Shown here piece after piece: positions 1-64,000 of a stretch of DNA of 64,000 nt (position 1 is its first letter; each line of letters starts with the position of its first letter). A model generated the notes under the pieces. That model saw only the letters and a program-made list of their open reading frames with translations, searched no databases and was not told where the DNA came from. The stretch spans positions 256,001-320,000 of the forward strand of contig CAWJKT010000004.1 of the NCBI GenBank assembly GCA_963843375.1, given 5' to 3'. The DNA is from an uncultured Pseudomonadota bacterium. GTDB taxonomy: Bacteria; Oederibacteriota; Muellerivitia; Muellerivitales; Muellerivitaceae. The translations under genes and the position numbers were made by a program.

Positions 1-573
1 ACGCCCACCCCCACGAGCTACACTTATACCTACGTGGACGAAGCTTTCAATCCTCAAGGCAATACTACCGATCCCCAGCTTGCGGACACCATCGCGGCTA
101 GTATTGGCCTCGTCGGCGAATATCCCTTGAGCGATCCTGTGACGGCTAACTGTCTTTATTGGGCGAGGTTCGAGGTGCCCAAACAGGGCGCTGGCGCCAT
201 GGCCACGACTGCGGTCCACGACATTACCGGGGAACGAACCGGCGACGTGAACGGCGACGGGTTCGTCTGGTCCATCCAGTCGACGGGTTACGTTTATAAA
301 AGATTGGATAAAAGAGTCGACATCTACGGCAACTGGATCGTCCCTTATAATTCAGCCCCCAACACCGTTGTGGCTAAGGCCGAATTTTCCACCGAGTTAA
401 GAAAATTAGGTTTGAACCTGCCCGTGCCCACACCCGGTCCTAGCGTTTATTCATCGGGGCTTTACGTATACAACGCGGGCCAGTGCGTTACCCTCACATC
501 CGGTGAAAGCCTCCTGGACGGGGCGGTGTCCCAAATCGATACCTTCGGAGTGATCGGGCTATCGAGCCCTTAG
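1..573 (+). CDS. 5'-truncated PilX/pilus-assembly-like protein (N-terminal/middle part)
   Basis: Frame 1 is open from base 1 (TPTPTSY...) to TAG at 571-573. The segment WSIQSTGYV...AKAEFSTELRK...GLYV resembles the STG-containing region of PilX-like proteins, and the gene sits upstream of two prepilin genes. Confidence 0.55.
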   Translation, partial: TPTPTSYTYTYVDEAFNPQGNTTDPQLADTIAASIGLVGEYPLSDPVTANCLYWARFEVPKQGAGAMATTAVHDITGERTGDVNGDGFVWSIQSTGYVYKRLDKRVDIYGNWIVPYNSAPNTVVAKAEFSTELRKLGLNLPVPTPGPSVYSSGLYVYNAGQCVTLTSGESLLDGAVSQIDTFGVIGLSSP

Positions 574-637
574 GGGGAACGAAGGGGGAAAGCAAAAGCC
601 GCGCGAAACGAGTTGAATTTTTCAAGGGGGTCGAGAG

Positions 638-2605
638 ATGAGGGTTCGGGTCAAAAAAATTTTTCGGAAGGTCTTTGCTTTGGGGTTCCTGAAGCCATGG
701 CTTCTCCTTGTCCTGGCCCTGTTTTTACTGACCCAAGTTTCCTATGCCGCTCCTACTTCCACTCCCAGCAAAACCCCGACCAGCACCATCACTGAAACCT
801 TCACGAAGACTGCGACCAGCACTATCACCCAAACCTTAACTCAGACCCCAACCAGCACTTACACGAATACCGCGACCAGTACCATCACCGAAACCTTAAC
901 GAAAACCGCGACCAACACTTTCACCAATACTGCGACCAGCACCATTACCCAAACCTTAACCCAAACCCCGACCAATACCCCTACGACTACCCCGACCAGC
1001 ACCATCACCGAAACCTTAACGAAAACCGCGACCAGTACCGCGACCAATACCATCACCCAAACCTTAACGCAAACCCCGACCAACACACCCTCGAATACCA
1101 CGACCAGCACCATCACCCAAACCTTAACGCAAACCCCGACCAATACCGCGACCAATACCATCACCCAAACATTGACGAAAACCGCGACCAGTACCGCGAC
1201 CAATACAATCACCCAAACTTTAACGCAAACCCCGACCAACACACCCTCGAATACCACGACCAGCACCATCACCCAAACCTTAACGCAAACCCCGACCAAT
1301 ACCGCGACCAATACCATCACCCAAACATTGACGAAAACCGCGACTAGTACGACCACTCCCACTTTCACCTATACTCCAACCCTCACCCAAACCAATAGTG
1401 TGACGAGTTCACCGACCTATACAGCCACCCCAACGGCAACTAATACCATCACCCAAACCTTAACGAAAACTCAGACCAATAGCCCGACCTATACCACCAC
1501 AAGAACGGCAACCTTTACCATCACTGAAACTTTAACTACTACCGCGACCAATTCCCCGACCCCGACTAAGACCTTTACCGCGACCAATTCCCCGACCTTG
1601 ACTAAGACCTTTACCACGACCAATACCCCCACTAAAACGGCTTCTTACACCACCACCTTTACTCAGACCAAAACAGACACCAATTCCCCGACCGTTACCC
1701 TGACCTTTACCACCACCAAAACTACGACAGCAACCCCGTCCTTTACCCCCAGCGGGACACCTACCAATACCCCATGTTTCGTTATTCTTCACGGGATCGA
1801 AGTCCTCTGCACCAATACGCCCGGGATACCCACAAATACCTTTACTCCCTACATTACCCCCACCCCCACCATTACCAATACTTTCACCAATACCTATACC
1901 TTCACCAATTCCCCGACCATCACCAATACCCCCACTCCCTGTTACGTCACCAATAGCGGTGGGGCGACGGTTCTTTGTTCCTGCGATGAGCCCCAAAACG
2001 CTAATGCGGGCGACTTCCAGGGTGGGGTCACCTGCTTCAACGGTCCCGCCTCTCTCCTGACTTCGGAAAGCGTCTTCGGGATGAACCTGGCCGACGTCAA
2101 AAATGTCGCCGACTATATCGGCAGTTCCTCCAATGGGACCTCCATTGTCCTGGATATCACCTCCGATTGGAAACTCTCCTATTTCGATGGACCGGTCACC
2201 TATGGCCCTGATCAGCCCTTTCCCTATACCACCTTGGGCGCTCCCAAAACCGACACCACCCCGCAGACAAGCGGCTTCGGTATCCTGGTTGTCAACGGCG
2301 ACTTGACCTTGCAGGAAGGCAGCGGAAGCACCCTACCCAGTTCCTGGGGCGGTGTGATTTATTGCACTGGTAACCTAACCGTGGGGGGCGGGTGCGTCAT
2401 CACCGGGGCGGTCATCATGGGAATTCCCGATTCCAACGCGGCGGACGGCAACTACGGAACCATCACCCTTACCGGAAGCGCGGGTAATTTCGGACAGGTT
2501 ATCTATAGCCCCACCCTGGTGACGACGGCCGAGGAACTGGTGGGCGTTTACCGGGAAGATATCAGTGAAACGAAAAAGCTGCTGGCGATTCCCTTTTCCC
2601 AATAA
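638..2605 (+). CDS. Secreted protein: signal peptide + Thr-rich mucin-like stalk + PilX-C-terminal-like beta-solenoid
   Basis: Basic/hydrophobic signal peptide ending VSYA-AP, about 390 aa of T/P/N/S repeats, and C-terminal GILVVNGDLTL..GVIYCTGNLTV..ITGAVI..VIYSP motifs typical of PilX-like C-termini. Confidence 0.7.
   Translation: MRVRVKKIFRKVFALGFLKPWLLLVLALFLLTQVSYAAPTSTPSKTPTSTITETFTKTATSTITQTLTQTPTSTYTNTATSTITETLTKTATNTFTNTATSTITQTLTQTPTNTPTTTPTSTITETLTKTATSTATNTITQTLTQTPTNTPSNTTTSTITQTLTQTPTNTATNTITQTLTKTATSTATNTITQTLTQTPTNTPSNTTTSTITQTLTQTPTNTATNTITQTLTKTATSTTTPTFTYTPTLTQTNSVTSSPTYTATPTATNTITQTLTKTQTNSPTYTTTRTATFTITETLTTTATNSPTPTKTFTATNSPTLTKTFTTTNTPTKTASYTTTFTQTKTDTNSPTVTLTFTTTKTTTATPSFTPSGTPTNTPCFVILHGIEVLCTNTPGIPTNTFTPYITPTPTITNTFTNTYTFTNSPTITNTPTPCYVTNSGGATVLCSCDEPQNANAGDFQGGVTCFNGPASLLTSESVFGMNLADVKNVADYIGSSSNGTSIVLDITSDWKLSYFDGPVTYGPDQPFPYTTLGAPKTDTTPQTSGFGILVVNGDLTLQEGSGSTLPSSWGGVIYCTGNLTVGGGCVITGAVIMGIPDSNAADGNYGTITLTGSAGNFGQVIYSPTLVTTAEELVGVYREDISETKKLLAIPFSQ
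1021..1332 (+). repeat. Two near-identical 156-bp tandem repeats (52 aa) in the Thr-rich stalk
   Basis: gaaaaccgcgaccagtaccgcgacc... starts at 1021 and 1177, with a partial third copy at 1333. About two synonymous differences between copies. Confidence 0.9.
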
Positions 2606-2628
2606 GGAAAGCCGAAGGGTCTAAACAA

Positions 2629-5600
2629 ATGAGCGTGAAAAAACTTTCCCAAGCCGGGTTCAATCTGGTGGAACTGATGATCGCCGTGGGCATTCTTGCG
2701 GGGCTCTCTTCCGCCGTAATGATGGCCCGGTCCTACATGGCCAAACAAACGGTCAGCACCAACGACAAGGCTTATGCCACCCAAAAAGCCATCCAAATGT
2801 TCGAGGAACTCAAGGCCCTGGTGAATGGCAGCGAGAACTCGGTTAATGTTTTGGACAACTACAGCGACGGAACCAATTACAACCCCATTCTCACCACCGA
2901 TACCACCGTGAACAATGGCGTCACCGCCAACGCGGGGAACGCCTTGAGCGGAAACAAGCCCACACAAGGCGGCGCCTGGCGCTACCTACGGCAGATCCAG
3001 GTCAACCATGTGGCCAACGACGCCTACACCCGCCAGATCATCATCAAAGTTTGGCTCTACCAGTCGGACGCCAATCCCACCCTGCCCGGTACGCTCCTGT
3101 CCGAAATCGGGGGCAACCTGAGGACCATCGCCAGCACTTTCCCCCCCACACAGGTCATGGATGTTTACGTGCTGGCCATCAATAACATCGCCGGATGGTG
3201 GGCCCATGAGCCGGTCCTTTACCAGACCTTCCAAAGCATCATCAACGATATCCAAGGCCGGAACCCGGGGTTTGCCATCCGGCCCCACTATATCACTCGC
3301 ACTTCCTATGGGCGCGACAGCCAATACTTGCCTTACATCAATATTTATCCCTATAACACCGACGGAAATAACGACGCCACCGGCTCTCTCGTCACCACCT
3401 CCACCACGATCGGAAATATGCCTTTCGTTTACATGTATCCCGGCTATACCTACGAGGACGCCGCCGATGGCAGCGTGAGCGACTGCTTTTACGATCCGGG
3501 GCAGTCTCAGGACATCCCCCTGGGGGTTTGCCTGGACGGGAATTTCGACGTGGGGGGTTCCTACGACGATACCAGCCTGCAATTCACCAACTGTCCCAAT
3601 TACACCGTGGCGGACATGTATAACAACAGCATGCGTTACCCCGACGAACTGGCCATGTACCAGGCCGTCACCTCGGCCGCCTCCAGTGCCGTCCCCGCCG
3701 TCCCCGCCCAGGATTCGGTCACTGAAATCAGCTGGCGCATGTTGATGGAAGGAATGCTGGACGAACCCCAATCCTTCACCAACGCCCTCATCGTCAACCT
3801 TCACGGCGAACTTTGTCCCCTTCCGCCCATGCGTAATTATTCGGACCCCGCCAAGGACCCTGGCAGCCTGGACAACGCCAACGACACTAACATCCGAGTC
3901 GTCACCCACCCGCAAATGCTCTATTACCCCGGCAATTCAACAACCAGCGCAAATGTTGGGGTCACCCTCAATGTTTACGCCTATTACGACGGAATGGACG
4001 CCGCAGTCTCCCTGGACAGCCTCTACTCCCCGGTCAACGATCCTAAAACCAACATCAGTCTGTTCTTTCCCGACCTCAATACCGGCGCCAGCATCTTGGG
4101 GGTGACCGCCATCATCGGCAATTCGAGCCAGGCCTCGACTGTGGCTCCCGCCACGGGCCCCGTCACCTATCAATATGACGCCTTCACCATTCCAACCGGA
4201 GGATCGGGCAGCACACCTGGTATTTATAATGGAAGCCTTGCGGACGGAACCAACATCACGGGTCAGGGTCCCGTGAGCGTTGGCGTCAGTTACGTGGGGG
4301 CCAATAAGCAAATGCTCATCACCCTTTACAATACCCGTTTGCGCTGTCCTAGCGGACCCTCCACGTCGGTCGCGGCGAATGGCGCCACAATTGGCGGTTT
4401 GAACATCTTTGACCGTTTATACGGCTTGGAATATATCCCCTGCAGCCCAGACATGAGTTCCCTGACCAGTCCCGTTACTTTTACCAAGCAGGATTTGACC
4501 GATCCCGCTGCAAACGGAACGCCCAAAAATACCGCCCGTTGGCTGGTCAGCCTTTCCGTGCCTGTCACCTCAGGATTCCCCTTTGTCACCGCTGCCACCC
4601 CCTTAACGATCCAAAACGCAAGCGGCATACCCCAGATTTATGACAAACCCGTCACTTTCATTGGGCAACACACTATTGAGACCCGCATCGGCGCTGCGGT
4701 GACTTCCAACGGAGCCCCCAGCAACCTTTCCCGCACTTACCTATGGACCGGCTGGTCGGCCGTTGCGGACGAGGGATCGTCCTATGTCACCACGGGAACA
4801 TTCCCCCCGACCACCGAACAATACCAATTCCTGGGCGACCCTCGGCATGAACCTTACCTGGACGTCAAAGTCGGTGGCATCAATAACGGTCAAGCCGTCG
4901 TCATCCAGAAAAATGGCTACAACTGGTATTTCAAGGATGGGGCGAGGCCCACGACGGGCGTGCCGGTCGCCAACTCGGTGGGGATGAACAATGACGGTTA
5001 TGTCAGTTTCGGAATCGCGGGGGACACCAGCGGATCACTGCAAAACGGCCCCGGCACCCGGTATGGGGGCTGGTGGGGCGCCGATGGCAATTTCGTGGAC
5101 CTCCCCCGGTTCCACTCCATGGTCATGAATGGCCTTTTAAACGCCACCGGGGTCTGGACCACCATGAACGGTTGGACCTATTACTATTATGGAATGGGGG
5201 GAGAATTTGGGAGCGACCAGCCGCCCTTCCAGAATGGCATCACTATTAATGCATCCCTTTACAGCACCACGGCCAACGCCGCCGTCGACTACGTTTCTGA
5301 GATCATTCCATATACCGATGGGGGCGCGGCCTCTATCACCTCCTTGCACCTGCCCGCCAATACCCAACAAACCTGGTACGCGAAGACTTGGCTGGGGGAA
5401 CTTTATCCCGACAGCATGTACACCGCTTGGAGTTTTTACGGAAACCTTCCCTCGGCAAATATCGGGGGGCCTTCGAAGTTCACTTTTTACCGGGAGGATT
5501 TTGGAAGCATCCCCACCACCCTTTACAGCGGAACCGTGACTGTTTCCTACGGCAACGGAAATTCCCTGACCGGGTTTGGGCGCCAAGTCACCAACCGTGC

Positions 5601-6663
5601 CGGCGCGAACGGCTGTTCGTCTTTCTATAACGGTTCTGCCAACGGCTCCGGAACGGATAATACCTTTAACCATGAAGGGACGGGTGACACGGATTCCACC
5701 ACCAGCATGGCCGCTTCCTGTTTCAACATTTTTCAATATCCCCTTCCGGTGGAAGTAGTCAACTCATCCGGGCGTCCTTGGGCGTTGAATCAAGGGAACT
5801 ACCCTCCCCAATGGAATATCGCCCCCTATTCCACCCATAACACGCTGACCGTTCCAGAGGTCAACGGGACGTCACGCGTTTTTTATACCACCTCCGCGGG
5901 TTCACCCTGGACTGGCACGGGTGTGGTCCAGATCACGAATCCCAACGGCCTCGCCAATGGAGAGCCCGTCACCCAGGTCGCCTATGTGGTGGAATCGGGA
6001 TTGTCCATTTCCGCCCAAGTGGGGACCTCCGATCTGGGTGAAACGGCATTGGTGGCCCTACTCAGGACCTTTTTGGACGGGGGAAATTACGCGAGCCCCG
6101 GCCATATCACCCAAGTTCCCCTAATCGAATGTTATGTCGACAGCCCCACCAACCAGTATTACCAGCCCTCCGTTATCAACGTGATCGTGGATGGGGCTGT
6201 GACGACGGGGACCGCCACTTCGGTCACTCTCGTCGGCGGCGCTGTTACAACGCTCAGTACCGGGCCCACCAACAACATTTGGTACCGTTATCCGGGGCTC
6301 ACGTCCAGCACCGCCAATTTTTACACCGAGGAATATCCCGGTTATCCCACCCTTGCCAGCAGTACCTATGTCGAAACCGGCGGTAGCGGCACAACTCCCA
6401 TCAATCTGGACATGAACTTCAAGTATTCCACGGACAGCGGGAATACATGGTTGTTCATGAATAATAACGGACCAGCCACCTTCGGTGTCTTGGATTCCAG
6501 CGCCGACGGCAATTTGTACACCAGTAATAGTTTTCCCTACAGTTTCGCCTGGAACGTGAATAGCTTCCCCCAGGGGAATTATGAAATCATGGTGGAAGCT
6601 TACCGGCAAAATATGCCCCTGGATTACGCCTACCATATTCTTACGGTCACAATCGACCAATGA
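2629..6663 (+). CDS. Giant prepilin-type N-terminal cleavage/methylation protein (PilV-like, 1344 aa)
   Basis: Class III signal peptide KKLSQAG|FNLVELMIAVGILAGL with E5, followed by about 1200 aa of extracellular-like sequence ending in an Ig-like segment (AWNVNSFPQGNYEIMVEAY). Confidence 0.85.
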   Translation: MSVKKLSQAGFNLVELMIAVGILAGLSSAVMMARSYMAKQTVSTNDKAYATQKAIQMFEELKALVNGSENSVNVLDNYSDGTNYNPILTTDTTVNNGVTANAGNALSGNKPTQGGAWRYLRQIQVNHVANDAYTRQIIIKVWLYQSDANPTLPGTLLSEIGGNLRTIASTFPPTQVMDVYVLAINNIAGWWAHEPVLYQTFQSIINDIQGRNPGFAIRPHYITRTSYGRDSQYLPYINIYPYNTDGNNDATGSLVTTSTTIGNMPFVYMYPGYTYEDAADGSVSDCFYDPGQSQDIPLGVCLDGNFDVGGSYDDTSLQFTNCPNYTVADMYNNSMRYPDELAMYQAVTSAASSAVPAVPAQDSVTEISWRMLMEGMLDEPQSFTNALIVNLHGELCPLPPMRNYSDPAKDPGSLDNANDTNIRVVTHPQMLYYPGNSTTSANVGVTLNVYAYYDGMDAAVSLDSLYSPVNDPKTNISLFFPDLNTGASILGVTAIIGNSSQASTVAPATGPVTYQYDAFTIPTGGSGSTPGIYNGSLADGTNITGQGPVSVGVSYVGANKQMLITLYNTRLRCPSGPSTSVAANGATIGGLNIFDRLYGLEYIPCSPDMSSLTSPVTFTKQDLTDPAANGTPKNTARWLVSLSVPVTSGFPFVTAATPLTIQNASGIPQIYDKPVTFIGQHTIETRIGAAVTSNGAPSNLSRTYLWTGWSAVADEGSSYVTTGTFPPTTEQYQFLGDPRHEPYLDVKVGGINNGQAVVIQKNGYNWYFKDGARPTTGVPVANSVGMNNDGYVSFGIAGDTSGSLQNGPGTRYGGWWGADGNFVDLPRFHSMVMNGLLNATGVWTTMNGWTYYYYGMGGEFGSDQPPFQNGITINASLYSTTANAAVDYVSEIIPYTDGGAASITSLHLPANTQQTWYAKTWLGELYPDSMYTAWSFYGNLPSANIGGPSKFTFYREDFGSIPTTLYSGTVTVSYGNGNSLTGFGRQVTNRAGANGCSSFYNGSANGSGTDNTFNHEGTGDTDSTTSMAASCFNIFQYPLPVEVVNSSGRPWALNQGNYPPQWNIAPYSTHNTLTVPEVNGTSRVFYTTSAGSPWTGTGVVQITNPNGLANGEPVTQVAYVVESGLSISAQVGTSDLGETALVALLRTFLDGGNYASPGHITQVPLIECYVDSPTNQYYQPSVINVIVDGAVTTGTATSVTLVGGAVTTLSTGPTNNIWYRYPGLTSSTANFYTEEYPGYPTLASSTYVETGGSGTTPINLDMNFKYSTDSGNTWLFMNNNGPATFGVLDSSADGNLYTSNSFPYSFAWNVNSFPQGNYEIMVEAYRQNMPLDYAYHILTVTIDQ

Positions 6664-7856
6664 GGCCCGGCATGGAACAACCCTTTAACCTCTACTCGCC
6701 CCCTAGGAGCCACTCCCAGCATTCCAATGAGAAAGGATTTACCCTGATCGAGCTAATGATCGTGACGGCTTTGATCGCTATTATCACCCCGGCGATTACC
6801 TATCTTTTCAGCAAGGTCAGTCAAGGCATGGCCGCCGATGAAATGCATCTCCAACTGCAAGCTTTGAACGAACAGACCATGTTGCGCATGCACGAAAAGC
6901 TGATCACCGGCCGCCACCTATTCCAAAATGATTCCTCGGGTGCTTCCTTTTTAGGGGCTGTGACCGCGGGCATGTCGGCCAACACTCTCGCTCAATATCC
7001 GATTCTTCCCGGAACCAAACTGGCCACGGACTTTCCGGCCAGCATCACCACCTCCTTTTCCCCATCCACTGTGGTCGCGCCTTATTTCGGCAACAGTATC
7101 CTGGTCGGGGGCTACGATACGCCCCAGACATTCGGTACCTTGATTTATAACGCCCCAGCCACGGCCTACTACACCACGACCGGCAACAGCTATGTGACTT
7201 ACGGGGCCGCCAATGGGAGCGGGCCAGCCACACAGATCATTGACCTTTACCGTTTTACCTACTATTACTTGACCGCCAATAACCCCAGAGGCCTGCGCAA
7301 CACGGCCAGTTATGGGCTGGTGGAATGGCAGAGTGTCCAATATGCGGACTATAACGAGATCAATGAATTGTTGTCCATTGATCCGGTTCTTTGCTCAAAT
7401 GTCATCACCTGGCTGGAAACCCCCGGCAACGTCTCGCCCAATGACCCCACCTACGCGGTCACTTGGGCCTGGGATCCTACTCAATACAGCCCTGCGCCCA
7501 CTTCCACGACGGCCGGTTTTTACACCTTCAGCGGCGGCGTAGCCAGTCCGGTCTGGCCCGTGGCCATCCAGGAAGGCTATGTCACCTATCTGACCCATGT
7601 TTCCTCCGGGCTTTTGAGCAACGGCTTTTTTTATGGGATCAGCCCCAACAGTTCCATTTGGCAAGGCGTCCCGAAAGCGGTCCCTGAATACGCAAATGCG
7701 TCCGGAAGTTTCCCCGGTGGGTTCGAAACGGGGATATCCGGAAACGCCGCCGGAACAGAAGTGATGATCCGGTCTCTCCTTGTGGCTCAGGGCGCCGCTC
7801 CCCGGGTTGTCTGGAACGATCAGACGATGGTCAACAACGTCCGAGATGTTTGGTAA
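6660..7856 (+). CDS. Prepilin-type minor pilin (PilW/GspJ-like)
   Basis: NEKG|FTLIELMIVTALIAII motif. ATGA overlap with the upstream stop; alternative ATG at 6672. Confidence 0.85.
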   Translation: MRPGMEQPFNLYSPPRSHSQHSNEKGFTLIELMIVTALIAIITPAITYLFSKVSQGMAADEMHLQLQALNEQTMLRMHEKLITGRHLFQNDSSGASFLGAVTAGMSANTLAQYPILPGTKLATDFPASITTSFSPSTVVAPYFGNSILVGGYDTPQTFGTLIYNAPATAYYTTTGNSYVTYGAANGSGPATQIIDLYRFTYYYLTANNPRGLRNTASYGLVEWQSVQYADYNEINELLSIDPVLCSNVITWLETPGNVSPNDPTYAVTWAWDPTQYSPAPTSTTAGFYTFSGGVASPVWPVAIQEGYVTYLTHVSSGLLSNGFFYGISPNSSIWQGVPKAVPEYANASGSFPGGFETGISGNAAGTEVMIRSLLVAQGAAPRVVWNDQTMVNNVRDVW

Positions 7857-8155
7857 GGGGGAAGTGAAAACTCCAAAAGAAAGTTGAAAAAATAGCTGTA
7901 AAACCATGAATGGTTGGAAGTTGTTCATCTCTGGGCTTGTTACTTGAAAGTAACGGCCAAAATCAAATAATCGGATGGCGATAATGCTTTGGTTTCGGGT
8001 GAACAGCCTGAGATTGGGCATTGGCCCCTCTCGTCCCGGCTAGGGCTGGACCCCGCGCTAATTAATATATTAAAGATAAAATCTACATACGAAGGGCGCA
8101 CCACGCGCAAAACCCTTTTCTTGATTACCCTTAAAAATAAGGATATTCTTAACCG

Positions 8156-11100
8156 ATGGATTCAAAACTAATGGAAAAACTTCTCCTCAATCCTAACCGT
8201 TTAACCTTCTTTTCTATCTTTACGCTGTTAGCTTTCCTTCTGTTTCCTTTTCAAGCCTTAGCTACCGATACTTTTAATTTTGTGGTTCCTCCCACCTCTG
8301 CTTATGCGGGAGTGACCTATCAGGTAAACAGCGCGGTGACCTTCAACGTCCAGGCTCTGAACGGCGCGTCTGTGGATAATTCGTTCAACGACGTGGTGAC
8401 GGTGGGGCTCTACAACACCGCCACGAGCCAGTTGGCCGATCCCCAGGCTGTTTTTGTCCCTAGTGGTTATGCGCCCGTCGTCGGTGCGACCGCTCCCATG
8501 ACATTCCAAAATGGCCTTTTGAATTTCGGCGTCACCCTGACCGCCGGGTGCAATTCCATGCAGGTCAGCATCCAGGACGCCTCCGTCACCGCCTCTACCG
8601 CCACTTATCCCGGAGCTATCGGGAACACCTCGGGACCGGGATACGTGGTGGAGGGCTTTTTCCAATCCTATTTTCTCGCAGCCTCGAGTGGAACTACCAT
8701 CCCCGCCCAATATCCACCCAACACGGATCTGCTCCTGACCAGCCCGGTGACCAATTCCAATTACGCGGTAACCGTCATCTCGGGCAGCAGCGTCACCAAT
8801 TCTCTTTGTTTCGCCGTGACAGGGGTGACAGGGGGATATGCGGGGTTGAACGCTGGGGTAGCGGCACATTTTGAGGCTTTCAAGGACGTAAACGCCACCG
8901 CCGCAGTCAGCTATGAAGTGATACTGGATTACAACGGCACCCTGGCGGATTACAACAACCCGGACCTAACCCCGGGGGACCCCAACGAAGACACGGTTTA
9001 TTTCGGGTCAGTTCCCAACATCGCGGAAAGTTATAGCCTCGTCTCCGGATTTTCCTCTACTACTGGTGCTGCCCCCGCCACCTACATGAACAACGGCCAG
9101 GTGATCGTGCGCTTTTGGACCAGCGCCCCAGTCACCAACACGGTCAACCTCCAATGGTCCTCCAACGAGGGTATTCTTTCCTATATCAACGTTCCTTATT
9201 CCAATAGCAACGTCCAACCGGTGACGGCCGGCATGAGCCCCTCCATCATCGAGGACAGCGTCTCCACCCCCGTGACCTACACCATCAACAACCAATATTC
9301 CCTGCCCATCACTTACCTGACCATTCAAATACCCACGAACAATCCCTCGGGTTCAGGAACACCCTTTAGCGTCAGCGTGCCCAGCTCCGTTCCCGGCCTT
9401 CCCGGCAGCAGCCTGGGCGTTTCCCAAGCCACCAACACAACCACCGGGGCCATCACATTGATTTCCGCTTCGAACCCGATCACTGTCAACCAAGTGGTTC
9501 AGATTCCTTTAACCATCACCTGTTCTAGTCAAACCAACAGCGCCTGGGACTTTCCCCTCCTGTCGGTTTTGTCCAACACGGGCCTAGCCGTGCCCTCTGT
9601 TTCGGGCGGGGCGGTCATTGCCTCCGAGGCCCCGCCTCCGGCGCCTTCGTCCTTTACGGCTTCGGTGATCCCCTACATCAACAGCGGCGGGGGAAGCGTG
9701 AGTCTCAACTGGAGCCAGGTGACGGCCCAGACCAACCTGGGTTACGTCCTCAGCCGCAGTCCAACCCCTGCGACAGGGGCCTTTTCTGCTTCCGTCACAC
9801 TTCCCAACGGAACAATTGTCCCCAACGCGGTGACCTTCACCCCCAATACCACCCTGGGTTACATTGACTCTGCGGTGACCAACCTGACGGCTTACACCTA
9901 CAATCTTACGGCTTATAACGCAGTGGCCCAATCGACGCCGGTCACTACCGCCTCCGCCACGCCTTACGCCAATCCCGGACCGCCCTCCAGTGTTCAAGCC
10001 TTGACCGGAGGAACCACTATTGAACTCAATTGGGCGACACCTGTTGCCGTGCCTGGCTCTTATCCCGTGACGGGATACCAAATTTACCGGGGAACCTCTT
10101 CGGGGGGGAAAGCGGGACTCCCATCGCCCAAGTGGGGCTAGTGACCACTTTCAAGGATACGACCGTCAGTGCGGGGACGAATTATTATTATTATCTTTCC
10201 AGCATGGACAATCTTTACAGCGGTGGAGCGCCACTGGGCGCCCACGACAGCGGGCCTTCTTCTGAAGTCTCCGGTTATCCCAACGGCTGGCCCCCCACGG
10301 GACTCATCTCCAACCTGGTTTCACCCAGCCCGGCCACCATCGGTCTGAGTTGGACGGCACCTAGTTCAACACTGGTTTTGAACCAACCGATAGAGAATTA
10401 TCTGATTTATAAGGCACTGGCCCCTGGTGCCCCGGTTTATTATGCTTCGGTCGGCAGCAATGCCACGACCTTCGCGGATAGCACGGGCTTAGTGCAGGGC
10501 GACAGTTATATCTATCAAGTGGCGGCGATAGACAGCCAAGGGGTGACCTCCAACCTTTCAGGACCTGTCACTGAATCGGACGGGGCCTCGGCTCCCACGG
10601 GCCTCACCGCATCCCCCTCCGGAAGCGGCATCACTCTTACTTGGTCGGCCAACCCGGTAGCCCAAGGGGTCACCCAATACGGGGTCTACCAAAACGGAGT
10701 TTCCATTGGAAGTACGGCTGGTGTCAGTTTTCTGGTTTCGGCCGCGACCGCCGTCCAGGGCCAAAATGATATCTATACTTTGAACGCAATCGCACAAGGA
10801 TTTACGTCGCTTTTTTCAGCCCCCGTCACCTCGGCCCTGTTTCCGGTGGGGGAAACAGGCTTTACGGTGGCCTCGGCCTTGAACCCCAATACAACTGTCA
10901 ACCTTAGCTGGGCGACACTGATTGCGGGCAACGCCAACGCGACCGGTTACAATATTTATCGCAACCCTACAAGCAACAGCTACCCCTCAGGGGCCGTGGC
11001 CGTGACTCTGGGTATGGCCGTGACGGCGGCGGGGAACCCGGTGACTTCACTTCAGGACCTGGGACTCTCAGCGGGGACCACTTATTTTTATTTCCTCCAG

Positions 11101-14100
11101 GCCGTTAATCCCTCTGGTGTGGGGCCGGTCACCGAACAAGCCCTTCAAATCCCGCCTAACCCGCCGGGAACTCCTACGGTGACTTCATCCACCAGCGCCG
11201 TGACCCTCACTTGGACGGCCAACAGCGCCAGCCAGAACGTTTCCCAATACACCATCTACCGTTCCCAATTGCCCTCGGGAACACCCGTGGCCGTGGGGAC
11301 GGCTACCCCTGGAACCGCCACCAGTTTCACCGACATCGGCCCCTTGACCCAGGGCGTTAGCTATGTTTACGACCTGACGGCTACAAATCCTGGTGGGGGT
11401 GCGGGCATACCTGGCGGGGTCAGCCAGCCTTCCGCCTCTGTCACATGGGGTTTGTTGCCATTGGCTTCCACGGGCTTGGCGATTACGGGAATTACCCAGT
11501 CCAACAATATCTCCGTCACCTGGACCAACGTGACGACAGCCGACCCCAATGCCAGCGCCGTCTCGATTTTTGTCAATACTAACCACGCATCTCCCAACGG
11601 CGGAACCACTGTTAATATCACGCCAGTTTCAAGCCTGGGCGTTACCGATACGGGCTTCTTGAGCGGTGTCAGCGGGGAAGCGCCGGATACTTCCTATTAT
11701 TACTGGCTCCAGGTGACTGATCCATTTGGGGCGAGCGCCTACGAGGGCCCTGTCACTCAATTGACCTACCCCGGCGCCGTTAATCTGTCGCCGGTAACGC
11801 TGGCTTCGGACGGAGTTTCCCGAATTCTGGAATGGACCACCCTTCCCTCCGACGTGACTGGCTATACGGTCACCCAGGTAGGCGGAGGAGTTACCCTCAC
11901 CCAAGCTTATCCCGCTAGCGCTGCAGGAGCGCCGGTGACCCTGACCCTCGCCACCCAGCCGGGAGTGGCCTATATCTATACCGTTACGGCTACGAACGCC
12001 ACTGGCACGGGCCCGGCCTCTAATTCACAAACCTTCAGTTCACTCCCTTCCTCTCCGGTGAGTGTGACAGCGATTTCGGGCACGAGCAACACGGGAGTCA
12101 CCGTGGTCATTTCCTGGTCGGCCCCGGTTTCCGCTTCCCAAGAAGGGGTCACGGCTTATTCGGTTTACCGGGCCACGGCCTTGGCCGGACCCTACATGGC
12201 AGTGGTTTCGGGGCTCACAGCCCCTCTCACTTATGCCGATTCGGGCGCAGCTGTAACCGGGTTGGGCGTTTATTACTATATCGTCGTGTCGGATGACAAC
12301 ATGGGCCAACAGAGCCCGGTGACGTCTGTCGACGCTGTGCCGGTAACGGCCTTCGCCCTGCCCAACCCGCCTGGGACGCCGAACGACGTTCCCGCCAACA
12401 GTTCCGTTACTTTAACCTGGACCCCGGGTTCGGCCACCACCTATCCGGTTTCCATTTATGACATCAGCCGTGTAAACGCGGGGGTTACCACGGTCATACC
12501 AACCGCCGCAGTGACTTTCGACGACACTACCGTGCTGAATGGAATGACCTATGTCTACTTCCTCCAAACTGTGGATAGCCAGGGCAACCTGAGCCCCGCG
12601 ACCTTGCCCGTGACCGTGACGCCATTAAATACCCCCGGCCCTCCTCAAAACCTGGGCGTTGGGGTGGGGGATCAGGAACTATTATTGACATGGAAAGCGG
12701 GAACGGCTGGAACCCTGCCTATCGGCAGTTACCTCATCTATCCGATTACAATTACGGGCACGGGCCCGATGACCGCTTCCGCCCCGGTTTCCGTCAGTTC
12801 AACCTTGACGGGATATTTGGACACCGGATTAATGGATGGGGTCACTTATAGTTTTTACATGCAATCGGTCGATACGACCGGGGTCACCACGGGTTTGGAT
12901 ATCAGTCCTCCCTCGGCTTTGGTTTCGGGAGTTCCTGTTTCCCTTACCGCAAACCCCCCGAGCAATTTGGCCGCCACCGGGGGTGTCTCCCAAGTAATTC
13001 TCTCCTGGACGGATTCAGTTACGGTAATTGGCGGAACCAATGTCACGGGTTACAACATTTACCGAAGCACCGCACCTAATTTCTCCAGTCCCACGACCTT
13101 GGCGTTCGTATCCGCTCCTGGAGGCGGTGTCACCGCCCAGGCCGTCACCGATACGGGCCTGATTAATGACACAACTTATTACTATTACATGACCGCCTCG
13201 GCCCCTGGAACGGTCAGCGCCGATAGCGCCACTGTGTTCGGTATTCCTGCGGTGCCGCCCGCGGCCCCAGCGACCTTGATCGTCACGGCCGGAAACCAGC
13301 AGGTTCTAATCGATTGGCCTCCATCCTCCCCGGTGGTCGGAGCCCTTCCCGTTTCTTTCTATATAGTCACCATCAACGGTGCTCCGGTTACGGTGCCCGC
13401 GACCCAAACTTGGTATTTGGATTCTGGCTTGACTAATCCGACTCCGGTCACGGTCACAATTCAGGCCATGGATTCTCTGGGGGTTACCACCGGAAACAAC
13501 GCCAGTACGATCGTAGGCCCTCTTTCGGCCACCACCAGCGGCTCGGACTTGAACCCTCCTAACGCCTTGACCGCAGCCGTCACGGGAACGAACTCCATCA
13601 AACTCACCTGGGGGCCCCCCAACGCCGATGGTTATCCCGTCACGGCCTATAACCTCTACCGCGCCACCACTTTCACCACCAGTTTCCTTAGCCCCTTAGC
13701 CACCCTTTCTAATAGTTCTCCTGTTACTTCCTATCTCGATACCAACCTCGCGGCCAATACCACCTACTATTACGTTCTTCAGGCAATGTATTCCTCCGGG
13801 CCCGGCGGGGCTGTCTCGTTGGAAAGCCCTTATTCTAATCACGCTGAAGCGACCACTCCCGCCCCGAGTGCGGCCGTGCCGCCGGTCACCCTGGGAGTGA
13901 TGGCCTTCGATGCCAATGTCTTGAAGCCCCTGACGGGCCAGCAACTAGGGATTTATTTCGTGGCTCCCGAAAGCGGGCCGGTGGAACTGGACATTTATAA
14001 TATTTCGGCCCATCCCATCCGGGCACTTTATGCCACGGCCATCGCAAACATAACTGTTAGTTTGACGTGGGACGGCAAGGACCGTGAGGGTAGTTGGGTC

Positions 14101-14175
14101 GCCTCCGGGGTTTACCTAATTGAAATCAAGGCCCCAGGTCTGCACCAGATCAAGAAAGTGCTGGTGGTTAAGTAA
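8156..14175 (+). CDS. ~2006-aa secreted fibronectin type III repeat protein with C-terminal FlgD-Ig/T9SS-like sorting domain; frameshifted at G7 10102-10108
   Basis: Signal peptide (..FPFQALA). ORFs 8156-10141 and 10030-14175 join if one G is added, giving YRGTSSGGESG. More than ten FN3 repeats (LxW..Y.IYR..Y.Y.V.A). C-terminus IYNISAHPIRAL..WDGKD..VASGVYLIEI..KKVLVVK. Confidence 0.85.
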
Positions 14176-16121
14176 TGATCGAAAAAGAAAGCCCTGAGTC
14201 CTTCTTTTTGAGCCCTCAGTTGCTAAGAATTTTCAATTTCAAAGTTCAAATTGAGAATTCCCTTCGCCGCCTAAATTCCGCCGTCAGTTCCTTCTTGCTC
14301 GCTTCCTGTTTGATATTGGGACTACAGGTGGCGGCACAGGCCCAACAGCTCACCAGTGGCGCGGATTTCCTTACCATCGACAGCGGCGCCCGCAGCGAGG
14401 GCATGGGCGAGGCTTTCACCGCAATGGCCGATGACGTGACGGCCCTCACCTGGAATCCGGCGGGCATTGCGCTTTTAAGCCGCCCCCAAGTGGGCTATCT
14501 CCACCTGCTTTACCTGAACAGTATCGGCTACAATTTCGGCGGGGTGGTAGTGCCCCTTCCCGCGGGCGAAGACACCTTCGGGCTCGGCGCAGGGCTGGTC
14601 AACCTGGGGACCGGCAGTTTCGACAGCACCTTGGGGCTGGCCCCGGCGGTTTCCGCTGGGGATAACGCCTTTTTGCTTTCCCTTGCTTACCGCGTGAAAA
14701 GGATTATTTCCTTCGGGGTGACGGCCAAGTACATCCAGGAAGAGCTAGCCGGGTACAACGCCTCCGCTTTCGCGGGCGACGCGGGCGTGCTTTTCACCCC
14801 CGGTGACCGGGTTAGAATCGGACTGGGAGTATTTGATTTCGGACAAGAAGTCCAGTTTATTTCCGCCGCTGATCCCCTTCCTTTCAGTGGCCGGTTGGGC
14901 TTGGCCTGGAAGATCCTTGACCTTCCCCGTCACACCCTGACGCTGTCCGCCGATAACGGTTGGGAATTTACCACCCAAACCTACACCGGCGCGGCGGGGG
15001 CTGAATATTGGTTCGACCGGATACTGGCTTTGCGGGCGGGGTTCACGGGCGACTCCTACCAACAGCATCCCACCGCCGGCGTGGGAATTAATGTGGACCC
15101 GGTTGAGTTCGATTACGCCTTTTCGCCCCAGGGCACCCTGGGCGACACCCACCGGTTTTCCCTTGTGCTGAGTTTCGGCAATGAGGCTGTGGAAGGATTG
15201 ATAGCGCCCACGGGCTTTAACGCCATTTCGTCGGATGGGTCCATCTCTCTTCATTGGAAGCCCGTTCCTTCCAACTTGGTCGTGGGTTATAACGTCTACG
15301 TCAAAAAGCCCAATACCGATAGCATGTTGCTGGTCACGAAAAGGCCCTTGGGCATCGGTGAATTATCGGTTCGGTTGAACCATCTAGTGAACGGACAAAC
15401 CTATACTTTTGGTTTGGCCTCGGTTAGCGCGGCGGGAAGCGAAAGCTCCCTGGTGACCCTGACGGCGGTGCCAAGCGCGGTGGTGGCGGCAGCGCCCTCA
15501 CCCACTCCCGTTTTCCCGGCACCCACCGGCTTCAAGGCGACCGCCACAGCGGAGGGTTTCAACCTGACTTGGGATAAAGCCCTCTCTTCCGACGTGACGG
15601 GTTTTTATCTTTACCTCGTCGGCGATCCCGGCACGCCGGTTAAAAAAATATCACCCACCCAGATCACGGATAATATCATCATCCTTAAAAAGGTGAATCC
15701 GGACAAAACCTACCAGTTCCTTTTAACCGCCGTGAACAAAGCCGAAACGGAGAGCGCGGCGGCGACCCTCACCGCGAATTTCACCGAATTGAAAAAGGCC
15801 CAACTGGCCGCCCAGTATCCTCCGCCCGCTCACTTAGCCCTTCTGGTGAATGCCGCTAAAGTCACCCTGAGCTGGAATAACGGAGGGGCGGGGATGAAAT
15901 ATAATGTTTACGTTTCCCACGATGGGGTTAGTTACAAGCTTTTGACCCCCACCGGCACCCTCAAGACTCAAGCTGTATTAGGTCCGCTGAAGCCCAGTAC
16001 CGTTTATTATTTTGGTGTTACCGCTTTGTATCCCGATGGTAAGGAAAGCGATAAGTCCCTTCAGCAATTAACCACGCCCGCTCCCGTCGCAAATGAGACC
16101 CCGACCCCCAATCCAGGTTGA
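14175..16121 (+). CDS. PorV/PorQ-like (UPF0164) outer-membrane beta-barrel fused to three FN3 domains
   Basis: GADFLTIDSGARSEGMGEAFTAMADD..ALTWNPAG N-terminal motif. The barrel ends FDYAF..LGDTHRFSL and is followed by three FN3 repeats. TAATG overlap with the upstream gene; the true start may be downstream. Confidence 0.85.
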   Translation: MIEKESPESFFLSPQLLRIFNFKVQIENSLRRLNSAVSSFLLASCLILGLQVAAQAQQLTSGADFLTIDSGARSEGMGEAFTAMADDVTALTWNPAGIALLSRPQVGYLHLLYLNSIGYNFGGVVVPLPAGEDTFGLGAGLVNLGTGSFDSTLGLAPAVSAGDNAFLLSLAYRVKRIISFGVTAKYIQEELAGYNASAFAGDAGVLFTPGDRVRIGLGVFDFGQEVQFISAADPLPFSGRLGLAWKILDLPRHTLTLSADNGWEFTTQTYTGAAGAEYWFDRILALRAGFTGDSYQQHPTAGVGINVDPVEFDYAFSPQGTLGDTHRFSLVLSFGNEAVEGLIAPTGFNAISSDGSISLHWKPVPSNLVVGYNVYVKKPNTDSMLLVTKRPLGIGELSVRLNHLVNGQTYTFGLASVSAAGSESSLVTLTAVPSAVVAAAPSPTPVFPAPTGFKATATAEGFNLTWDKALSSDVTGFYLYLVGDPGTPVKKISPTQITDNIIILKKVNPDKTYQFLLTAVNKAETESAAATLTANFTELKKAQLAAQYPPPAHLALLVNAAKVTLSWNNGGAGMKYNVYVSHDGVSYKLLTPTGTLKTQAVLGPLKPSTVYYFGVTALYPDGKESDKSLQQLTTPAPVANETPTPNPG

Positions 16122-16186
16122 AATCCTTTTTAAACAAGTAACCTTATTCTTTTTTAAATCCTAATATCAGTTACGGAGGTTTGACT

Positions 16187-16531
16187 ATGGAATCCAACGT
16201 CCCCGATAAACTATCGGATAGAAAGTGCAAGCCCTGCGAGGGAGGCACCCGACCTTTGAACCTGATCATGATCAAGGGCCACCTGGCCCAATTGCCGGGC
16301 TGGGAGTTGATGGAAGGGTGGATCGTGAAGACTTTCACCTTCAAAAACTACTACGAAACAATGGCTTTTGTGAATGCGGTGGCTTGGATCGCTCACCGGG
16401 AGGACCACCATCCCGACATGGAAGTGGGTTATAAAACCTGCAAAGTACGCTACATGACCCACGCTATCAAGGGTCTGTCGGAAAATGACTTTATCTGCGC
16501 CGCAAAAATCAACAAACTTTTGGAAAGCTAG
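16187..16531 (+). CDS. phhB: Pterin-4-alpha-carbinolamine dehydratase
   Basis: CKPC N-terminus, EDHHPD and TH..GLSENDFICAAKI motifs. RBS GGAGG at 16175. Confidence 0.93.
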   Translation: MESNVPDKLSDRKCKPCEGGTRPLNLIMIKGHLAQLPGWELMEGWIVKTFTFKNYYETMAFVNAVAWIAHREDHHPDMEVGYKTCKVRYMTHAIKGLSENDFICAAKINKLLES

Positions 16532-16554
16532 TTTAATTCTCACTGGAGGGAATT

Positions 16555-18420
16555 ATGGCGACCACAACGGATCCCGAACTATTGACTCTTCCAAAATTCC
16601 TGGAGAAATATCCCTGGCCGGCGGAATGGCTGAGGAAGGGCAAGCCTATGCATTTCTTCTGGAGGTTCGACCTGCCTGTTCCCGTAGAAAGGCTTTGGCC
16701 TTACATCGCCGACCTTTCGTCCTTCAACAAAAGGGTGGGTATGGGGGAAATGAAATTCACCGAGAAAAACGGCCGCCTCCAGGGTTTTGCGGTCAATGTT
16801 GGCACGAAGATGTATTGGGAAGAAGTTCCCTGGGAATGGGAATATGGGAAAGAGTTCAGTCATGCCCGCATTTACAGCAAGGGATTGCCGTATTACATGC
16901 GGGCCAGATACCTTTTTGAGGAGACCCAACCAGGAAAATGCCGTCTCTATGTTTATTTATCCTGGATTCCCCGGGGACCCGTGAGCCGCCTCTTGATCAA
17001 CATCGGTCTCAAGCAGATTAAAAAGGGCTACGAGAAGGCCTTAAAGGAAATTACCTCCGCCATTCAGCGACAAGAGGTTTTAAAGCCCCCAGCGGCACCC
17101 GTCAAGTTATCCGCGACAGTGGTAGAACAGTTGAAAAATATTCGCCAAAAACTTTTAGAAGGGGGAACCTCAACTGAATTGGCGGACCGGCTTGTGCGCT
17201 ACGTGGAAACCGAACCCGACGAAACTCTTTACCGCATCCGGGTGAAATCCCTGGCACGGGAATGGGGGGTGAAGGAAAAAGACCTGCTGTTGGTTTTCCT
17301 GGCCGCCACCCGCCTGGGGCTTTTTAACCTGACGTGGGACGTTCTTTGCCCCCATTGCCGGGGAGTCCGCAATGAGGCAAAAAACCTAGGAGACCTTCCC
17401 AAACGGGGAAACTGCGAAGTCTGCAAGATCGATTTCGACGCGACGTCCTTCAACGTGCTGGAGGTGACTTTCCATGTCCATAATTCCATTCGAACCGTGG
17501 AAAAAAGGGTCTATTGTGCGGCCGAACCCGGCACCAAGCCTCACATAAAGATGCAAAAAACCATCCGGCCCAAGGAAGAACTGGCCCTGAAAACTCTCCT
17601 CAGCTTGGGAAGATATCGCCTGCGGTTGCAAGGCATGGAGGTCTATAACCTGCTAGACATCATTGAAGACTCCTCCGCAAACCAGGTTTTGTGGCAGGAT
17701 TCCCTGGCCCAACAGAATTTCAAGAGCGCGCATTTTCCGACTATGGTTCTCCAAAACACCTCCCCTGAGGCGAAAACCTTCATCCTGGAAGAGAACAAGG
17801 CGGATCAGGATACCTTGCGGCCCGTAGACCTCTTCTCATTCCAGGGTTTCCGAGACCTTTTCTCACAGGAAGCCCTGGCCGCCGACATCAAATTGGAAAT
17901 CGGCGTCCAGACCATCCTTTTCACTGATCTAGTGGGTTCCACCAAGTTTTACGAGCAGGAAGGGGACACGGTGGCCTTCGCGGAGGTGCGGCAGCATTTC
18001 CTCAAAACTTATGAGGTGGTTAAGAACCATAACGGCGCAGTGGTGAAAACCATTGGGGACGCGGTAATGGCGGCCTTCGTGCGGCCTCTGGACGCCCTGC
18101 GGGCGGCGGTGGACCTACAGCGCTATTTCAACGGGAACAATCCGGAGTCCCGCTTGCGCCTGCGGGTGACCCTGAACAGCGGGTCCTGCCTGGCGGTGAA
18201 CTTGAACAGCAACATAGATTATTTCGGGAATACAGTGAATTTCGCGGCCAAGATCCAATCCATCGCCGACGCGGGACAAATCGGATTTACCGAAAGCGTC
18301 TTCAACGAAAATGAGATACTCCCCTACCTGAGGGAACAAAATCTGTCCTGCGAGAAGCTGGGTTTCGAAACCAAATGGGCCAAGCGGACTGTTCCGGTTT
18401 ATCGAGTGGAAGTGAAGTAG
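16555..18420 (+). CDS. Class III adenylate/guanylate cyclase with N-terminal SRPBCC-like and DUF5939-like (Zn-ribbon) regions
   Basis: FTDLVGST, VVKTIGDAVMA and DYFGNTVN catalytic motifs, a CPHC..CEVC pair, and no transmembrane helix. Confidence 0.88.
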   Translation: MATTTDPELLTLPKFLEKYPWPAEWLRKGKPMHFFWRFDLPVPVERLWPYIADLSSFNKRVGMGEMKFTEKNGRLQGFAVNVGTKMYWEEVPWEWEYGKEFSHARIYSKGLPYYMRARYLFEETQPGKCRLYVYLSWIPRGPVSRLLINIGLKQIKKGYEKALKEITSAIQRQEVLKPPAAPVKLSATVVEQLKNIRQKLLEGGTSTELADRLVRYVETEPDETLYRIRVKSLAREWGVKEKDLLLVFLAATRLGLFNLTWDVLCPHCRGVRNEAKNLGDLPKRGNCEVCKIDFDATSFNVLEVTFHVHNSIRTVEKRVYCAAEPGTKPHIKMQKTIRPKEELALKTLLSLGRYRLRLQGMEVYNLLDIIEDSSANQVLWQDSLAQQNFKSAHFPTMVLQNTSPEAKTFILEENKADQDTLRPVDLFSFQGFRDLFSQEALAADIKLEIGVQTILFTDLVGSTKFYEQEGDTVAFAEVRQHFLKTYEVVKNHNGAVVKTIGDAVMAAFVRPLDALRAAVDLQRYFNGNNPESRLRLRVTLNSGSCLAVNLNSNIDYFGNTVNFAAKIQSIADAGQIGFTESVFNENEILPYLREQNLSCEKLGFETKWAKRTVPVYRVEVK

Positions 18421-18421
18421 T

Positions 18422-19090
18422 TTATTTTTTTTTCGCTGATTTATTTGGAACGGTTTTGTCTTTAGAGCGGCCAAGTAAAAACTTCACCACCTGTACCGCC
18501 GAGGGTATCAAAGAAACCGCGACGATCCCCAAGATGACCAATTCGAAATTTTTCTGCACGATTTCCAAATTGCCGAAGAAATAACCCGAAAAAATACAAA
18601 TGGTGGTCCAAAGCAATACTCCCGTAAGGTTATATCGAAAAAATTTTCCATAAGTCATTTTGCCGACGCCGGCCACAAAGGGGGCAAAGGTGCGGAAAAT
18701 GGGCGCGAACTGGAACAAGATGAGAGTTTGGACGCCGTGGCGTTCGTAAATCTCGTGGGTCTTGTCCAGGTACTTGCGGTTGATCAGTTTTCCAAAGACA
18801 TTGGGGCCGAAAAACCGGCCGATCCAATAATTGCTGTGATCCCCTAGAAGAGCCGCAGCCGTGAGTAAGAGATAGGAAAAGGCGATGTTCAATTTGGCAG
18901 TCGCGCAAAGGGCTCCGACGGTGAAGAGCAGGGAATCCCCGGGCAGAACCGGCGTTACCACCAGCCCGGTTTCGCAAAAAATAACCCCGAAAAGGATGGC
19001 ATAAATCAGAGTCCCGTAACTTTGAACCAGATCGGGTAGATATCGATTCAAATGAAGTATGGAAGAAACCATTTGATGCAGGGAATCCAT
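18422..19090 (-). CDS. dedA: DedA family (VTT domain) membrane protein
   Basis: FCETGLVVTPVLPGDSLLF, LGD..NYWIGR and RTFAPFVAG motifs. Confidence 0.93.
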   Translation of the reverse strand: MDSLHQMVSSILHLNRYLPDLVQSYGTLIYAILFGVIFCETGLVVTPVLPGDSLLFTVGALCATAKLNIAFSYLLLTAAALLGDHSNYWIGRFFGPNVFGKLINRKYLDKTHEIYERHGVQTLILFQFAPIFRTFAPFVAGVGKMTYGKFFRYNLTGVLLWTTICIFSGYFFGNLEIVQKNFELVILGIVAVSLIPSAVQVVKFLLGRSKDKTVPNKSAKKK

Positions 19091-19173
19091 GTAAGTCCTT
19101 TTAAACGGGGATTAAAAACGCCGATAGTTTACCATAGAAAATCAGCTGTCATCCCTTCGCTATCATTTAATGG

Positions 19174-20667
19174 CTAAATCTTCGGGGTCGGGGGTTCGTC
19201 CGGTTTGGAACCCTCGGAAGCAGGCTCCGCTGGTTTTACAGAAACGGCCGTCGCCGGTTGTTTTTCCTCGGTGGGGTTAACGGAACCGGACTCCTCGCCA
19301 TTCCCATTGCCGTCGGATTTTCCATTCACCTTTGGCCTGGGTTTGTATTGGCGCTTGCGGGGGTAGAAAATCTTTTGGGTATCCTCGTCATAGGCAAAGA
19401 GGTTGCCGAACATCGCCCAATGGATAAAAGTTTCGAAGGTTTTCTCGAAATTCTCCGAAGGCAGATTGAAAATGATGATTTCTTGGACTAGATCCGCGTC
19501 CAACCGGGCCCGGGGATGTTTGGCCAGCATATCGTTGACCTGTTTGAAGAGCCTCAATTTCAAAAGCTGTTCCTTCCAAATGTTTTGCCTCTCCTGGGAG
19601 GTGGCTTTGATGAATCTTTGGCCTTCGGGGGTCAGAACCACGAGTCGTTTGGGGGTATCGACAAAATCCAACAACTCGGCGGACTTGACCACCTTGATGA
19701 CTTCACCAAACTCCCTCTCGGTTTCGGTGGCGATCTTGAAAACATCTTCCTTGCCTTCGCGGGCGTCCAGGTATTCCAAAATACCCACAATTTCGCTGGG
19801 CTTTGCGTCTGGAAGGGATTCGGCGGGAGGCAACTCGTTGGGTTGAAGGACAGGCTCCGGGGCATCGGGGATTTCATGGCCGGTGATGATTTCGTGCAGT
19901 TGATCCACCAACTTACTAAAATCGGGGGAGCGGTAGTCGCGCGGGCGCGGAAGTTTGTTTTCAACTACCTTGACGATATGCCCGGGATTGGTGCCCAAGA
20001 CCACGATACGGTCGGCCATGTAAACCACTTCTGGAATGTCGTGGCTGACCATCAGAATGGAGGAGGGATTCTTATCGTGGGCCGCCCAAATGTCGATGAC
20101 CTCCGCCCGTAGAGATTCAGCGGTTAGGGCGTCGACGTGGCTGAAAGGTTCGTCCATGAAAAGAATTTCCGGGTCCACCGAAAGGGCCCGGGCCATACCG
20201 ACCCTTTGTTTCATGCCGCCTGAAAGCTCCCGGGGATAGGTTTCCTCGAAGCCGGCTAAGCCTACCATTTGAATGGCCTTTTGGGCACGATCCTCGATTT
20301 CGTTGGCCGGAAAACCACGGGACTGGAGGGCGGTTTGGATGTTCTCGGCCACGGTCATCCAAGGGAATAGGGCAAAACTCTGAAAAACGATGCTGACGCC
20401 GGTGTTCAAGTCATGAAGGGGCTGATCATGATATAAAACCTCGCCTTTGGTAGGCGGGATCAGGCCGGCCAGGACGCGCAACAGGGTGGATTTGCCGCAG
20501 CCCGAGGGGCCAAGGAGGGCCACTACTTCCCTCTTATTTATACAAAGATTGATATTTTCCAACACTTTCAACTCTTTACCGTTGGGAAGCTTGAATTCCT
20601 GCGAGACATTTTTGACTTCGCTGAGTTTTAGATTTTCTTGGGCTTCCGTTTTTATATCCACCGCCAT
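19174..20667 (-). CDS. ABC transporter ATP-binding protein (nitrate/sulfonate/bicarbonate type) with AAA-associated C-terminal domain
   Basis: Walker A GPSGCGKST, signature LSGGMKQRV, Walker B ILFMDE, H-loop VSHD. ATG at 20667 follows GGGAGG. Confidence 0.92.
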   Translation of the reverse strand: MAVDIKTEAQENLKLSEVKNVSQEFKLPNGKELKVLENINLCINKREVVALLGPSGCGKSTLLRVLAGLIPPTKGEVLYHDQPLHDLNTGVSIVFQSFALFPWMTVAENIQTALQSRGFPANEIEDRAQKAIQMVGLAGFEETYPRELSGGMKQRVGMARALSVDPEILFMDEPFSHVDALTAESLRAEVIDIWAAHDKNPSSILMVSHDIPEVVYMADRIVVLGTNPGHIVKVVENKLPRPRDYRSPDFSKLVDQLHEIITGHEIPDAPEPVLQPNELPPAESLPDAKPSEIVGILEYLDAREGKEDVFKIATETEREFGEVIKVVKSAELLDFVDTPKRLVVLTPEGQRFIKATSQERQNIWKEQLLKLRLFKQVNDMLAKHPRARLDADLVQEIIIFNLPSENFEKTFETFIHWAMFGNLFAYDEDTQKIFYPRKRQYKPRPKVNGKSDGNGNGEESGSVNPTEEKQPATAVSVKPAEPASEGSKPDEPPTPKI

Positions 20668-20738
20668 AGTCGCCTCCCGCAAAAAATTTTTAGTTCTAAG
20701 TGTTTAGTTTTAAGTTAGGGTCTTTTAAACCTTTGGAA

Positions 20739-22523
20739 TTATTTGCTTAAAGAATACTTCTCCTCGGCCAAACGATAAAGCCTCTTCCAAACCAATCGGT
20801 TGAAAGTCACCACCATGAGGGACATCACCACCACGCTAGCGGCTAACATAGGGAAGTCGGCTTTAGCGGCGGCGTCGCTGATTTGGGATCCAAGGCCAAA
20901 GGCGGTGAGGGTTTGGCCTTTGTCGGTTACATATTCGGCTACGATACTGGCGTTCCATGTCCCACCGGCGGAGGTCACCATGCCGGTAACTAAATAGGGA
21001 AAGATTCCCGGCAGATAAACCTTCCGGAACCTTTGCCAGCCGATGATATGGTACATCCGGGCGGCCTCCAAAAGATCGGAAGGGATCGCCATGGCCCCGG
21101 CCACGACGTTGAACAAAATGTACCATTGGGCGCCTAAGACCATCAGGGCGATGGAGCCCCAATTCAATGATATCCCCATAAATTTCAAGACGATTATGAC
21201 ATAAGAAAAAAGCATGGGGGCCGGGAAAGAGGCGGCCACTTGGACAAAGGGCTGGGCGAGACGGGAAAGCCGGGGGGAGAGTCCGATCCAAAGGCCCACG
21301 GGAATAGTCCAAATCGCTGAAACCCCCACAGCCACCAGCACTCGTCCCAATGTCACAAGGGCTTCACTAATGATGAGTTTCCATTGGTCCAAGCTCACTT
21401 TGCTGAAAAGCTCGATGATTTTCCAGGCTCCGAACAACATTAAACCCACGAGTGTGAGGAAGGCGAAAATCGAAAACATCTTCAATGAAATTTTATCGGA
21501 AGGTTTGGAGGAGGCAGCCGGTTTTGCTCCCACTTTGTCCAGGGGTGGCATGTTTTGGGAAGAGGAGGTTTGTTTTGTTTTAAAAAGGTTTTGAAAAAAC
21601 TGGAATATTTGAGAACGATTAAGAAAATCCAAAAACCAAGAATGCATGCCTTCCTCGTTGCCGCCTTCCTCGACCCGAAATTTTTGTCCCCAAACCACCA
21701 GAGGTCTCCAAAGGAACTGGTCCAGAAATACGATCATGATGACCATGGCGATGACACCGTAAAATTTCGCCCAATTGTCGCCTTTATCATTGGCTACGCT
21801 CATATAAGAACCCAGGCCGGGAAGGCGAAAATCCTTGTCGCCCAACTGAAAAGCCTCGGTGACGGTTAAGAAAAACCAGCCGCCCGCCATGCTCATCATG
21901 CTGTTCCAGATAAGCCCGATACCGGAAAAGGGGATTTCCAGCTTGGTGGCTTTTTGCCACCAGTTGAAGCGATAGACTGCCGCCGCTTCAAGAAGATATT
22001 GAGGAACGGACCGTAGTGACTGGTAGAAGCTGAAAGTCATATTCCAAACCTGCCCAGTGAAGATCATAATGACCGCCGCCAATTCCAAGCCGATATTGCT
22101 GTTTGGGAAAATGGCCACCAGGGCCAGCACCAAGCCCGGAAGAAATCCAAGGACGGGAATGCTTTGAAGAATATCCAGCATGGGAATAAGGACTTTTTCC
22201 GCTACATGGTCTTTTGCCGCCCAATAGCCATAAGCGAAGGTGAAAAGAAGCGAAAGGATATAAGCCAGCAATCCTCGGCACAAAGAAAAAAAGGTGTATT
22301 TAGGAAGGGCCCAGGGAGAAAGGTCGATTTCCACCGTTGGGCGATGAATGCCTGTCCATTCATGGGCCACATTGATGATGCCGAAAATAAGCCCAATCAG
22401 GCCCAGCAAAAGCGAAACATCGATCCACCAGATTTTCTGATAGCGGGTGATCAGGGCGCTTGCATTGCCCCATATTTTGCGGAACGGTAGGATGTTCTTG
22501 CGTTCTAGGTCCGAAATCGGCAT
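20739..22523 (-). CDS. ABC transporter permease with two fused TM domains
   Basis: DILQSIPVLGF and two EAA loops (LLEAAAVY, LLEAARMY). Confidence 0.92.
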   Translation of the reverse strand: MPISDLERKNILPFRKIWGNASALITRYQKIWWIDVSLLLGLIGLIFGIINVAHEWTGIHRPTVEIDLSPWALPKYTFFSLCRGLLAYILSLLFTFAYGYWAAKDHVAEKVLIPMLDILQSIPVLGFLPGLVLALVAIFPNSNIGLELAAVIMIFTGQVWNMTFSFYQSLRSVPQYLLEAAAVYRFNWWQKATKLEIPFSGIGLIWNSMMSMAGGWFFLTVTEAFQLGDKDFRLPGLGSYMSVANDKGDNWAKFYGVIAMVIMIVFLDQFLWRPLVVWGQKFRVEEGGNEEGMHSWFLDFLNRSQIFQFFQNLFKTKQTSSSQNMPPLDKVGAKPAASSKPSDKISLKMFSIFAFLTLVGLMLFGAWKIIELFSKVSLDQWKLIISEALVTLGRVLVAVGVSAIWTIPVGLWIGLSPRLSRLAQPFVQVAASFPAPMLFSYVIIVLKFMGISLNWGSIALMVLGAQWYILFNVVAGAMAIPSDLLEAARMYHIIGWQRFRKVYLPGIFPYLVTGMVTSAGGTWNASIVAEYVTDKGQTLTAFGLGSQISDAAAKADFPMLAASVVVMSLMVVTFNRLVWKRLYRLAEEKYSLSK

Positions 22524-22682
22524 GGAAGGACAACCTATTCAAGATTTTAAAAGTCCGGGAAATCATAAGCCAGGGGCAGTTGATGGACAAAGCAAAAAGT
22601 TTTTAAAATGGCCGGAAAGACTTGATGTTAAACTGAGCCCGGTCATGAAAATCAAATCCAAGTCCCGGAAAACTTTACAAAG

Positions 22683-23576
22683 ATGAAACGCGTGAACCGA
22701 TTGGTTCCTTTTGCCTTTTTAGGCTTCAGCCTTGCGGCCCTGGTATGGGGCCAATCGGGTTCGATGGACTGGAAACCGGTGGCGGATATCCTTGGAAGGA
22801 ATGGGATTGACCAAGTCGGTTCCCTCCAAGTTCTTTTTCCCCGGCTAGACCTGAACGTCGTGGTCAAGGGCGTACCCTTGGAACCGGAAGAGTTGACCAG
22901 TTGGTTCCTCTTTAAGTCTGAAAATAATGGAACCATACTGGTGGGTGACATGGTTTTGCTGGACACGGAAGTGTCCAAAGCAATGGCCCAAGCCCTTCGT
23001 AACGGATTGGAAATAACGGCTCTTTATAGCCCCTTTTTAGAAGAATCCCCGAGAATTAAGCGCCTGCGGGTTCGGGGAAAAGGCGCCAAATCCAACCTGG
23101 CTTGGGCGGTCAAGCTGATCCTATCTTCTACCGGAACCTCCATGGGTTCGATGGATCCAAACCCTACCCCGGAAAATCAGATCCTCTTGGATTGGTCCAA
23201 AACAGAGGCCATTCTTGGCCCGGGGGCGCATAGGGGCCGTGTGCTCCAATTTGAAATTCCACAAACGAAGGCTAACTCGGAAAAGGGGATTGAAACTCAA
23301 TGGAAATCGGACTTGGCCGCCAATCTTTTTCTGCAAAAAACCGGTAAAGGCAATAGCGCGGCGATGGGCACGTTTGATTTGCCCGATGAAAAGGCGAACG
23401 AAGTAATTGAGACCCTTTCCAAACACCATTTCACCGTAACCTCGTTTCGAAGCCAAAGTTCATACGAAGGGGAGGGGTTTTTCTTTTTGAATTTTTGGGT
23501 GGTGGGCTCGGAGGAGGACGTGGCGGAAGGCTTGAAAGACGCTTTGGATCAGGCCGGTTTATCCCAAGACCCATAA
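22683..23576 (+). CDS. DUF1259 (LppY/LpqO-like) exported protein, degenerate
   Basis: Signal peptide and PRLDLNV..GV....GDMVLL..EV......L..NGLEITAL pattern repeated twice. Confidence 0.7.
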   Translation: MKRVNRLVPFAFLGFSLAALVWGQSGSMDWKPVADILGRNGIDQVGSLQVLFPRLDLNVVVKGVPLEPEELTSWFLFKSENNGTILVGDMVLLDTEVSKAMAQALRNGLEITALYSPFLEESPRIKRLRVRGKGAKSNLAWAVKLILSSTGTSMGSMDPNPTPENQILLDWSKTEAILGPGAHRGRVLQFEIPQTKANSEKGIETQWKSDLAANLFLQKTGKGNSAAMGTFDLPDEKANEVIETLSKHHFTVTSFRSQSSYEGEGFFFLNFWVVGSEEDVAEGLKDALDQAGLSQDP

Positions 23577-25630
23577 TTCAGTAAAATACCTCCGGTGGCT
23601 AAGGCAATGATCAGCAGGGTTAAAAATAACCCCAACCGGAAAGACGCAGGTTCATACCGAAAATCGACTTTGCGCATGTTTCCACCCGGCACCGGTAGGC
23701 CCATGAAAAGCCCGTAGGCGCGCAGGATCGGATAAGGTTTCCCATCTATCCAGGCATGCCAACCGGGGGCGTAAGTTTCATTGAAAATAACGTAACCTGG
23801 TTTGGAAAAGGATTCCATTAAGGAAGCCCGGCCCGCGCTTTCCCTCAAGTAACCCGTTTTTTGTTGGGCCACCAGCGAAAGGGACCGTTTGACAGCTGAT
23901 AAATTCGTGAACAGCCCATCGGCGTTCTTTTCTAAATAAGTTTTTTTCTCCCACTCTGTTCCAGGCGACATAAGAGAATTCAGGACAGCTGGGCGGTCAG
24001 GATACTCGGTTTTTTCACCCACCCACCACAGATTGGGAGAAGCCTGGGTATTGAGAATGAGAAAATCATTATTCCATTTTCCGGCCACCTTATATTTGGT
24101 AGCGGAAAGGGGCTGCGTCAGCAGGAAAAGCCGTACCCCCGCCACATCCAATAAACTTCCATCGTAGGGGAAACCTTTGTTGAAATACTTCACCAAGTTT
24201 TCAGAGCCATTCACCTGAAGAAAAAGATAGCGGTCGGGAGACCGCAGCCCCCAGACCGAGTTGGAATTTGCCAGGAAAGTCCCGGTTTGGAGTCCGAAAG
24301 TTCGCTTCATCGCTTGGTCCTGCGTTCCAGTGGATTCCATTTCATTGATGGTGTGAAGGCTCAATGTTCGGCCACCGTTCGCAAGTGTGCGTAGTTTTTG
24401 AGCCTCGCCCTGGATTTCCGCATTTTGATATGGGTCGGGCATTGGTTGAAGAAGAAGAAATGGCATTCGCCCGATATCCCCTATCCAGAACAGGGTCAAA
24501 AACGCGATACCTGCCCCTGAGGAAAAAGTTACCGGCCATTTCTCTGAAAGGGATGGAAGGGACAAAGCCACTGAGGTTACAGCACAAAAAAGGAAGAGCC
24601 CCACGGCCTTGGAGGGTTCCATCCACTGGAGAAATTGAAGCGGCAAAAAATCCCAAAGGGGGAGGCGTGCTCCGGCCAGCCAGAGCAGCCAGCCCAGTGC
24701 GCATAGAGTCCAAAAACGGTTTTTCAATTGTTGCAGGAGGGATAGCCCATTCAAAACTAAAATCACCAAGGGAATAAGACCGAAGTATAGATTGAAATTT
24801 CCATTGGCGAAGGCGCCGCGATAAGAAGTGGAGCCCAAAAGACCCAGAACGTCCGGTTTTAACAGGGTCAGGTAATCCAAAGGCCGGTCAAAGTAGGGAT
24901 AATCACCCCAGGAATCGGGCTTAGCGTAAGTGAGCAGTTCCAGGAAAGGAAGCCACTGCAAGCAGGTCGCCAGGGCGGCTCCGCCTAAAGTAAGCCAAAA
25001 CCGGATTCTTATATGAGAGGCGGGTTTTTGGAATTCAAACCAAACCACCAGGAATAGCACCGTGTAAAAAGTAAAAAAGGGATAACCAGCCAAGATCTGC
25101 AGGCTTAAGGCCAGACCCAGGAGGAAGCTGTTTTTAAAGACCGGTTTTTCCAGGGTGCGATGAGCGGCCCAGAAAATCCAGGGAATCCAGGCCGCTGTGG
25201 CGATAAATGGAAGATTGGCCCAACAGCGGGTAAGGTGAGCGGAACCCGCAAAGGAAAGGGCGCAAAGGGCGCACCAAAGCGGAGTGATTTTTTGGCGTCT
25301 AAGCCAAAGGTAACAGCCGAAAAAAGCCAAGCCCGTATGCGCTAAAGCCATCCATATCAACCAATTGGAGAGGCCCGTTAGATTGAACAGCCAAAAGGGC
25401 GGGTAAAGACAAGCCGATTGCCAATTAGCTAAATGGGGCGTGCCACAGCCAATATAAGGGTTCCATAATGGCAAAAGTCCCTGGCGGAAGGAATCCAGGT
25501 TAATCCAATGGTCTGGATAAGTGTAAAGGGAGGCGTCTATATAATAGGGAAGATGTCCTTTCCATAAATAAGCCCAGAAAATCAAAGCGAAGAGGTAAAG
25601 AGCGATGACTGTTTTGGAAAGAAGGGACAA
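23549..25630 (-). CDS. YfhO-family polytopic membrane protein (GT-C-like)
   Basis: PLWNPYIGCGTPHLAN..SACLYP N-terminus and ETYAPGWHAWIDG..V.FRYEP.SFRLG C-terminus, with many TM helices. Confidence 0.85.
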   Translation of the reverse strand: MSLLSKTVIALYLFALIFWAYLWKGHLPYYIDASLYTYPDHWINLDSFRQGLLPLWNPYIGCGTPHLANWQSACLYPPFWLFNLTGLSNWLIWMALAHTGLAFFGCYLWLRRQKITPLWCALCALSFAGSAHLTRCWANLPFIATAAWIPWIFWAAHRTLEKPVFKNSFLLGLALSLQILAGYPFFTFYTVLFLVVWFEFQKPASHIRIRFWLTLGGAALATCLQWLPFLELLTYAKPDSWGDYPYFDRPLDYLTLLKPDVLGLLGSTSYRGAFANGNFNLYFGLIPLVILVLNGLSLLQQLKNRFWTLCALGWLLWLAGARLPLWDFLPLQFLQWMEPSKAVGLFLFCAVTSVALSLPSLSEKWPVTFSSGAGIAFLTLFWIGDIGRMPFLLLQPMPDPYQNAEIQGEAQKLRTLANGGRTLSLHTINEMESTGTQDQAMKRTFGLQTGTFLANSNSVWGLRSPDRYLFLQVNGSENLVKYFNKGFPYDGSLLDVAGVRLFLLTQPLSATKYKVAGKWNNDFLILNTQASPNLWWVGEKTEYPDRPAVLNSLMSPGTEWEKKTYLEKNADGLFTNLSAVKRSLSLVAQQKTGYLRESAGRASLMESFSKPGYVIFNETYAPGWHAWIDGKPYPILRAYGLFMGLPVPGGNMRKVDFRYEPASFRLGLFLTLLIIALATGGILLNYGSWDKPA

Positions 25631-25773
25631 GTTGATTTTTTTCCGTCTTTTGACTTTGTCGTTATAAATATCGGCTTCGTTAATTATAGCCGGGGGCAGT
25701 CTTTTTTCGGGAGAGGTTCATGTTAAAATGCGCCTTCGTTCAAAGGGGCAAACTTCAAAAGGGGAGGCGGGTT

Positions 25774-27216
25774 ATGACGGCAACGGCGGAACAATTAAAA
25801 TTGGCGGACTTCGGGGTTTTGGGAATCGCGGTGATGGGTGAAAACCTAGCCATGAATATCGAGGACCATGGGTTTTCGGTGGCGGTTTGCAATCTCCGGA
25901 GCGACCGGGTCACCCCCTTTATGAAGCGCAACGAGGGCAAAAAATTCATTGGCGCCCATACCCTGCAAGATTTCGTGAAAGCCCTCAAGCCCCCCCGGCG
26001 GGTGATGCTCATGGTCAAAGCGGGAGACCCCGTTGACGACGCCATTAAACTTTTGAAGCCCCTCTTATCCAAAGGCGACATCATTATTGACGGCGGGAAT
26101 TCCTGGTTCAAGGACACCCAACGCCGGGAAGCGGAACTCACCAAAGAAGGTTTTTATTTTTTCGGCGCCGGTGTTTCCGGTGGTGAAGAGGGAGCCCGGT
26201 TTGGCCCTTCCATCATGCCGGGCGGAAGCCCCCAGGCCTATGAGTTCGTGAAGCCCATCTTCGAGGCCATCTCGGCCAAAACCAACTCCGGTCCCTGTGT
26301 GACCCATTGTGGCCCTGATGGCGCGGGCCATTTCGTGAAAATGGTCCACAACGGCATTGAGTACGGAGATATGCAATTGATCGCCGAATCCTATGACATT
26401 CTCCGAAAGGTTCTGGGACTGAAAGCCGCCGAATTAGGGGAAATCTTTACCGAATGGAACAAAGGCATCCTGGATTCTTTCCTGATCGAGCTTACCGCAA
26501 AGGTTTTCACCGTGAAGGATGATGAAACGGGTAATCCACTGGTGGACATGATATTAGACAAGGCGGGTCAGAAGGGGACGGGCAAGTGGACGGCCCAAAT
26601 CGCGCTCGACATGGGCGTCCAAATTCCCACCATTGCTGCGGCTATCGACGGTAGGGGACTATCCAGCATCAAGGAAGAACGGGTAGAGGCTTCCAAGCAA
26701 ATCAAGGGGCCGGCCGCAATGACGAAGGAAGACAAAAAGCAGCTCATCGACGCGGTGCGGGACGCCCTTTATGATTCCAAGGTTTGTTCCTATACCCAAG
26801 GCATGAGGCTGATCAAGGCCGCTTCGGACGAGTACAAATGGGGCGTCAACCTAAAGGAGATGGCCCGCATTTGGAAAGGCGGCTGCATCATCCGAGCAAA
26901 ATTACTGGACGAGATCATGAAGGCTTATGATCGTAATCCGAACCTTCATTCCCTGCTGTTGGATGAATCTTTTAAAAAGCAGGTGGAATCCACACAGGCT
27001 AATTGGCGCAAGGTCGTTTCGGTGGCAGTCACCAACGGAATTCCGGTGCCAGCCATGAGCGGAAGCCTGGCCTATTTTGATAGCTACCGCACGGCGAACC
27101 TTCCCCAAAACCTGACCCAGGCCCAAAGAGATTTCTTTGGGGCCCATACCTACGAGCGGACGGACCACCCGGAAAGGGGCTTTATCCATACCGATTGGTT
27201 GTCAAAAACGAAATAG
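25774..27216 (+). CDS. gnd: NADP-dependent 6-phosphogluconate dehydrogenase, decarboxylating
   Basis: GIAVMG, IDGGNS, VSGGEEGA, GHFVKMVHNGIEYGDMQ and QAQRDFFGAHTY motifs. RBS GGGGAGG before the ATG at 25774. Confidence 0.97.
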   Translation: MTATAEQLKLADFGVLGIAVMGENLAMNIEDHGFSVAVCNLRSDRVTPFMKRNEGKKFIGAHTLQDFVKALKPPRRVMLMVKAGDPVDDAIKLLKPLLSKGDIIIDGGNSWFKDTQRREAELTKEGFYFFGAGVSGGEEGARFGPSIMPGGSPQAYEFVKPIFEAISAKTNSGPCVTHCGPDGAGHFVKMVHNGIEYGDMQLIAESYDILRKVLGLKAAELGEIFTEWNKGILDSFLIELTAKVFTVKDDETGNPLVDMILDKAGQKGTGKWTAQIALDMGVQIPTIAAAIDGRGLSSIKEERVEASKQIKGPAAMTKEDKKQLIDAVRDALYDSKVCSYTQGMRLIKAASDEYKWGVNLKEMARIWKGGCIIRAKLLDEIMKAYDRNPNLHSLLLDESFKKQVESTQANWRKVVSVAVTNGIPVPAMSGSLAYFDSYRTANLPQNLTQAQRDFFGAHTYERTDHPERGFIHTDWLSKTK

Positions 27217-27261
27217 ACAATAGTTAGCTGTTTAACCTTAGTGGTTAGCGACCTCATAGGG

Positions 27262-27290
27262 TGAAACCTGGATGTTGCTGGGAACGTCTA
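27262..27290 (+). promoter_or_regulatory. Possible ECF sigma promoter (TGAAAC-N17-CGTCTA)
   Basis: Matches the AAC...CGT architecture of ECF promoters, about 40 bp upstream of the OMP start. Confidence 0.4.
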
Positions 27291-27331
27291 AAAGGCGTGG
27301 GGTAAAGACTGCCGTATTTAGGAGGAGAGAG

Positions 27332-27907
27332 ATGAAAATTAAAATTTTGACTTTGGCACTGTTACTGACGGGGGTGACGGTGATTCAAGCTTCAGCCCAG
27401 TCTTTCAATTTGGGATTGGAAGCAGGCGCCAATTTCTCGAATTTTATCGGGAGTGGCGTTAGTCAGATTAACAACAACAATGTCAGTGATTCAAAACTTG
27501 GATTTGTCGGAGGGGGGTTCTTGAGCTTGAATTTCGGCAACTCTTTCGCCATCAGACCAGAAGTGCTTTATGAGCAAAAAGGCAACCAGATTTCGGGAAC
27601 CAATACCACGACCGAACTGGATTATATTGAAGTTCCTGTGCTCTTAAAGCTTGGGCTGGGTACCCCAGTGTTCAATCCAGCGATTCTTTTGGGCCCTTCC
27701 TTTAGTTGGAACCTTTTAGCCCAGTCAGGTGGAACAAATTTGAACGGGATCAATAGCTCGGATGTTGGATTGGTCGGCGGTGTGGAACTGGACCTCAGCA
27801 AGTTCCTGATTTCGGGTCGTTATGAATTGGGCTTGGATAACGTGAGGACCAATACCAACGTCCAAAATGGAACGATCACCTTATTGATAGGTTATTCTTT
27901 AATGTAA
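27332..27907 (+). CDS. Small outer-membrane beta-barrel (porin family/PorT-like, OMP_b-brl_2)
   Basis: Signal peptide (..QASAQ), GLEAGANFS, RPEVLYEQKG, LDYIEVPVLLK, RYELGL and terminal LLIGYSL. RBS AGGAGG. Confidence 0.85.
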   Translation: MKIKILTLALLLTGVTVIQASAQSFNLGLEAGANFSNFIGSGVSQINNNNVSDSKLGFVGGGFLSLNFGNSFAIRPEVLYEQKGNQISGTNTTTELDYIEVPVLLKLGLGTPVFNPAILLGPSFSWNLLAQSGGTNLNGINSSDVGLVGGVELDLSKFLISGRYELGLDNVRTNTNVQNGTITLLIGYSLM

Positions 27908-27935
27908 AAAGAGTCGTTAATTTAAGAGAAACTAT

Positions 27936-27969
27936 AAAAGGTCCAGGATTTCCCGGGCCTTTTTTATTT
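27936..27969 (+). terminator. Rho-independent terminator
   Basis: aaaaggtccagga/tcccgggcctttt imperfect hairpin followed by a T tract. Confidence 0.7.
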
Positions 27970-28010
27970 CCACCAATGGATAGTAGGACTGAAAAATGAG
28001 GACCCAGGGC

Positions 28011-28028
28011 TTGTGAAATCTTTCACAT
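28011..28028. promoter_or_regulatory. Rex-like (or CRP-like) operator 1
   Basis: TTGTGAAATCTTTCACAT, one mismatch to the Rex consensus TTGTGAA-N4-TTCACAA. Confidence 0.75.
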
Positions 28029-28093
28029 TAAAATTTGTCAAAGTTCCATTTTGACTTAAAATCGGAGCAATAAAGGGAGAGAAAAAGACAAGT

Positions 28094-28111
28094 TTGTGAA
28101 ATATTTCACAT
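28094..28111. promoter_or_regulatory. Rex-like (or CRP-like) operator 2
   Basis: TTGTGAAATATTTCACAT, abutting the putative -35 element. Confidence 0.8.
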
Positions 28112-28140
28112 TGAAATTTCGGCCTTTAGCCCCCTATAAT
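28111..28140 (+). promoter_or_regulatory. sigma70-type promoter of the nuo operon
   Basis: TTGAAA (28111-28116), 18-bp spacer, TATAAT (28135-28140). Confidence 0.6.
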
Positions 28141-28223
28141 CCATCAAATTTCGCCCTTAAATTTCCTCTAAGCCTGTAAAACTCCTCGGGGGGCGGCATT
28201 ACCTTCTTTTGGGGGTTCCGGGC

Positions 28224-28601
28224 ATGAATTTCGAAACAATCGAAAATCTTCTTCCGATAGTCCTGGCCCTTGTTCTAGCCATGGCGGTTCCAGCAGCCAT
28301 GATGATTTTATCCGCTTCACTCGGCCTACGGCGGGATAACGAAACCAAACTTTCCTCTTACGAATGCGGTATCCAGTCTTCCGCAGTATCCGGTGACGCC
28401 CGGCATCATTTCAACGTGAAGTTCTATCTGGTCGCCATGTGCTTCCTGGTCTTCGATGTGGAGGTGGTTTTCCTTTTTCCCTGGGCGGTTTTGTTCCAGA
28501 AGATGGCCTGGGGCGGGTTTCTTTCCATGTTGGGATTTCTCGGTGTTCTCGGCTTTGGCTGGTTTTACCTCTTGAAAAGGGGGGCCTTGGAATGGGAGTA
28601 G
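28224..28601 (+). CDS. nuoA: NADH-quinone oxidoreductase subunit A
   Basis: [23 protein letters not shown] and KRGALEWE motifs. Confidence 0.96.
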
Positions 28602-29095
28602 AAACTTTTCCAGTACTCACCACTCGTAAGGACGCGGTCATCGCTTGGGGACAAAAAAACTCCCTTTGGCCAATGCCCTTTGGTACGGCTTGTTGCGCTA
28701 TCGAATTCATGGGAGTGGTATCCTCGGTATTCGACCTGGCCCGCTTCGGGGCCGAACTAGTTCGTTTTTCCCCCCGGCAATCGGACCTTCTCTTGGTGGC
28801 GGGAACGGTCACCTTCAAACAAGCGCCTATCCTGAAACAAATCTACGAACAGATGTGCGAACCCAAGTGGGTGATTTCGATGGGGGTCTGCGCCTCAGCG
28901 GGCGGTTTTTATAACAACTATTGCACAGTGCAGGGGATCGACCAGGTTATCCCGGTAGATGTTTATATTTCCGGATGTCCCCCCCGGCCCGAAGCCATCT
29001 TGCAGGCCGTCTTGAAACTCCAACACAAAATCGAAAACCCTAACACAACACCTCCGGCCCAGTTCAGGGTAGCGGAACCGCATTTCGATTATTAA
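28592..29095 (+). CDS. nuoB: NADH-quinone oxidoreductase subunit B
   Basis: [14 protein letters not shown] and GCPPRPE motifs. Confidence 0.97.
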
Positions 29096-29122
29096 ATAAC
29101 CGTTCACAGGCGAGGCGAAAGA

Positions 29123-29662
29123 ATGATCAACGAAGATTTATTAACCCAATTAACCCAAAAGCATCCCCAGGCCCTATTGGGTTCCCAAGATCGGTTTGGG
29201 GCGCTGGAAATACAAGTGGATCGGGCGGCCATTGTCGATGTGGTGAAAATCCTGAAGGATGATCCGCAATTTAGTTTCAATATGCTAATCGACCTGGTCT
29301 CGATTGATTATTCCAATTATCCCGAATGGAAGGGAGATCGATTTGGTCTCGCCTACTTGTTGAAATCCCTTACGCTAGGGCATCGGCTCCAATTGAAAAC
29401 GACAGTGTCCGAAGATGAGCCGGTGGTTCCGACGATCTCGGGACTTTACCGCAACGCCGATTGGTTGGAGCGGGAGGCTTATGACCAGATGGGCATCCGT
29501 TTTGCCCAGCACCCGAATTTGAAACGCCTTCTAAACCATCATGAGTTTGTGGGACACCCGCTTCGCAAGGACTATCCCATCACCCGCCGCCAATGGCTTT
29601 CGGCTAATGAATCCCTGATGGATGAGATGGAAGTTCGATTGAAAGTAAAGGGATACGAATGA
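29123..29662 (+). CDS. nuoC: NADH-quinone oxidoreductase subunit C
   Basis: WLEREAYDQMGIRF..HP and GHPLRKDYP motifs. Confidence 0.96.
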   Translation: MINEDLLTQLTQKHPQALLGSQDRFGALEIQVDRAAIVDVVKILKDDPQFSFNMLIDLVSIDYSNYPEWKGDRFGLAYLLKSLTLGHRLQLKTTVSEDEPVVPTISGLYRNADWLEREAYDQMGIRFAQHPNLKRLLNHHEFVGHPLRKDYPITRRQWLSANESLMDEMEVRLKVKGYE

Positions 29663-30912
29663 CGACCGCACTCGATTCGAAAACTTTATTGCCGATTGCC
29701 TTGGAAAGTTCCGCGTCGGGATTGGATTCGGCCCGGCATAAGGATAAAAAAGACTTGGTCTTTGTAAACCTGGGGCCCAGTCACCCGGCCACGCATGGAA
29801 CTTTAAGGGCCCTCTGCGCCCTGGATGGGGAAACCATCGTTGCGGCGGTAACTGAAATGGGGTACCTTCACCGGGGTTTCGAAAAAGATTGCGAAGTTCA
29901 CACCTTTCAGCAGGTCATTCCCTATACCGACCGGCTTAATTACGTTTCCGCCATCATGAACAACGTTGGCTTCTGCAAGGCCGTGGAGCGCATGTTGAAT
30001 GTTCCGGTGCCGGAAAGGGCGATTTATATCCGTGTGATTACCTGCGAATTGAACCGTATTATCGACCACTTGGTTTCGGTGGGAGCCAACCTGGTGGATA
30101 TCGGTGCCCTTACAAATTTCTGGTATTCCTTCAATGCGAGAGAAAAGGTCTATGACATTCTCGAGAAACTTTGCGGGGCGCGCCTGACATCCAGCTATAC
30201 CAGGCTCGGAGGCCTTTCCCGAGACGTTTATCCCGCTTTCGGAGATGAAGTGAAGATTGTTCTCAAGGAAATCAAAAAAAGCGTGGGGGAGATTCAAGGG
30301 CTTGTTTCCAAGAACCGCATCTTCTTGGACCGTACCAAGGACCTTTGCGTGGTTTCTAAGGAAATGGCGATTTCCTACGGCTGGACGGGACCTACCCTGA
30401 GGGCTTCAGGCGTCGAGTACGACCTGCGCAAGGCCGAACCCTATTACCATTACGAGGATTTCAAGTTTGAAGTTCCAGTGGGGAGCAAGGGCGACATTTA
30501 CGATCGCATCTTCGTGCGGCTTTTGGAGATCGAGGAATCCTCTTCCATCATTGAGCAGGCGCTTCGAAAGCTCCCCAAAGGCCCCATCATAACCGACGAC
30601 AAGCGAGTGGCCTTGCCGCCCAAGCAACAGGCCTACGGCAATATCGAGGGACTCATGAATCACTTCAAAATTATCATGCACGGCATCTGCCCTGAGCCTG
30701 GTGAAATCTACGATTTCACCGAGGCCGCAAACGGTGAGCTGGGTTTTTACGTGGTGGCGGACGGGAGCAAGAATCCCTACCGTGTGAAATGCCGGCCTCC
30801 TTGTTTCATGAATTTCGCCGCTTTCCACGAGATGATCGAGGGAGGAATGATCGCCGACGCGGTGGCGAATTTGGGTTCAATCAATATCATCGCGGGTGAG
30901 TTGGATAGATAA
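29659..30912 (+). CDS. nuoD: NADH-quinone oxidoreductase subunit D
   Basis: NLGPSHPATHG, GYLHRG, YTDRLNY and GELDR motifs. Confidence 0.97.
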   Translation: MTTALDSKTLLPIALESSASGLDSARHKDKKDLVFVNLGPSHPATHGTLRALCALDGETIVAAVTEMGYLHRGFEKDCEVHTFQQVIPYTDRLNYVSAIMNNVGFCKAVERMLNVPVPERAIYIRVITCELNRIIDHLVSVGANLVDIGALTNFWYSFNAREKVYDILEKLCGARLTSSYTRLGGLSRDVYPAFGDEVKIVLKEIKKSVGEIQGLVSKNRIFLDRTKDLCVVSKEMAISYGWTGPTLRASGVEYDLRKAEPYYHYEDFKFEVPVGSKGDIYDRIFVRLLEIEESSSIIEQALRKLPKGPIITDDKRVALPPKQQAYGNIEGLMNHFKIIMHGICPEPGEIYDFTEAANGELGFYVVADGSKNPYRVKCRPPCFMNFAAFHEMIEGGMIADAVANLGSINIIAGELDR

Positions 30913-30929
30913 ACGATCAAAGGATTTTT

Positions 30930-31409
30930 ATGCCGGTAACCTTTAAGCCTGAAGTCGTTAAAGAATTCGAGGGCATTGCTTCCCGCTATCCCCAGCGGCG
31001 AGCGGCCTTGTTACCCGCTCTTTGGCTGGCACAGAGGGAATTCGGGTTCATTTCCGTGGACGCCATGAAAGCCGTGGCTGACTTGGTGGGTTGTTCGCCC
31101 GCCCAGGTTTTGGAAACCGCGAACTTTTACACCATGTATCAAAAGCAAAAGCCGGGTAAATACCACTTACAAGTATGCCAAACCATTTCCTGCCTCTTAA
31201 GCGGGTCGGAAGAGATCAAAAAGAAGATCCAGGAAAAATTGGGAATCAAAAACGGCGAGACCACGAAAGACGGCCAGTTCAGTTACCAGGCCGTGGAATG
31301 CCTGGCCTCCTGCCACACGGCGCCCTGCATGCAAGTAAACGATGATTACCACGAGAACCTGACACCGGAAAGTGTCGAGAATCTGATCGACGAATTAAAA
31401 AAGAAATAA
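30930..31409 (+). CDS. nuoE: NADH-quinone oxidoreductase subunit E
   Basis: CQTISC and ECLASC 2Fe-2S ligands; FYTMY motif. Confidence 0.95.
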   Translation: MPVTFKPEVVKEFEGIASRYPQRRAALLPALWLAQREFGFISVDAMKAVADLVGCSPAQVLETANFYTMYQKQKPGKYHLQVCQTISCLLSGSEEIKKKIQEKLGIKNGETTKDGQFSYQAVECLASCHTAPCMQVNDDYHENLTPESVENLIDELKKK

Positions 31410-31420
31410 CGGAAGAGTAT

Positions 31421-32701
31421 ATGCCTGAATTTGAAGCACAACTGACCAAGCGATTCGGCCTGAAGGACAGCCACACCTTGAAAGTGTTCCTGGAGACGGG
31501 AGGCTACGCCTCCTTGAAAAAGCTTTTCACCAAGAAACCTCCCGAAGTCATCGAGGAAGTAAAGGCATCAGGGCTCAAAGGCAGGGGTGGGGCGGGTTTT
31601 CCCGCAGGGATGAAATGGTCATTCGTACCCCAAAATACCGGGAAGCCCATTTACCTGGCGGTCAACGCCGACGAAAGTGAACCGGGCACTTTTACGGACC
31701 GATTCGTGCTTTTAAATGATCCCCATTTATTAATCGAAGGGATCATTTGCGCCAGCTATGCCATCAACTGCCATACGGCGTATATCTATGTCCGCGGGGA
31801 GTTCTTTGGGCAGATCAAGCGGCTGAACGCAGCCATCGAAGAAGCGAAAAATGCCAATTACCTTGGAAAAAATATTCAGGGATCGGGTTTCGACCTAGAG
31901 GTTTACGTGCACCGCGGGGCAGGGGCTTACATTTGCGGTGAGGAAACCGGACTTTTGGAATCCCTGGAGGGTAAACCCGGGAAGCCCCGTATCAAGCCGC
32001 CTTTTCCGGCGGTGGTGGGATTGTTCGGATGCCCCACTATTATCAATAACGTAAAAACCTTGTCCTCCGTTCCATGGATTATCGTCAACGGCGCCGCCGC
32101 CTATATGGGCATCGGGACCAAGGAATCCGCCGGGACCCACATTTTTGGGCTTTCGGGCCACGTGAACCAGACGGGCTATTGGGAAATGCCCTTCGGACTG
32201 CCCATGATGGAATTTATTGAAAAAAACGGCAAGGGCATGAAGGGTGGAAAGCTGAAAGCCGTCATCCCGGGTGGTTCTTCTTGCCCGGTCTTGACCGCCG
32301 AGGAATGCCAGGATTTGACCCTCACATATGAGAGTATGCGGGACCATAAGACCATGTTTGGCACCGGTTGCGCCATCATCATGAACGAGCATACTGACAT
32401 GGTGAAGGTATTAAAGAATCTTACCCATTTTTATTCCCACGAGTCCTGCGGGCAATGCACGCCCTGCCGGGAGGGAACAGCTTGGGAGGATCGGATCATG
32501 AAAAAAATCCTGGACGGGGAAGCCACGACCAAAGAACTGGAACTGATGCTGGAGATCGCTGACAACATGGAAGGGAAGACGATTTGCGTTTTGTCCGCCG
32601 CTTTGGCCATGCCGGTGAGAAGTTTTCTCAAAAAGTTTAGGGCCGATTTCGAGAAATACTGCAAGCCGGCCTTGGTGGCCGTGCCGGAAGCGGTCTCCTA
32701 A
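31421..32701 (+). CDS. nuoF: NADH-quinone oxidoreductase subunit F
   Basis: GRGGAGFPAG.KW, ADESEPG, GAGAYICGEET and ESCGQCTPCREG motifs. Confidence 0.97.
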   Translation: MPEFEAQLTKRFGLKDSHTLKVFLETGGYASLKKLFTKKPPEVIEEVKASGLKGRGGAGFPAGMKWSFVPQNTGKPIYLAVNADESEPGTFTDRFVLLNDPHLLIEGIICASYAINCHTAYIYVRGEFFGQIKRLNAAIEEAKNANYLGKNIQGSGFDLEVYVHRGAGAYICGEETGLLESLEGKPGKPRIKPPFPAVVGLFGCPTIINNVKTLSSVPWIIVNGAAAYMGIGTKESAGTHIFGLSGHVNQTGYWEMPFGLPMMEFIEKNGKGMKGGKLKAVIPGGSSCPVLTAEECQDLTLTYESMRDHKTMFGTGCAIIMNEHTDMVKVLKNLTHFYSHESCGQCTPCREGTAWEDRIMKKILDGEATTKELELMLEIADNMEGKTICVLSAALAMPVRSFLKKFRADFEKYCKPALVAVPEAVS

Positions 32702-34326
32702 TGGCCAAAATCACCATCAACGGTAAGCCCTTGGAAGTACCGGACGGCACCAATGTTCTGGACGCCGCCATTTCCAACGGAATCCCCCTGGAACATTTTT
32801 GCTACCATTCCTACCTGCCGGTGGCGGGTAACTGCCGCACTTGCATGGTAGAGATCGAGGGCCCCAAGGGCCCCATGCTCACGATTGGCTGCAACACCAA
32901 GGTGGCCGAGGGAATGGTTATTCATACGGAAAGCCCCAAGGCGAAAGCTTCCCAAAAAAGCGCGCTGGAAATGTTGTTGCTCGACCATCCACTCGACTGC
33001 CCCGTTTGCGACAAGGCGGGGGAGTGCAAACTGCAAAACCAATACATGGAATACGGCCTTTACAATTTCCGCCGGGATGTGCCCCGCTACTTCAAAGGCG
33101 GAAAAGCTGAGGATATCGGCGAGCATATCATGCTGGACCAGGAACGCTGCGTGCTTTGCACCCGATGTATCCGTTTCGTGGACGAGGTTCCCAAGACCTC
33201 CGAGTTGGGCATCGTGAACCGGGGGCACGAGTCCAAGATCACCATTTTCCCTGGGGTGAAGCTGGACAATCCCTACTCGGGCAACGTCACTGACATCTGC
33301 CCCGTGGGAGCTCTCACCTTGAAGGAATTCCGTTTCAAGCAACGGGTCTGGTTCCTCAAGAAAACCGAATCCATTTGCCCGGGCTGTGCGCGGGGCTGCA
33401 ATATCACCGTGGAGCAAAACCACGGGCGGGTTTATCGCTTTATGCCCCGGGAGAACGCCGAACTCAATAAGACCTGGATCTGCGATGAGGGTCGGTTTTC
33501 CTTTAACCATTTCCAGGAAAATCGGGTTTCCGAAGTGAGGCTGGGACACGCGAACAGTGATTTTTCTAACGGGATCACCCAATTGGCCAATCTGTTGGAG
33601 GGGGTCTCGCCGGATGAAGTGGCGGGCATCGCTTCCCCCGCGGCGGCGCTCGAAGACAATTACATAATGAAGAAGCTTTTCGAGAAGCGTTTTAAGGTGA
33701 AAAATCTCGCCGCGCCTTTCTGGGGTAAAAAAGGCGAGGAGGACAAAATCCTCAAACTCTCGGATAAGACACCGAATACCCAGGGTCTGAAACTTTTGGG
33801 AATAGATACTGACGGAACGGACCTGCTTTCCCGTATCGAAAAGGGCGAATTTAATGTGGTCATCCTCATGCACAACAATCCCTTCGGCCAGGACGAGGAT
33901 AGAGCCAAGAAAATATACGGAAAAGTGAAGGCTTTGATCGTGCTTTCCGTCCATAAGACCAAAGTCGTCGAGCAGGGCTCAATGGTTTTTCCCATGAGAC
34001 CTTTCACGGAAAAGAATGGAACTTTCGTCAATGCTACCAGCCGTTTACAACGATTTCGCCAGGCCGTTGAACCGGAGAATCCCGACGTGCTTGAAGCTTC
34101 ATTATGGTTTTGCAAATTGGCTAAGGCGCTAAAAGTGGAAGGTTTTGATTTTAAGGACACTCCCTCTATTTTTAACACCATGACCAAAGAAGTGGACTTG
34201 CTAAAAGGACTTACATTCAACTCTATACCTTCCACCGGAAAAGTCCTGGATTTGAAACCTCTAGCGGCCGAACCCTTTCAGGGCGTGAAGGCCCAACCCA
34301 ACGTTTTGGGGAAGGCAAAGGCATGA
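32701..34326 (+). CDS. nuoG: NADH-quinone oxidoreductase subunit G (short, 541 aa)
   Basis: CYH..GNCRTC, HPLDCPVCDKAGEC, CVLCTRC..CPVGAL and CPGCARGC motifs. Confidence 0.93.
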   Translation: MAKITINGKPLEVPDGTNVLDAAISNGIPLEHFCYHSYLPVAGNCRTCMVEIEGPKGPMLTIGCNTKVAEGMVIHTESPKAKASQKSALEMLLLDHPLDCPVCDKAGECKLQNQYMEYGLYNFRRDVPRYFKGGKAEDIGEHIMLDQERCVLCTRCIRFVDEVPKTSELGIVNRGHESKITIFPGVKLDNPYSGNVTDICPVGALTLKEFRFKQRVWFLKKTESICPGCARGCNITVEQNHGRVYRFMPRENAELNKTWICDEGRFSFNHFQENRVSEVRLGHANSDFSNGITQLANLLEGVSPDEVAGIASPAAALEDNYIMKKLFEKRFKVKNLAAPFWGKKGEEDKILKLSDKTPNTQGLKLLGIDTDGTDLLSRIEKGEFNVVILMHNNPFGQDEDRAKKIYGKVKALIVLSVHKTKVVEQGSMVFPMRPFTEKNGTFVNATSRLQRFRQAVEPENPDVLEASLWFCKLAKALKVEGFDFKDTPSIFNTMTKEVDLLKGLTFNSIPSTGKVLDLKPLAAEPFQGVKAQPNVLGKAKA

Positions 34327-35632
34327 TCGATTCCAACCAACTTTTCACTCTCATCAATATCACGGTCATGACCGTGGTGGCCTGGCTGATCCCCCTTCAG
34401 TTTATCCCGGTCTTCATCTGGCTGGAACGAAAGGGAAGCGCCATCATCCAGGACCGAATCGGCCCCAACCGGGCGGAGATTCTGGGTTTCCGTCTTTTCG
34501 GAATGATCCATAATTTCGCCGACGTGGTGAAACTGATGATGAAGGAAAACATCGTGCCCACCCACGTCAACCGTTTCTATTTCATCCTGGCGCCCTTTTG
34601 GTCCATGGCCGTGAGCCTTCTGCCCCTTTTGGTGATTCCCCTGGCCGCGCCGATTGCCTGGGGAGAGCATACGGTCCATTTTCAAGCCGCCGATTTAGGG
34701 GTGGGGATACTCTTCATCCTATCCATCACCAGCATGGGTGTTTTCGGGGTCATGCTGGCGGGCTGGTCCTCCAACAATAAGTTTTCCCTTTTGGGCGGCA
34801 TCCGTTCCTCGGCCCAAATGATTTCCTACGAGCTTTCCATGGGGCTGGCCATCGTGGGGCTTCTGATGGTGTACCAGGACGTCAAATTGAGTTCCATCGT
34901 GGAAACGCAGGGACGGCTTTTGACCGTTTGGGGCCATACATTGCCTTTGCCCAATTGGGGGATTTTCCTTCAGCCGGTCGGGTTCCTTCTTTTTCTCGTG
35001 GCATCCTTCGCCGAGACCAACCGGAACCCCTTCGACTTGGCCGAAGGCGAATCGGAGCTGGTGGCGGGTTACCACGTGGAATATTCCAGCGTGAAGTTCG
35101 CGCTTTTCTTCATGGCTGAATATTCCAACATGGTGGTGGCGGCCTTTGTCATCTCCACCCTCTTTTTCGGAGGGTACCAGGTGCCTTTCGTTTCTACCGC
35201 ATCCTTGACGCAAAATCCGAAACTCACTTTGGGGATTCTTTGCGGTTTGGTGGCTCTGCTGAAGGGAACGGCGGGTCTTTTCTTCCTGAAAGGCGGCAAC
35301 CAACAAAAGCATCTTATATACAGGAGTGAAAAGGGCGAACCCTATATTTGGTCAGGGCTTTGTTTCGCTGTGGCTTTGGGGCCTTGGTTTTTCTGGTGGT
35401 GGGATTGAGCGTGAATTTTACCCCCAGGGCAACGGCGGTCTTGGCCGCCGTGCTTCAATTGATTTGCCTGTCCCTGAAGGTCTTGTTTTTCTGCTGGCTT
35501 TTCGTGTGGGTGCGCTGGACCATGCCCCGGTTCCGTTACGACCAATTGATGAAACTGGGGTGGAAGGTGATGATTCCATTGGCTCTGTTGAACCTGTTGG
35601 TGACGGGCGTGATCGTATTGACTCAAAAGTAA
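34323..35632 (+). CDS. nuoH: NADH-quinone oxidoreductase subunit H (frameshift near G4 35378-35381)
   Basis: [12 protein letters not shown] and [20 protein letters not shown] motifs. The C-terminal [18 protein letters not shown] lies in the next frame. Confidence 0.93.
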
Positions 35633-35642
35633 AGGAAACGAA

Positions 35643-36188
35643 ATGAGAGTCGTTCACCGTCCGGGAATGAAGAACTCGGAAAAAATTTACGTGGTGGAAG
35701 TCGTCAAGGGATTGGCCCTGACCATAGGCCACGTCATTGCATAACTTGTTCGAGCCGAAGGATATGCCCGTGGTGTCCTTCCCCGAGGAGCACAAGGCCT
35801 TGCCCCCGGCCACTCGGGGAAGGCACCGCCTGATGAAGCGGGAGGACGAATCCCCCCGCTGTACGGCCTGCATGCTTTGCGCCACGGCTTGCCCGGCGGA
35901 ATGTATCCATATCAAGGCCGTCGAATCGCCTGATCCCGATGTTGAGAAATTACCCGAGAAATTCGACATCGACATGTTCGCTGCGTTTATTGCGGTTTTT
36001 GCGTGGATGCCTGCCCTTTGGACGCCATCCGCATGGATATTCCCGAGGTGACCGTTGCTGGGTACACTCGGGAGTCCCTGGTGTATCACAAAGAATTTTT
36101 ATTGGATCACGATAACAAGGATGTGGTGCCGAATTACAATCCGCCCCGTCCGGTGCTATGGACCCATGGTCCTCACGCCAAGCCTTGA
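35643..36188 (+). CDS. nuoI: NADH-quinone oxidoreductase subunit I (frameshifts near 35737 and 35978)
   Basis: [12 protein letters not shown] is intact. The second motif [13 protein letters not shown] is restored by adding one base at about 35978. ATG at 35643. Confidence 0.9.
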
Positions 36189-36213
36189 GATTGATTTTAA
36201 GGAAAGGTTGTTC

Positions 36214-36717
36214 ATGATCGAAGCGGTTTTGTTTTATATCCTAGCGGCGGTCTTGGCGGGTTTGGGATTGGTGGTTATCACCCGTACGAATCCCATCGCG
36301 TCGGCGTTGGCCATGGTGGGAGCCTTCGGGGCTCTAGCGGCGCTTTATGCGCTTTTATCGGCAACTTTTGTGGCCATTCTCCAGATCCTGGTTTATGCCG
36401 GAGGCATCATGGTGCTCATCATCTTCGTCATCATGCTCTTGAATCTCCACCCGGACGATCTGAAGCCGATGAAAGCGAAGGGCACCATGGTAGCGCTGGC
36501 CTTGCTTGGAGTCTTAGGCATAGCTTTCGGCCCGGTTTTCCTGGTGGTTTTACCCCAGGGGATTTGGAGACTAGCCGTTTTGCCCCAAGATTTTGGAAGC
36601 ATCTTTAGCGTTGGCGAAAAAATATTTTCCGATTACCTATTCCCATTTGAAATGCTTTCACTGGTGCTTTTAACCGCGGTGGTGGGTGCCTTAATCCTAT
36701 CGAAAAGGAAACTTTGA
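36214..36717 (+). CDS. nuoJ: NADH-quinone oxidoreductase subunit J
   Basis: [18 protein letters not shown] and YLFPFE..S..LL.A.VGA motifs. Confidence 0.95.
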
Positions 36718-37034
36718 TGGATCTGTTATTTCCCGTCACCCCCACCCACTATCTCGTATTGTCGGCGGTGTTGTTCGGAATCGGGACGGCCGGGGTATTG
36801 TCCCGAAAGAATTTATTCATCGTCCTGATGTCCCTGGAACTGATGTTGAACGCGGTAAATCTTTCTTTTGTCATTTTCTCCAGGATCAATGGGGACTTAA
36901 CGGGTCACGTGATCGTTCTTTTCGTCGTGGCTGTCGCCGCGGCGGAAGCATGTGTGGGGCTGGCCATCGTAATCGCCATGTATCGGCTGAAAGAAAGCGT
37001 GGATTTGGACCTCTTTAAAGACTTGAAAGGTTAA
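36714..37034 (+). CDS. nuoK: NADH-quinone oxidoreductase subunit K
   Basis: [12 protein letters not shown] and [11 protein letters not shown] motifs. Confidence 0.96.
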
Positions 37035-37036
37035 AA

Positions 37037-39019
37037 ATGGGTTTGGACTCTTTTCAATATAAGAACCTTGTCCAATTCGACTGGATATGGCTGATCCTGG
37101 CCGCGCCGTTCCTGGGCACGCTGGTTAACGGTATATTGGTGTTAATCGGCGCCCGCCGGAAAAAGGACATCGTCCCCCCGGGACTTTACGCCACCCTGTC
37201 CTGTGGCGCCGCCATACTTTCCTTCATTGCTGCTTGGTTTACTTTTGTCCACTTTAAGGACTTGCCCGACGGCAGCGTCCTGACCCAGGAACTTTTCGAC
37301 TGGATCGAAGCGGGGACTTTCCATGTGAAGATGAGTTTCGAGTTGGATGCCCTTTCCATGACAATGATCATTTTTATCACTTTTGTTTCCAGCCTGATCC
37401 ACCTTTATTCCATCGGCTACATGAAAGATGACCCAGGGTTCGGCCGTTTTTTCACCTATTTGAACCTCTTCCTTTTTTCCATGCTCGTGCTGGTTATGGC
37501 TCAGAACCTCCTAGTCTTGTTCCTGGGGTGGGAAGGCGTGGGGTTTTGTTCCTACCTTTTAATCGGTTTTTGGTTTGAGGATGAGGCCAAGGCTAACGCG
37601 GGCAAGAAGGCCATTATTGTAAACCGCATTGGGGACGCGGGGTTCCTGGCGGGACTCTTGATTGTATTTGTCCTGGCGGGCACCTTCAATTTCAACGAAC
37701 TACAACTGGGCAAGCACGCCTTCAGCGAATTGTCCGCAACGATCATATGCCTCTGCTTTTTCTTCGGAGCGGCGGGGAAATCGGCCCAAATCCCCCTCTA
37801 TGTCTGGCTGCCGGACGCCATGGCGGGTCCAACACCGGTTTCGGCTTTGATCCATGCGGCTACCATGGTGACGGCGGGTGTTTATTTGGTCGCCAGGTTG
37901 AATTTCCTTTTTGTCCTGGCGCCTTGGGCTTCCACCGTTGTGGCAGTGATAGGTGTTCTTACGGCCCTTCTGGCGGCTACCATCGCCCTGGGGCAGACTG
38001 ACATCAAGAAGGTTTTGGCCTATTCCACCGTTTCCCAACTGGGCTATATGTTTTTGGGCGTGGGTGTGAGCGCCTATGGCGCCGGTATCTTCCACCTGAT
38101 CACCCATGGTTTCTTCAAGGCCTGCCTGTTCCTGGCGGCGGGTTCGGTGATCCACTCCATGAAGGGTGAGCAGGATATCCGCAAAATGGGAGGGTTGTTG
38201 AAACACGTTCCCATGACGAGTATTTCTTTTATGCTGGCCTGGATGGCGATCTCCGGCATTCTCCCTTTTTGCGGAGGATTCAACAGCAAGGACGCCATCC
38301 TTTGGAAAGCCCTGGCCACCCCTAATCCTGTGATTCCTTTCCTGCCTCAAATACTTTACTTCACGGCGCTCTTCACCGCTTTCCTGACAGCCTTTTATAT
38401 GACACGGCTCGTGGTCCTTGTATTCTTTGGTGAATACCGAGGCGATGGGGAGGTTTTCGAGCACATTCACGAGTCCCCGAAAATCATGACGATTCCTTTG
38501 TTCATCCTTGCGATCGGATCGGTAGCTATCGGATGGATTGGAATGCCCGAAGCCATCGGGGGAGGAAATTCCCTGGGAAAGTTTTTGGAACCAATTTTTC
38601 ACCTTTCCACGATCGAGGCCACTAATGTCTCCGCGAAAATGGAACCTTTACTCATGTTGATGTCCTTTTTGGTGGCGGGCTTGGGTGCGGGAATGGCCTG
38701 TTATGTTTACGGCTTGAAACACACCATAAGTCCTCTTCTTCTCAAAATGATTCCCGGCGGAAAGAAAGCCATCGAAAAAAAATACTATGTGGACGAGATA
38801 TACGAGGTGCTGGTCGTACGAATGGTGAGGGGCTTCGCCGAATGGGTTTCCAACCGGCTGGTGGAGCAGATCCTGATCAATCGTCTTGTGGAAGCTTTCG
38901 CTCATGTCGTCGAAACGCTTGCGCGACTTTCGCGAAAATTCCAAGTGGGGTTAGTTCGGGTTTACTTGGCTTATGTGGTGGCGGGTGCGGCTTTATTGAT
39001 TTACCTCATACTTCATTGA
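37037..39019 (+). CDS. nuoL: NADH-quinone oxidoreductase subunit L
   Basis: GWEGVG.CSYLLIGFW, GKSAQIPLYVWLPDAMAGPTPVSALIHAATMV and HGFFKA motifs. Confidence 0.97.
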   Translation: MGLDSFQYKNLVQFDWIWLILAAPFLGTLVNGILVLIGARRKKDIVPPGLYATLSCGAAILSFIAAWFTFVHFKDLPDGSVLTQELFDWIEAGTFHVKMSFELDALSMTMIIFITFVSSLIHLYSIGYMKDDPGFGRFFTYLNLFLFSMLVLVMAQNLLVLFLGWEGVGFCSYLLIGFWFEDEAKANAGKKAIIVNRIGDAGFLAGLLIVFVLAGTFNFNELQLGKHAFSELSATIICLCFFFGAAGKSAQIPLYVWLPDAMAGPTPVSALIHAATMVTAGVYLVARLNFLFVLAPWASTVVAVIGVLTALLAATIALGQTDIKKVLAYSTVSQLGYMFLGVGVSAYGAGIFHLITHGFFKACLFLAAGSVIHSMKGEQDIRKMGGLLKHVPMTSISFMLAWMAISGILPFCGGFNSKDAILWKALATPNPVIPFLPQILYFTALFTAFLTAFYMTRLVVLVFFGEYRGDGEVFEHIHESPKIMTIPLFILAIGSVAIGWIGMPEAIGGGNSLGKFLEPIFHLSTIEATNVSAKMEPLLMLMSFLVAGLGAGMACYVYGLKHTISPLLLKMIPGGKKAIEKKYYVDEIYEVLVVRMVRGFAEWVSNRLVEQILINRLVEAFAHVVETLARLSRKFQVGLVRVYLAYVVAGAALLIYLILH

Positions 39020-39047
39020 ATTGTTCAGTTAAAAAGATTTTGGGAGA

Positions 39048-40580
39048 GTGGTAGTGATTCTATCCATACTTATCGGCCTGCCGGTTCTGGGTGCTTTATT
39101 GGTTGGACTTTTCCCTCCCGCTAAAGTCACCAAAACGCTTTCGCTTCTGGTTTCGGCCACCACTTTTGTATTTTCCTTGTCGCTTTACACCCGTTTCGAT
39201 TCCTCGGATGGCGGTTTCCAATTCAAGGAACAAATGGATTTGATTCCGAATTTCAGTATTCATTATAGTTTGGGATTGGACGGTCTCTCCCTTTGGCTCA
39301 TCCTTTTAACCACCTTTATTACGCCTCTTGTGATACTCGGCAGTTTCACGGGGATTCAAAAGAACATTCGGGGCTTTTATGCCTGTCTGCTTCTTTTGGA
39401 AGCTGCGATGATCGGCACCCTTGCATCCACGGACATCTTCCTTTTTTATCTCTTTTGGGAACTGATGCTGATCCCGGCTTTTTTCCTGATCGGGGTCTGG
39501 GGTGGGCCCAACTGTTTGGGGGCGACGATCAAATTCGTTCTTTTTACGATGCTGGGGTCGCTTTTCATGCTGGTGGCTCTGATTTACGTGACTCATGAAG
39601 TGAAAAGCTTCGATTATGTGAAGATCTTCGAGCACGCTTTTCCGGAAGATGTGCAGTTCTGGTGCTTCCTGGCCTTTGGCCTGGCTTTTCTCATCAAGGT
39701 TCCGATCTTCCCCTTCCACGCTTGGCTTCCCGACGCCTATACCGAAGCTCCGGCGGGTGGCACCGTGATGTTGTCTTCTCTCATGGTCAAATTGGGAGTT
39801 TATGGCCTGCTGCGGTTTTGCATCCCGCTTTTTCCAGACGCGGCTAAGGCTTTCGCACCTTGGATTATGGTGCTGGCCCTTCTCGGGATCGTTCATGGGG
39901 CCTTGATGGCTTCCATCCAAACCAACTTCAAGCGCATGGCCGCTTATTCTTCACTTTCCCATATGGGGATGATCCTTCTTGGCGTTTTCACCTTTTCATT
40001 GATAGGTCTCCAAGGGGGGGTCCTCCAAATGATCGGTCATGGAATCTATATGGCCGGAATATTCCTGTTGATGGGTCTGCTTTATGAACGCCATGCGTCT
40101 CATGAAATGTCCGCTTTCGGTGGAATGGCCAAGGCAACCCCGCTTTTAGCGGCGGCTTTTCTTTGGATGATGCTCTCGGCGGCTGGGCTGCCTGGGTTCG
40201 CTGGTTTTGTGGGAGAAATATTGCTCTTCATTTCTACCTATAAGGCGGCTCCCTTGCTGGCCATCATCGCCATCACGGGGTTTGTCCTTTCAGCCTGGTA
40301 TTTGTTCCATTTTTACGGGAAGGTTTTTTTCGGCCCGCTCAGGAAAGAAAACCAAAAACTTCATGACCTCTCCCTCAGTGAAGGGCTAGCCCTTTTGCCC
40401 CTAGCCTTGGCGGCGCTCTGGATCGGGTTGAATCCCAATTTTTTCCTGGCACCCATGGAGAAGTCCCTTCAAATGAAGGTGATCGAGAAACTCAAACCAC
40501 CCCCACCAATGACCGATTTTGCCGCCCAACAAAGGCGGGTACAAGAAGAAATGGATAAAGATAAGAAGAGGACCCGATAA
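39048..40580 (+). CDS. nuoM: NADH-quinone oxidoreductase subunit M
   Basis: FYLFWELMLIP, KVPIFPFHAWLPDAYTEAP and GLPG..GFVGE motifs. Confidence 0.96.
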   Translation: MVVILSILIGLPVLGALLVGLFPPAKVTKTLSLLVSATTFVFSLSLYTRFDSSDGGFQFKEQMDLIPNFSIHYSLGLDGLSLWLILLTTFITPLVILGSFTGIQKNIRGFYACLLLLEAAMIGTLASTDIFLFYLFWELMLIPAFFLIGVWGGPNCLGATIKFVLFTMLGSLFMLVALIYVTHEVKSFDYVKIFEHAFPEDVQFWCFLAFGLAFLIKVPIFPFHAWLPDAYTEAPAGGTVMLSSLMVKLGVYGLLRFCIPLFPDAAKAFAPWIMVLALLGIVHGALMASIQTNFKRMAAYSSLSHMGMILLGVFTFSLIGLQGGVLQMIGHGIYMAGIFLLMGLLYERHASHEMSAFGGMAKATPLLAAAFLWMMLSAAGLPGFAGFVGEILLFISTYKAAPLLAIIAITGFVLSAWYLFHFYGKVFFGPLRKENQKLHDLSLSEGLALLPLALAALWIGLNPNFFLAPMEKSLQMKVIEKLKPPPPMTDFAAQQRRVQEEMDKDKKRTR

Positions 40581-42010
40581 TGAATTTGTCCTGCCCTGAA
40601 TTTACCGGTTTGCTCCCACTCTGGATTGTTTCGGGAGGGGCGATTCTTTTGCTTTTGGCGGAGGTCCTGCTCCATGAGGAGGGCCGGAAAATCGCTCCGG
40701 TCTTAGCTGGAACCCTTCTGGTTCTATCTTTAGGAAGCGTCTTCCATTTGCTTTCCATGAGAGCCATGCCGGGGTGCCTTTTTAACGGATCAGTAGTGGT
40801 GGACTATTATTCACTGACCCTGGAGGGAATCTGTATTTTATCCGCCCTATTGACTTGCGTTTTTTCAGCCTTTTATCTGAAGCAGGAAAAGGCCGTGACG
40901 GGTGAATATTACGCCCTCCTCCTTTTGGCGGTAGCCGGTATGTTCACGCTGGTCTTGGCCGCGGATTTCCTCACCTTTTTTGTGGGTTTGGAACTGATGT
41001 CTCTGGCTGGTTATATCCTCGCGGGATACTTGCGGGTGAAAGAGCGGTCCACCGAAGCGGCGCTGAAATATTTCATGCTGGGGGTCTTCGCCTCGGGGTT
41101 CCTGCTGTACGGCATTGCGGTGCTTTACGGGGTTTCGGGAACCATCCATTTTCCGGATCTGCGGCACTATTTAGAACAAGGGCATAGTTTTTCCGTTTTC
41201 GTGCAATGGGGAGTGGCCCTGCTTTTGGTGGGCCTGGGATTCAAAGTGGCCTTGGTTCCTTTCCACGGCTGGGCACCGGACGTTTATGACGGAGCCCCCG
41301 CCCCCGTTTCCGCTTTCCTTTCCACCGGGGTAAAGGCCGCCGCTTTCGGGGCCTTCACCCGGCTTTTTGCCGAGGCCTTTGGTTTGCCGGGCAATTGGAT
41401 TCCCGTTTTCGCCATTTTGGCGGTTCTCACGATGACCCTGGGCAACCTGGGGGCATTAGGACAATCAAGCGTCAAGCGAATGCTGGCTTATTCCAGCGTG
41501 GCCCATGCGGGTTACCTCATGGTGGGATTGGCTGCGGCGTCAGTAGCGCCAGCCGATGAACTGGAAAGGGCAGTAGCTTTCTATCTCCTGGCTTATACAA
41601 TCATGACCGCGGGTGCTTTTGGCTGGATAGCTTGGGTTTCGGGCAAGGGTGAAAAAGGGACGGGCTTTGAGGACATCCGGGGTTTGGGTCCGCATTACCC
41701 CTGGATGGGAATCCCAATGGCGATTTTTATGTTTTCCCTGGCGGGTATGACGCCTACCGCAGGATTTTTCGGGAAATATTATCTTTTCAAACTGGCAATG
41801 GACCATGGCCTTGCCGGTTTGGTGATTATCGCAATCCTAAATAGTTTTGTGTCGGCTTATTACTACCTGCGGGTGGTGGCCTTTCTTTATATGAAACCTG
41901 TTGAATTAAAAGAACCCGTCCCGGCCCCCGCTTCCTGGGGCCTGCGCCTCACGTTCCTTCTATGCGGCCTCGGAGCGCTGGTTATAGGATTCCTGAAATT
42001 TCCTTTTTAA
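40580..42010 (+). CDS. nuoN: NADH-quinone oxidoreductase subunit N
   Basis: EAALKYF, FKVALVPFHGWAPDVYDGAP and KRMLAYSSVAHAGY motifs. Confidence 0.96.
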   Translation: MNLSCPEFTGLLPLWIVSGGAILLLLAEVLLHEEGRKIAPVLAGTLLVLSLGSVFHLLSMRAMPGCLFNGSVVVDYYSLTLEGICILSALLTCVFSAFYLKQEKAVTGEYYALLLLAVAGMFTLVLAADFLTFFVGLELMSLAGYILAGYLRVKERSTEAALKYFMLGVFASGFLLYGIAVLYGVSGTIHFPDLRHYLEQGHSFSVFVQWGVALLLVGLGFKVALVPFHGWAPDVYDGAPAPVSAFLSTGVKAAAFGAFTRLFAEAFGLPGNWIPVFAILAVLTMTLGNLGALGQSSVKRMLAYSSVAHAGYLMVGLAAASVAPADELERAVAFYLLAYTIMTAGAFGWIAWVSGKGEKGTGFEDIRGLGPHYPWMGIPMAIFMFSLAGMTPTAGFFGKYYLFKLAMDHGLAGLVIIAILNSFVSAYYYLRVVAFLYMKPVELKEPVPAPASWGLRLTFLLCGLGALVIGFLKFPF

Positions 42011-42036
42011 TGGGTTTTGGTTAAGAGGAGGTAGGT

Positions 42037-42336
42037 ATGAAAGTCATCGCCGATCTTTGCGTTGTTCCTATGGGTGTGGGTGTCTCTGTTTCCGAATATG
42101 TGGCCGCCTGCGAGAAGGTTTTGAAGGAAGCCGGCCTTAAGACCCAGCTTCACGCCTATGGCACCAATATCGAGGGAGAATGGGACGCAGTTTTTGCCGC
42201 TATTAAAAAATGCCATGAAGTGGTCCATCAAATGGGGGCCCCTCGAATCTCTACCACCCTGAAATTCGGCACTCGCACCGACCGGGCTCAAACCATGGAA
42301 GAAAAAGTTAAAAGCGTCGAGAAACGCCTGTCCTGA
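42037..42336 (+). CDS. MTH1187/YkoF-like thiamine-binding family protein
   Basis: SVSEYVA..LHAYGTNIEGEWD..H.MG.PRI.T..K..TRTD pattern. Confidence 0.9.
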   Translation: MKVIADLCVVPMGVGVSVSEYVAACEKVLKEAGLKTQLHAYGTNIEGEWDAVFAAIKKCHEVVHQMGAPRISTTLKFGTRTDRAQTMEEKVKSVEKRLS

Positions 42337-42472
42337 ATCTCCTTATTATTCAAAAACTAATACATTCCATAGGTTCTGTCTTATTCCATAACCAAAATCC
42401 CAGAAATAAGATAAAATCATCACGGTCAAGCTTTCTTTGTCGGGAAAGCTTTTATGTCGAGGGGGTGAAGTG

Positions 42473-42934
42473 ATGCGGAGGATTCCAAAAAGTCCTCGGG
42501 GATTTACTTTGATCGAATTAATGATCGTGGTCGCGATCATTGGTATCCTGGCGGCTATTGCCATCCCTCGGTTTGCCCAAATGCTGGAAAAATCCAGGGA
42601 AGGCCAAACGAGAGGCAACCTCAACAGCATTCATTCGGGGGCGGCCATTTATTATGGCGACCAAAGGGGAATTTGGCCCTCGACCTTAAACACCTACTCG
42701 AGCTTCGCCTTCAGCCAATACCTCGATAACGTTGACGGAGTCAAAGTCACTGGCGCTTTTGTCGCCGGAGCCGCCAGCCCGGCAGGGTCGCTCGTTTCAA
42801 TGACAACCCAGGCCTCCGTACCGGTGGCCAGCGGAACCGGTTGGCTTTACGACAGCACGAACGGCGAATTTTACGTGAACAGCACCGTTTCGGATTCCAA
42901 AGGAATTCCCTATTCCTTTTACGGTTTTGAGTAA
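42473..42934 (+). CDS. Type IV pilin / GspG-like pseudopilin
   Basis: RG|FTLIELMIVVAIIGILAAIAIPRF class III signal and helix. Confidence 0.92.
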   Translation: MRRIPKSPRGFTLIELMIVVAIIGILAAIAIPRFAQMLEKSREGQTRGNLNSIHSGAAIYYGDQRGIWPSTLNTYSSFAFSQYLDNVDGVKVTGAFVAGAASPAGSLVSMTTQASVPVASGTGWLYDSTNGEFYVNSTVSDSKGIPYSFYGFE

Positions 42935-43066
42935 CCGGAGCTTATGGGTTTAAGGCTCGGCGATTTCTGAATTTTTTTAAACCATTTGGGCAAGATCCTG
43001 TCTTGAGCTGGGCCTATTGTTTCTTTCTTGTGGAGACCCCCCCAGCTGAACCGCTATGATTGCCCC

Positions 43067-43825
43067 ATGCCCGAATCCTCAGCCCATATCGTAATCGGCA
43101 CCCCCTGTTACGGGGGACAAGTCACCGGTTTTTACGCCCAGTCCCTCGTGTCTTTAAAGGAAGCCTGCCACTATCGTGGAAACGTGGATTTCAGCCTCTG
43201 CATGATTTTGGGAGACGCCCTCATTCCGAGGGCACGGCAAGACATCGTCGCCCGGTTTCTGGCAAATTCTGCAGCCACCCATCTTCTCTTCATCGACGCG
43301 GATATCGGTTTTGAGCCGGGGCAGGTATTTCGGCTGTTGGATTTTGACAGCGATATTGTGGCCGGAGTCTATCCCGTCAAGCGCATCGATTGGAATAAAG
43401 TGGCGGCACTGGCGAAAGCGGGGGTCGCTCGCATTGAAACGGCGTCCCTTTCTTATGTCGTAGGGGTGGAGGATCCTAAAAAAATTCCCTTTAAGAACGG
43501 GTTCGCCCAAGTCCGTTACGCTGGAACCGGCTTCATGATGATCAAGCGCCGGGTTTTGGAAAAGATGAGTGAGCATTACCCCCAACTGCGTTATACCACC
43601 CAGTTCGCCGACAAGGACTCCCTGACGCAAAACCCCCACCGCACCGCGTTGTTCAACTGTATCCTGGACGAGAAAAACAGTTCTTACCTGAGCGAGGACT
43701 TCAGTTTTTGCAAGCGTTGGACCGACATGGGCGGCGAAATATGGGCCGACCTGACCAGCCGCCTCACTCACGTGGGGATGGTGGCTTTTGAAGGGGACAT
43801 GGGAGTCCACATTCCTCAGGCCTAA
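43067..43825 (+). CDS. GT-A fold glycosyltransferase-like protein
   Basis: IGTPCYGG, LIPRAR, HLLFIDADIGF (DxD), GTGFMMIKR and YLSEDFSFC motifs. Confidence 0.75.
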   Translation: MPESSAHIVIGTPCYGGQVTGFYAQSLVSLKEACHYRGNVDFSLCMILGDALIPRARQDIVARFLANSAATHLLFIDADIGFEPGQVFRLLDFDSDIVAGVYPVKRIDWNKVAALAKAGVARIETASLSYVVGVEDPKKIPFKNGFAQVRYAGTGFMMIKRRVLEKMSEHYPQLRYTTQFADKDSLTQNPHRTALFNCILDEKNSSYLSEDFSFCKRWTDMGGEIWADLTSRLTHVGMVAFEGDMGVHIPQA

Positions 43826-43877
43826 GATCCATTGGTTTAGATAAAGCCAAAATACCGTTGGTCCAGTAAATCTTTAT

Positions 43878-44471
43878 CTATTGCTTTGAGAGCGCCAAAG
43901 CTTCCTTTTCTTTTTTCGCTTCCCTTCGTTCGATTTCTCGTTTCATCTGGACCATTAGATCCTCCGTACTCTGCCGGAAAAGATCAGGGGTCACGAAATG
44001 CGGCGTATGGGCGTTTTTCTCCGCTTCCAATTCATAGGTGACGACCGAAGAGGTACCTGAAGGGTCCGACTTGATTTTCCACGATCCCTGGTAAAGCTTG
44101 AAACTTTTTTGGCTGATTTCCTGAAGGGAAAGCCCGCTAAAGGGGTTTTCGTGGACTTTTAAAAGGCCCTTGATCTCCTCGCGAATAAAAAGAAATCCGC
44201 CTCCCACCGTCTGTTGGACCAAAAGATCGTCCCCATCTTGTTGACGGATATGGCAATGCATATTGGAGATGAATCTCGAGAAATGGTCGTAATCGGTCAG
44301 GACCTGCCAGACCACCTGCGGGTCAGCGGTGACGTTAAAGGCGCCCTTGAAGTTATAGTGGTCCTCCTCCTGGCGAAAGGTAAATTGAACCTGGCCATGG
44401 CCAAGTTCGGCTGCCTTAACTGGCATGGACAGAAGCCCGGTTAAGAAAACCGTCATTAAAAATGGACGCAA
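43878..44471 (-). CDS. Exported SRPBCC/polyketide-cyclase family protein
   Basis: VWQVLTDYD....F and F..YQGSW motifs. TTG start at 44471 after AGGAGG gives a signal peptide. Confidence 0.8.
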   Translation of the reverse strand: MRPFLMTVFLTGLLSMPVKAAELGHGQVQFTFRQEEDHYNFKGAFNVTADPQVVWQVLTDYDHFSRFISNMHCHIRQQDGDDLLVQQTVGGGFLFIREEIKGLLKVHENPFSGLSLQEISQKSFKLYQGSWKIKSDPSGTSSVVTYELEAEKNAHTPHFVTPDLFRQSTEDLMVQMKREIERREAKKEKEALALSKQ

Positions 44472-44913
44472 GAAGATACCTCCTTTTTTTATAGAACTTA
44501 TTTTATCAGAATAAAAAGAAGTCCCCGAAACGGAATGAGATGACGTTTTAGGAATGGTCGTTCCGATCACCCCTGTTTTTTGGAACCAAGTGGGAGTTCT
44601 CCAAAATCTCTCAATTCTTTGCGTTAGGACCGGGTAAATTTTAAAAATCGGCAAGTAAAGCCCTTTATACCCGCAAAATAAACGGGCCCATCGGATGAGT
44701 TTGTTAAGCCTAAATTTTGGTGATAAACTCAAGACTCGGTTTCAACTCCTTTACCCCGTTCATTCAGAAAGTTGTTAATCCAGCCTTGAAGGGCGATTCA
44801 TCAAAATGCGGGTCTACCTATCAAATTTCATTGGCGGGGGAAAATCCCTAATTCTCCGTAAAGAGAGTATGGAGGTTTTTACTTTCTCAGTTTTAATGAG
44901 GGCCGTCGGGCGG

Positions 44914-45798
44914 ATGTTGAAAGTATTTCGGATTTCAGCGTTTCTATGGTTTATTGGCTTTGCCGCTGTTCAAGCCCAATTAGTTGTCGGTGAAACTGGC
45001 AACCTTTCTGTCACCTGGGTGAACGGGTCGACGGCCTATAGCGGAGCCACAATTACGGCTACGGTCCCTTCCGACTTCACTTATAACTCCTGCACCGGCG
45101 GCGTCACCTGCTCTGATGTTGGAGGAGTTGTCACTTGGGATATCGGAAACTTATTGCCGGGAGAGGCAGTCACGGTTTTCTATAATTTGACCGTTAGTTC
45201 TTGCGCGACCAATTCGGTCACCATTCAGAGTGTCGTGGGGGCTTCTTCCCCGGCAACGGAATCAAACAACTCTCCCTTGATTTATACTGTCGACTGCCTG
45301 ACCGATACACCGACCGTCACCCCGACGGTTACCTCCACACCGACCATCACTCCTACCGCAACGATCACCTCCACCCCGACTAACACTTCAACCCCCACGA
45401 TCACCTTTACTCCTACAATCACGTTTACTCCGACTAATACCTACACTTTCACGAACACCTTTACGGCCACTTCCACTCCCACAATCACGAATACGTTTAC
45501 GGTAACCCCCACGCCTACTCCTACCTGCGTCACCCATGTTTGGCCAGACCCCTTTAACCCGAAATACGCCGTGTCGGGATTGTTGAACTTGAGCTGTATC
45601 CCGCCGGGGGCAACGGTTTTCTTTTACACCATTTCAGGGGAGTTGGCTAATAGCATGCCGGAAACGGGTGGAATGGTGCAGTGGAACGGACGAAATCGAA
45701 GCGGGGTTCTAATTTCGTCCGGCGTTTACTACTACGTTATTAAGGTGGGCAATCAGACGGAAGGAACCGGCAAGTTTCTGGTGAATCAGGGGTCTTGA
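44914..45798 (+). CDS. Secreted protein: DUF11-like domain + Thr-rich linker + C-terminal FlgD/T9SS-like domain
   Basis: Signal peptide (..AAVQAQ), VTWDIGNL.PG.....Y.LTV, TPT repeats, and WPDPFNP..YTISGEL..WNGRN.SG..SSGVYYYVI..GKFLV. Confidence 0.8.
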   Translation: MLKVFRISAFLWFIGFAAVQAQLVVGETGNLSVTWVNGSTAYSGATITATVPSDFTYNSCTGGVTCSDVGGVVTWDIGNLLPGEAVTVFYNLTVSSCATNSVTIQSVVGASSPATESNNSPLIYTVDCLTDTPTVTPTVTSTPTITPTATITSTPTNTSTPTITFTPTITFTPTNTYTFTNTFTATSTPTITNTFTVTPTPTPTCVTHVWPDPFNPKYAVSGLLNLSCIPPGATVFFYTISGELANSMPETGGMVQWNGRNRSGVLISSGVYYYVIKVGNQTEGTGKFLVNQGS

Positions 45799-45832
45799 GA
45801 GATGAAAGATTAACCTTTTAAAGGAATCCACG

Positions 45833-46735
45833 TTGAAAATAATACTTTGTTTTATCGTAGGGTTCTTTCTTTGCCCGGCCGTTTGGTCTGAGGATGTTAA
45901 GCCCCCTGTTCCGGTTCCGTCCGGGGATGAAAGTTTACCGACGCCGGTGGATTTGAGTTCCTTGACGCCTTTGCCCCCCCAACCGACGGATACGCCTACA
46001 TCGATTCCTCTGACACACAAAGTTCAAATCCCCACCTCCTCCACAAGTTCAGGGCAACCCTCCCCACCGACAGTTTCGGCAAGCTCACCGCAGGCTCCCG
46101 AATTTTCTCCCACGTCTGAACCCAAAACAACGGCCCTGACGGTATCTTCCCTGGCTGAATCGGGGATGACCGGCGCAGCCCCCTCGGCGGGCGCCTTAAC
46201 GGATTACTTCCCAGTGGCCGAGGGAGCCCAAAAGTTTTACGAATATTTGCAGCCAACCATTGAAGAGTCGGCTCGCTTCTCAGTGAAATGCGTCAGCGTC
46301 AAAGTGATGCCCAATGGAACAATCCGCATTGTTCTGGAAACCACGGAGGGTGGGCAGTCAACAAGGGACCACTATTCCCTCTACGACAACAAGGTTGAGC
46401 ACAAGGCCACTGGCGACCAGGCCTTTACCGGAGACTACGCCTTCAAGCTGCCCAAGCCGGGAGGAACGGCTTCATGGTCAGTAACTGAAACAAACGGAAC
46501 GGTTCACAATTCCAAGTCCTCCTTCGGGCAAGCCCAGGTGAGCCAGAAAACCTATCCTGATTGCGTGGTCGTGACCGAAAAAGTGACTAAGGACGGCAAG
46601 CTGGAGAACACGGTTATTTACTATTACGCCAAAGGAATGGGCCTGGTGTCGATGGAGGTTTATTCCCCGGACATGAAACTGTTACAGGACAAATCTTACG
46701 CCCTTCAGCAAGCTAACGAAGGGGCTGCGAAGTAA
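45833..46735 (+). CDS. Hypothetical exported protein with Pro/Ser-rich N-terminal linker
   Basis: Signal peptide, then a DYFP....YPDCVVV..YYAKGMGLV beta-rich domain. No family recognised with certainty. Confidence 0.7.
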   Translation: MKIILCFIVGFFLCPAVWSEDVKPPVPVPSGDESLPTPVDLSSLTPLPPQPTDTPTSIPLTHKVQIPTSSTSSGQPSPPTVSASSPQAPEFSPTSEPKTTALTVSSLAESGMTGAAPSAGALTDYFPVAEGAQKFYEYLQPTIEESARFSVKCVSVKVMPNGTIRIVLETTEGGQSTRDHYSLYDNKVEHKATGDQAFTGDYAFKLPKPGGTASWSVTETNGTVHNSKSSFGQAQVSQKTYPDCVVVTEKVTKDGKLENTVIYYYAKGMGLVSMEVYSPDMKLLQDKSYALQQANEGAAK

Positions 46736-47032
46736 AAAATTTAACGAATTTATGGTATTTTTTATCTTTTGGGCCACCATCAGTTGTGTTTAGGGTTAAC
46801 GGAACAAAAACTTTTCGGTTCGGTTGAATCCTTAATTTATTCACGGAAGTTTTTTATCCTTTAACGCCCTAAAAGGGTTGCGATTGCGGTATTTTTGCGA
46901 GTATCATGCTTCCCCTGGCCTCCATCCAATCAAGGATATTCCCTGATTTACTGAGTTCCGAGGCTTTTGGCGGTTCCCAAGGTTTTTCCAGGCCGCTTTA
47001 TTATTTCAAATTTTTGAGGAGGATAGGTTTCC

Positions 47033-48856
47033 ATGGAAAATGAAATTATCGTAGGTATCGGTGGCGCGGCCGGAGATGGCGGGGCGTCCACAGGGGATAA
47101 CCTGGCTTTGACCAGCGCCCGGCAAGGCCTCCATGTTTATGTTTACACAAGTTACCAATCCCTGATCCGTGGCGGTCATTCCTGGATACGCCTCAGGATA
47201 TCCCACAAGAGTGTCTCAAATGTCGGTGACCAGGTCGGGGCCATGATCGCCCTTAATCAAGATTCAGTGGATCGCCACCTGCAGGAACTGAAATCCGGCG
47301 GTGTTTGCGTTTATAACGGCGACAAAGTGAAACCTGGCAAGGCCCCCGAGGGTGTGCAACTCTGCCCCCTTCCTGTTTTCGAACTGGCGGGTAAGGACGC
47401 CCTTCCGATTATGCAAAATACGGTTGCTCTTGGAGCCTTGACTGGACTTTTGGGACTTGAATTCAACTCGCTCTCTTCTGTCTTTGAACACACTTTTAAG
47501 AAGAAACCCCAAGTCGTGAAAGCCAACATTGACGCCGCCAAAGCGGGGTTCGATTTCGCCATCAAGACTTATAAGAAAGTTCCCAACCCACTTGGAAAGA
47601 CCAGCGCCAAGCTGGCCATGGTGCACGGTAACAATATGCTGGCCCTCGGCGCGGCGAACGCCGGCTGTAAAGTTTATTGCGCCTATCCCATGAGCCCGGC
47701 TTCGGGTGTTCTTCACTGGATGGCAGGCCATGGAAAAGAATTGGGAATTTGTGTTCGCCAAGTGGAAGATGAGATAGGCGTGGCCAACATGACGATCGGT
47801 GCGGGCCAAATGGGAGTGCGCGCTATGTGCGCCACCTCCGGGGGCGGATTTGCCCTCATGACTGAGGCGATCGGCATGGCCTCCATCATGGAAATCCCTG
47901 TTGTCATGATCAACGTCATGCGCGGCGGGCCTTCCACGGGCCTTCCCACCAAACAGGAACAAGGTGACCTGAACCAAGCCATCGGAGCCTCCCAAGGCGA
48001 CTTCCAACGCACGATTATTGCTCCCACCTCCATCGGGGATTGTTACACCACCATGGAAGAGGCTTTCAACCTGGCTGAGAAATTCCAGATGCCAGTTCTC
48101 ATCCTTTCCGACCTCTTGATGAGCGAGGGGCATATGACCCTCGAAACCTCCTTCTTGGACCGCGAATTCAAGATCGACCGAGGGGAAATGATCTTTGAGG
48201 ACGATGGCAAACCCAAGACTTATCTTCGTTATAAAGACACTCCCTCGGGTGTTTCCCCCCGGGCCATCCCCGGTCTTCCGAACCACCTTTACGTATCCGC
48301 CACCGACGAACACGACGAGGACGGCGTTACCATCTCCGACGTTTATACCGATCCCGTTACCCGCAAAAAAGTCGTGGACAAGCGCGAACGCAAAATGCAG
48401 GGCGTCTTGAATTACTTGCCCAAGCCGGTATTGGAAGGGCCGGCGGATGCCGACACCACGATCGTCACTTACGGGTCCACTTATGGAGCCGCTAGCGAGG
48501 CGGTGGAGCGATTGAACAAAGAGGGAGTGAAGTGCAATCACCTCTCGATTAAATTCCTGGTGCCTTTCCAAGAGAAGGAAGTCACCGCTCTTTTGAAGAA
48601 CAAGAAAAACATTATCGTCGTGGAAATGAACAAGTCGGGCCAATTCGCCCGTCATTTGCGCGCCGAAACCGGCATTACCGCCACCGGAAATGTTCGTAAG
48701 TACGATGGAGAGCCCTTTGAGCCCAAGCATATTGTCGCGGGGATCAAAGATATCCTGAAGGGCAAGCACTTGGTCGAAGCCGAATCGCTTGAACCCGGCT
48801 GGCGCACCCCCCATCCACCAGGACCGGGAGTTTTGTCCACCGCATCCACGCATTAA
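47033..48856 (+). CDS. korA: 2-oxoacid:ferredoxin oxidoreductase alpha subunit (fused gamma-alpha)
   Basis: IRGGHS, AYPMSPAS, EDEI, ATSGGGFALM.E, RGGPSTGLPTKQEQGD and VEMN.SGQ motifs. Confidence 0.93.
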   Translation: MENEIIVGIGGAAGDGGASTGDNLALTSARQGLHVYVYTSYQSLIRGGHSWIRLRISHKSVSNVGDQVGAMIALNQDSVDRHLQELKSGGVCVYNGDKVKPGKAPEGVQLCPLPVFELAGKDALPIMQNTVALGALTGLLGLEFNSLSSVFEHTFKKKPQVVKANIDAAKAGFDFAIKTYKKVPNPLGKTSAKLAMVHGNNMLALGAANAGCKVYCAYPMSPASGVLHWMAGHGKELGICVRQVEDEIGVANMTIGAGQMGVRAMCATSGGGFALMTEAIGMASIMEIPVVMINVMRGGPSTGLPTKQEQGDLNQAIGASQGDFQRTIIAPTSIGDCYTTMEEAFNLAEKFQMPVLILSDLLMSEGHMTLETSFLDREFKIDRGEMIFEDDGKPKTYLRYKDTPSGVSPRAIPGLPNHLYVSATDEHDEDGVTISDVYTDPVTRKKVVDKRERKMQGVLNYLPKPVLEGPADADTTIVTYGSTYGAASEAVERLNKEGVKCNHLSIKFLVPFQEKEVTALLKNKKNIIVVEMNKSGQFARHLRAETGITATGNVRKYDGEPFEPKHIVAGIKDILKGKHLVEAESLEPGWRTPHPPGPGVLSTASTH

Positions 48857-48903
48857 TTTTTATTAACCATGCCCCTCCGGGGGCCAACTTTTAGGAGGCA
48901 ATT

Positions 48904-49800
48904 ATGGCGACAGCAGTGGTAGCAGCACCCAGGGACGCAAAACTTTATAAACCGGAAATCCCGCCCGATTGGTGTCCGGGTTGCGGGGATTACGGCGTTT
49001 TGACCGTACTCCAGCGCGCCTGCGGTGAACTGGGAATCCCCAACGAGCAATTGATGGTAGTGTCGGGCATCGGATGCTCCTCCAACCTGCCGGGTTTCTT
49101 TAGGTCTTATGGCATGCATTCCCTGCATGGACGTTCCTTGCCGGTGGCTACCGGGGCGAAAATGGCCAACCACGAGATGACCGTCATCGCCTGCGGGGGA
49201 GACGGAGACGGCTACGGCATCGGCCAAGGTCATTTTATTCATTCCATGCGTCGTAACGTCAACATGACCTATATCGTCATGGACAACGAGATCTACGGCT
49301 TGACCACCGGCCAAACATCCCCGACTTCCGAACCGGGAATGAAGACCAAGTCCACCCCCAACGGAAATCCTGAAGGGCAGTTGAATCCTATTGCCTTGGC
49401 GCTTGCCGGAGGCTGCGGGTTCGTGGCGCGAGGGTTTTCCGGTGATATCAATCACTTGAAGAGTCTTTATACCCAGGCCATCCAATATCCGGGTTTTGCC
49501 CTGATTGACGTGTTCAGCCCCTGCGTCACTTTTAATAAACAGAACACCTTTGGTTGGTTCAAGGAACGTGTTTACAAGCTGGAAGACAAGGGCCATAACC
49601 CTAGCGATTGGAATAAGGCCATGGAACATTCCAAAGAATGGGGCGCCCAGATTCCGATCGGTGTGTTCTATAAAAATCCGGAACCAAAACCCTCCATCGA
49701 CGCGGCAGATCCGGCACTTCAAGGCCAAGGTTTGGCCAAAACGAAGAAGCTGGGTTTAACGGCGGAGCAACGCAAAAAGTTGATTGAAGAATACGTTTAA
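48904..49800 (+). CDS. korB: 2-oxoacid:ferredoxin oxidoreductase beta subunit
   Basis: WCPGCGD, SGIGCS, LHGR, GGDGD, DNEIYGLTTGQ.SPT and SPCVTFN motifs. Confidence 0.94.
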   Translation: MATAVVAAPRDAKLYKPEIPPDWCPGCGDYGVLTVLQRACGELGIPNEQLMVVSGIGCSSNLPGFFRSYGMHSLHGRSLPVATGAKMANHEMTVIACGGDGDGYGIGQGHFIHSMRRNVNMTYIVMDNEIYGLTTGQTSPTSEPGMKTKSTPNGNPEGQLNPIALALAGGCGFVARGFSGDINHLKSLYTQAIQYPGFALIDVFSPCVTFNKQNTFGWFKERVYKLEDKGHNPSDWNKAMEHSKEWGAQIPIGVFYKNPEPKPSIDAADPALQGQGLAKTKKLGLTAEQRKKLIEEYV

Positions 49801-49822
49801 GTTTTAAAGCAACAAGTATGAC

Positions 49823-49862
49823 AAAAGGCCTTTCTTAACAAAGAAGGGCCTTTTCTTTTTTT
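49823..49862 (+). terminator. Rho-independent terminator
   Basis: aaaaggcctttctt-aaca-aagaagggcctttt hairpin plus T tract. Confidence 0.85.
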
Positions 49863-49917
49863 AGCGGGATTGGGTAAAATGCAACGGTTCCAGTAATGAC
49901 CTTTAAGGGGTTCTTTC

Positions 49918-50364
49918 TTGCCTCACGTGATCCTCGATAACTGCATAGGATGCACCCTCTGCGCGGTGAAATGTCCCACCGAAGCTATTGCGGGTGAAAA
50001 GAAATCCATATTTCACATTGATCCGGATCTCTGCATTGACTGTGGCGTCTGCGGCATCCACTGCCCGGTTGAGGCCATCATTAATCCCGAGGGCGAGACT
50101 GTCAAAAAGATCAAGCCCCTCCAAATTCCAAAAGCCAAGGTTGATCCGGTCACTTGCACGGCTTGCGAGTTTTGTGTGGATGTTTGTCCCTTTGATTGTA
50201 TCTCCATGCAACCCCGTACCGACCATCCAGAGTTCTTCAAAATCGCCGTTGTCGACGAGAAAAAGTGTGTCAGTTGCAAGCTTTGCGAGACCGTGTGTAT
50301 AAAGGGGAGCATCACCGTGGACCGCCCGGCGGAATTGATGAGCTACCAGCCCAATCCCCGTTGA
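49918..50364 (+). CDS. Polyferredoxin with four CxxCxxCxxxC motifs
   Basis: CIGCTLCAVKCP, CIDCGVCGIHCP, CTACEFCVDVCP and CVSCKLCETVC. Confidence 0.92.
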   Translation: MPHVILDNCIGCTLCAVKCPTEAIAGEKKSIFHIDPDLCIDCGVCGIHCPVEAIINPEGETVKKIKPLQIPKAKVDPVTCTACEFCVDVCPFDCISMQPRTDHPEFFKIAVVDEKKCVSCKLCETVCIKGSITVDRPAELMSYQPNPR

Positions 50365-50423
50365 CCGGTTATGCTGTTAGAGATGGGTTTTGAATTGGAA
50401 GTTTTGAGTCCAGCGGGATGAGG

Positions 50424-50448
50424 AAACGAACCTGAGGTTCGTTTTTTT
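50424..50448 (+). terminator. Rho-independent terminator
   Basis: aaacgaacc-tga-ggttcgttt hairpin plus T tract. Confidence 0.7.
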
Positions 50449-50553
50449 CGTTTGATGGCCCTTTATGTTTTAGGTCATAGAAGGGGTGTTTGAATCCAAG
50501 TAAAGTCGTGGCCTGTTCGTCCTAAAAATCGTTGAGAAAGCGGGAGGGTTTCC

Positions 50554-51543
50554 ATGGCGGAAGAAATATTCGACATCATCATCATTGGTGGCGGTCCCAC
50601 AGGAATGTTTGGCGGATTTTACGCGGGTTTGCGCGGCATGAAATTCAAGATTATCGATTCCCTGGAGCAATTGGGCGGACAGGTTTCCGCTATGTACCCT
50701 GAAAAAGACATTTTTGACGTCGCGGGATTCCCCCGCGTTTCGGGCAAAAAGCTTGTGCAGGACTTGGAGGAGCAGTTGATGCGCTTCAAGCCCGCCCTGG
50801 CTCTGGGAGAGAAAGTCACCGCGCTGGTGAAGCGCCCCGATAATGTTTTCGAATTGGCCACCGACACGGGAAACAAACATCATTGCAAGGCGGTCGTCCT
50901 GACGCTTGGCATGGGCTCCTTCACGCCCAAGAAACATCCGAACCCCGAACTTGCCCCCTTTGAGAACAAGGGCGTGCAATATGGCATCCTTTCCCTGGAG
51001 CCTTTCAAGGGAAAAAGGGCGCTGGTAGTTGGCGGCGGGGACTCCGCTCTGGACTGGGCCCTGATGCTGGAACCCATTTGCTCCAAGGTCACGCTTATCC
51101 ACCGCCGGGACGAGTTCAGAGCCCATGAGGAATCAGTTCGCAAACTGAAAGCCTCCAAGGTGGATATCAAGTTGTGGTATGAGTTGAGGACCGTCAAGGG
51201 CAACGGAAAAGTTGAGGAAGCGGTGGTCTATGAGAACCACACTAATAAAGATGAGTCCCTCCCCATGGATTTCGTGGTTCTTAATTTCGGGTTCCAAGCC
51301 AGCCTGGGCTTCCTGAAGGATTGGGGTATCCAACTGGAGAAGAATAAGATTCCAGTGAACCATAAGATGGAGACCAATGTCCCCGGCATCTATGCCGCGG
51401 GTGACATCGTGACCCACCCGGGAAAGCTGGACTTGATTGCCACTGGTTTCGCCGAGGGGGCCACGGCGGTCAATTTTTCTAAGACCTACATCAATCCTAA
51501 CGAAAAAGCTTCACCGGGCCACAGTTCGAATCTGAAGTGGTGA
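50554..51543 (+). CDS. Thioredoxin-reductase-type ferredoxin--NADP+ reductase (YumC-like)
   Basis: GGGPTG, GGQVSAMYPEKDIFDVAGFP, GGGDSALD, HRRDEFRAH and C-terminal PGHSS. No CxxC. Confidence 0.9.
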   Translation: MAEEIFDIIIIGGGPTGMFGGFYAGLRGMKFKIIDSLEQLGGQVSAMYPEKDIFDVAGFPRVSGKKLVQDLEEQLMRFKPALALGEKVTALVKRPDNVFELATDTGNKHHCKAVVLTLGMGSFTPKKHPNPELAPFENKGVQYGILSLEPFKGKRALVVGGGDSALDWALMLEPICSKVTLIHRRDEFRAHEESVRKLKASKVDIKLWYELRTVKGNGKVEEAVVYENHTNKDESLPMDFVVLNFGFQASLGFLKDWGIQLEKNKIPVNHKMETNVPGIYAAGDIVTHPGKLDLIATGFAEGATAVNFSKTYINPNEKASPGHSSNLKW

Positions 51544-51621
51544 AAAGGGAGCTAATGGCTGTTAGCCTCTCGCCATCGGATAACGACAGGGCTTTCAAAT
51601 AAAAATGTTTTGAGGTGAATT

Positions 51622-52442
51622 ATGTCCATCGACGTGAGGACAAAAAAAGGCTTGTTCTTCACTTTAAGAAAAGACCCTTGGTGGTTAGAACCTCTTTTTT
51701 ACCAATGTCTTTTCGCTGGCTTCACGATTTATGCCACTTGGGCAGCCTTGAACCCTTTTGGTCCCAACGGCCGGCATTTTTATGAATATGGCCCCTATCT
51801 TTCCCCCATGTTTTCCCCTTTTTTCAATCCCGATTGGCTGCACCGGCTCCCGGCAATGTTGGCCACGCCCGCTCTTTTGGTTCTTTGGGCGCCCGCGCGG
51901 ATTCCGGGGAACCTGTTATTACTATCGTAAAGCCTATTACCGTTCCGTCTTCATGGATCCTCCGGGTTGCGCAGTGGGGGAAGCCTGTTTGAAATACCAA
52001 GGCGAAACTAAGTTTTTCATCTTCCAAAACATTCATCGATATTTTTTTTATGTCGCTCTTCTTTTTATTTTCATTCTTTCCTGGGATGGTATCCTGGCCA
52101 TGATGTGGCCCGTCAACGGCATCGCCGCCAACAACAATTGTCTTCCGGGCCCCCGCCAGTTTGGAATCGGCGTGGGAACACTGGTAATGTGCCTGAATGC
52201 CTATCTCTTGGCCGGCTATACGCTGGGATGCCACGCTTTTAGGCACTTAGTGGGCGGCGGGTTGGATTTCCTGCGAGTGCGAGAAAATCACCCTTTGCGC
52301 TTCCTCTTGTGGAGCGTGGTCACCAAGCTTAATGAGCGCCATATGCAATGGGCGCTGGTTTCAATGATCTGGGTGGGATTCACTGATTTTTATATCCGAA
52401 TGTGCGCTATGGGCATATTGGCACGATTTCAGATTTTTTTAA
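51622..52442 (+). CDS. Succinate dehydrogenase membrane anchor, Sdh1/Rv0249c type (frameshifts near 51897 and 52417)
   Basis: YLSPMFSP, FRGTCYYYRKAYYR..F.DPP.CAV, FQNIHRYF, YTLGCHAFRH and LN.RHM.WA motifs. The corrected end reads WHDFRFF* with TAA at 52440-52442. Confidence 0.85.
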
Positions 52443-52550
52443 CGGGGAGCATATTGGGATTGCGGCCTTTAAGATTTTGTTCCATCAAAATTTTTTGCCG
52501 AACCCGATCATTTTATACTTTCCGTGGTGAAATCAATTCAGGAGAACGAA

Positions 52551-54427
52551 TTGGGCGATAACTACCAATCCTTTGAATACGACGTGCTGGTCATCGGGGC
52601 GGGCGGGGCGGGCCTGAGGGCCGCCATCGAGGCCTCTGCGGCGGGGTGCAAGACGGGTCTGGTCTGCAAGTCCCTCTTGGGCAAGGCCCATACGGTCATG
52701 GCCGAGGGCGGCATCGCGGCGGCTCTGGCCACCGTGGACTCCCGGGACTCCTGGCAGCAGCATTTCTGCGACGGCATGATCGGCGGCAACCTAGGCAACC
52801 ATTGGCGCATGGTCCAAATCCACGCCCAGCAGGCCCCCGACCGGGTCAGGGAACTGGAAAAATGGGGAGCGGTGTTCGACCGCACCACCGACGGCAAGGG
52901 AAACATCAACGTGCGCCATTTCGGCGGCCACACCTACAAGCGCCTGGCCCACGTGGGCGACCGCACGGGGCTGGAACTGATCCGCACCCTGCAGGACAAG
53001 GGCGTGCATTCCGGCATCGAGGTGCATATGGAATGCACCATTTACTCCCTTATGAAGGACGGCGACCGGATCGCCGGGGCCTATGGCTATTTCCGCGAGA
53101 CAGGCCGGCCGGTCCTCTTCAAGGCCAAGTCCGTCATTGTTTCCACCGGCGGCATCGGGAAACTTTATTTCATCAACTCCAATTCCTGGGAATGCGCGGG
53201 AGACGGGTTCGGGCTTGCCTACCTGGCGGGGGCCGAATTGGCCGACATGGAATATATCCAGTTCCACCCCACCGGCATGGTCTGGCCCCCTTCGGTGCGG
53301 GGCCTTCTCATCACCGAGGGCGTCCGGGGCGAGGGCGGGGTTTTGAAGAACAACAAGGGCGAGCGGTTCATGTTCAAGTACATCCCGCCCAAGTACCAGG
53401 GCAAATACGCCGAAACCGAGGAAGAGGCCAACGCCTGGTTCCAGAAAGTCGTCATTGAGGGCGTGAAGGAAGAGACGGTCAAGGAACGCAAACCCCCCGA
53501 GCTCATGAGCCGGGACGTGGTGGCGCGGGCCCTCTGGAACGAGATCAAGGAAGGCCGGGGCACCGAACATGGGGGCGTCTATTCTGGATATCGCCTCCCG
53601 CCGCACGCCCGAGGACATCAAGAAGAAACTTCCCTCCATGTACCACCAGTTCAAGCAGCTGGCGGACGTGGATATCACCAAGGTTCCCATGGAAACCGGC
53701 CCCACCTGCCATTACATGATGGGCGGGGTGAAGGTGGACCCGGAAACCCAGATGTCGAACGTTCCGGGCCTTTTCGCGGCGGGCGAATGCTCGGCAGGGA
53801 TGCACGGGTGCAACCGGCTTGGCGGGAACTCCCTTTCCGACCTGGTGGTTTTCGGCAAACTGGCGGGGGAACACGCGGCCGATCTACGCCAAAAAATTGA
53901 AGGATTTCCCCAAGATCGACGAGTCCCAATTGGCCGGCTTGAACAAGGAAATGAACCGGCCTTTCGAAAACCAGGGCGGGGAAGTGTCCTACAAAATCCT
54001 GGCGGACCTACAGCACATCATGGAAAAGGGCGCGGGCATGTTCCGGGAAGAACCCGCGATGGACCAGTGCCTGAAGGACCTGGAAGGCTTGAAGGAGCGC
54101 GTCAAGAAGGTTTCCGCCGAGGGGAACCGCATGTTCAACCCCGGCTGGCACGTGGCGCTGGACCTGCGCAACATGCTGGCGGTGGGGGAGGCCATCGTGA
54201 GGGCGGCCAAGGAACGCAAGGAATCCCGCGGGGGCCATACCCGCACCGACTACACGGGTTACTCCAAGGAGTTCGCCAAGAAGCGCGTGGTGGTGCGGCA
54301 GAAGGGCGACAAAATGGAAGTGGTGAAGGAGGACCTGCCCCAAATCCCGGCGGAACTGGAAAAGGAACTGGTGGACGCTCATTTTTTAAAGCCGGAAATT
54401 TTGAAGCAACTTCGAGGCGAGGTTTAG
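52551..54427 (+). CDS. sdhA: Succinate dehydrogenase/fumarate reductase flavoprotein (frameshifts near 53582 and 53881)
   Basis: IGAGGAGL, KAHTVMAEGG, QFHPTG, TEGVRGEGG, PTCHYMMGG, HGCNRLGGNSL and ESRGGH motifs spread over three frames. TTG start after AGGAG. Confidence 0.93.
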
Positions 54428-54534
54428 TCCCGTTTTGAGTTTCTAGCCGGGGCGCGATTTAACTTGGTTGATGTTTTTAAAATAATGGGCATCCTGCAGG
54501 GGTGCTCAAACAGATGAAGCAAGGCGGTGCACAA

Positions 54535-55270
54535 ATGTCCAACGTTCACATGAAGGTCTACCGGGGAAACTCGGAAGGCGGGGAACTGAAGGATTACAAC
54601 GTCGAGGCCGAAGAGGGCATGGTGGTACTGGACGTGGTCCACAAGATCCAGGCCACCCAATCCTCCGACTTGGCCTGCCGATGGAACTGCAAGGCGGGCA
54701 AATGCGGCTCCTGCTCGGCCGAAGTGAACGGCAAACCCCGCTTGATGTGCATGACCCGAATGAACGAGTTTAAGGAGGGCGAAACCATCACGGTCACCCC
54801 CATGAAAACCTTCCCGCTCTTGAAAGACCTGGCCACCGACGTTTCCTGGAACTACGAGGTGAACAAGAGAATTCCCCCTTTCACCCCCAAAGAGGGGGCC
54901 GATTGGCATTGGGAACAGGAGGACGTGGACCGGGTGCAGGAATTCCGCAAGTGCATCGAATGCTTCCTCTGCCAGGACACCTGCCACGTCTTGCGCGACC
55001 ACGACATGATGGCTAAGTTCGCCGGACCCCGATTTTTCGTTCGCATCGCCTCCCTGGAAATGCACCCTATTCGATGGCCTGGACCGCACGGGTTTATTAA
55101 AGAACGAGCACGGCCTGGGCTACTGCAACATCACCAAGTGCTGCACCGAAGTTTGCCCCGAATCCATCCACATCACTGACAACGCCATCATCCCCCTCAA
55201 GGAAAGGGTCGTGGACAAGTATTACGATCCACTCAAGATTCTTTTAAGCAAGGTGTTCGGTAAAAAATAA
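54535..55270 (+). CDS. sdhB: Succinate dehydrogenase/fumarate reductase Fe-S subunit (frameshift near 55070)
   Basis: CRWNCKAGKCGSC and CIECFLCQDTC, with CNITKCCTEVCP in the shifted frame. Stop at 55268-55270. Confidence 0.93.
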
Positions 55271-55430
55271 TAAGATCCACAACCAAAACAACAGGGCGTT
55301 TGTACTAAAAGACACCAAGAACAGCAAAAAAAGAAATCCATTTTTCCGTTGCCGGTTTTGAGGCCATGGGATGAATAGGTTTTCAGTCATTCTTTAATTT
55401 TAAATTTGAAAACTTGTTTGCTTTTAGCCA

Positions 55431-58400
55431 CTAGTGCCTTACGACGAGATGGACGGTTTGCCGCTCGGTCATTCCGTTGGCATCGTTCAGGTCCACCACG
55501 GCCAGATAAAAACCGCTAGCGACCCCCGAAGCGTTCCACGATACCTGGTTGGTTCCCGGGGCTCCCCGTATCGTTCCCACGAGTTCACCCGTGATCGTGT
55601 AAAAACGCGCGGTCAAAGTCAGGCCGAGGGCCGAGTTCACCCTCAAAAGGGTGGTCGTTTGGTTCCCCACCAACAAATTAGGCTCGGCGACAACCTGTCC
55701 TAGTGCCATTCCCTGAGCGCTGTTGATGACCAACACCTTTTGAGTGATGGTCTGGTCCCCTCCGTTTTCATTCACCCAATAGGCCTCCACGAAATATTGG
55801 CCGTTGGTCACCAGGCTTCCCCCGTCGTTGGTGCCATTCCAAACGATTGTTAGGCCGCCGTCGGACATGGCCACGTGGATGGTGGTTTGGGCGGGGACGC
55901 CAGACGGGGAAAGGGGGCCGCCGGGTGAAATCACGCTTGCCGATAGGACCACCGACTGGATAGTGTTGCTGCTAACAGGGACCATAGCCTGGTAAAGATG
56001 CTTCACCACCTCTCCGGCCTCGTTGTATACCTCCACCAAAACCATGGAAAGGGTTCGGTTCACGGTCACGGTCTGGGTCGTGGTCGTCACCACGCCAAAG
56101 CTGTCGGTGCTTTGAACCTTGATGAAATACTCGCCGTTGGTGACCGGGGTGCCGTTCTGGGTGGTGCCGTCCCAGGATGCCGCTGGAATCCCCAACAGGG
56201 ACAGCGAGATTGAGCTGGTTTGGTTGGAAAGGATGGCGGAGGAAAGCTGGAAAGTCTGGATGACCTGGGAAAAATTCTGGACCAGTAAGGTTTTCACCAA
56301 TTCCCCAGCCGAGTTATAGACGCTGACTTGGACGTTAATGGGAAAAATTACTGTGACCGGCGCGGTGACGGATTGGGGCGGGCCGCCGAGGTAAGCCGCT
56401 TGGGCTTTATTCAAAAGCACCGTCTGTTCGATCAGGTTTGTCTGGACCGTGACTGTATAGGGCAATTGGTAGGAGCCGGGACTCAGGGAAGGAAAATTCC
56501 AATTAAGGACCTGGCCGCTTTCTCCCATGGTTTCGCCGGAAATAGCGGGCGAAGGCGGGCCGAGAGCCGCGAAATTCACCTGCGCGGGCAGGGTATCGGT
56601 GACTTTTACGTTCGAGGCGACAGATCCCGAGACCGTTAGAAGGATCCGGTAGGTTATCGTGTCTCCGGGATGGGCTGAGGTCTCGGAAGCCACCTTTTGA
56701 ATTTGGATTCCCGGCGTGGGAGTAAAGGTATTGGTGGGTGTGAAGGTGAAAGTCGGTGTCTGGGTAGGCGTAAAAGTATTGGTGGAGGTTGGGGTGAGTG
56801 TGGGCGTAAAGGTAGGGGTGAAAGTAGACGTTTTCGTGGCGGAGGGCGTCGGGGTATAGGTGGCTGTAGTCGTGGCCGTGTTTGTGGGAGTGGGAGTTTC
56901 GGTCGCAGTGAAAGTTTGGGAAGGGGTAAAAGTCGCGGTCCAGGTAGCCGTTAGGGTGTAGGTGTCGGTTACGGTCGATGTCGCAGTGAGGGTGGGAGTG
57001 GAGGTTGCCGTGTAGGACTCGGTGGATGTGGCGGTGAAGGTCTCAGTGGAAGTGGGTGTTTCAGTCGCGGTCGTGGTGAAGCTTAGGGTCGCGGTCGGAG
57101 TTGACGTGTTCGTAGGGGTTGCGGTGGGTGTGACCGTGGGACTATTGGTCGAAGTGATCGTGGAGGTATTCGTTGTTGTTGCGGTAGCGCTGTTCGTCGG
57201 CGTGCCCGTTGGAGTGTAAGTGGGGCTGTTTGTCGCGGTCGGGGTGGTTGTACCAGTGGAAGTGTTAGTTGCGGAATTGGTGGCCGTGGGTGTTGGAGAG
57301 TTCGTTGTGGTTGGCGTAGTTGAGTTCGTAGGGGTGTTGGTTGAAGTGACGGTTGGACTGTTGCTCGCGGTGTTCGTTGGAGTTACGGTGGGGCTGTTGC
57401 TTGCGGTACTGGTGGATGTGTTGGTGGGGGTGTTGGTCGCGGTATTGGCCAGTGTGTTGGTCGGAGTGTTCGTGGGGGTCGGGGTGGGCGTCTTGGTGGG
57501 AGTGCTGGTTGCGCTGGGTGTTGAAGAGTTCGTTGTGGTTGGCGTAGTTGAGTTCGTAGGGGTGTTGGTAGGAGTGGCGGTGGGACTGTTGCTCTGGGTG
57601 TTCGTGGGAGTATTAGTCGTTGTCGCGGTGGCGCTATTTGTCGGAGTATTCGTGGACGTCGGTGTTGCACTGTTTGTTGGGGTATAAGTAGGACTGTTGG
57701 TGGGAGTGTTGGTCGCGGTATTGGCTAGGGTGTTGGTCGGTGTATTCGTCGGTGTAGGGGTAGGCGTCTTGGTGGGAGTATCGGTTGGGGTATTAGTGGC
57801 AGTTGGCGTTGGAGAATTTGTTGTTGTTGGAGTGGCAGTATTTGTAGGGGTGCTGGTGGGAGTAGCGGTGGGACTGTTGGTCGCGGTGTTCGTGGGAGTG
57901 TTAGTCGTTGTCGCGGTGGCGCTATTTGTCGGAGTATTCGTGGACGTCGGTGTTGCACTGTTTGTCGGGGTATAAGTGGGACTTTTGGTGAGGGTGTTGG
58001 TCGCGGTATTGGCTAGGGTGTTGGTCGGCGTGTTCGTCGCGGTTGTGGAGGAAGTCAAAGTGAAAGTGTTGGTGGGTGTATTGGTGGTAGTGTTGGTGGT
58101 GGTGTTTGTGGGGCTAAGAGTGGGTGTACTTGTAGGAGTCGGGGTGGGTGTGCGAGACGCCGTATTCGTGGGGGTCAAAGTCGGGGTATAGGTCGGGGTA
58201 TCCGTGGGACTGTTCGTAGTAGTAAAAGTAAACGTTGGTGTCGGACTGTTTGTGGGCGTGTTTGTTACGGTATTCGTGGAGGTTGGGGTGGAGCTGTTTG
58301 TCGTGGTGTTCGTTGGAGTGTTGGTGGCGGTATTAGTTTGGGTATTCTCCGGAGTGTTGGTGAGAGTGTAAGTGGAGGTTGGATTCGGGGTGTTCGTCGG

Positions 58401-60257
58401 TGTGGGGGTGAAGGTGTTGGTTGGGCTATTGGTGGCAGTATTGGTCGGAGTTGGAGTTGGGCTTTGCGTTGGAGTAGGGGTGGGCGTGTAACTAGGCGTC
58501 GGTGTGGGGCTGTTGGTCGGGGTATTGGTTGAGGTATTGGTGGGTGTGCAAGTATAACCCACGCCGTTGGTTACGGCATTGGACAACAGGGTGGAAGGCT
58601 GGGTCTCATCGTTCGCCTCTTGCGCGATGTTGACGATGCTTCCGGTACAGGTTCCAGGTGGCAGGGAGGCGACCGACACGCCGAAGGAAAGAGTACCTGA
58701 GGCGCCTGCCGCCAGGTAACCGATGTTCCAAATCAAGTCCTGGCCGATGAGCGAGGTGACGGGTTCGTAGGGGACGCTGGTCACTGAGTTGGAAAGCAGG
58801 CTCGTCCCTGTTGGAATGGTGTCGTTGACCATCACTCCGCTGATGGCGGAGTTCCCGGTGTTTTTGTAGGAAAGGGTGTAGGTGATGGTCTGACCCTCAC
58901 TCACTTGACCGGAGGGGCTGTTGGCCTTAGTGAGGGTTATGGAGGGATTGGGGCAGGAGACCCAAGTGGGACAATCGAAATAACCCCAGCCATAGTGCCC
59001 GCCCTCGTCGCAGTCGTATTCGGTGACGACAATGGTGCACTGTTGGCCTGCGTATTGGCACATGTTGAGTGTATATGGGGTCCAGGGGAAAACGCCCCAT
59101 CCCGTCCCGGCGGAAGGATTGACTTGGCAATTGACAGCGCCGTAGGTTCCGGCGTTGTTGCCAACCAGGCCGTCCAGCGTCACCAACCCCGACCCGACCA
59201 GGTAGGCCCAGTTATAAATAAGGTCGTAAACCAATTGGCCCCCAGCACCGCATTGGCCCCCGCCGACGTAAAGCTGGACTTCCATATAGGCATCGCTGTT
59301 GGGTTCACCTGGATCATTGACGTAGTGGTAATCCTCGAAAACACCCGCCAGCCAAAAAGAAAGACAGCAGGAACCATTGGTCGGAACAGTCGTCGTGCCG
59401 CAGACCCTGGAATAATCCTCATGGTTGGTATCACCCCGGCCGGAAAAAAGCTGGATGGCGCTGGTTTGGCCCGGAGGGACCATGTTCAACAGGCCGTTGG
59501 AGTTGGGCGCCACCCCAGGGCCCACCACGTTAGCCGCAGGGTTGCAGACCACGGCGGCTCCCGAATTCGTCAAAGTCGTCCAACCGGTCAGGCCATTCAT
59601 ATAGCAGGCATTGGGCCAAGTGGTAGGGGTTGGGGTAGGGGTGATGGTAGGTGTATTGGTGATGGTGGGTGTGTTGGTCACCGTCGGAGTGGCTGTCATG
59701 GTTGCTGTTTGGGTGGGCGTGGAAGTGATGGTGGGCGTACGGGTCGCTGTCCAAGAGGCGCTGTTGGTCGGCGTGGTAGTGGGGGAATAGGTGCAGGTAA
59801 AGGTTGGCGTATTCGTGGGGGTGTTCATCGTCGTGTTGGTCAATGTCAGGGTTGGAGTTGCCGTCACGCTTGGAGTGTAAGTGGCTGAGGCTGTGGGCGT
59901 CCCGGTTGGAACGGTTGTGGTGGTATTGGAGAAAGTGTTGGTCGGGGTATTGGTCAAAGTGTAAATCGGTGTATTCGATGGGCTATTGGTCGTCGTGTTC
60001 GTCGTCGTTTCGGTCGGCGTCAGGGTAACCTGGGTCCAAGCCCTTATGGGTACGCCGAGGGAAAGGATGGACAGTAAAACCAAAACTTTGAACCGTCTAA
60101 ACCATGGCGCAGAGTAGATTCCATAGAAGGCGGGCTCGGGTGGCGGTGCATAGGTCGAAACCGATCCAAAATCCGCACAATACTCATACCGCGGTTTTTG
60201 AAAAAATTCTTGCCCTGGGGGGGAATATTCCCTTTCGTGTCTTTTATACGAAGTCAT
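55431..60257 (-). CDS. 1608-aa secreted protein: Cys-rich N-domain, DUF11-like domains, long Thr-rich stalk, three FlgD/T9SS-like C-terminal domains
   Basis: Signal-like segment [23 protein letters not shown], two G.TITY.....V.DT.P domains, and YN.AGE.VK.L..W.GT...G..V.NG.YF repeats. Start position uncertain. Confidence 0.85.
57601..58028 (-). repeat. Imperfect internal duplication with 288-bp period in the Thr-rich stalk
   Basis: A block of about 140 bp beginning ttcgtgggagt..agtcgttgtcgcggtggcgctatttgtcgg occurs at 57601 and 57889. Confidence 0.85.
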
Positions 60258-60437
60258 TTTTATCAGTCCAATTCCAAAGTCAATCGGCTGTAAGATTCAA
60301 TTTCAATAAAGAAGTTTTCGGAGCTGGGCAAAGCTTATCGCTCCTATTTGTCCAAAACACCCGAGGAAAAAAACCGAATAACCCGAAAATTCCAAAACGA
60401 TTGTTTTTTATTTCTTGGAGTTGGAATGAAGCTGGGC

Positions 60438-62273
60438 TTAAGGGTGAAGCGCGGAATGGCCTGAAGCAAACTGGCGGCGGTACTTTGCGGGAGTAGTGTC
60501 ATGGTGCCTGCGAAAAAGCTTGATGAAGTGGGAAATCGATTTAAAACCGCATTCCCGGGCTACTTGGGTGACGGGTAGCGTTCCGAACCGAAGTAGCCGG
60601 GTAGCTTTTTCCATGCGCTTTTCCTGAAGATAAACCTCGAAACCTTTTCCAGTGACTCTTGGGAATGATCGACTGAAGGTTGCGGAAGAAAGGCCGGCCA
60701 TTTTGGCGAGGGTTTGTATCCTCAATGGGTGCTGGAAATTCTCATCGATATAAACCCGGACCTTTTCCAGATTCAAGTCATGGGACGCCAAACTCGGTTT
60801 CAAAAGATACTGTCGGAACCTCTCAAGTTCCTTTCGGAATATCTCAATCAACTCCGGAATGGTCCCGGCCGAATCCAGAGATAACCCCAAAGCGCTGAAC
60901 CAATCATCCGATTTGGGAAGCCCCCCTCCTTCCCTTTCGCAGAGGGTTTCCACCAATTGCATCAAACCGTAACGGAAATGAAGCCGTACCACCTGCGGGT
61001 TTTGGGAGGATTGGTAAATAACCTGGGCAACGAACCGATCGCGAAGGACCTCAACATTGAACCAATTGGAATAGCCAAGTATGCGGCATAGCTCCCGGAG
61101 AATCTCCTCCGGCCTTGATCGAAAAAGGGTGTGCTCGGCTTCTTCTTTTTTAAAATCGAAAAAGGCTGTTTCCTGCCCTTCCGTTTGGCCCCAATAAAGC
61201 GCAAGGTTGGCCTGTCGGTGGGATTCCTGCAAACTCGAACCCGAGGGCGCAGTGCCGCCCACGCCCACTGACATGGGAATTCCCATGTTTTTTTCCAGGA
61301 ACTTCTGGAGTTCCCTGGCGATTTTTTCCAAATAAAGGCGGTGCCTTCTCCGGGACCACTTGGGATCCACCGAGGTCACGAACAGCGCGCCGTAATCTCC
61401 CAATCGGCCTCCGACGGTTTCGGGTACGGATTGTCCCGCTTGGAAGGCTTTACGCCTCAACCGGTAAGCCGTCAGCATTTCCTCCACCGGGTCCACCGGC
61501 TGGGAAGAAACCCGTCTTGGCGCCATAACGATGACGGTCGTTGGAATTCGGTTGATCCCGATTTCCTCCTTTATCCATTGGTAATGGCCGATTTCCCTGA
61601 CCCAGGGGAGGGCGAAGGGAAAGGTGGGACGTCCGCAAACCCAGTCCAGGAAACAGCTATGGGGAAACAATTTCGAAAATGATTTCCGGAGGAGTTGCTG
61701 GAAGAAATGCCTGGCTTTTAACGGTTCATAGGGCCCCGTAAAAATTTCGGCTAGCATCTCCAGCGATTGACGGTAGGCTCCCAAGGCATGTCCTTCCAAT
61801 ACGGGAATTTCCAAGGCCACCCGGACGAATTCGTGATATTCGGGATCGGTGGAAACGGCCTTTCTTCCCGTCAGTTCCTTCCAGGAAAGTGCCAGACTCT
61901 GAGCATTTGCTTCCCGGAAGGCGAAGTTTCCCGATTGCAGCAAATCTCGGAAACGGCTGCCCCGTCTTATCGGCACGAACCAGTCTCCGAAACCCAAATA
62001 TTCGCCGTAGAAGGGCCGGCCCGATTCCAGGGCTTTTCCAATGCAGTCCTCAAAAAATTTCTTCCTTCGGGCGATCTGTCCGTGTTTTTTTTCCAAATCA
62101 AGAAGGGTCAGGGGCCTGCTGGGATAACGTAAACTTCTCCAAACCCATCCAGAAGAGCGGGCGGAAACCAAAAAACACCCGAGGTCCACGTAATACTGAA
62201 GGATGGAATGAAAGGTTTCGAAGGTCCTGAAAAACTCGAACCCTTCGGTTGAAACACGACGAATGGAGGACAA
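60438..62273 (-). CDS. AraC-family transcriptional regulator with PocR-like N-terminal sensor region
   Basis: C-terminal double HTH (LAKMAGLSSATFSRSF..RMEKA..LL...VARECGF.SISHFIKLFRR....TP.KYR) and N-terminal GF.DWFVPI......LQSG.F. Confidence 0.85.
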   Translation of the reverse strand: MSSIRRVSTEGFEFFRTFETFHSILQYYVDLGCFLVSARSSGWVWRSLRYPSRPLTLLDLEKKHGQIARRKKFFEDCIGKALESGRPFYGEYLGFGDWFVPIRRGSRFRDLLQSGNFAFREANAQSLALSWKELTGRKAVSTDPEYHEFVRVALEIPVLEGHALGAYRQSLEMLAEIFTGPYEPLKARHFFQQLLRKSFSKLFPHSCFLDWVCGRPTFPFALPWVREIGHYQWIKEEIGINRIPTTVIVMAPRRVSSQPVDPVEEMLTAYRLRRKAFQAGQSVPETVGGRLGDYGALFVTSVDPKWSRRRHRLYLEKIARELQKFLEKNMGIPMSVGVGGTAPSGSSLQESHRQANLALYWGQTEGQETAFFDFKKEEAEHTLFRSRPEEILRELCRILGYSNWFNVEVLRDRFVAQVIYQSSQNPQVVRLHFRYGLMQLVETLCEREGGGLPKSDDWFSALGLSLDSAGTIPELIEIFRKELERFRQYLLKPSLASHDLNLEKVRVYIDENFQHPLRIQTLAKMAGLSSATFSRSFPRVTGKGFEVYLQEKRMEKATRLLRFGTLPVTQVARECGFKSISHFIKLFRRHHDTTPAKYRRQFASGHSALHP

Positions 62274-63333
62274 GTTCCTGAACCTTTCGCTGGATCGCGA
62301 CCGGTATTTAAACGGTTTAAACCCACTTTTCCAACCCGTGGTGCCGGTGACAACCTAAACAACCTGAATTTGATAAACAATCGCTTTTTATTTCCCCGGC
62401 GGACAAAAAAAACAGGGGCCTTAAAGGCGATAAATTTTACGGGAAATATACACTTGGCATATCACTCAAAAATAAATCCCTCTCACCTTGCGAGAAAGGG
62501 TGGGACGAGGAGTGCCAAAAGGAGCAAAACCACCCTGATCCAATTTTCTCAAGGGAGAAGGTGATGACAAAAAGTAAATATTTTTCTGAAGGTACTATGT
62601 CCAAGAGATAGGTTCATAAAATAAATATCAGAATTTCAAATTTTACTTGGTAAAGTTTTGGATAAGAACAACCATCTTGGGAAAACCTTTTTCTTAAATT
62701 CCGTATTCGTCGTCTTGAAAATCAAAGACACCATAAAAATAAAAATTGCTGAGACAGTTTTGTCGCCGGGACTATCCTCGTGACCTTCGATGTCATAATT
62801 TTTTGGTATTGGGCGTTCTAAAATTAACAGTAGATATTTTTTATTGATCAATGGTTCATTTCAAATGGTAATCGTTTTAAAAATTAGCTGCACCAAATCC
62901 GGAATCCCATTTCGAATCATAACCTGTATCGATGCAAGTTAAGGCAGGAATGGAAATCGCGATTTGACACCAACTTTTTCAATCGCTAACATGGTAAATC
63001 GATTTTGGTGAGATTAAAAAGCAGGTAAGTGCCACATGTTGGAATCATTTATTATGTAAGGCACGGAAAGAAGGTGAGTGGCTTTTGAATTTCGACTTAA
63101 ACTGTTTACTCTTTGAACCCGCCAGAAAATATGATACGGTCAACATATTAATGAAATCAGCCCCCGAAACCTTGAAAATTGTTTCGAATGGAAAAATCAT
63201 TCGGAAAGCCAAAGGGCGATTCAATCTGCAAGGTGGGGATTGAAATTTTTATCATTTCCACTCATTTGAGCTTGGTTGAATGAAAAGAGGATCAACTGAG
63301 TGGATCAAGTCCATCAGGGAATAACTACAAATC

Positions 63334-63609
63334 ATGACCCACTTTGAGTCGGCCGTCCGTTGGCGTCCCTGGTCCATTGCGATCGTTCTGGCCATTTTCA
63401 TTTCTCTTTATACTTTGAATCAATTCGGCTTGTTTTTAATCAATAACACAACCTGGATCGGTTGCGGGGTTTTGGCTCTGGCCGTGGCTTGGAATATCTA
63501 TATGATAAAACTGGCCCGATCAAGGTCGAAGGTCGGCTGGAACGGAGAGATCGCGGACGGGTTGCTCATCACCGGGTTGATACTTGTGTTTTTTGGAGCA
63601 TTCTTTTAA
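63334..63609 (+). CDS. Small hypothetical membrane protein (about 3 TM helices)
   Basis: ATG-initiated 91-aa ORF with three hydrophobic segments. Confidence 0.6.
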   Translation: MTHFESAVRWRPWSIAIVLAIFISLYTLNQFGLFLINNTTWIGCGVLALAVAWNIYMIKLARSRSKVGWNGEIADGLLITGLILVFFGAFF

Positions 63610-63694
63610 CCTTCGGGTATTCCAGGCTTTTCAAGAGCTGACTCTATTTTTTTCACCCTTTTTATGTCCGTTTTAACTCTTAACAATCCCATCC

Positions 63695-63723
63695 GTAACA
63701 TTGACGAAACATTCAACCCACAT
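63695..63723 (+). promoter_or_regulatory. Pho-box-like tandem repeats with 11-bp period
   Basis: GTAACAT (63695), GAAACAT (63706) and CCCACAT (63717) upstream of the phosphate transporter. Confidence 0.45.
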
Positions 63724-63779
63724 AGTCCTCCCGCTATATCGGTTTTTATCTTAACCACCTTATTTATGGAGGTCTTACC

Positions 63780-64000
63780 GTGGAAGTATTCGGACAAATG
63801 CTGTCGTTGGGACATGTGGTATTCCTTTTGTTGGCGCTGGGGTTGGCATTATCCTTCGAATTCGTGAATGGGTTTCACGATACGGCCAATGCGGTGGCCA
63901 CCGTCATTTATACCCACGCTCTCAAACCCTGGATCGCGGTTGTCTGGTCAGGTTTGTGGAATCTGACCGGAGTTTTGACCTCCACAGGGATGGTGGCTTT
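63780..64000 (+). CDS. pit: Inorganic phosphate transporter, PiT family (3'-truncated; not in the ORF track)
   Basis: GTG at 63780 after GGAGG. Reads ..[23 protein letters not shown].., the PiT signature. Confidence 0.92.

Follow-up and report, generated by a model that had tools for sequence, protein, structure and literature searches.

The genome from which the analysed stretch of DNA (64 kb, hereafter the window) derives probably encodes those parts of a type IX secretion system (T9SS) that act at the outer membrane, hereafter its outer-membrane half, without the motor, the ring, and the sortase of Bacteroidota, the cargo proteins being kept on their cognate barrels. Since a SprA gene is present in the genome, this half of the T9SS is proposed rather than a route based on PorV only; export by means of the C-terminal tag is suggested by sequences and by predicted structure. 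The first-pass annotation of the window had proposed a divergent type IX-like pathway with cargo-coupled barrels in a host not belonging to Bacteroidota, and the genome-wide picture supports this proposal.

Sorting Domain

The three tails found at the annotated positions of the window (Table 1) share only 22–24% identity; they scored 63.0, 71.4, and 48.8 bits on a profile of the other 82 copies present in the genome, versus 5.0–10.6 bits for the best of 300 shuffles of each tail. In the source genome (G000), 85 proteins carry the domain at their extreme C-terminus, and a crude hydrophobicity test revealed a signal-peptide-like start in 64 of the 77 tagged proteins of at least 250 aa versus 620 of the 1885 other ORFs. 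The description of the tail as a C-terminal domain holds for these 85 copies but is not exclusive, as further internal copies are located in 7 of the same proteins, and internal copies alone were seen in two PorV-like proteins and, in the final genome scan, in one ORF.

The tags show the PNP and G.Y motifs, and 73% of the tails have the last-strand lysine; in the solved complexes, PorV is bound by a conserved lysine (PMC10994853). Eleven of 18 tails match TIGR04183 at E up to 0.01, with the window tail just below the cut-off (Table 1), and the best window tail reaches 21.4 bits on CHU_C (type B tag), below the cut-off of 27. Glycoside hydrolase domains were found in 12 of 31 hand-picked cargos, and the tagged passengers include GH5, GH8, GH9, GH12, GH28, GH30, GH44, GH62, and subtilases.

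Window Locus

Table 1. Features of the window related to the cargo–barrel pair and to the orphan cargos.
Feature	Coordinates	Strand	Basis
3' part of PilX-like gene (gene begins just before the window)	34..573	+	N-terminal motif reading
Thr/Pro-rich signal-peptide protein, operon member	638..2605	+	Sequence reading, orthologue synteny
Giant 1344-aa protein, prepilin N-terminal methylation motif	2629..6663	+	TIGR02532 19.2 bits (cut-off 16.3)
Minor pilin-like protein, 398 aa	6660..7856	+	TIGR02532 25.9 bits; PF07963
Single cargo gene: signal peptide, FN3 repeats, C-terminal sorting domain	8156..14175	+	Domain searches; intact orthologue
C-terminal sorting domain, FDANxxxP subtype	13885..14175	+	TIGR04183 22.4 bits (cut-off 23); leave-out profile 63 bits
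PorV-family barrel (~14346-15185) fused to three C-terminal FN3 domains (from ~15200)	14175..16121	+	NF033709; PF00041
Orphan cargo, 330 aa: signal peptide-like segment, DUF11, Thr/Pro linker, sorting domain (~45535-45798)	44806..45798	+	Domain search, leave-out profile
Orphan cargo, 1608 aa, Thr/Pro-rich; terminal sorting domain (55431 to ~55720)	55431..60257	-	Domain search, leave-out profile

A conserved operon begins with the PilX-like gene, and the orthologues of its giant prepilin-motif protein span 1208–1355 aa. The cargo gene is split here into two ORFs (8156–10141 and 10030–14175) by a frameshift near position 10,100, inside a G run, and is unbroken in the same-genus genome G021, where it encodes 2008 aa; an assembly error is likely, since rpoB and sprA are also fragmented in the same assembly. 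This assembly is 80% complete, and its contig C4 looks chimeric. Of the three signal-peptide proteins first described, one needs to be redefined: ORF 10030–14175 is the 3' part of the gene and has no signal peptide of its own, which belongs to the whole gene. The three proteins had also been regarded as otherwise dissimilar, which does not apply to the two orphan cargos, both rich in Thr and Pro (S+T+P content of 35% and 46%). Neither has an adjoining barrel gene, and the longer one harbors internal FlgD-Ig-like copies at ~55720–56460.

The stop codon of the cargo gene overlaps the start of the barrel gene in a TAATG at 14173–14177, as originally reported. The pair is retained in all the 12 informative close orthologues, and pilin genes accompany it in 9 out of 10. 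This organization suggests the display of an FN3 rod of ~2000 residues, made together with minor pilins, and the rod is probably an adhesin working with the type IV pilus. No Rfam matches were found within the 64-kb window.

The barrel scored 157.9 bits on the NCBIfam PorV_fam model NF033709 (cut-off 90) and 55.2 bits on the strict PorV equivalog NF033710, below the 250 required. Its FN3 tail corresponds to three PF00041 stretches, which had escaped the first reading of the sequence; the tail would face the periplasm, according to the strand count and to the topology of the FadL family. The single-sequence AlphaFold model of the whole barrel-FN3 protein has a pLDDT of 37.

When the window tail and its barrel were co-folded without alignments, the predicted interface scored 0.94 versus 0.00 for the best control, with runs agreeing in 100% of contacts and a partner pLDDT of at least 94; the mark adopted was reached by 51 of 78 solved pairs and by 2 of 108 mismatched pairs. 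By strand reading, the predicted contacts lie on the extracellular loops of the barrel. The score may reflect memory, because PorV-CTD complexes have already been solved, and it does not resolve which paralogue is bound.

PorV Paralogues and Cargo Pairing

The source genome harbors 19 PorV-family loci, and at 11 of them a tagged gene is located directly upstream, compared with 38 of 1962 genes overall (p 2e-15); two of these 11 coupled genes encode anti-sigma factors rather than cargo, and the remaining eight barrels have no tagged gene directly upstream. In the other families of the phylum, a tagged gene directly precedes 19 of the best 40 PorV loci. Across 73 pairs, similarity between barrels tracks similarity between tails (r 0.58; the highest of 999 permutations gave 0.11), a value inflated by kinship and including at least two anti-sigma pairs. 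The C-terminal extensions of the paralogues consist of FN3, TPR, or Ig+OmpA domains. Outside the window, some TPR-tailed barrels are embedded in cassettes composed of an ECF sigma factor, a single-pass anti-sigma factor ending in a copy of the sorting domain, and the PorV-TPR fusion barrel.

Alternatively, the tail might be a generic Ig module of the FlgD type and the barrels might be channels of the FadL type, with no sorting signal involved. In the PDB, the tail profile indeed matches flagellar FlgD best (5e-9), with the PorU tail a little behind (1.8e-8), and FlgD matches the profile as well as the PorU, PorZ, and NucA tails do; moreover, internal copies exist and the same Ig domain also occurs in places expected to be periplasmic. 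This reading is, however, highly improbable in view of the 85 terminal copies compared with a single internal-only ORF in the final scan, of the glycoside hydrolases and subtilases among the passengers, of the barrel paralogue profile, which gives 1e-32 for PorV (6H3I_F) in the PDB and no better than 3.5e-6 for FadL-type barrels, and of the coupling between tagged and barrel genes.

SprA Pore

SprA is missing from the window, as reported, but not from the genome, in which one SprA-type pore gene is located, in pieces, on another contig, C15. The intact copy of G021 scored 226.6 bits (cut-off 200); in the PDB, the SprA profile matches SprA only (3.5e-54), and phmmer with the SprA sequence alone gave no match. 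The predicted fold of the C-terminal 699 aa (pLDDT 85) has ~25 long strands, and SprA entries are the top four matches in the fold search (E 2.7e-13, TM 0.53). SprA matches were retrieved from 58 of 61 genomes of the phylum, and PorV-family proteins from all 61. LPS and Skp-like genes (labels by sequence reading) adjoin sprA, so the host is a diderm. Among 24 genomes from other phyla, chosen by their PorV-like gene and including Elusimicrobiota, Spirochaetota/Leptospiraceae MAGs, KSB1, Calditrichales, and Gemmatimonadetes, 21 also encode a compact SprA; a partial GldM match was found in one of these genomes.

It might be argued that the cargo leaves through the secretins of a T2SS-like cluster or of a type IV pilus and is captured by the barrel from outside, SprA having some other job. 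Two secretins, with pilin and ATPase clusters, are encoded by the source genome, secretins occur in all the genomes checked (G000, G047, and three motorless genomes with few contigs), and the window cargo gene lies downstream of minor pilin genes. Nevertheless, SprA and the barrels are found together throughout the phylum and in the 21 genomes mentioned above, and in 14 of 21 loci a tagged gene lies immediately downstream of sprA itself, which makes this route quite improbable.

Undetected T9SS Components and Host

The absence of GldKLMN and PorU, at first noticed in the window, extends to the genome searches, in which the Bacteroidia controls were positive. GldM was found in 0 of 42 phylum genomes and in 23 of 25 Bacteroidia, and GldL and GldN in none of four phylum genomes (controls positive), GldN being absent from the source genome also by our own profile. 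No GldK exceeded the cut-off in the same number of genomes, the source genome showing generic FGE domains below it and the other three none. Our own profiles from 20 Bacteroidia operons retrieved from the source genome only coiled-coil (MlaD-like, chemoreceptor-like) and FGE-domain matches; GldL-profile matches were rejected as coiled-coil artefacts. Searches of four genomes gave no PorZ over the cut-off, no PorP/SprF (TIGR03519; six copies in the control), and no SprE/PorW over the cut-off of 250 (control 756.7 bits), a model on which generic TPR proteins reach 137–149 bits. In the source genome, nothing but the tail region is matched by the PorU model, and C25 peptidases are absent from 10 own-family genomes, with 8 of 8 Bacteroidia controls positive; they occur in 7 of 36 high-quality phylum genomes, while the tested FCB genomes carry a C25 peptidase of PorU size.

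It is very unlikely that the T9SS is complete, with a motor, a ring, and a SprE too divergent to be recognised by sequence. SprA itself barely exceeds its family cut-off, so its partners could be even more diverged; the known system requires energy (PMC10994853); and a ~1000-aa TPR protein, encoded in a conserved TPR-barrel-ExbB-ExbD-TonB operon, reaches 144–149 bits on the SprE model. This protein, however, scores higher on generic YbgF, and the searches for GldK, GldL, GldM, and GldN gave the results reported above.

In a quick RpoB tree, in which G021 stands in for the source genome and the G003 row is left out, the seven FCB references group together in a clade (SH-aLRT 99), and G021 lies outside it. 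On sequence grounds, the host falls outside Bacteroidota/FCB, probably in FCPU426 as judged from the tree by elimination, and the searches detected none of the canonical motor, ring, and sortase.

Proposed Mechanism and Energy Source

According to the model of an outer-membrane half alone, the cargo, judging from its N-termini, would cross the inner membrane via Sec; its Ig-like tag would then enter the single, compact ~2000-aa pore, whose homology to SprA is established and whose function we infer, and would bind, at the lateral gate, the extracellular loops of a docked PorV-family barrel. Because there is no PorU to cut the tag, the cargo would stay bound, uncut, to its barrel, which would act as the surface anchor; this would explain why many barrels are co-translated with one cargo each. 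Extension-less solitary barrels (e.g., G000:C3:37498) probably serve the ~70 orphan cargos of the genome, many of which are glycoside hydrolases. The FN3, TPR, and Ig+OmpA extensions would anchor or signal in the periplasm.

In F. johnsoniae, removal of the motor or of SprE leaves the substrates trapped on SprA, and motor energy is held necessary to extract them (PMC10994853); a motorless version thus needs an explanation. The force pulling the loaded barrel off SprA might tentatively be ascribed to a dedicated motor not yet recognised. TonB-ExbBD, acting through a TPR scaffold, is a possible though doubtful source: full-length barrel orthologues of the TPR-barrel-ExbBD-TonB operon (E <1e-60) are carried by 17 of 35 phylum genomes, and genomes in which no SprA was detected (G083, G064) give weaker matches as well. 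None of the six MotA/ExbB loci of the source genome adjoins sprA or a porV gene. Release without dedicated energy seems rather unlikely, and traction by the pilus machinery very unlikely, because the pilus has its own secretin and the link with pilins concerns one pair. A FliF-FliG fusion with MotAB located beside PorV was discarded as a general motor, being patchy and undetected in the own family.

Relation to Known Systems

The system resembles the type A translocon of F. johnsoniae (6H3I, 8GL6, 8GL8) and P. gingivalis (Sov/PorV) in having SprA and PorV homologues, a C-terminal Ig-like tag that bears the PNP and G.Y motifs and a lysine in its last strand, and, in the model, a tag lying on the barrel loops. 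It differs from it in the number of PorV paralogues (~19, many C-terminally extended, versus one shared shuttle), in the size of SprA (about 1750–2300 aa in this phylum versus 2403 aa) and, within the own family, in its N-terminal FN3-like domain, in the lack of detectable GldKLMN, SprE, PorU, and PorZ, and in a host outside FCB. As in the type B pairs SprB-SprF and PG1035-PorP-PorE, the cargo gene is directly upstream of its own barrel; in those pairs, the tag is uncleaved and the barrel is the anchor (PMC12618676, PMC12398890), as would be the case here, but the present barrels belong to the PorV rather than to the PorP family and the tags are type-A/FlgD-like.

A search of openly accessible papers found nothing on a SprA-PorV system in FCPU426, Goldbacteria, or Elusimicrobiota, nor on the anti-sigma cassette. 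SprA, PorV, and tagged proteins without GldKLMN have reportedly been noticed in Ignavibacteria and Fibrobacter by Kulkarni in 2017 and by McBride and Zhu in 2013. PorV, SprA, and Plug without other T9SS proteins are already in print for Melioribacter and Ignavibacterium (PMC11705866); unlike these FCB members, the present host is non-FCB; in contrast to the FCB genomes tested here, its own family has no C25 peptidase. The passage on Melioribacter and Ignavibacterium mentions no paralogue expansion, cargo pairing, or signalling cassette (PMC11705866).

The T9SS has been called exclusive to Bacteroidota or FCB (PMC12618676, PMC12398890, PMC5445135). It is conceivable, though the case is slightly short of even, that SprA, PorV, and the Ig-like tail represent an older and widespread diderm display system, to which Bacteroidota later added GldLM, GldKN, and, with other FCB groups, PorU; here, the system would use another or no dedicated energy source, uncut tags would sit on dedicated PorV paralogues, and barrel-TPR fusions with tagged anti-sigma factors would form a new type of cell-surface signalling. 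A phylum-wide SprA-PorV system without GldKLMN makes the energy requirement directly testable and bears on the origin of the T9SS. It would also explain how large plant-polysaccharide enzymes are placed on the surface of these uncultured bacteria and, if the tag–barrel pairs are specific, such orthogonal pairs could serve as a simple surface-display tool.

In FecA-FecR-FecI systems, cell-surface signalling is performed by TonB-dependent transducers. A PorA-PorV-PorXY-SigP signalling pathway has also been described (PMC7712824). The cassettes share with both the association of an ECF sigma factor, a single-pass anti-sigma factor, and a barrel with a periplasmic extension; in contrast to both, they have a PorV-TPR fusion as their barrel, and their anti-sigma factor ends in a copy of the sorting domain.

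Tagged Proteins and the Barrel of the Window

The first-pass annotation had claimed that three secreted proteins of the window share a C-terminal domain and that one of them is coupled to a PorV-like barrel. ORF calling and family scans agree with this view: each of the three proteins carries an Ig-like domain (the tag, or tail; about 95 aa) at its C-terminus, the start of the barrel gene overlaps the stop of the first tagged gene (TAATG), and the downstream gene belongs to the PorV family (NF033709, 157.9 against a cut-off of 90). The identity among the three tails is 22-24%; a profile of the other 82 copies in the genome scores them at 63, 71, and 49 bits, with a shuffle control of at most 10.6 bits. 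The barrel carries three FN3 domains at its C-terminus, and no barrel adjoins either of the other two tagged genes (cargos). The first tagged ORF (10030-14175) is only half a gene; in G021 (a 99% complete genome of the same genus), 8156-10141 and 10030-14175 correspond to a single signal-peptide FN3 protein of 2008 aa. As rpoB and sprA are likewise broken in the assembly of the source genome (G000), we read this break as an assembly error.

An interface between tail and barrel was also predicted. In the ESMFold2 models, the window tail sits on the barrel (score 0.94 versus 0.00 for the best control), with 139 contacts common to all runs and a partner pLDDT of 94 or more; this mark was attained for 51 of 78 solved pairs and for 2 of 108 mismatched ones. 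Since PorV-CTD complexes have already been solved, this result speaks for likeness to them and not for binding by this copy. Judging from the pattern of strands, the predicted contacts would lie on the extracellular loops, with the FN3 tail exiting on the periplasmic side.

Upstream (5') of the window pair are located a PilX-like gene and the genes for a Thr/Pro-rich protein, a 1344-aa prepilin-motif protein, and a 398-aa minor pilin. A search of 30 other genomes of the family gave 13 close orthologues of the window barrel (E below 1e-140); a tagged gene lies directly upstream in all the 12 with upstream DNA, the FDANxxxP tail is the same in those cargos whose tail was read, and pilin genes precede the tagged gene in nine of the ten loci with enough DNA. 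The pilus secretin is encoded elsewhere, away from the operon. Since the pilus has its own secretin, we read the FN3 rod as an adhesin exported separately and co-expressed with the pilus tip.

The prepilin-motif protein encoded at 2629-6663 is 1200-1350 aa long across the family, conserved, and without a Pfam match; it is a minor pilin of unusual size and possibly the tip adhesin of the pilus. The window also harbors a second major pilin-like gene copy (42437-42934), whose N-terminus is near-identical to that of G000:C1:233176, and a small outer-membrane beta-barrel (27272-27907; PF13568, 81.7 bits).

Tags and Barrels across the Genome

The profile iterated from the three window tails converged on 85 C-terminal copies in G000, with internal copies also present in 7 of the 85 proteins. 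According to a crude hydrophobicity rule, 64 of the 77 long tagged proteins have a signal-peptide-like start versus 620 of 1885 other ORFs, several of the tagged exceptions being frameshift fragments. Among 31 cargos picked by eye, 12 contain glycoside hydrolase domains, 3 carbohydrate-binding domains alone, and 2 peptidase domains. The 24 NF033709 matches are grouped into 19 loci, 11 of which lie directly behind a tagged gene (versus 38/1962 genes overall, p 2e-15); two of these 11 tagged genes encode anti-sigma factors. Barrel similarity and tail similarity co-vary (r 0.58, 73 pairs), which shows co-inheritance, not specificity.

Barrel extensions consist of TPR, FN3, or Ig plus OmpA domains, and several barrels have none. 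Two PorV-like genes with long extensions are embedded in a flagellar cluster (G000:C25:10998-14718) without an adjoining tagged gene. A single protein (G000:C3:152914-155307) joins a PorV-like barrel, FlgD-Ig domains (internal), and a peptidoglycan-binding OmpA domain, recalling a PorP-PorE fusion.

Coordinates of the window cargos and of the gene sets associated with tags and barrels (C, contig; L, locus fetched from a related genome)
Feature	G000	Other genomes	Remark
Cargo gene and barrel	window 8156-14175, 14175-16121		cargo frameshifted
Cargos without adjoining barrel	window 44806-45798 (+), 55431-60257 (-)
Tagged FN3-rich protein next after sprA	C15:115600-121039	L034:2870-7507
ECF sigma/anti-sigma/PorV-TPR barrel/cargo cassette	C11:291140-295227, C12:7102-11191, C16:26473-29552, C6:199860-203402	L174-L213	expanded across the family
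Signal peptide + tag proteins	C16:26473-26865	L174-L180, L182, L183, L186	directly before TPR-tailed barrel
Operon: TPR protein (roughly 1000 aa), barrel (550-615 aa), ExbB, ExbD, TonB	C10:214554-221555	L217, L219, L220, L221
FliF-FliG fusion, MotA, MotB beside PorV-family genes		G004, L224:4215-12944, L225:6107-12766	separate from flagellar FliG

Sigma/Anti-Sigma Cassettes

Outside the window, four G000 loci combine an ECF sigma factor, a single-pass anti-sigma factor with a shortened terminal tag copy, and a TPR-tailed barrel. Anti-sigma matches occur in 28 of 31 family genomes, and 39 of 40 fetched loci contain a recognisable anti-sigma gene, with the sigma gene directly upstream in 38 of these 39 and a barrel within three genes in 36 (versus 4% at random G000 positions). 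In nine cassette loci, the gene before the barrel encodes a 118-161-aa protein comprising little beyond a signal peptide and a tag, a possible plug or secretion reporter. We infer that the cassette might transmit a signal from the surface to the cytoplasm via the TPR tail of the barrel, or might check secretion by means of the tethered tag.

SprA and the Missing Components

G000 has one SprA gene, adjoined by LPS genes on contig C15. Its intact G021 counterpart (2028 aa, C-terminal residue Phe) is over the TIGR04189 cut-off; the profile built from it has no PDB match other than SprA, and the model of its last 699 residues shows about 25 long strands, the best match again being SprA. A tagged gene lies directly 3' of sprA in 14 of 21 phylum loci, and the FN3-rich tagged protein following sprA may belong to the core of the system, as a plug or chaperone, and not be an ordinary cargo.

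Several other T9SS parts were searched at the sequence level within the genomes considered. GldM was found in none of 42 phylum genomes versus 23 of 25 Bacteroidia controls; GldN and GldL were found in none of four genomes each, and GldK, SprE, PorZ, and PorP gave nothing over cut-off in four genomes, with positive controls in all cases. Our own profiles of the missing parts retrieved coiled-coil and FGE matches alone in G000. C25 peptidases were found in 0/10 genomes of the family, 7/36 high-quality phylum genomes, and 8/8 Bacteroidia.

Possible Mechanism and Energy Source

In the known T9SS, loading of cargo onto SprA-PorV needs no energy, extraction requiring the motor and SprE (PMC10994853); type B cargos have cognate barrels encoded directly downstream (PMC12618676). 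The motor, ring, SprE, and attachment complex of the canonical T9SS are not matched by this system, which, judging from its genes, would work like the outer-membrane half of a T9SS. Type-A-like tags and PorV-family barrels are here joined to type B logic, with the sortase absent, so the simplest reading, and a probable one, is that uncleaved cargo is retained on its barrel.

Six MotA/ExbB loci exist in G000; they belong to the flagellum, to TonB-dependent receptors, and to a single conserved TPR-barrel-ExbBD-TonB operon, and neither sprA nor porV adjoins any of them. In two other phylum genomes, ExbBD or MotAB genes lie beside barrels, such links being patchy. The TPR-barrel-ExbBD-TonB operon is a candidate energy source, and the FliF-FliG fusion (matched over its full length in G002 and G029 and partially in G061) with MotA/MotB is a possible non-flagellar rotary motor. 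In G004, genes for an ECF sigma factor and a tag-bearing anti-sigma factor come next after the TPR-barrel-ExbBD-TonB operon; in G012 a similar motor set lies 3' of a cargo-PorV pair.

A motorless set of PorV, SprA, and Plug is mentioned once, for Melioribacter and Ignavibacterium (PMC11705866); our literature search found no description of this lineage's system, of the PorV paralogue expansion, or of the anti-sigma cassette.

Host and Distribution

In a quick RpoB tree, seven FCB references form a clade with good support; G021 falls outside it and is not grouped with the one Elusimicrobiota or the two Spirochaetota references included. FCPU426 is the putative phylum of the host. PorV-family genes occur in 61/61 phylum genomes (10 to about 30 each among the matches listed) and SprA matches in 58/61, five of them over cut-off. 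In a rank-selected (non-random) sample of 40 top-scoring barrels from other families of the phylum, the distance to an upstream tagged gene is at most 450 nt in 19 cases and 488-674 nt in 3 further ones. In other phyla, a compact SprA profile matches 21 of 24 genomes reached via their PorV-like genes, with a partial GldM match in one of the 24. In G062 (Calditrichales; C1:832787-833338), a 262-aa open frame matches the C-terminal part of GldM alone.

Along the contig harboring the window (C4), the GC content changes from about 62% (0-120 kb) to 50% (120-460 kb, the part with the window) and then to 69% (beyond 460 kb); because of these shifts, the contig looks chimeric. A second, divergent EF-Tu is encoded on G000 contig C24.
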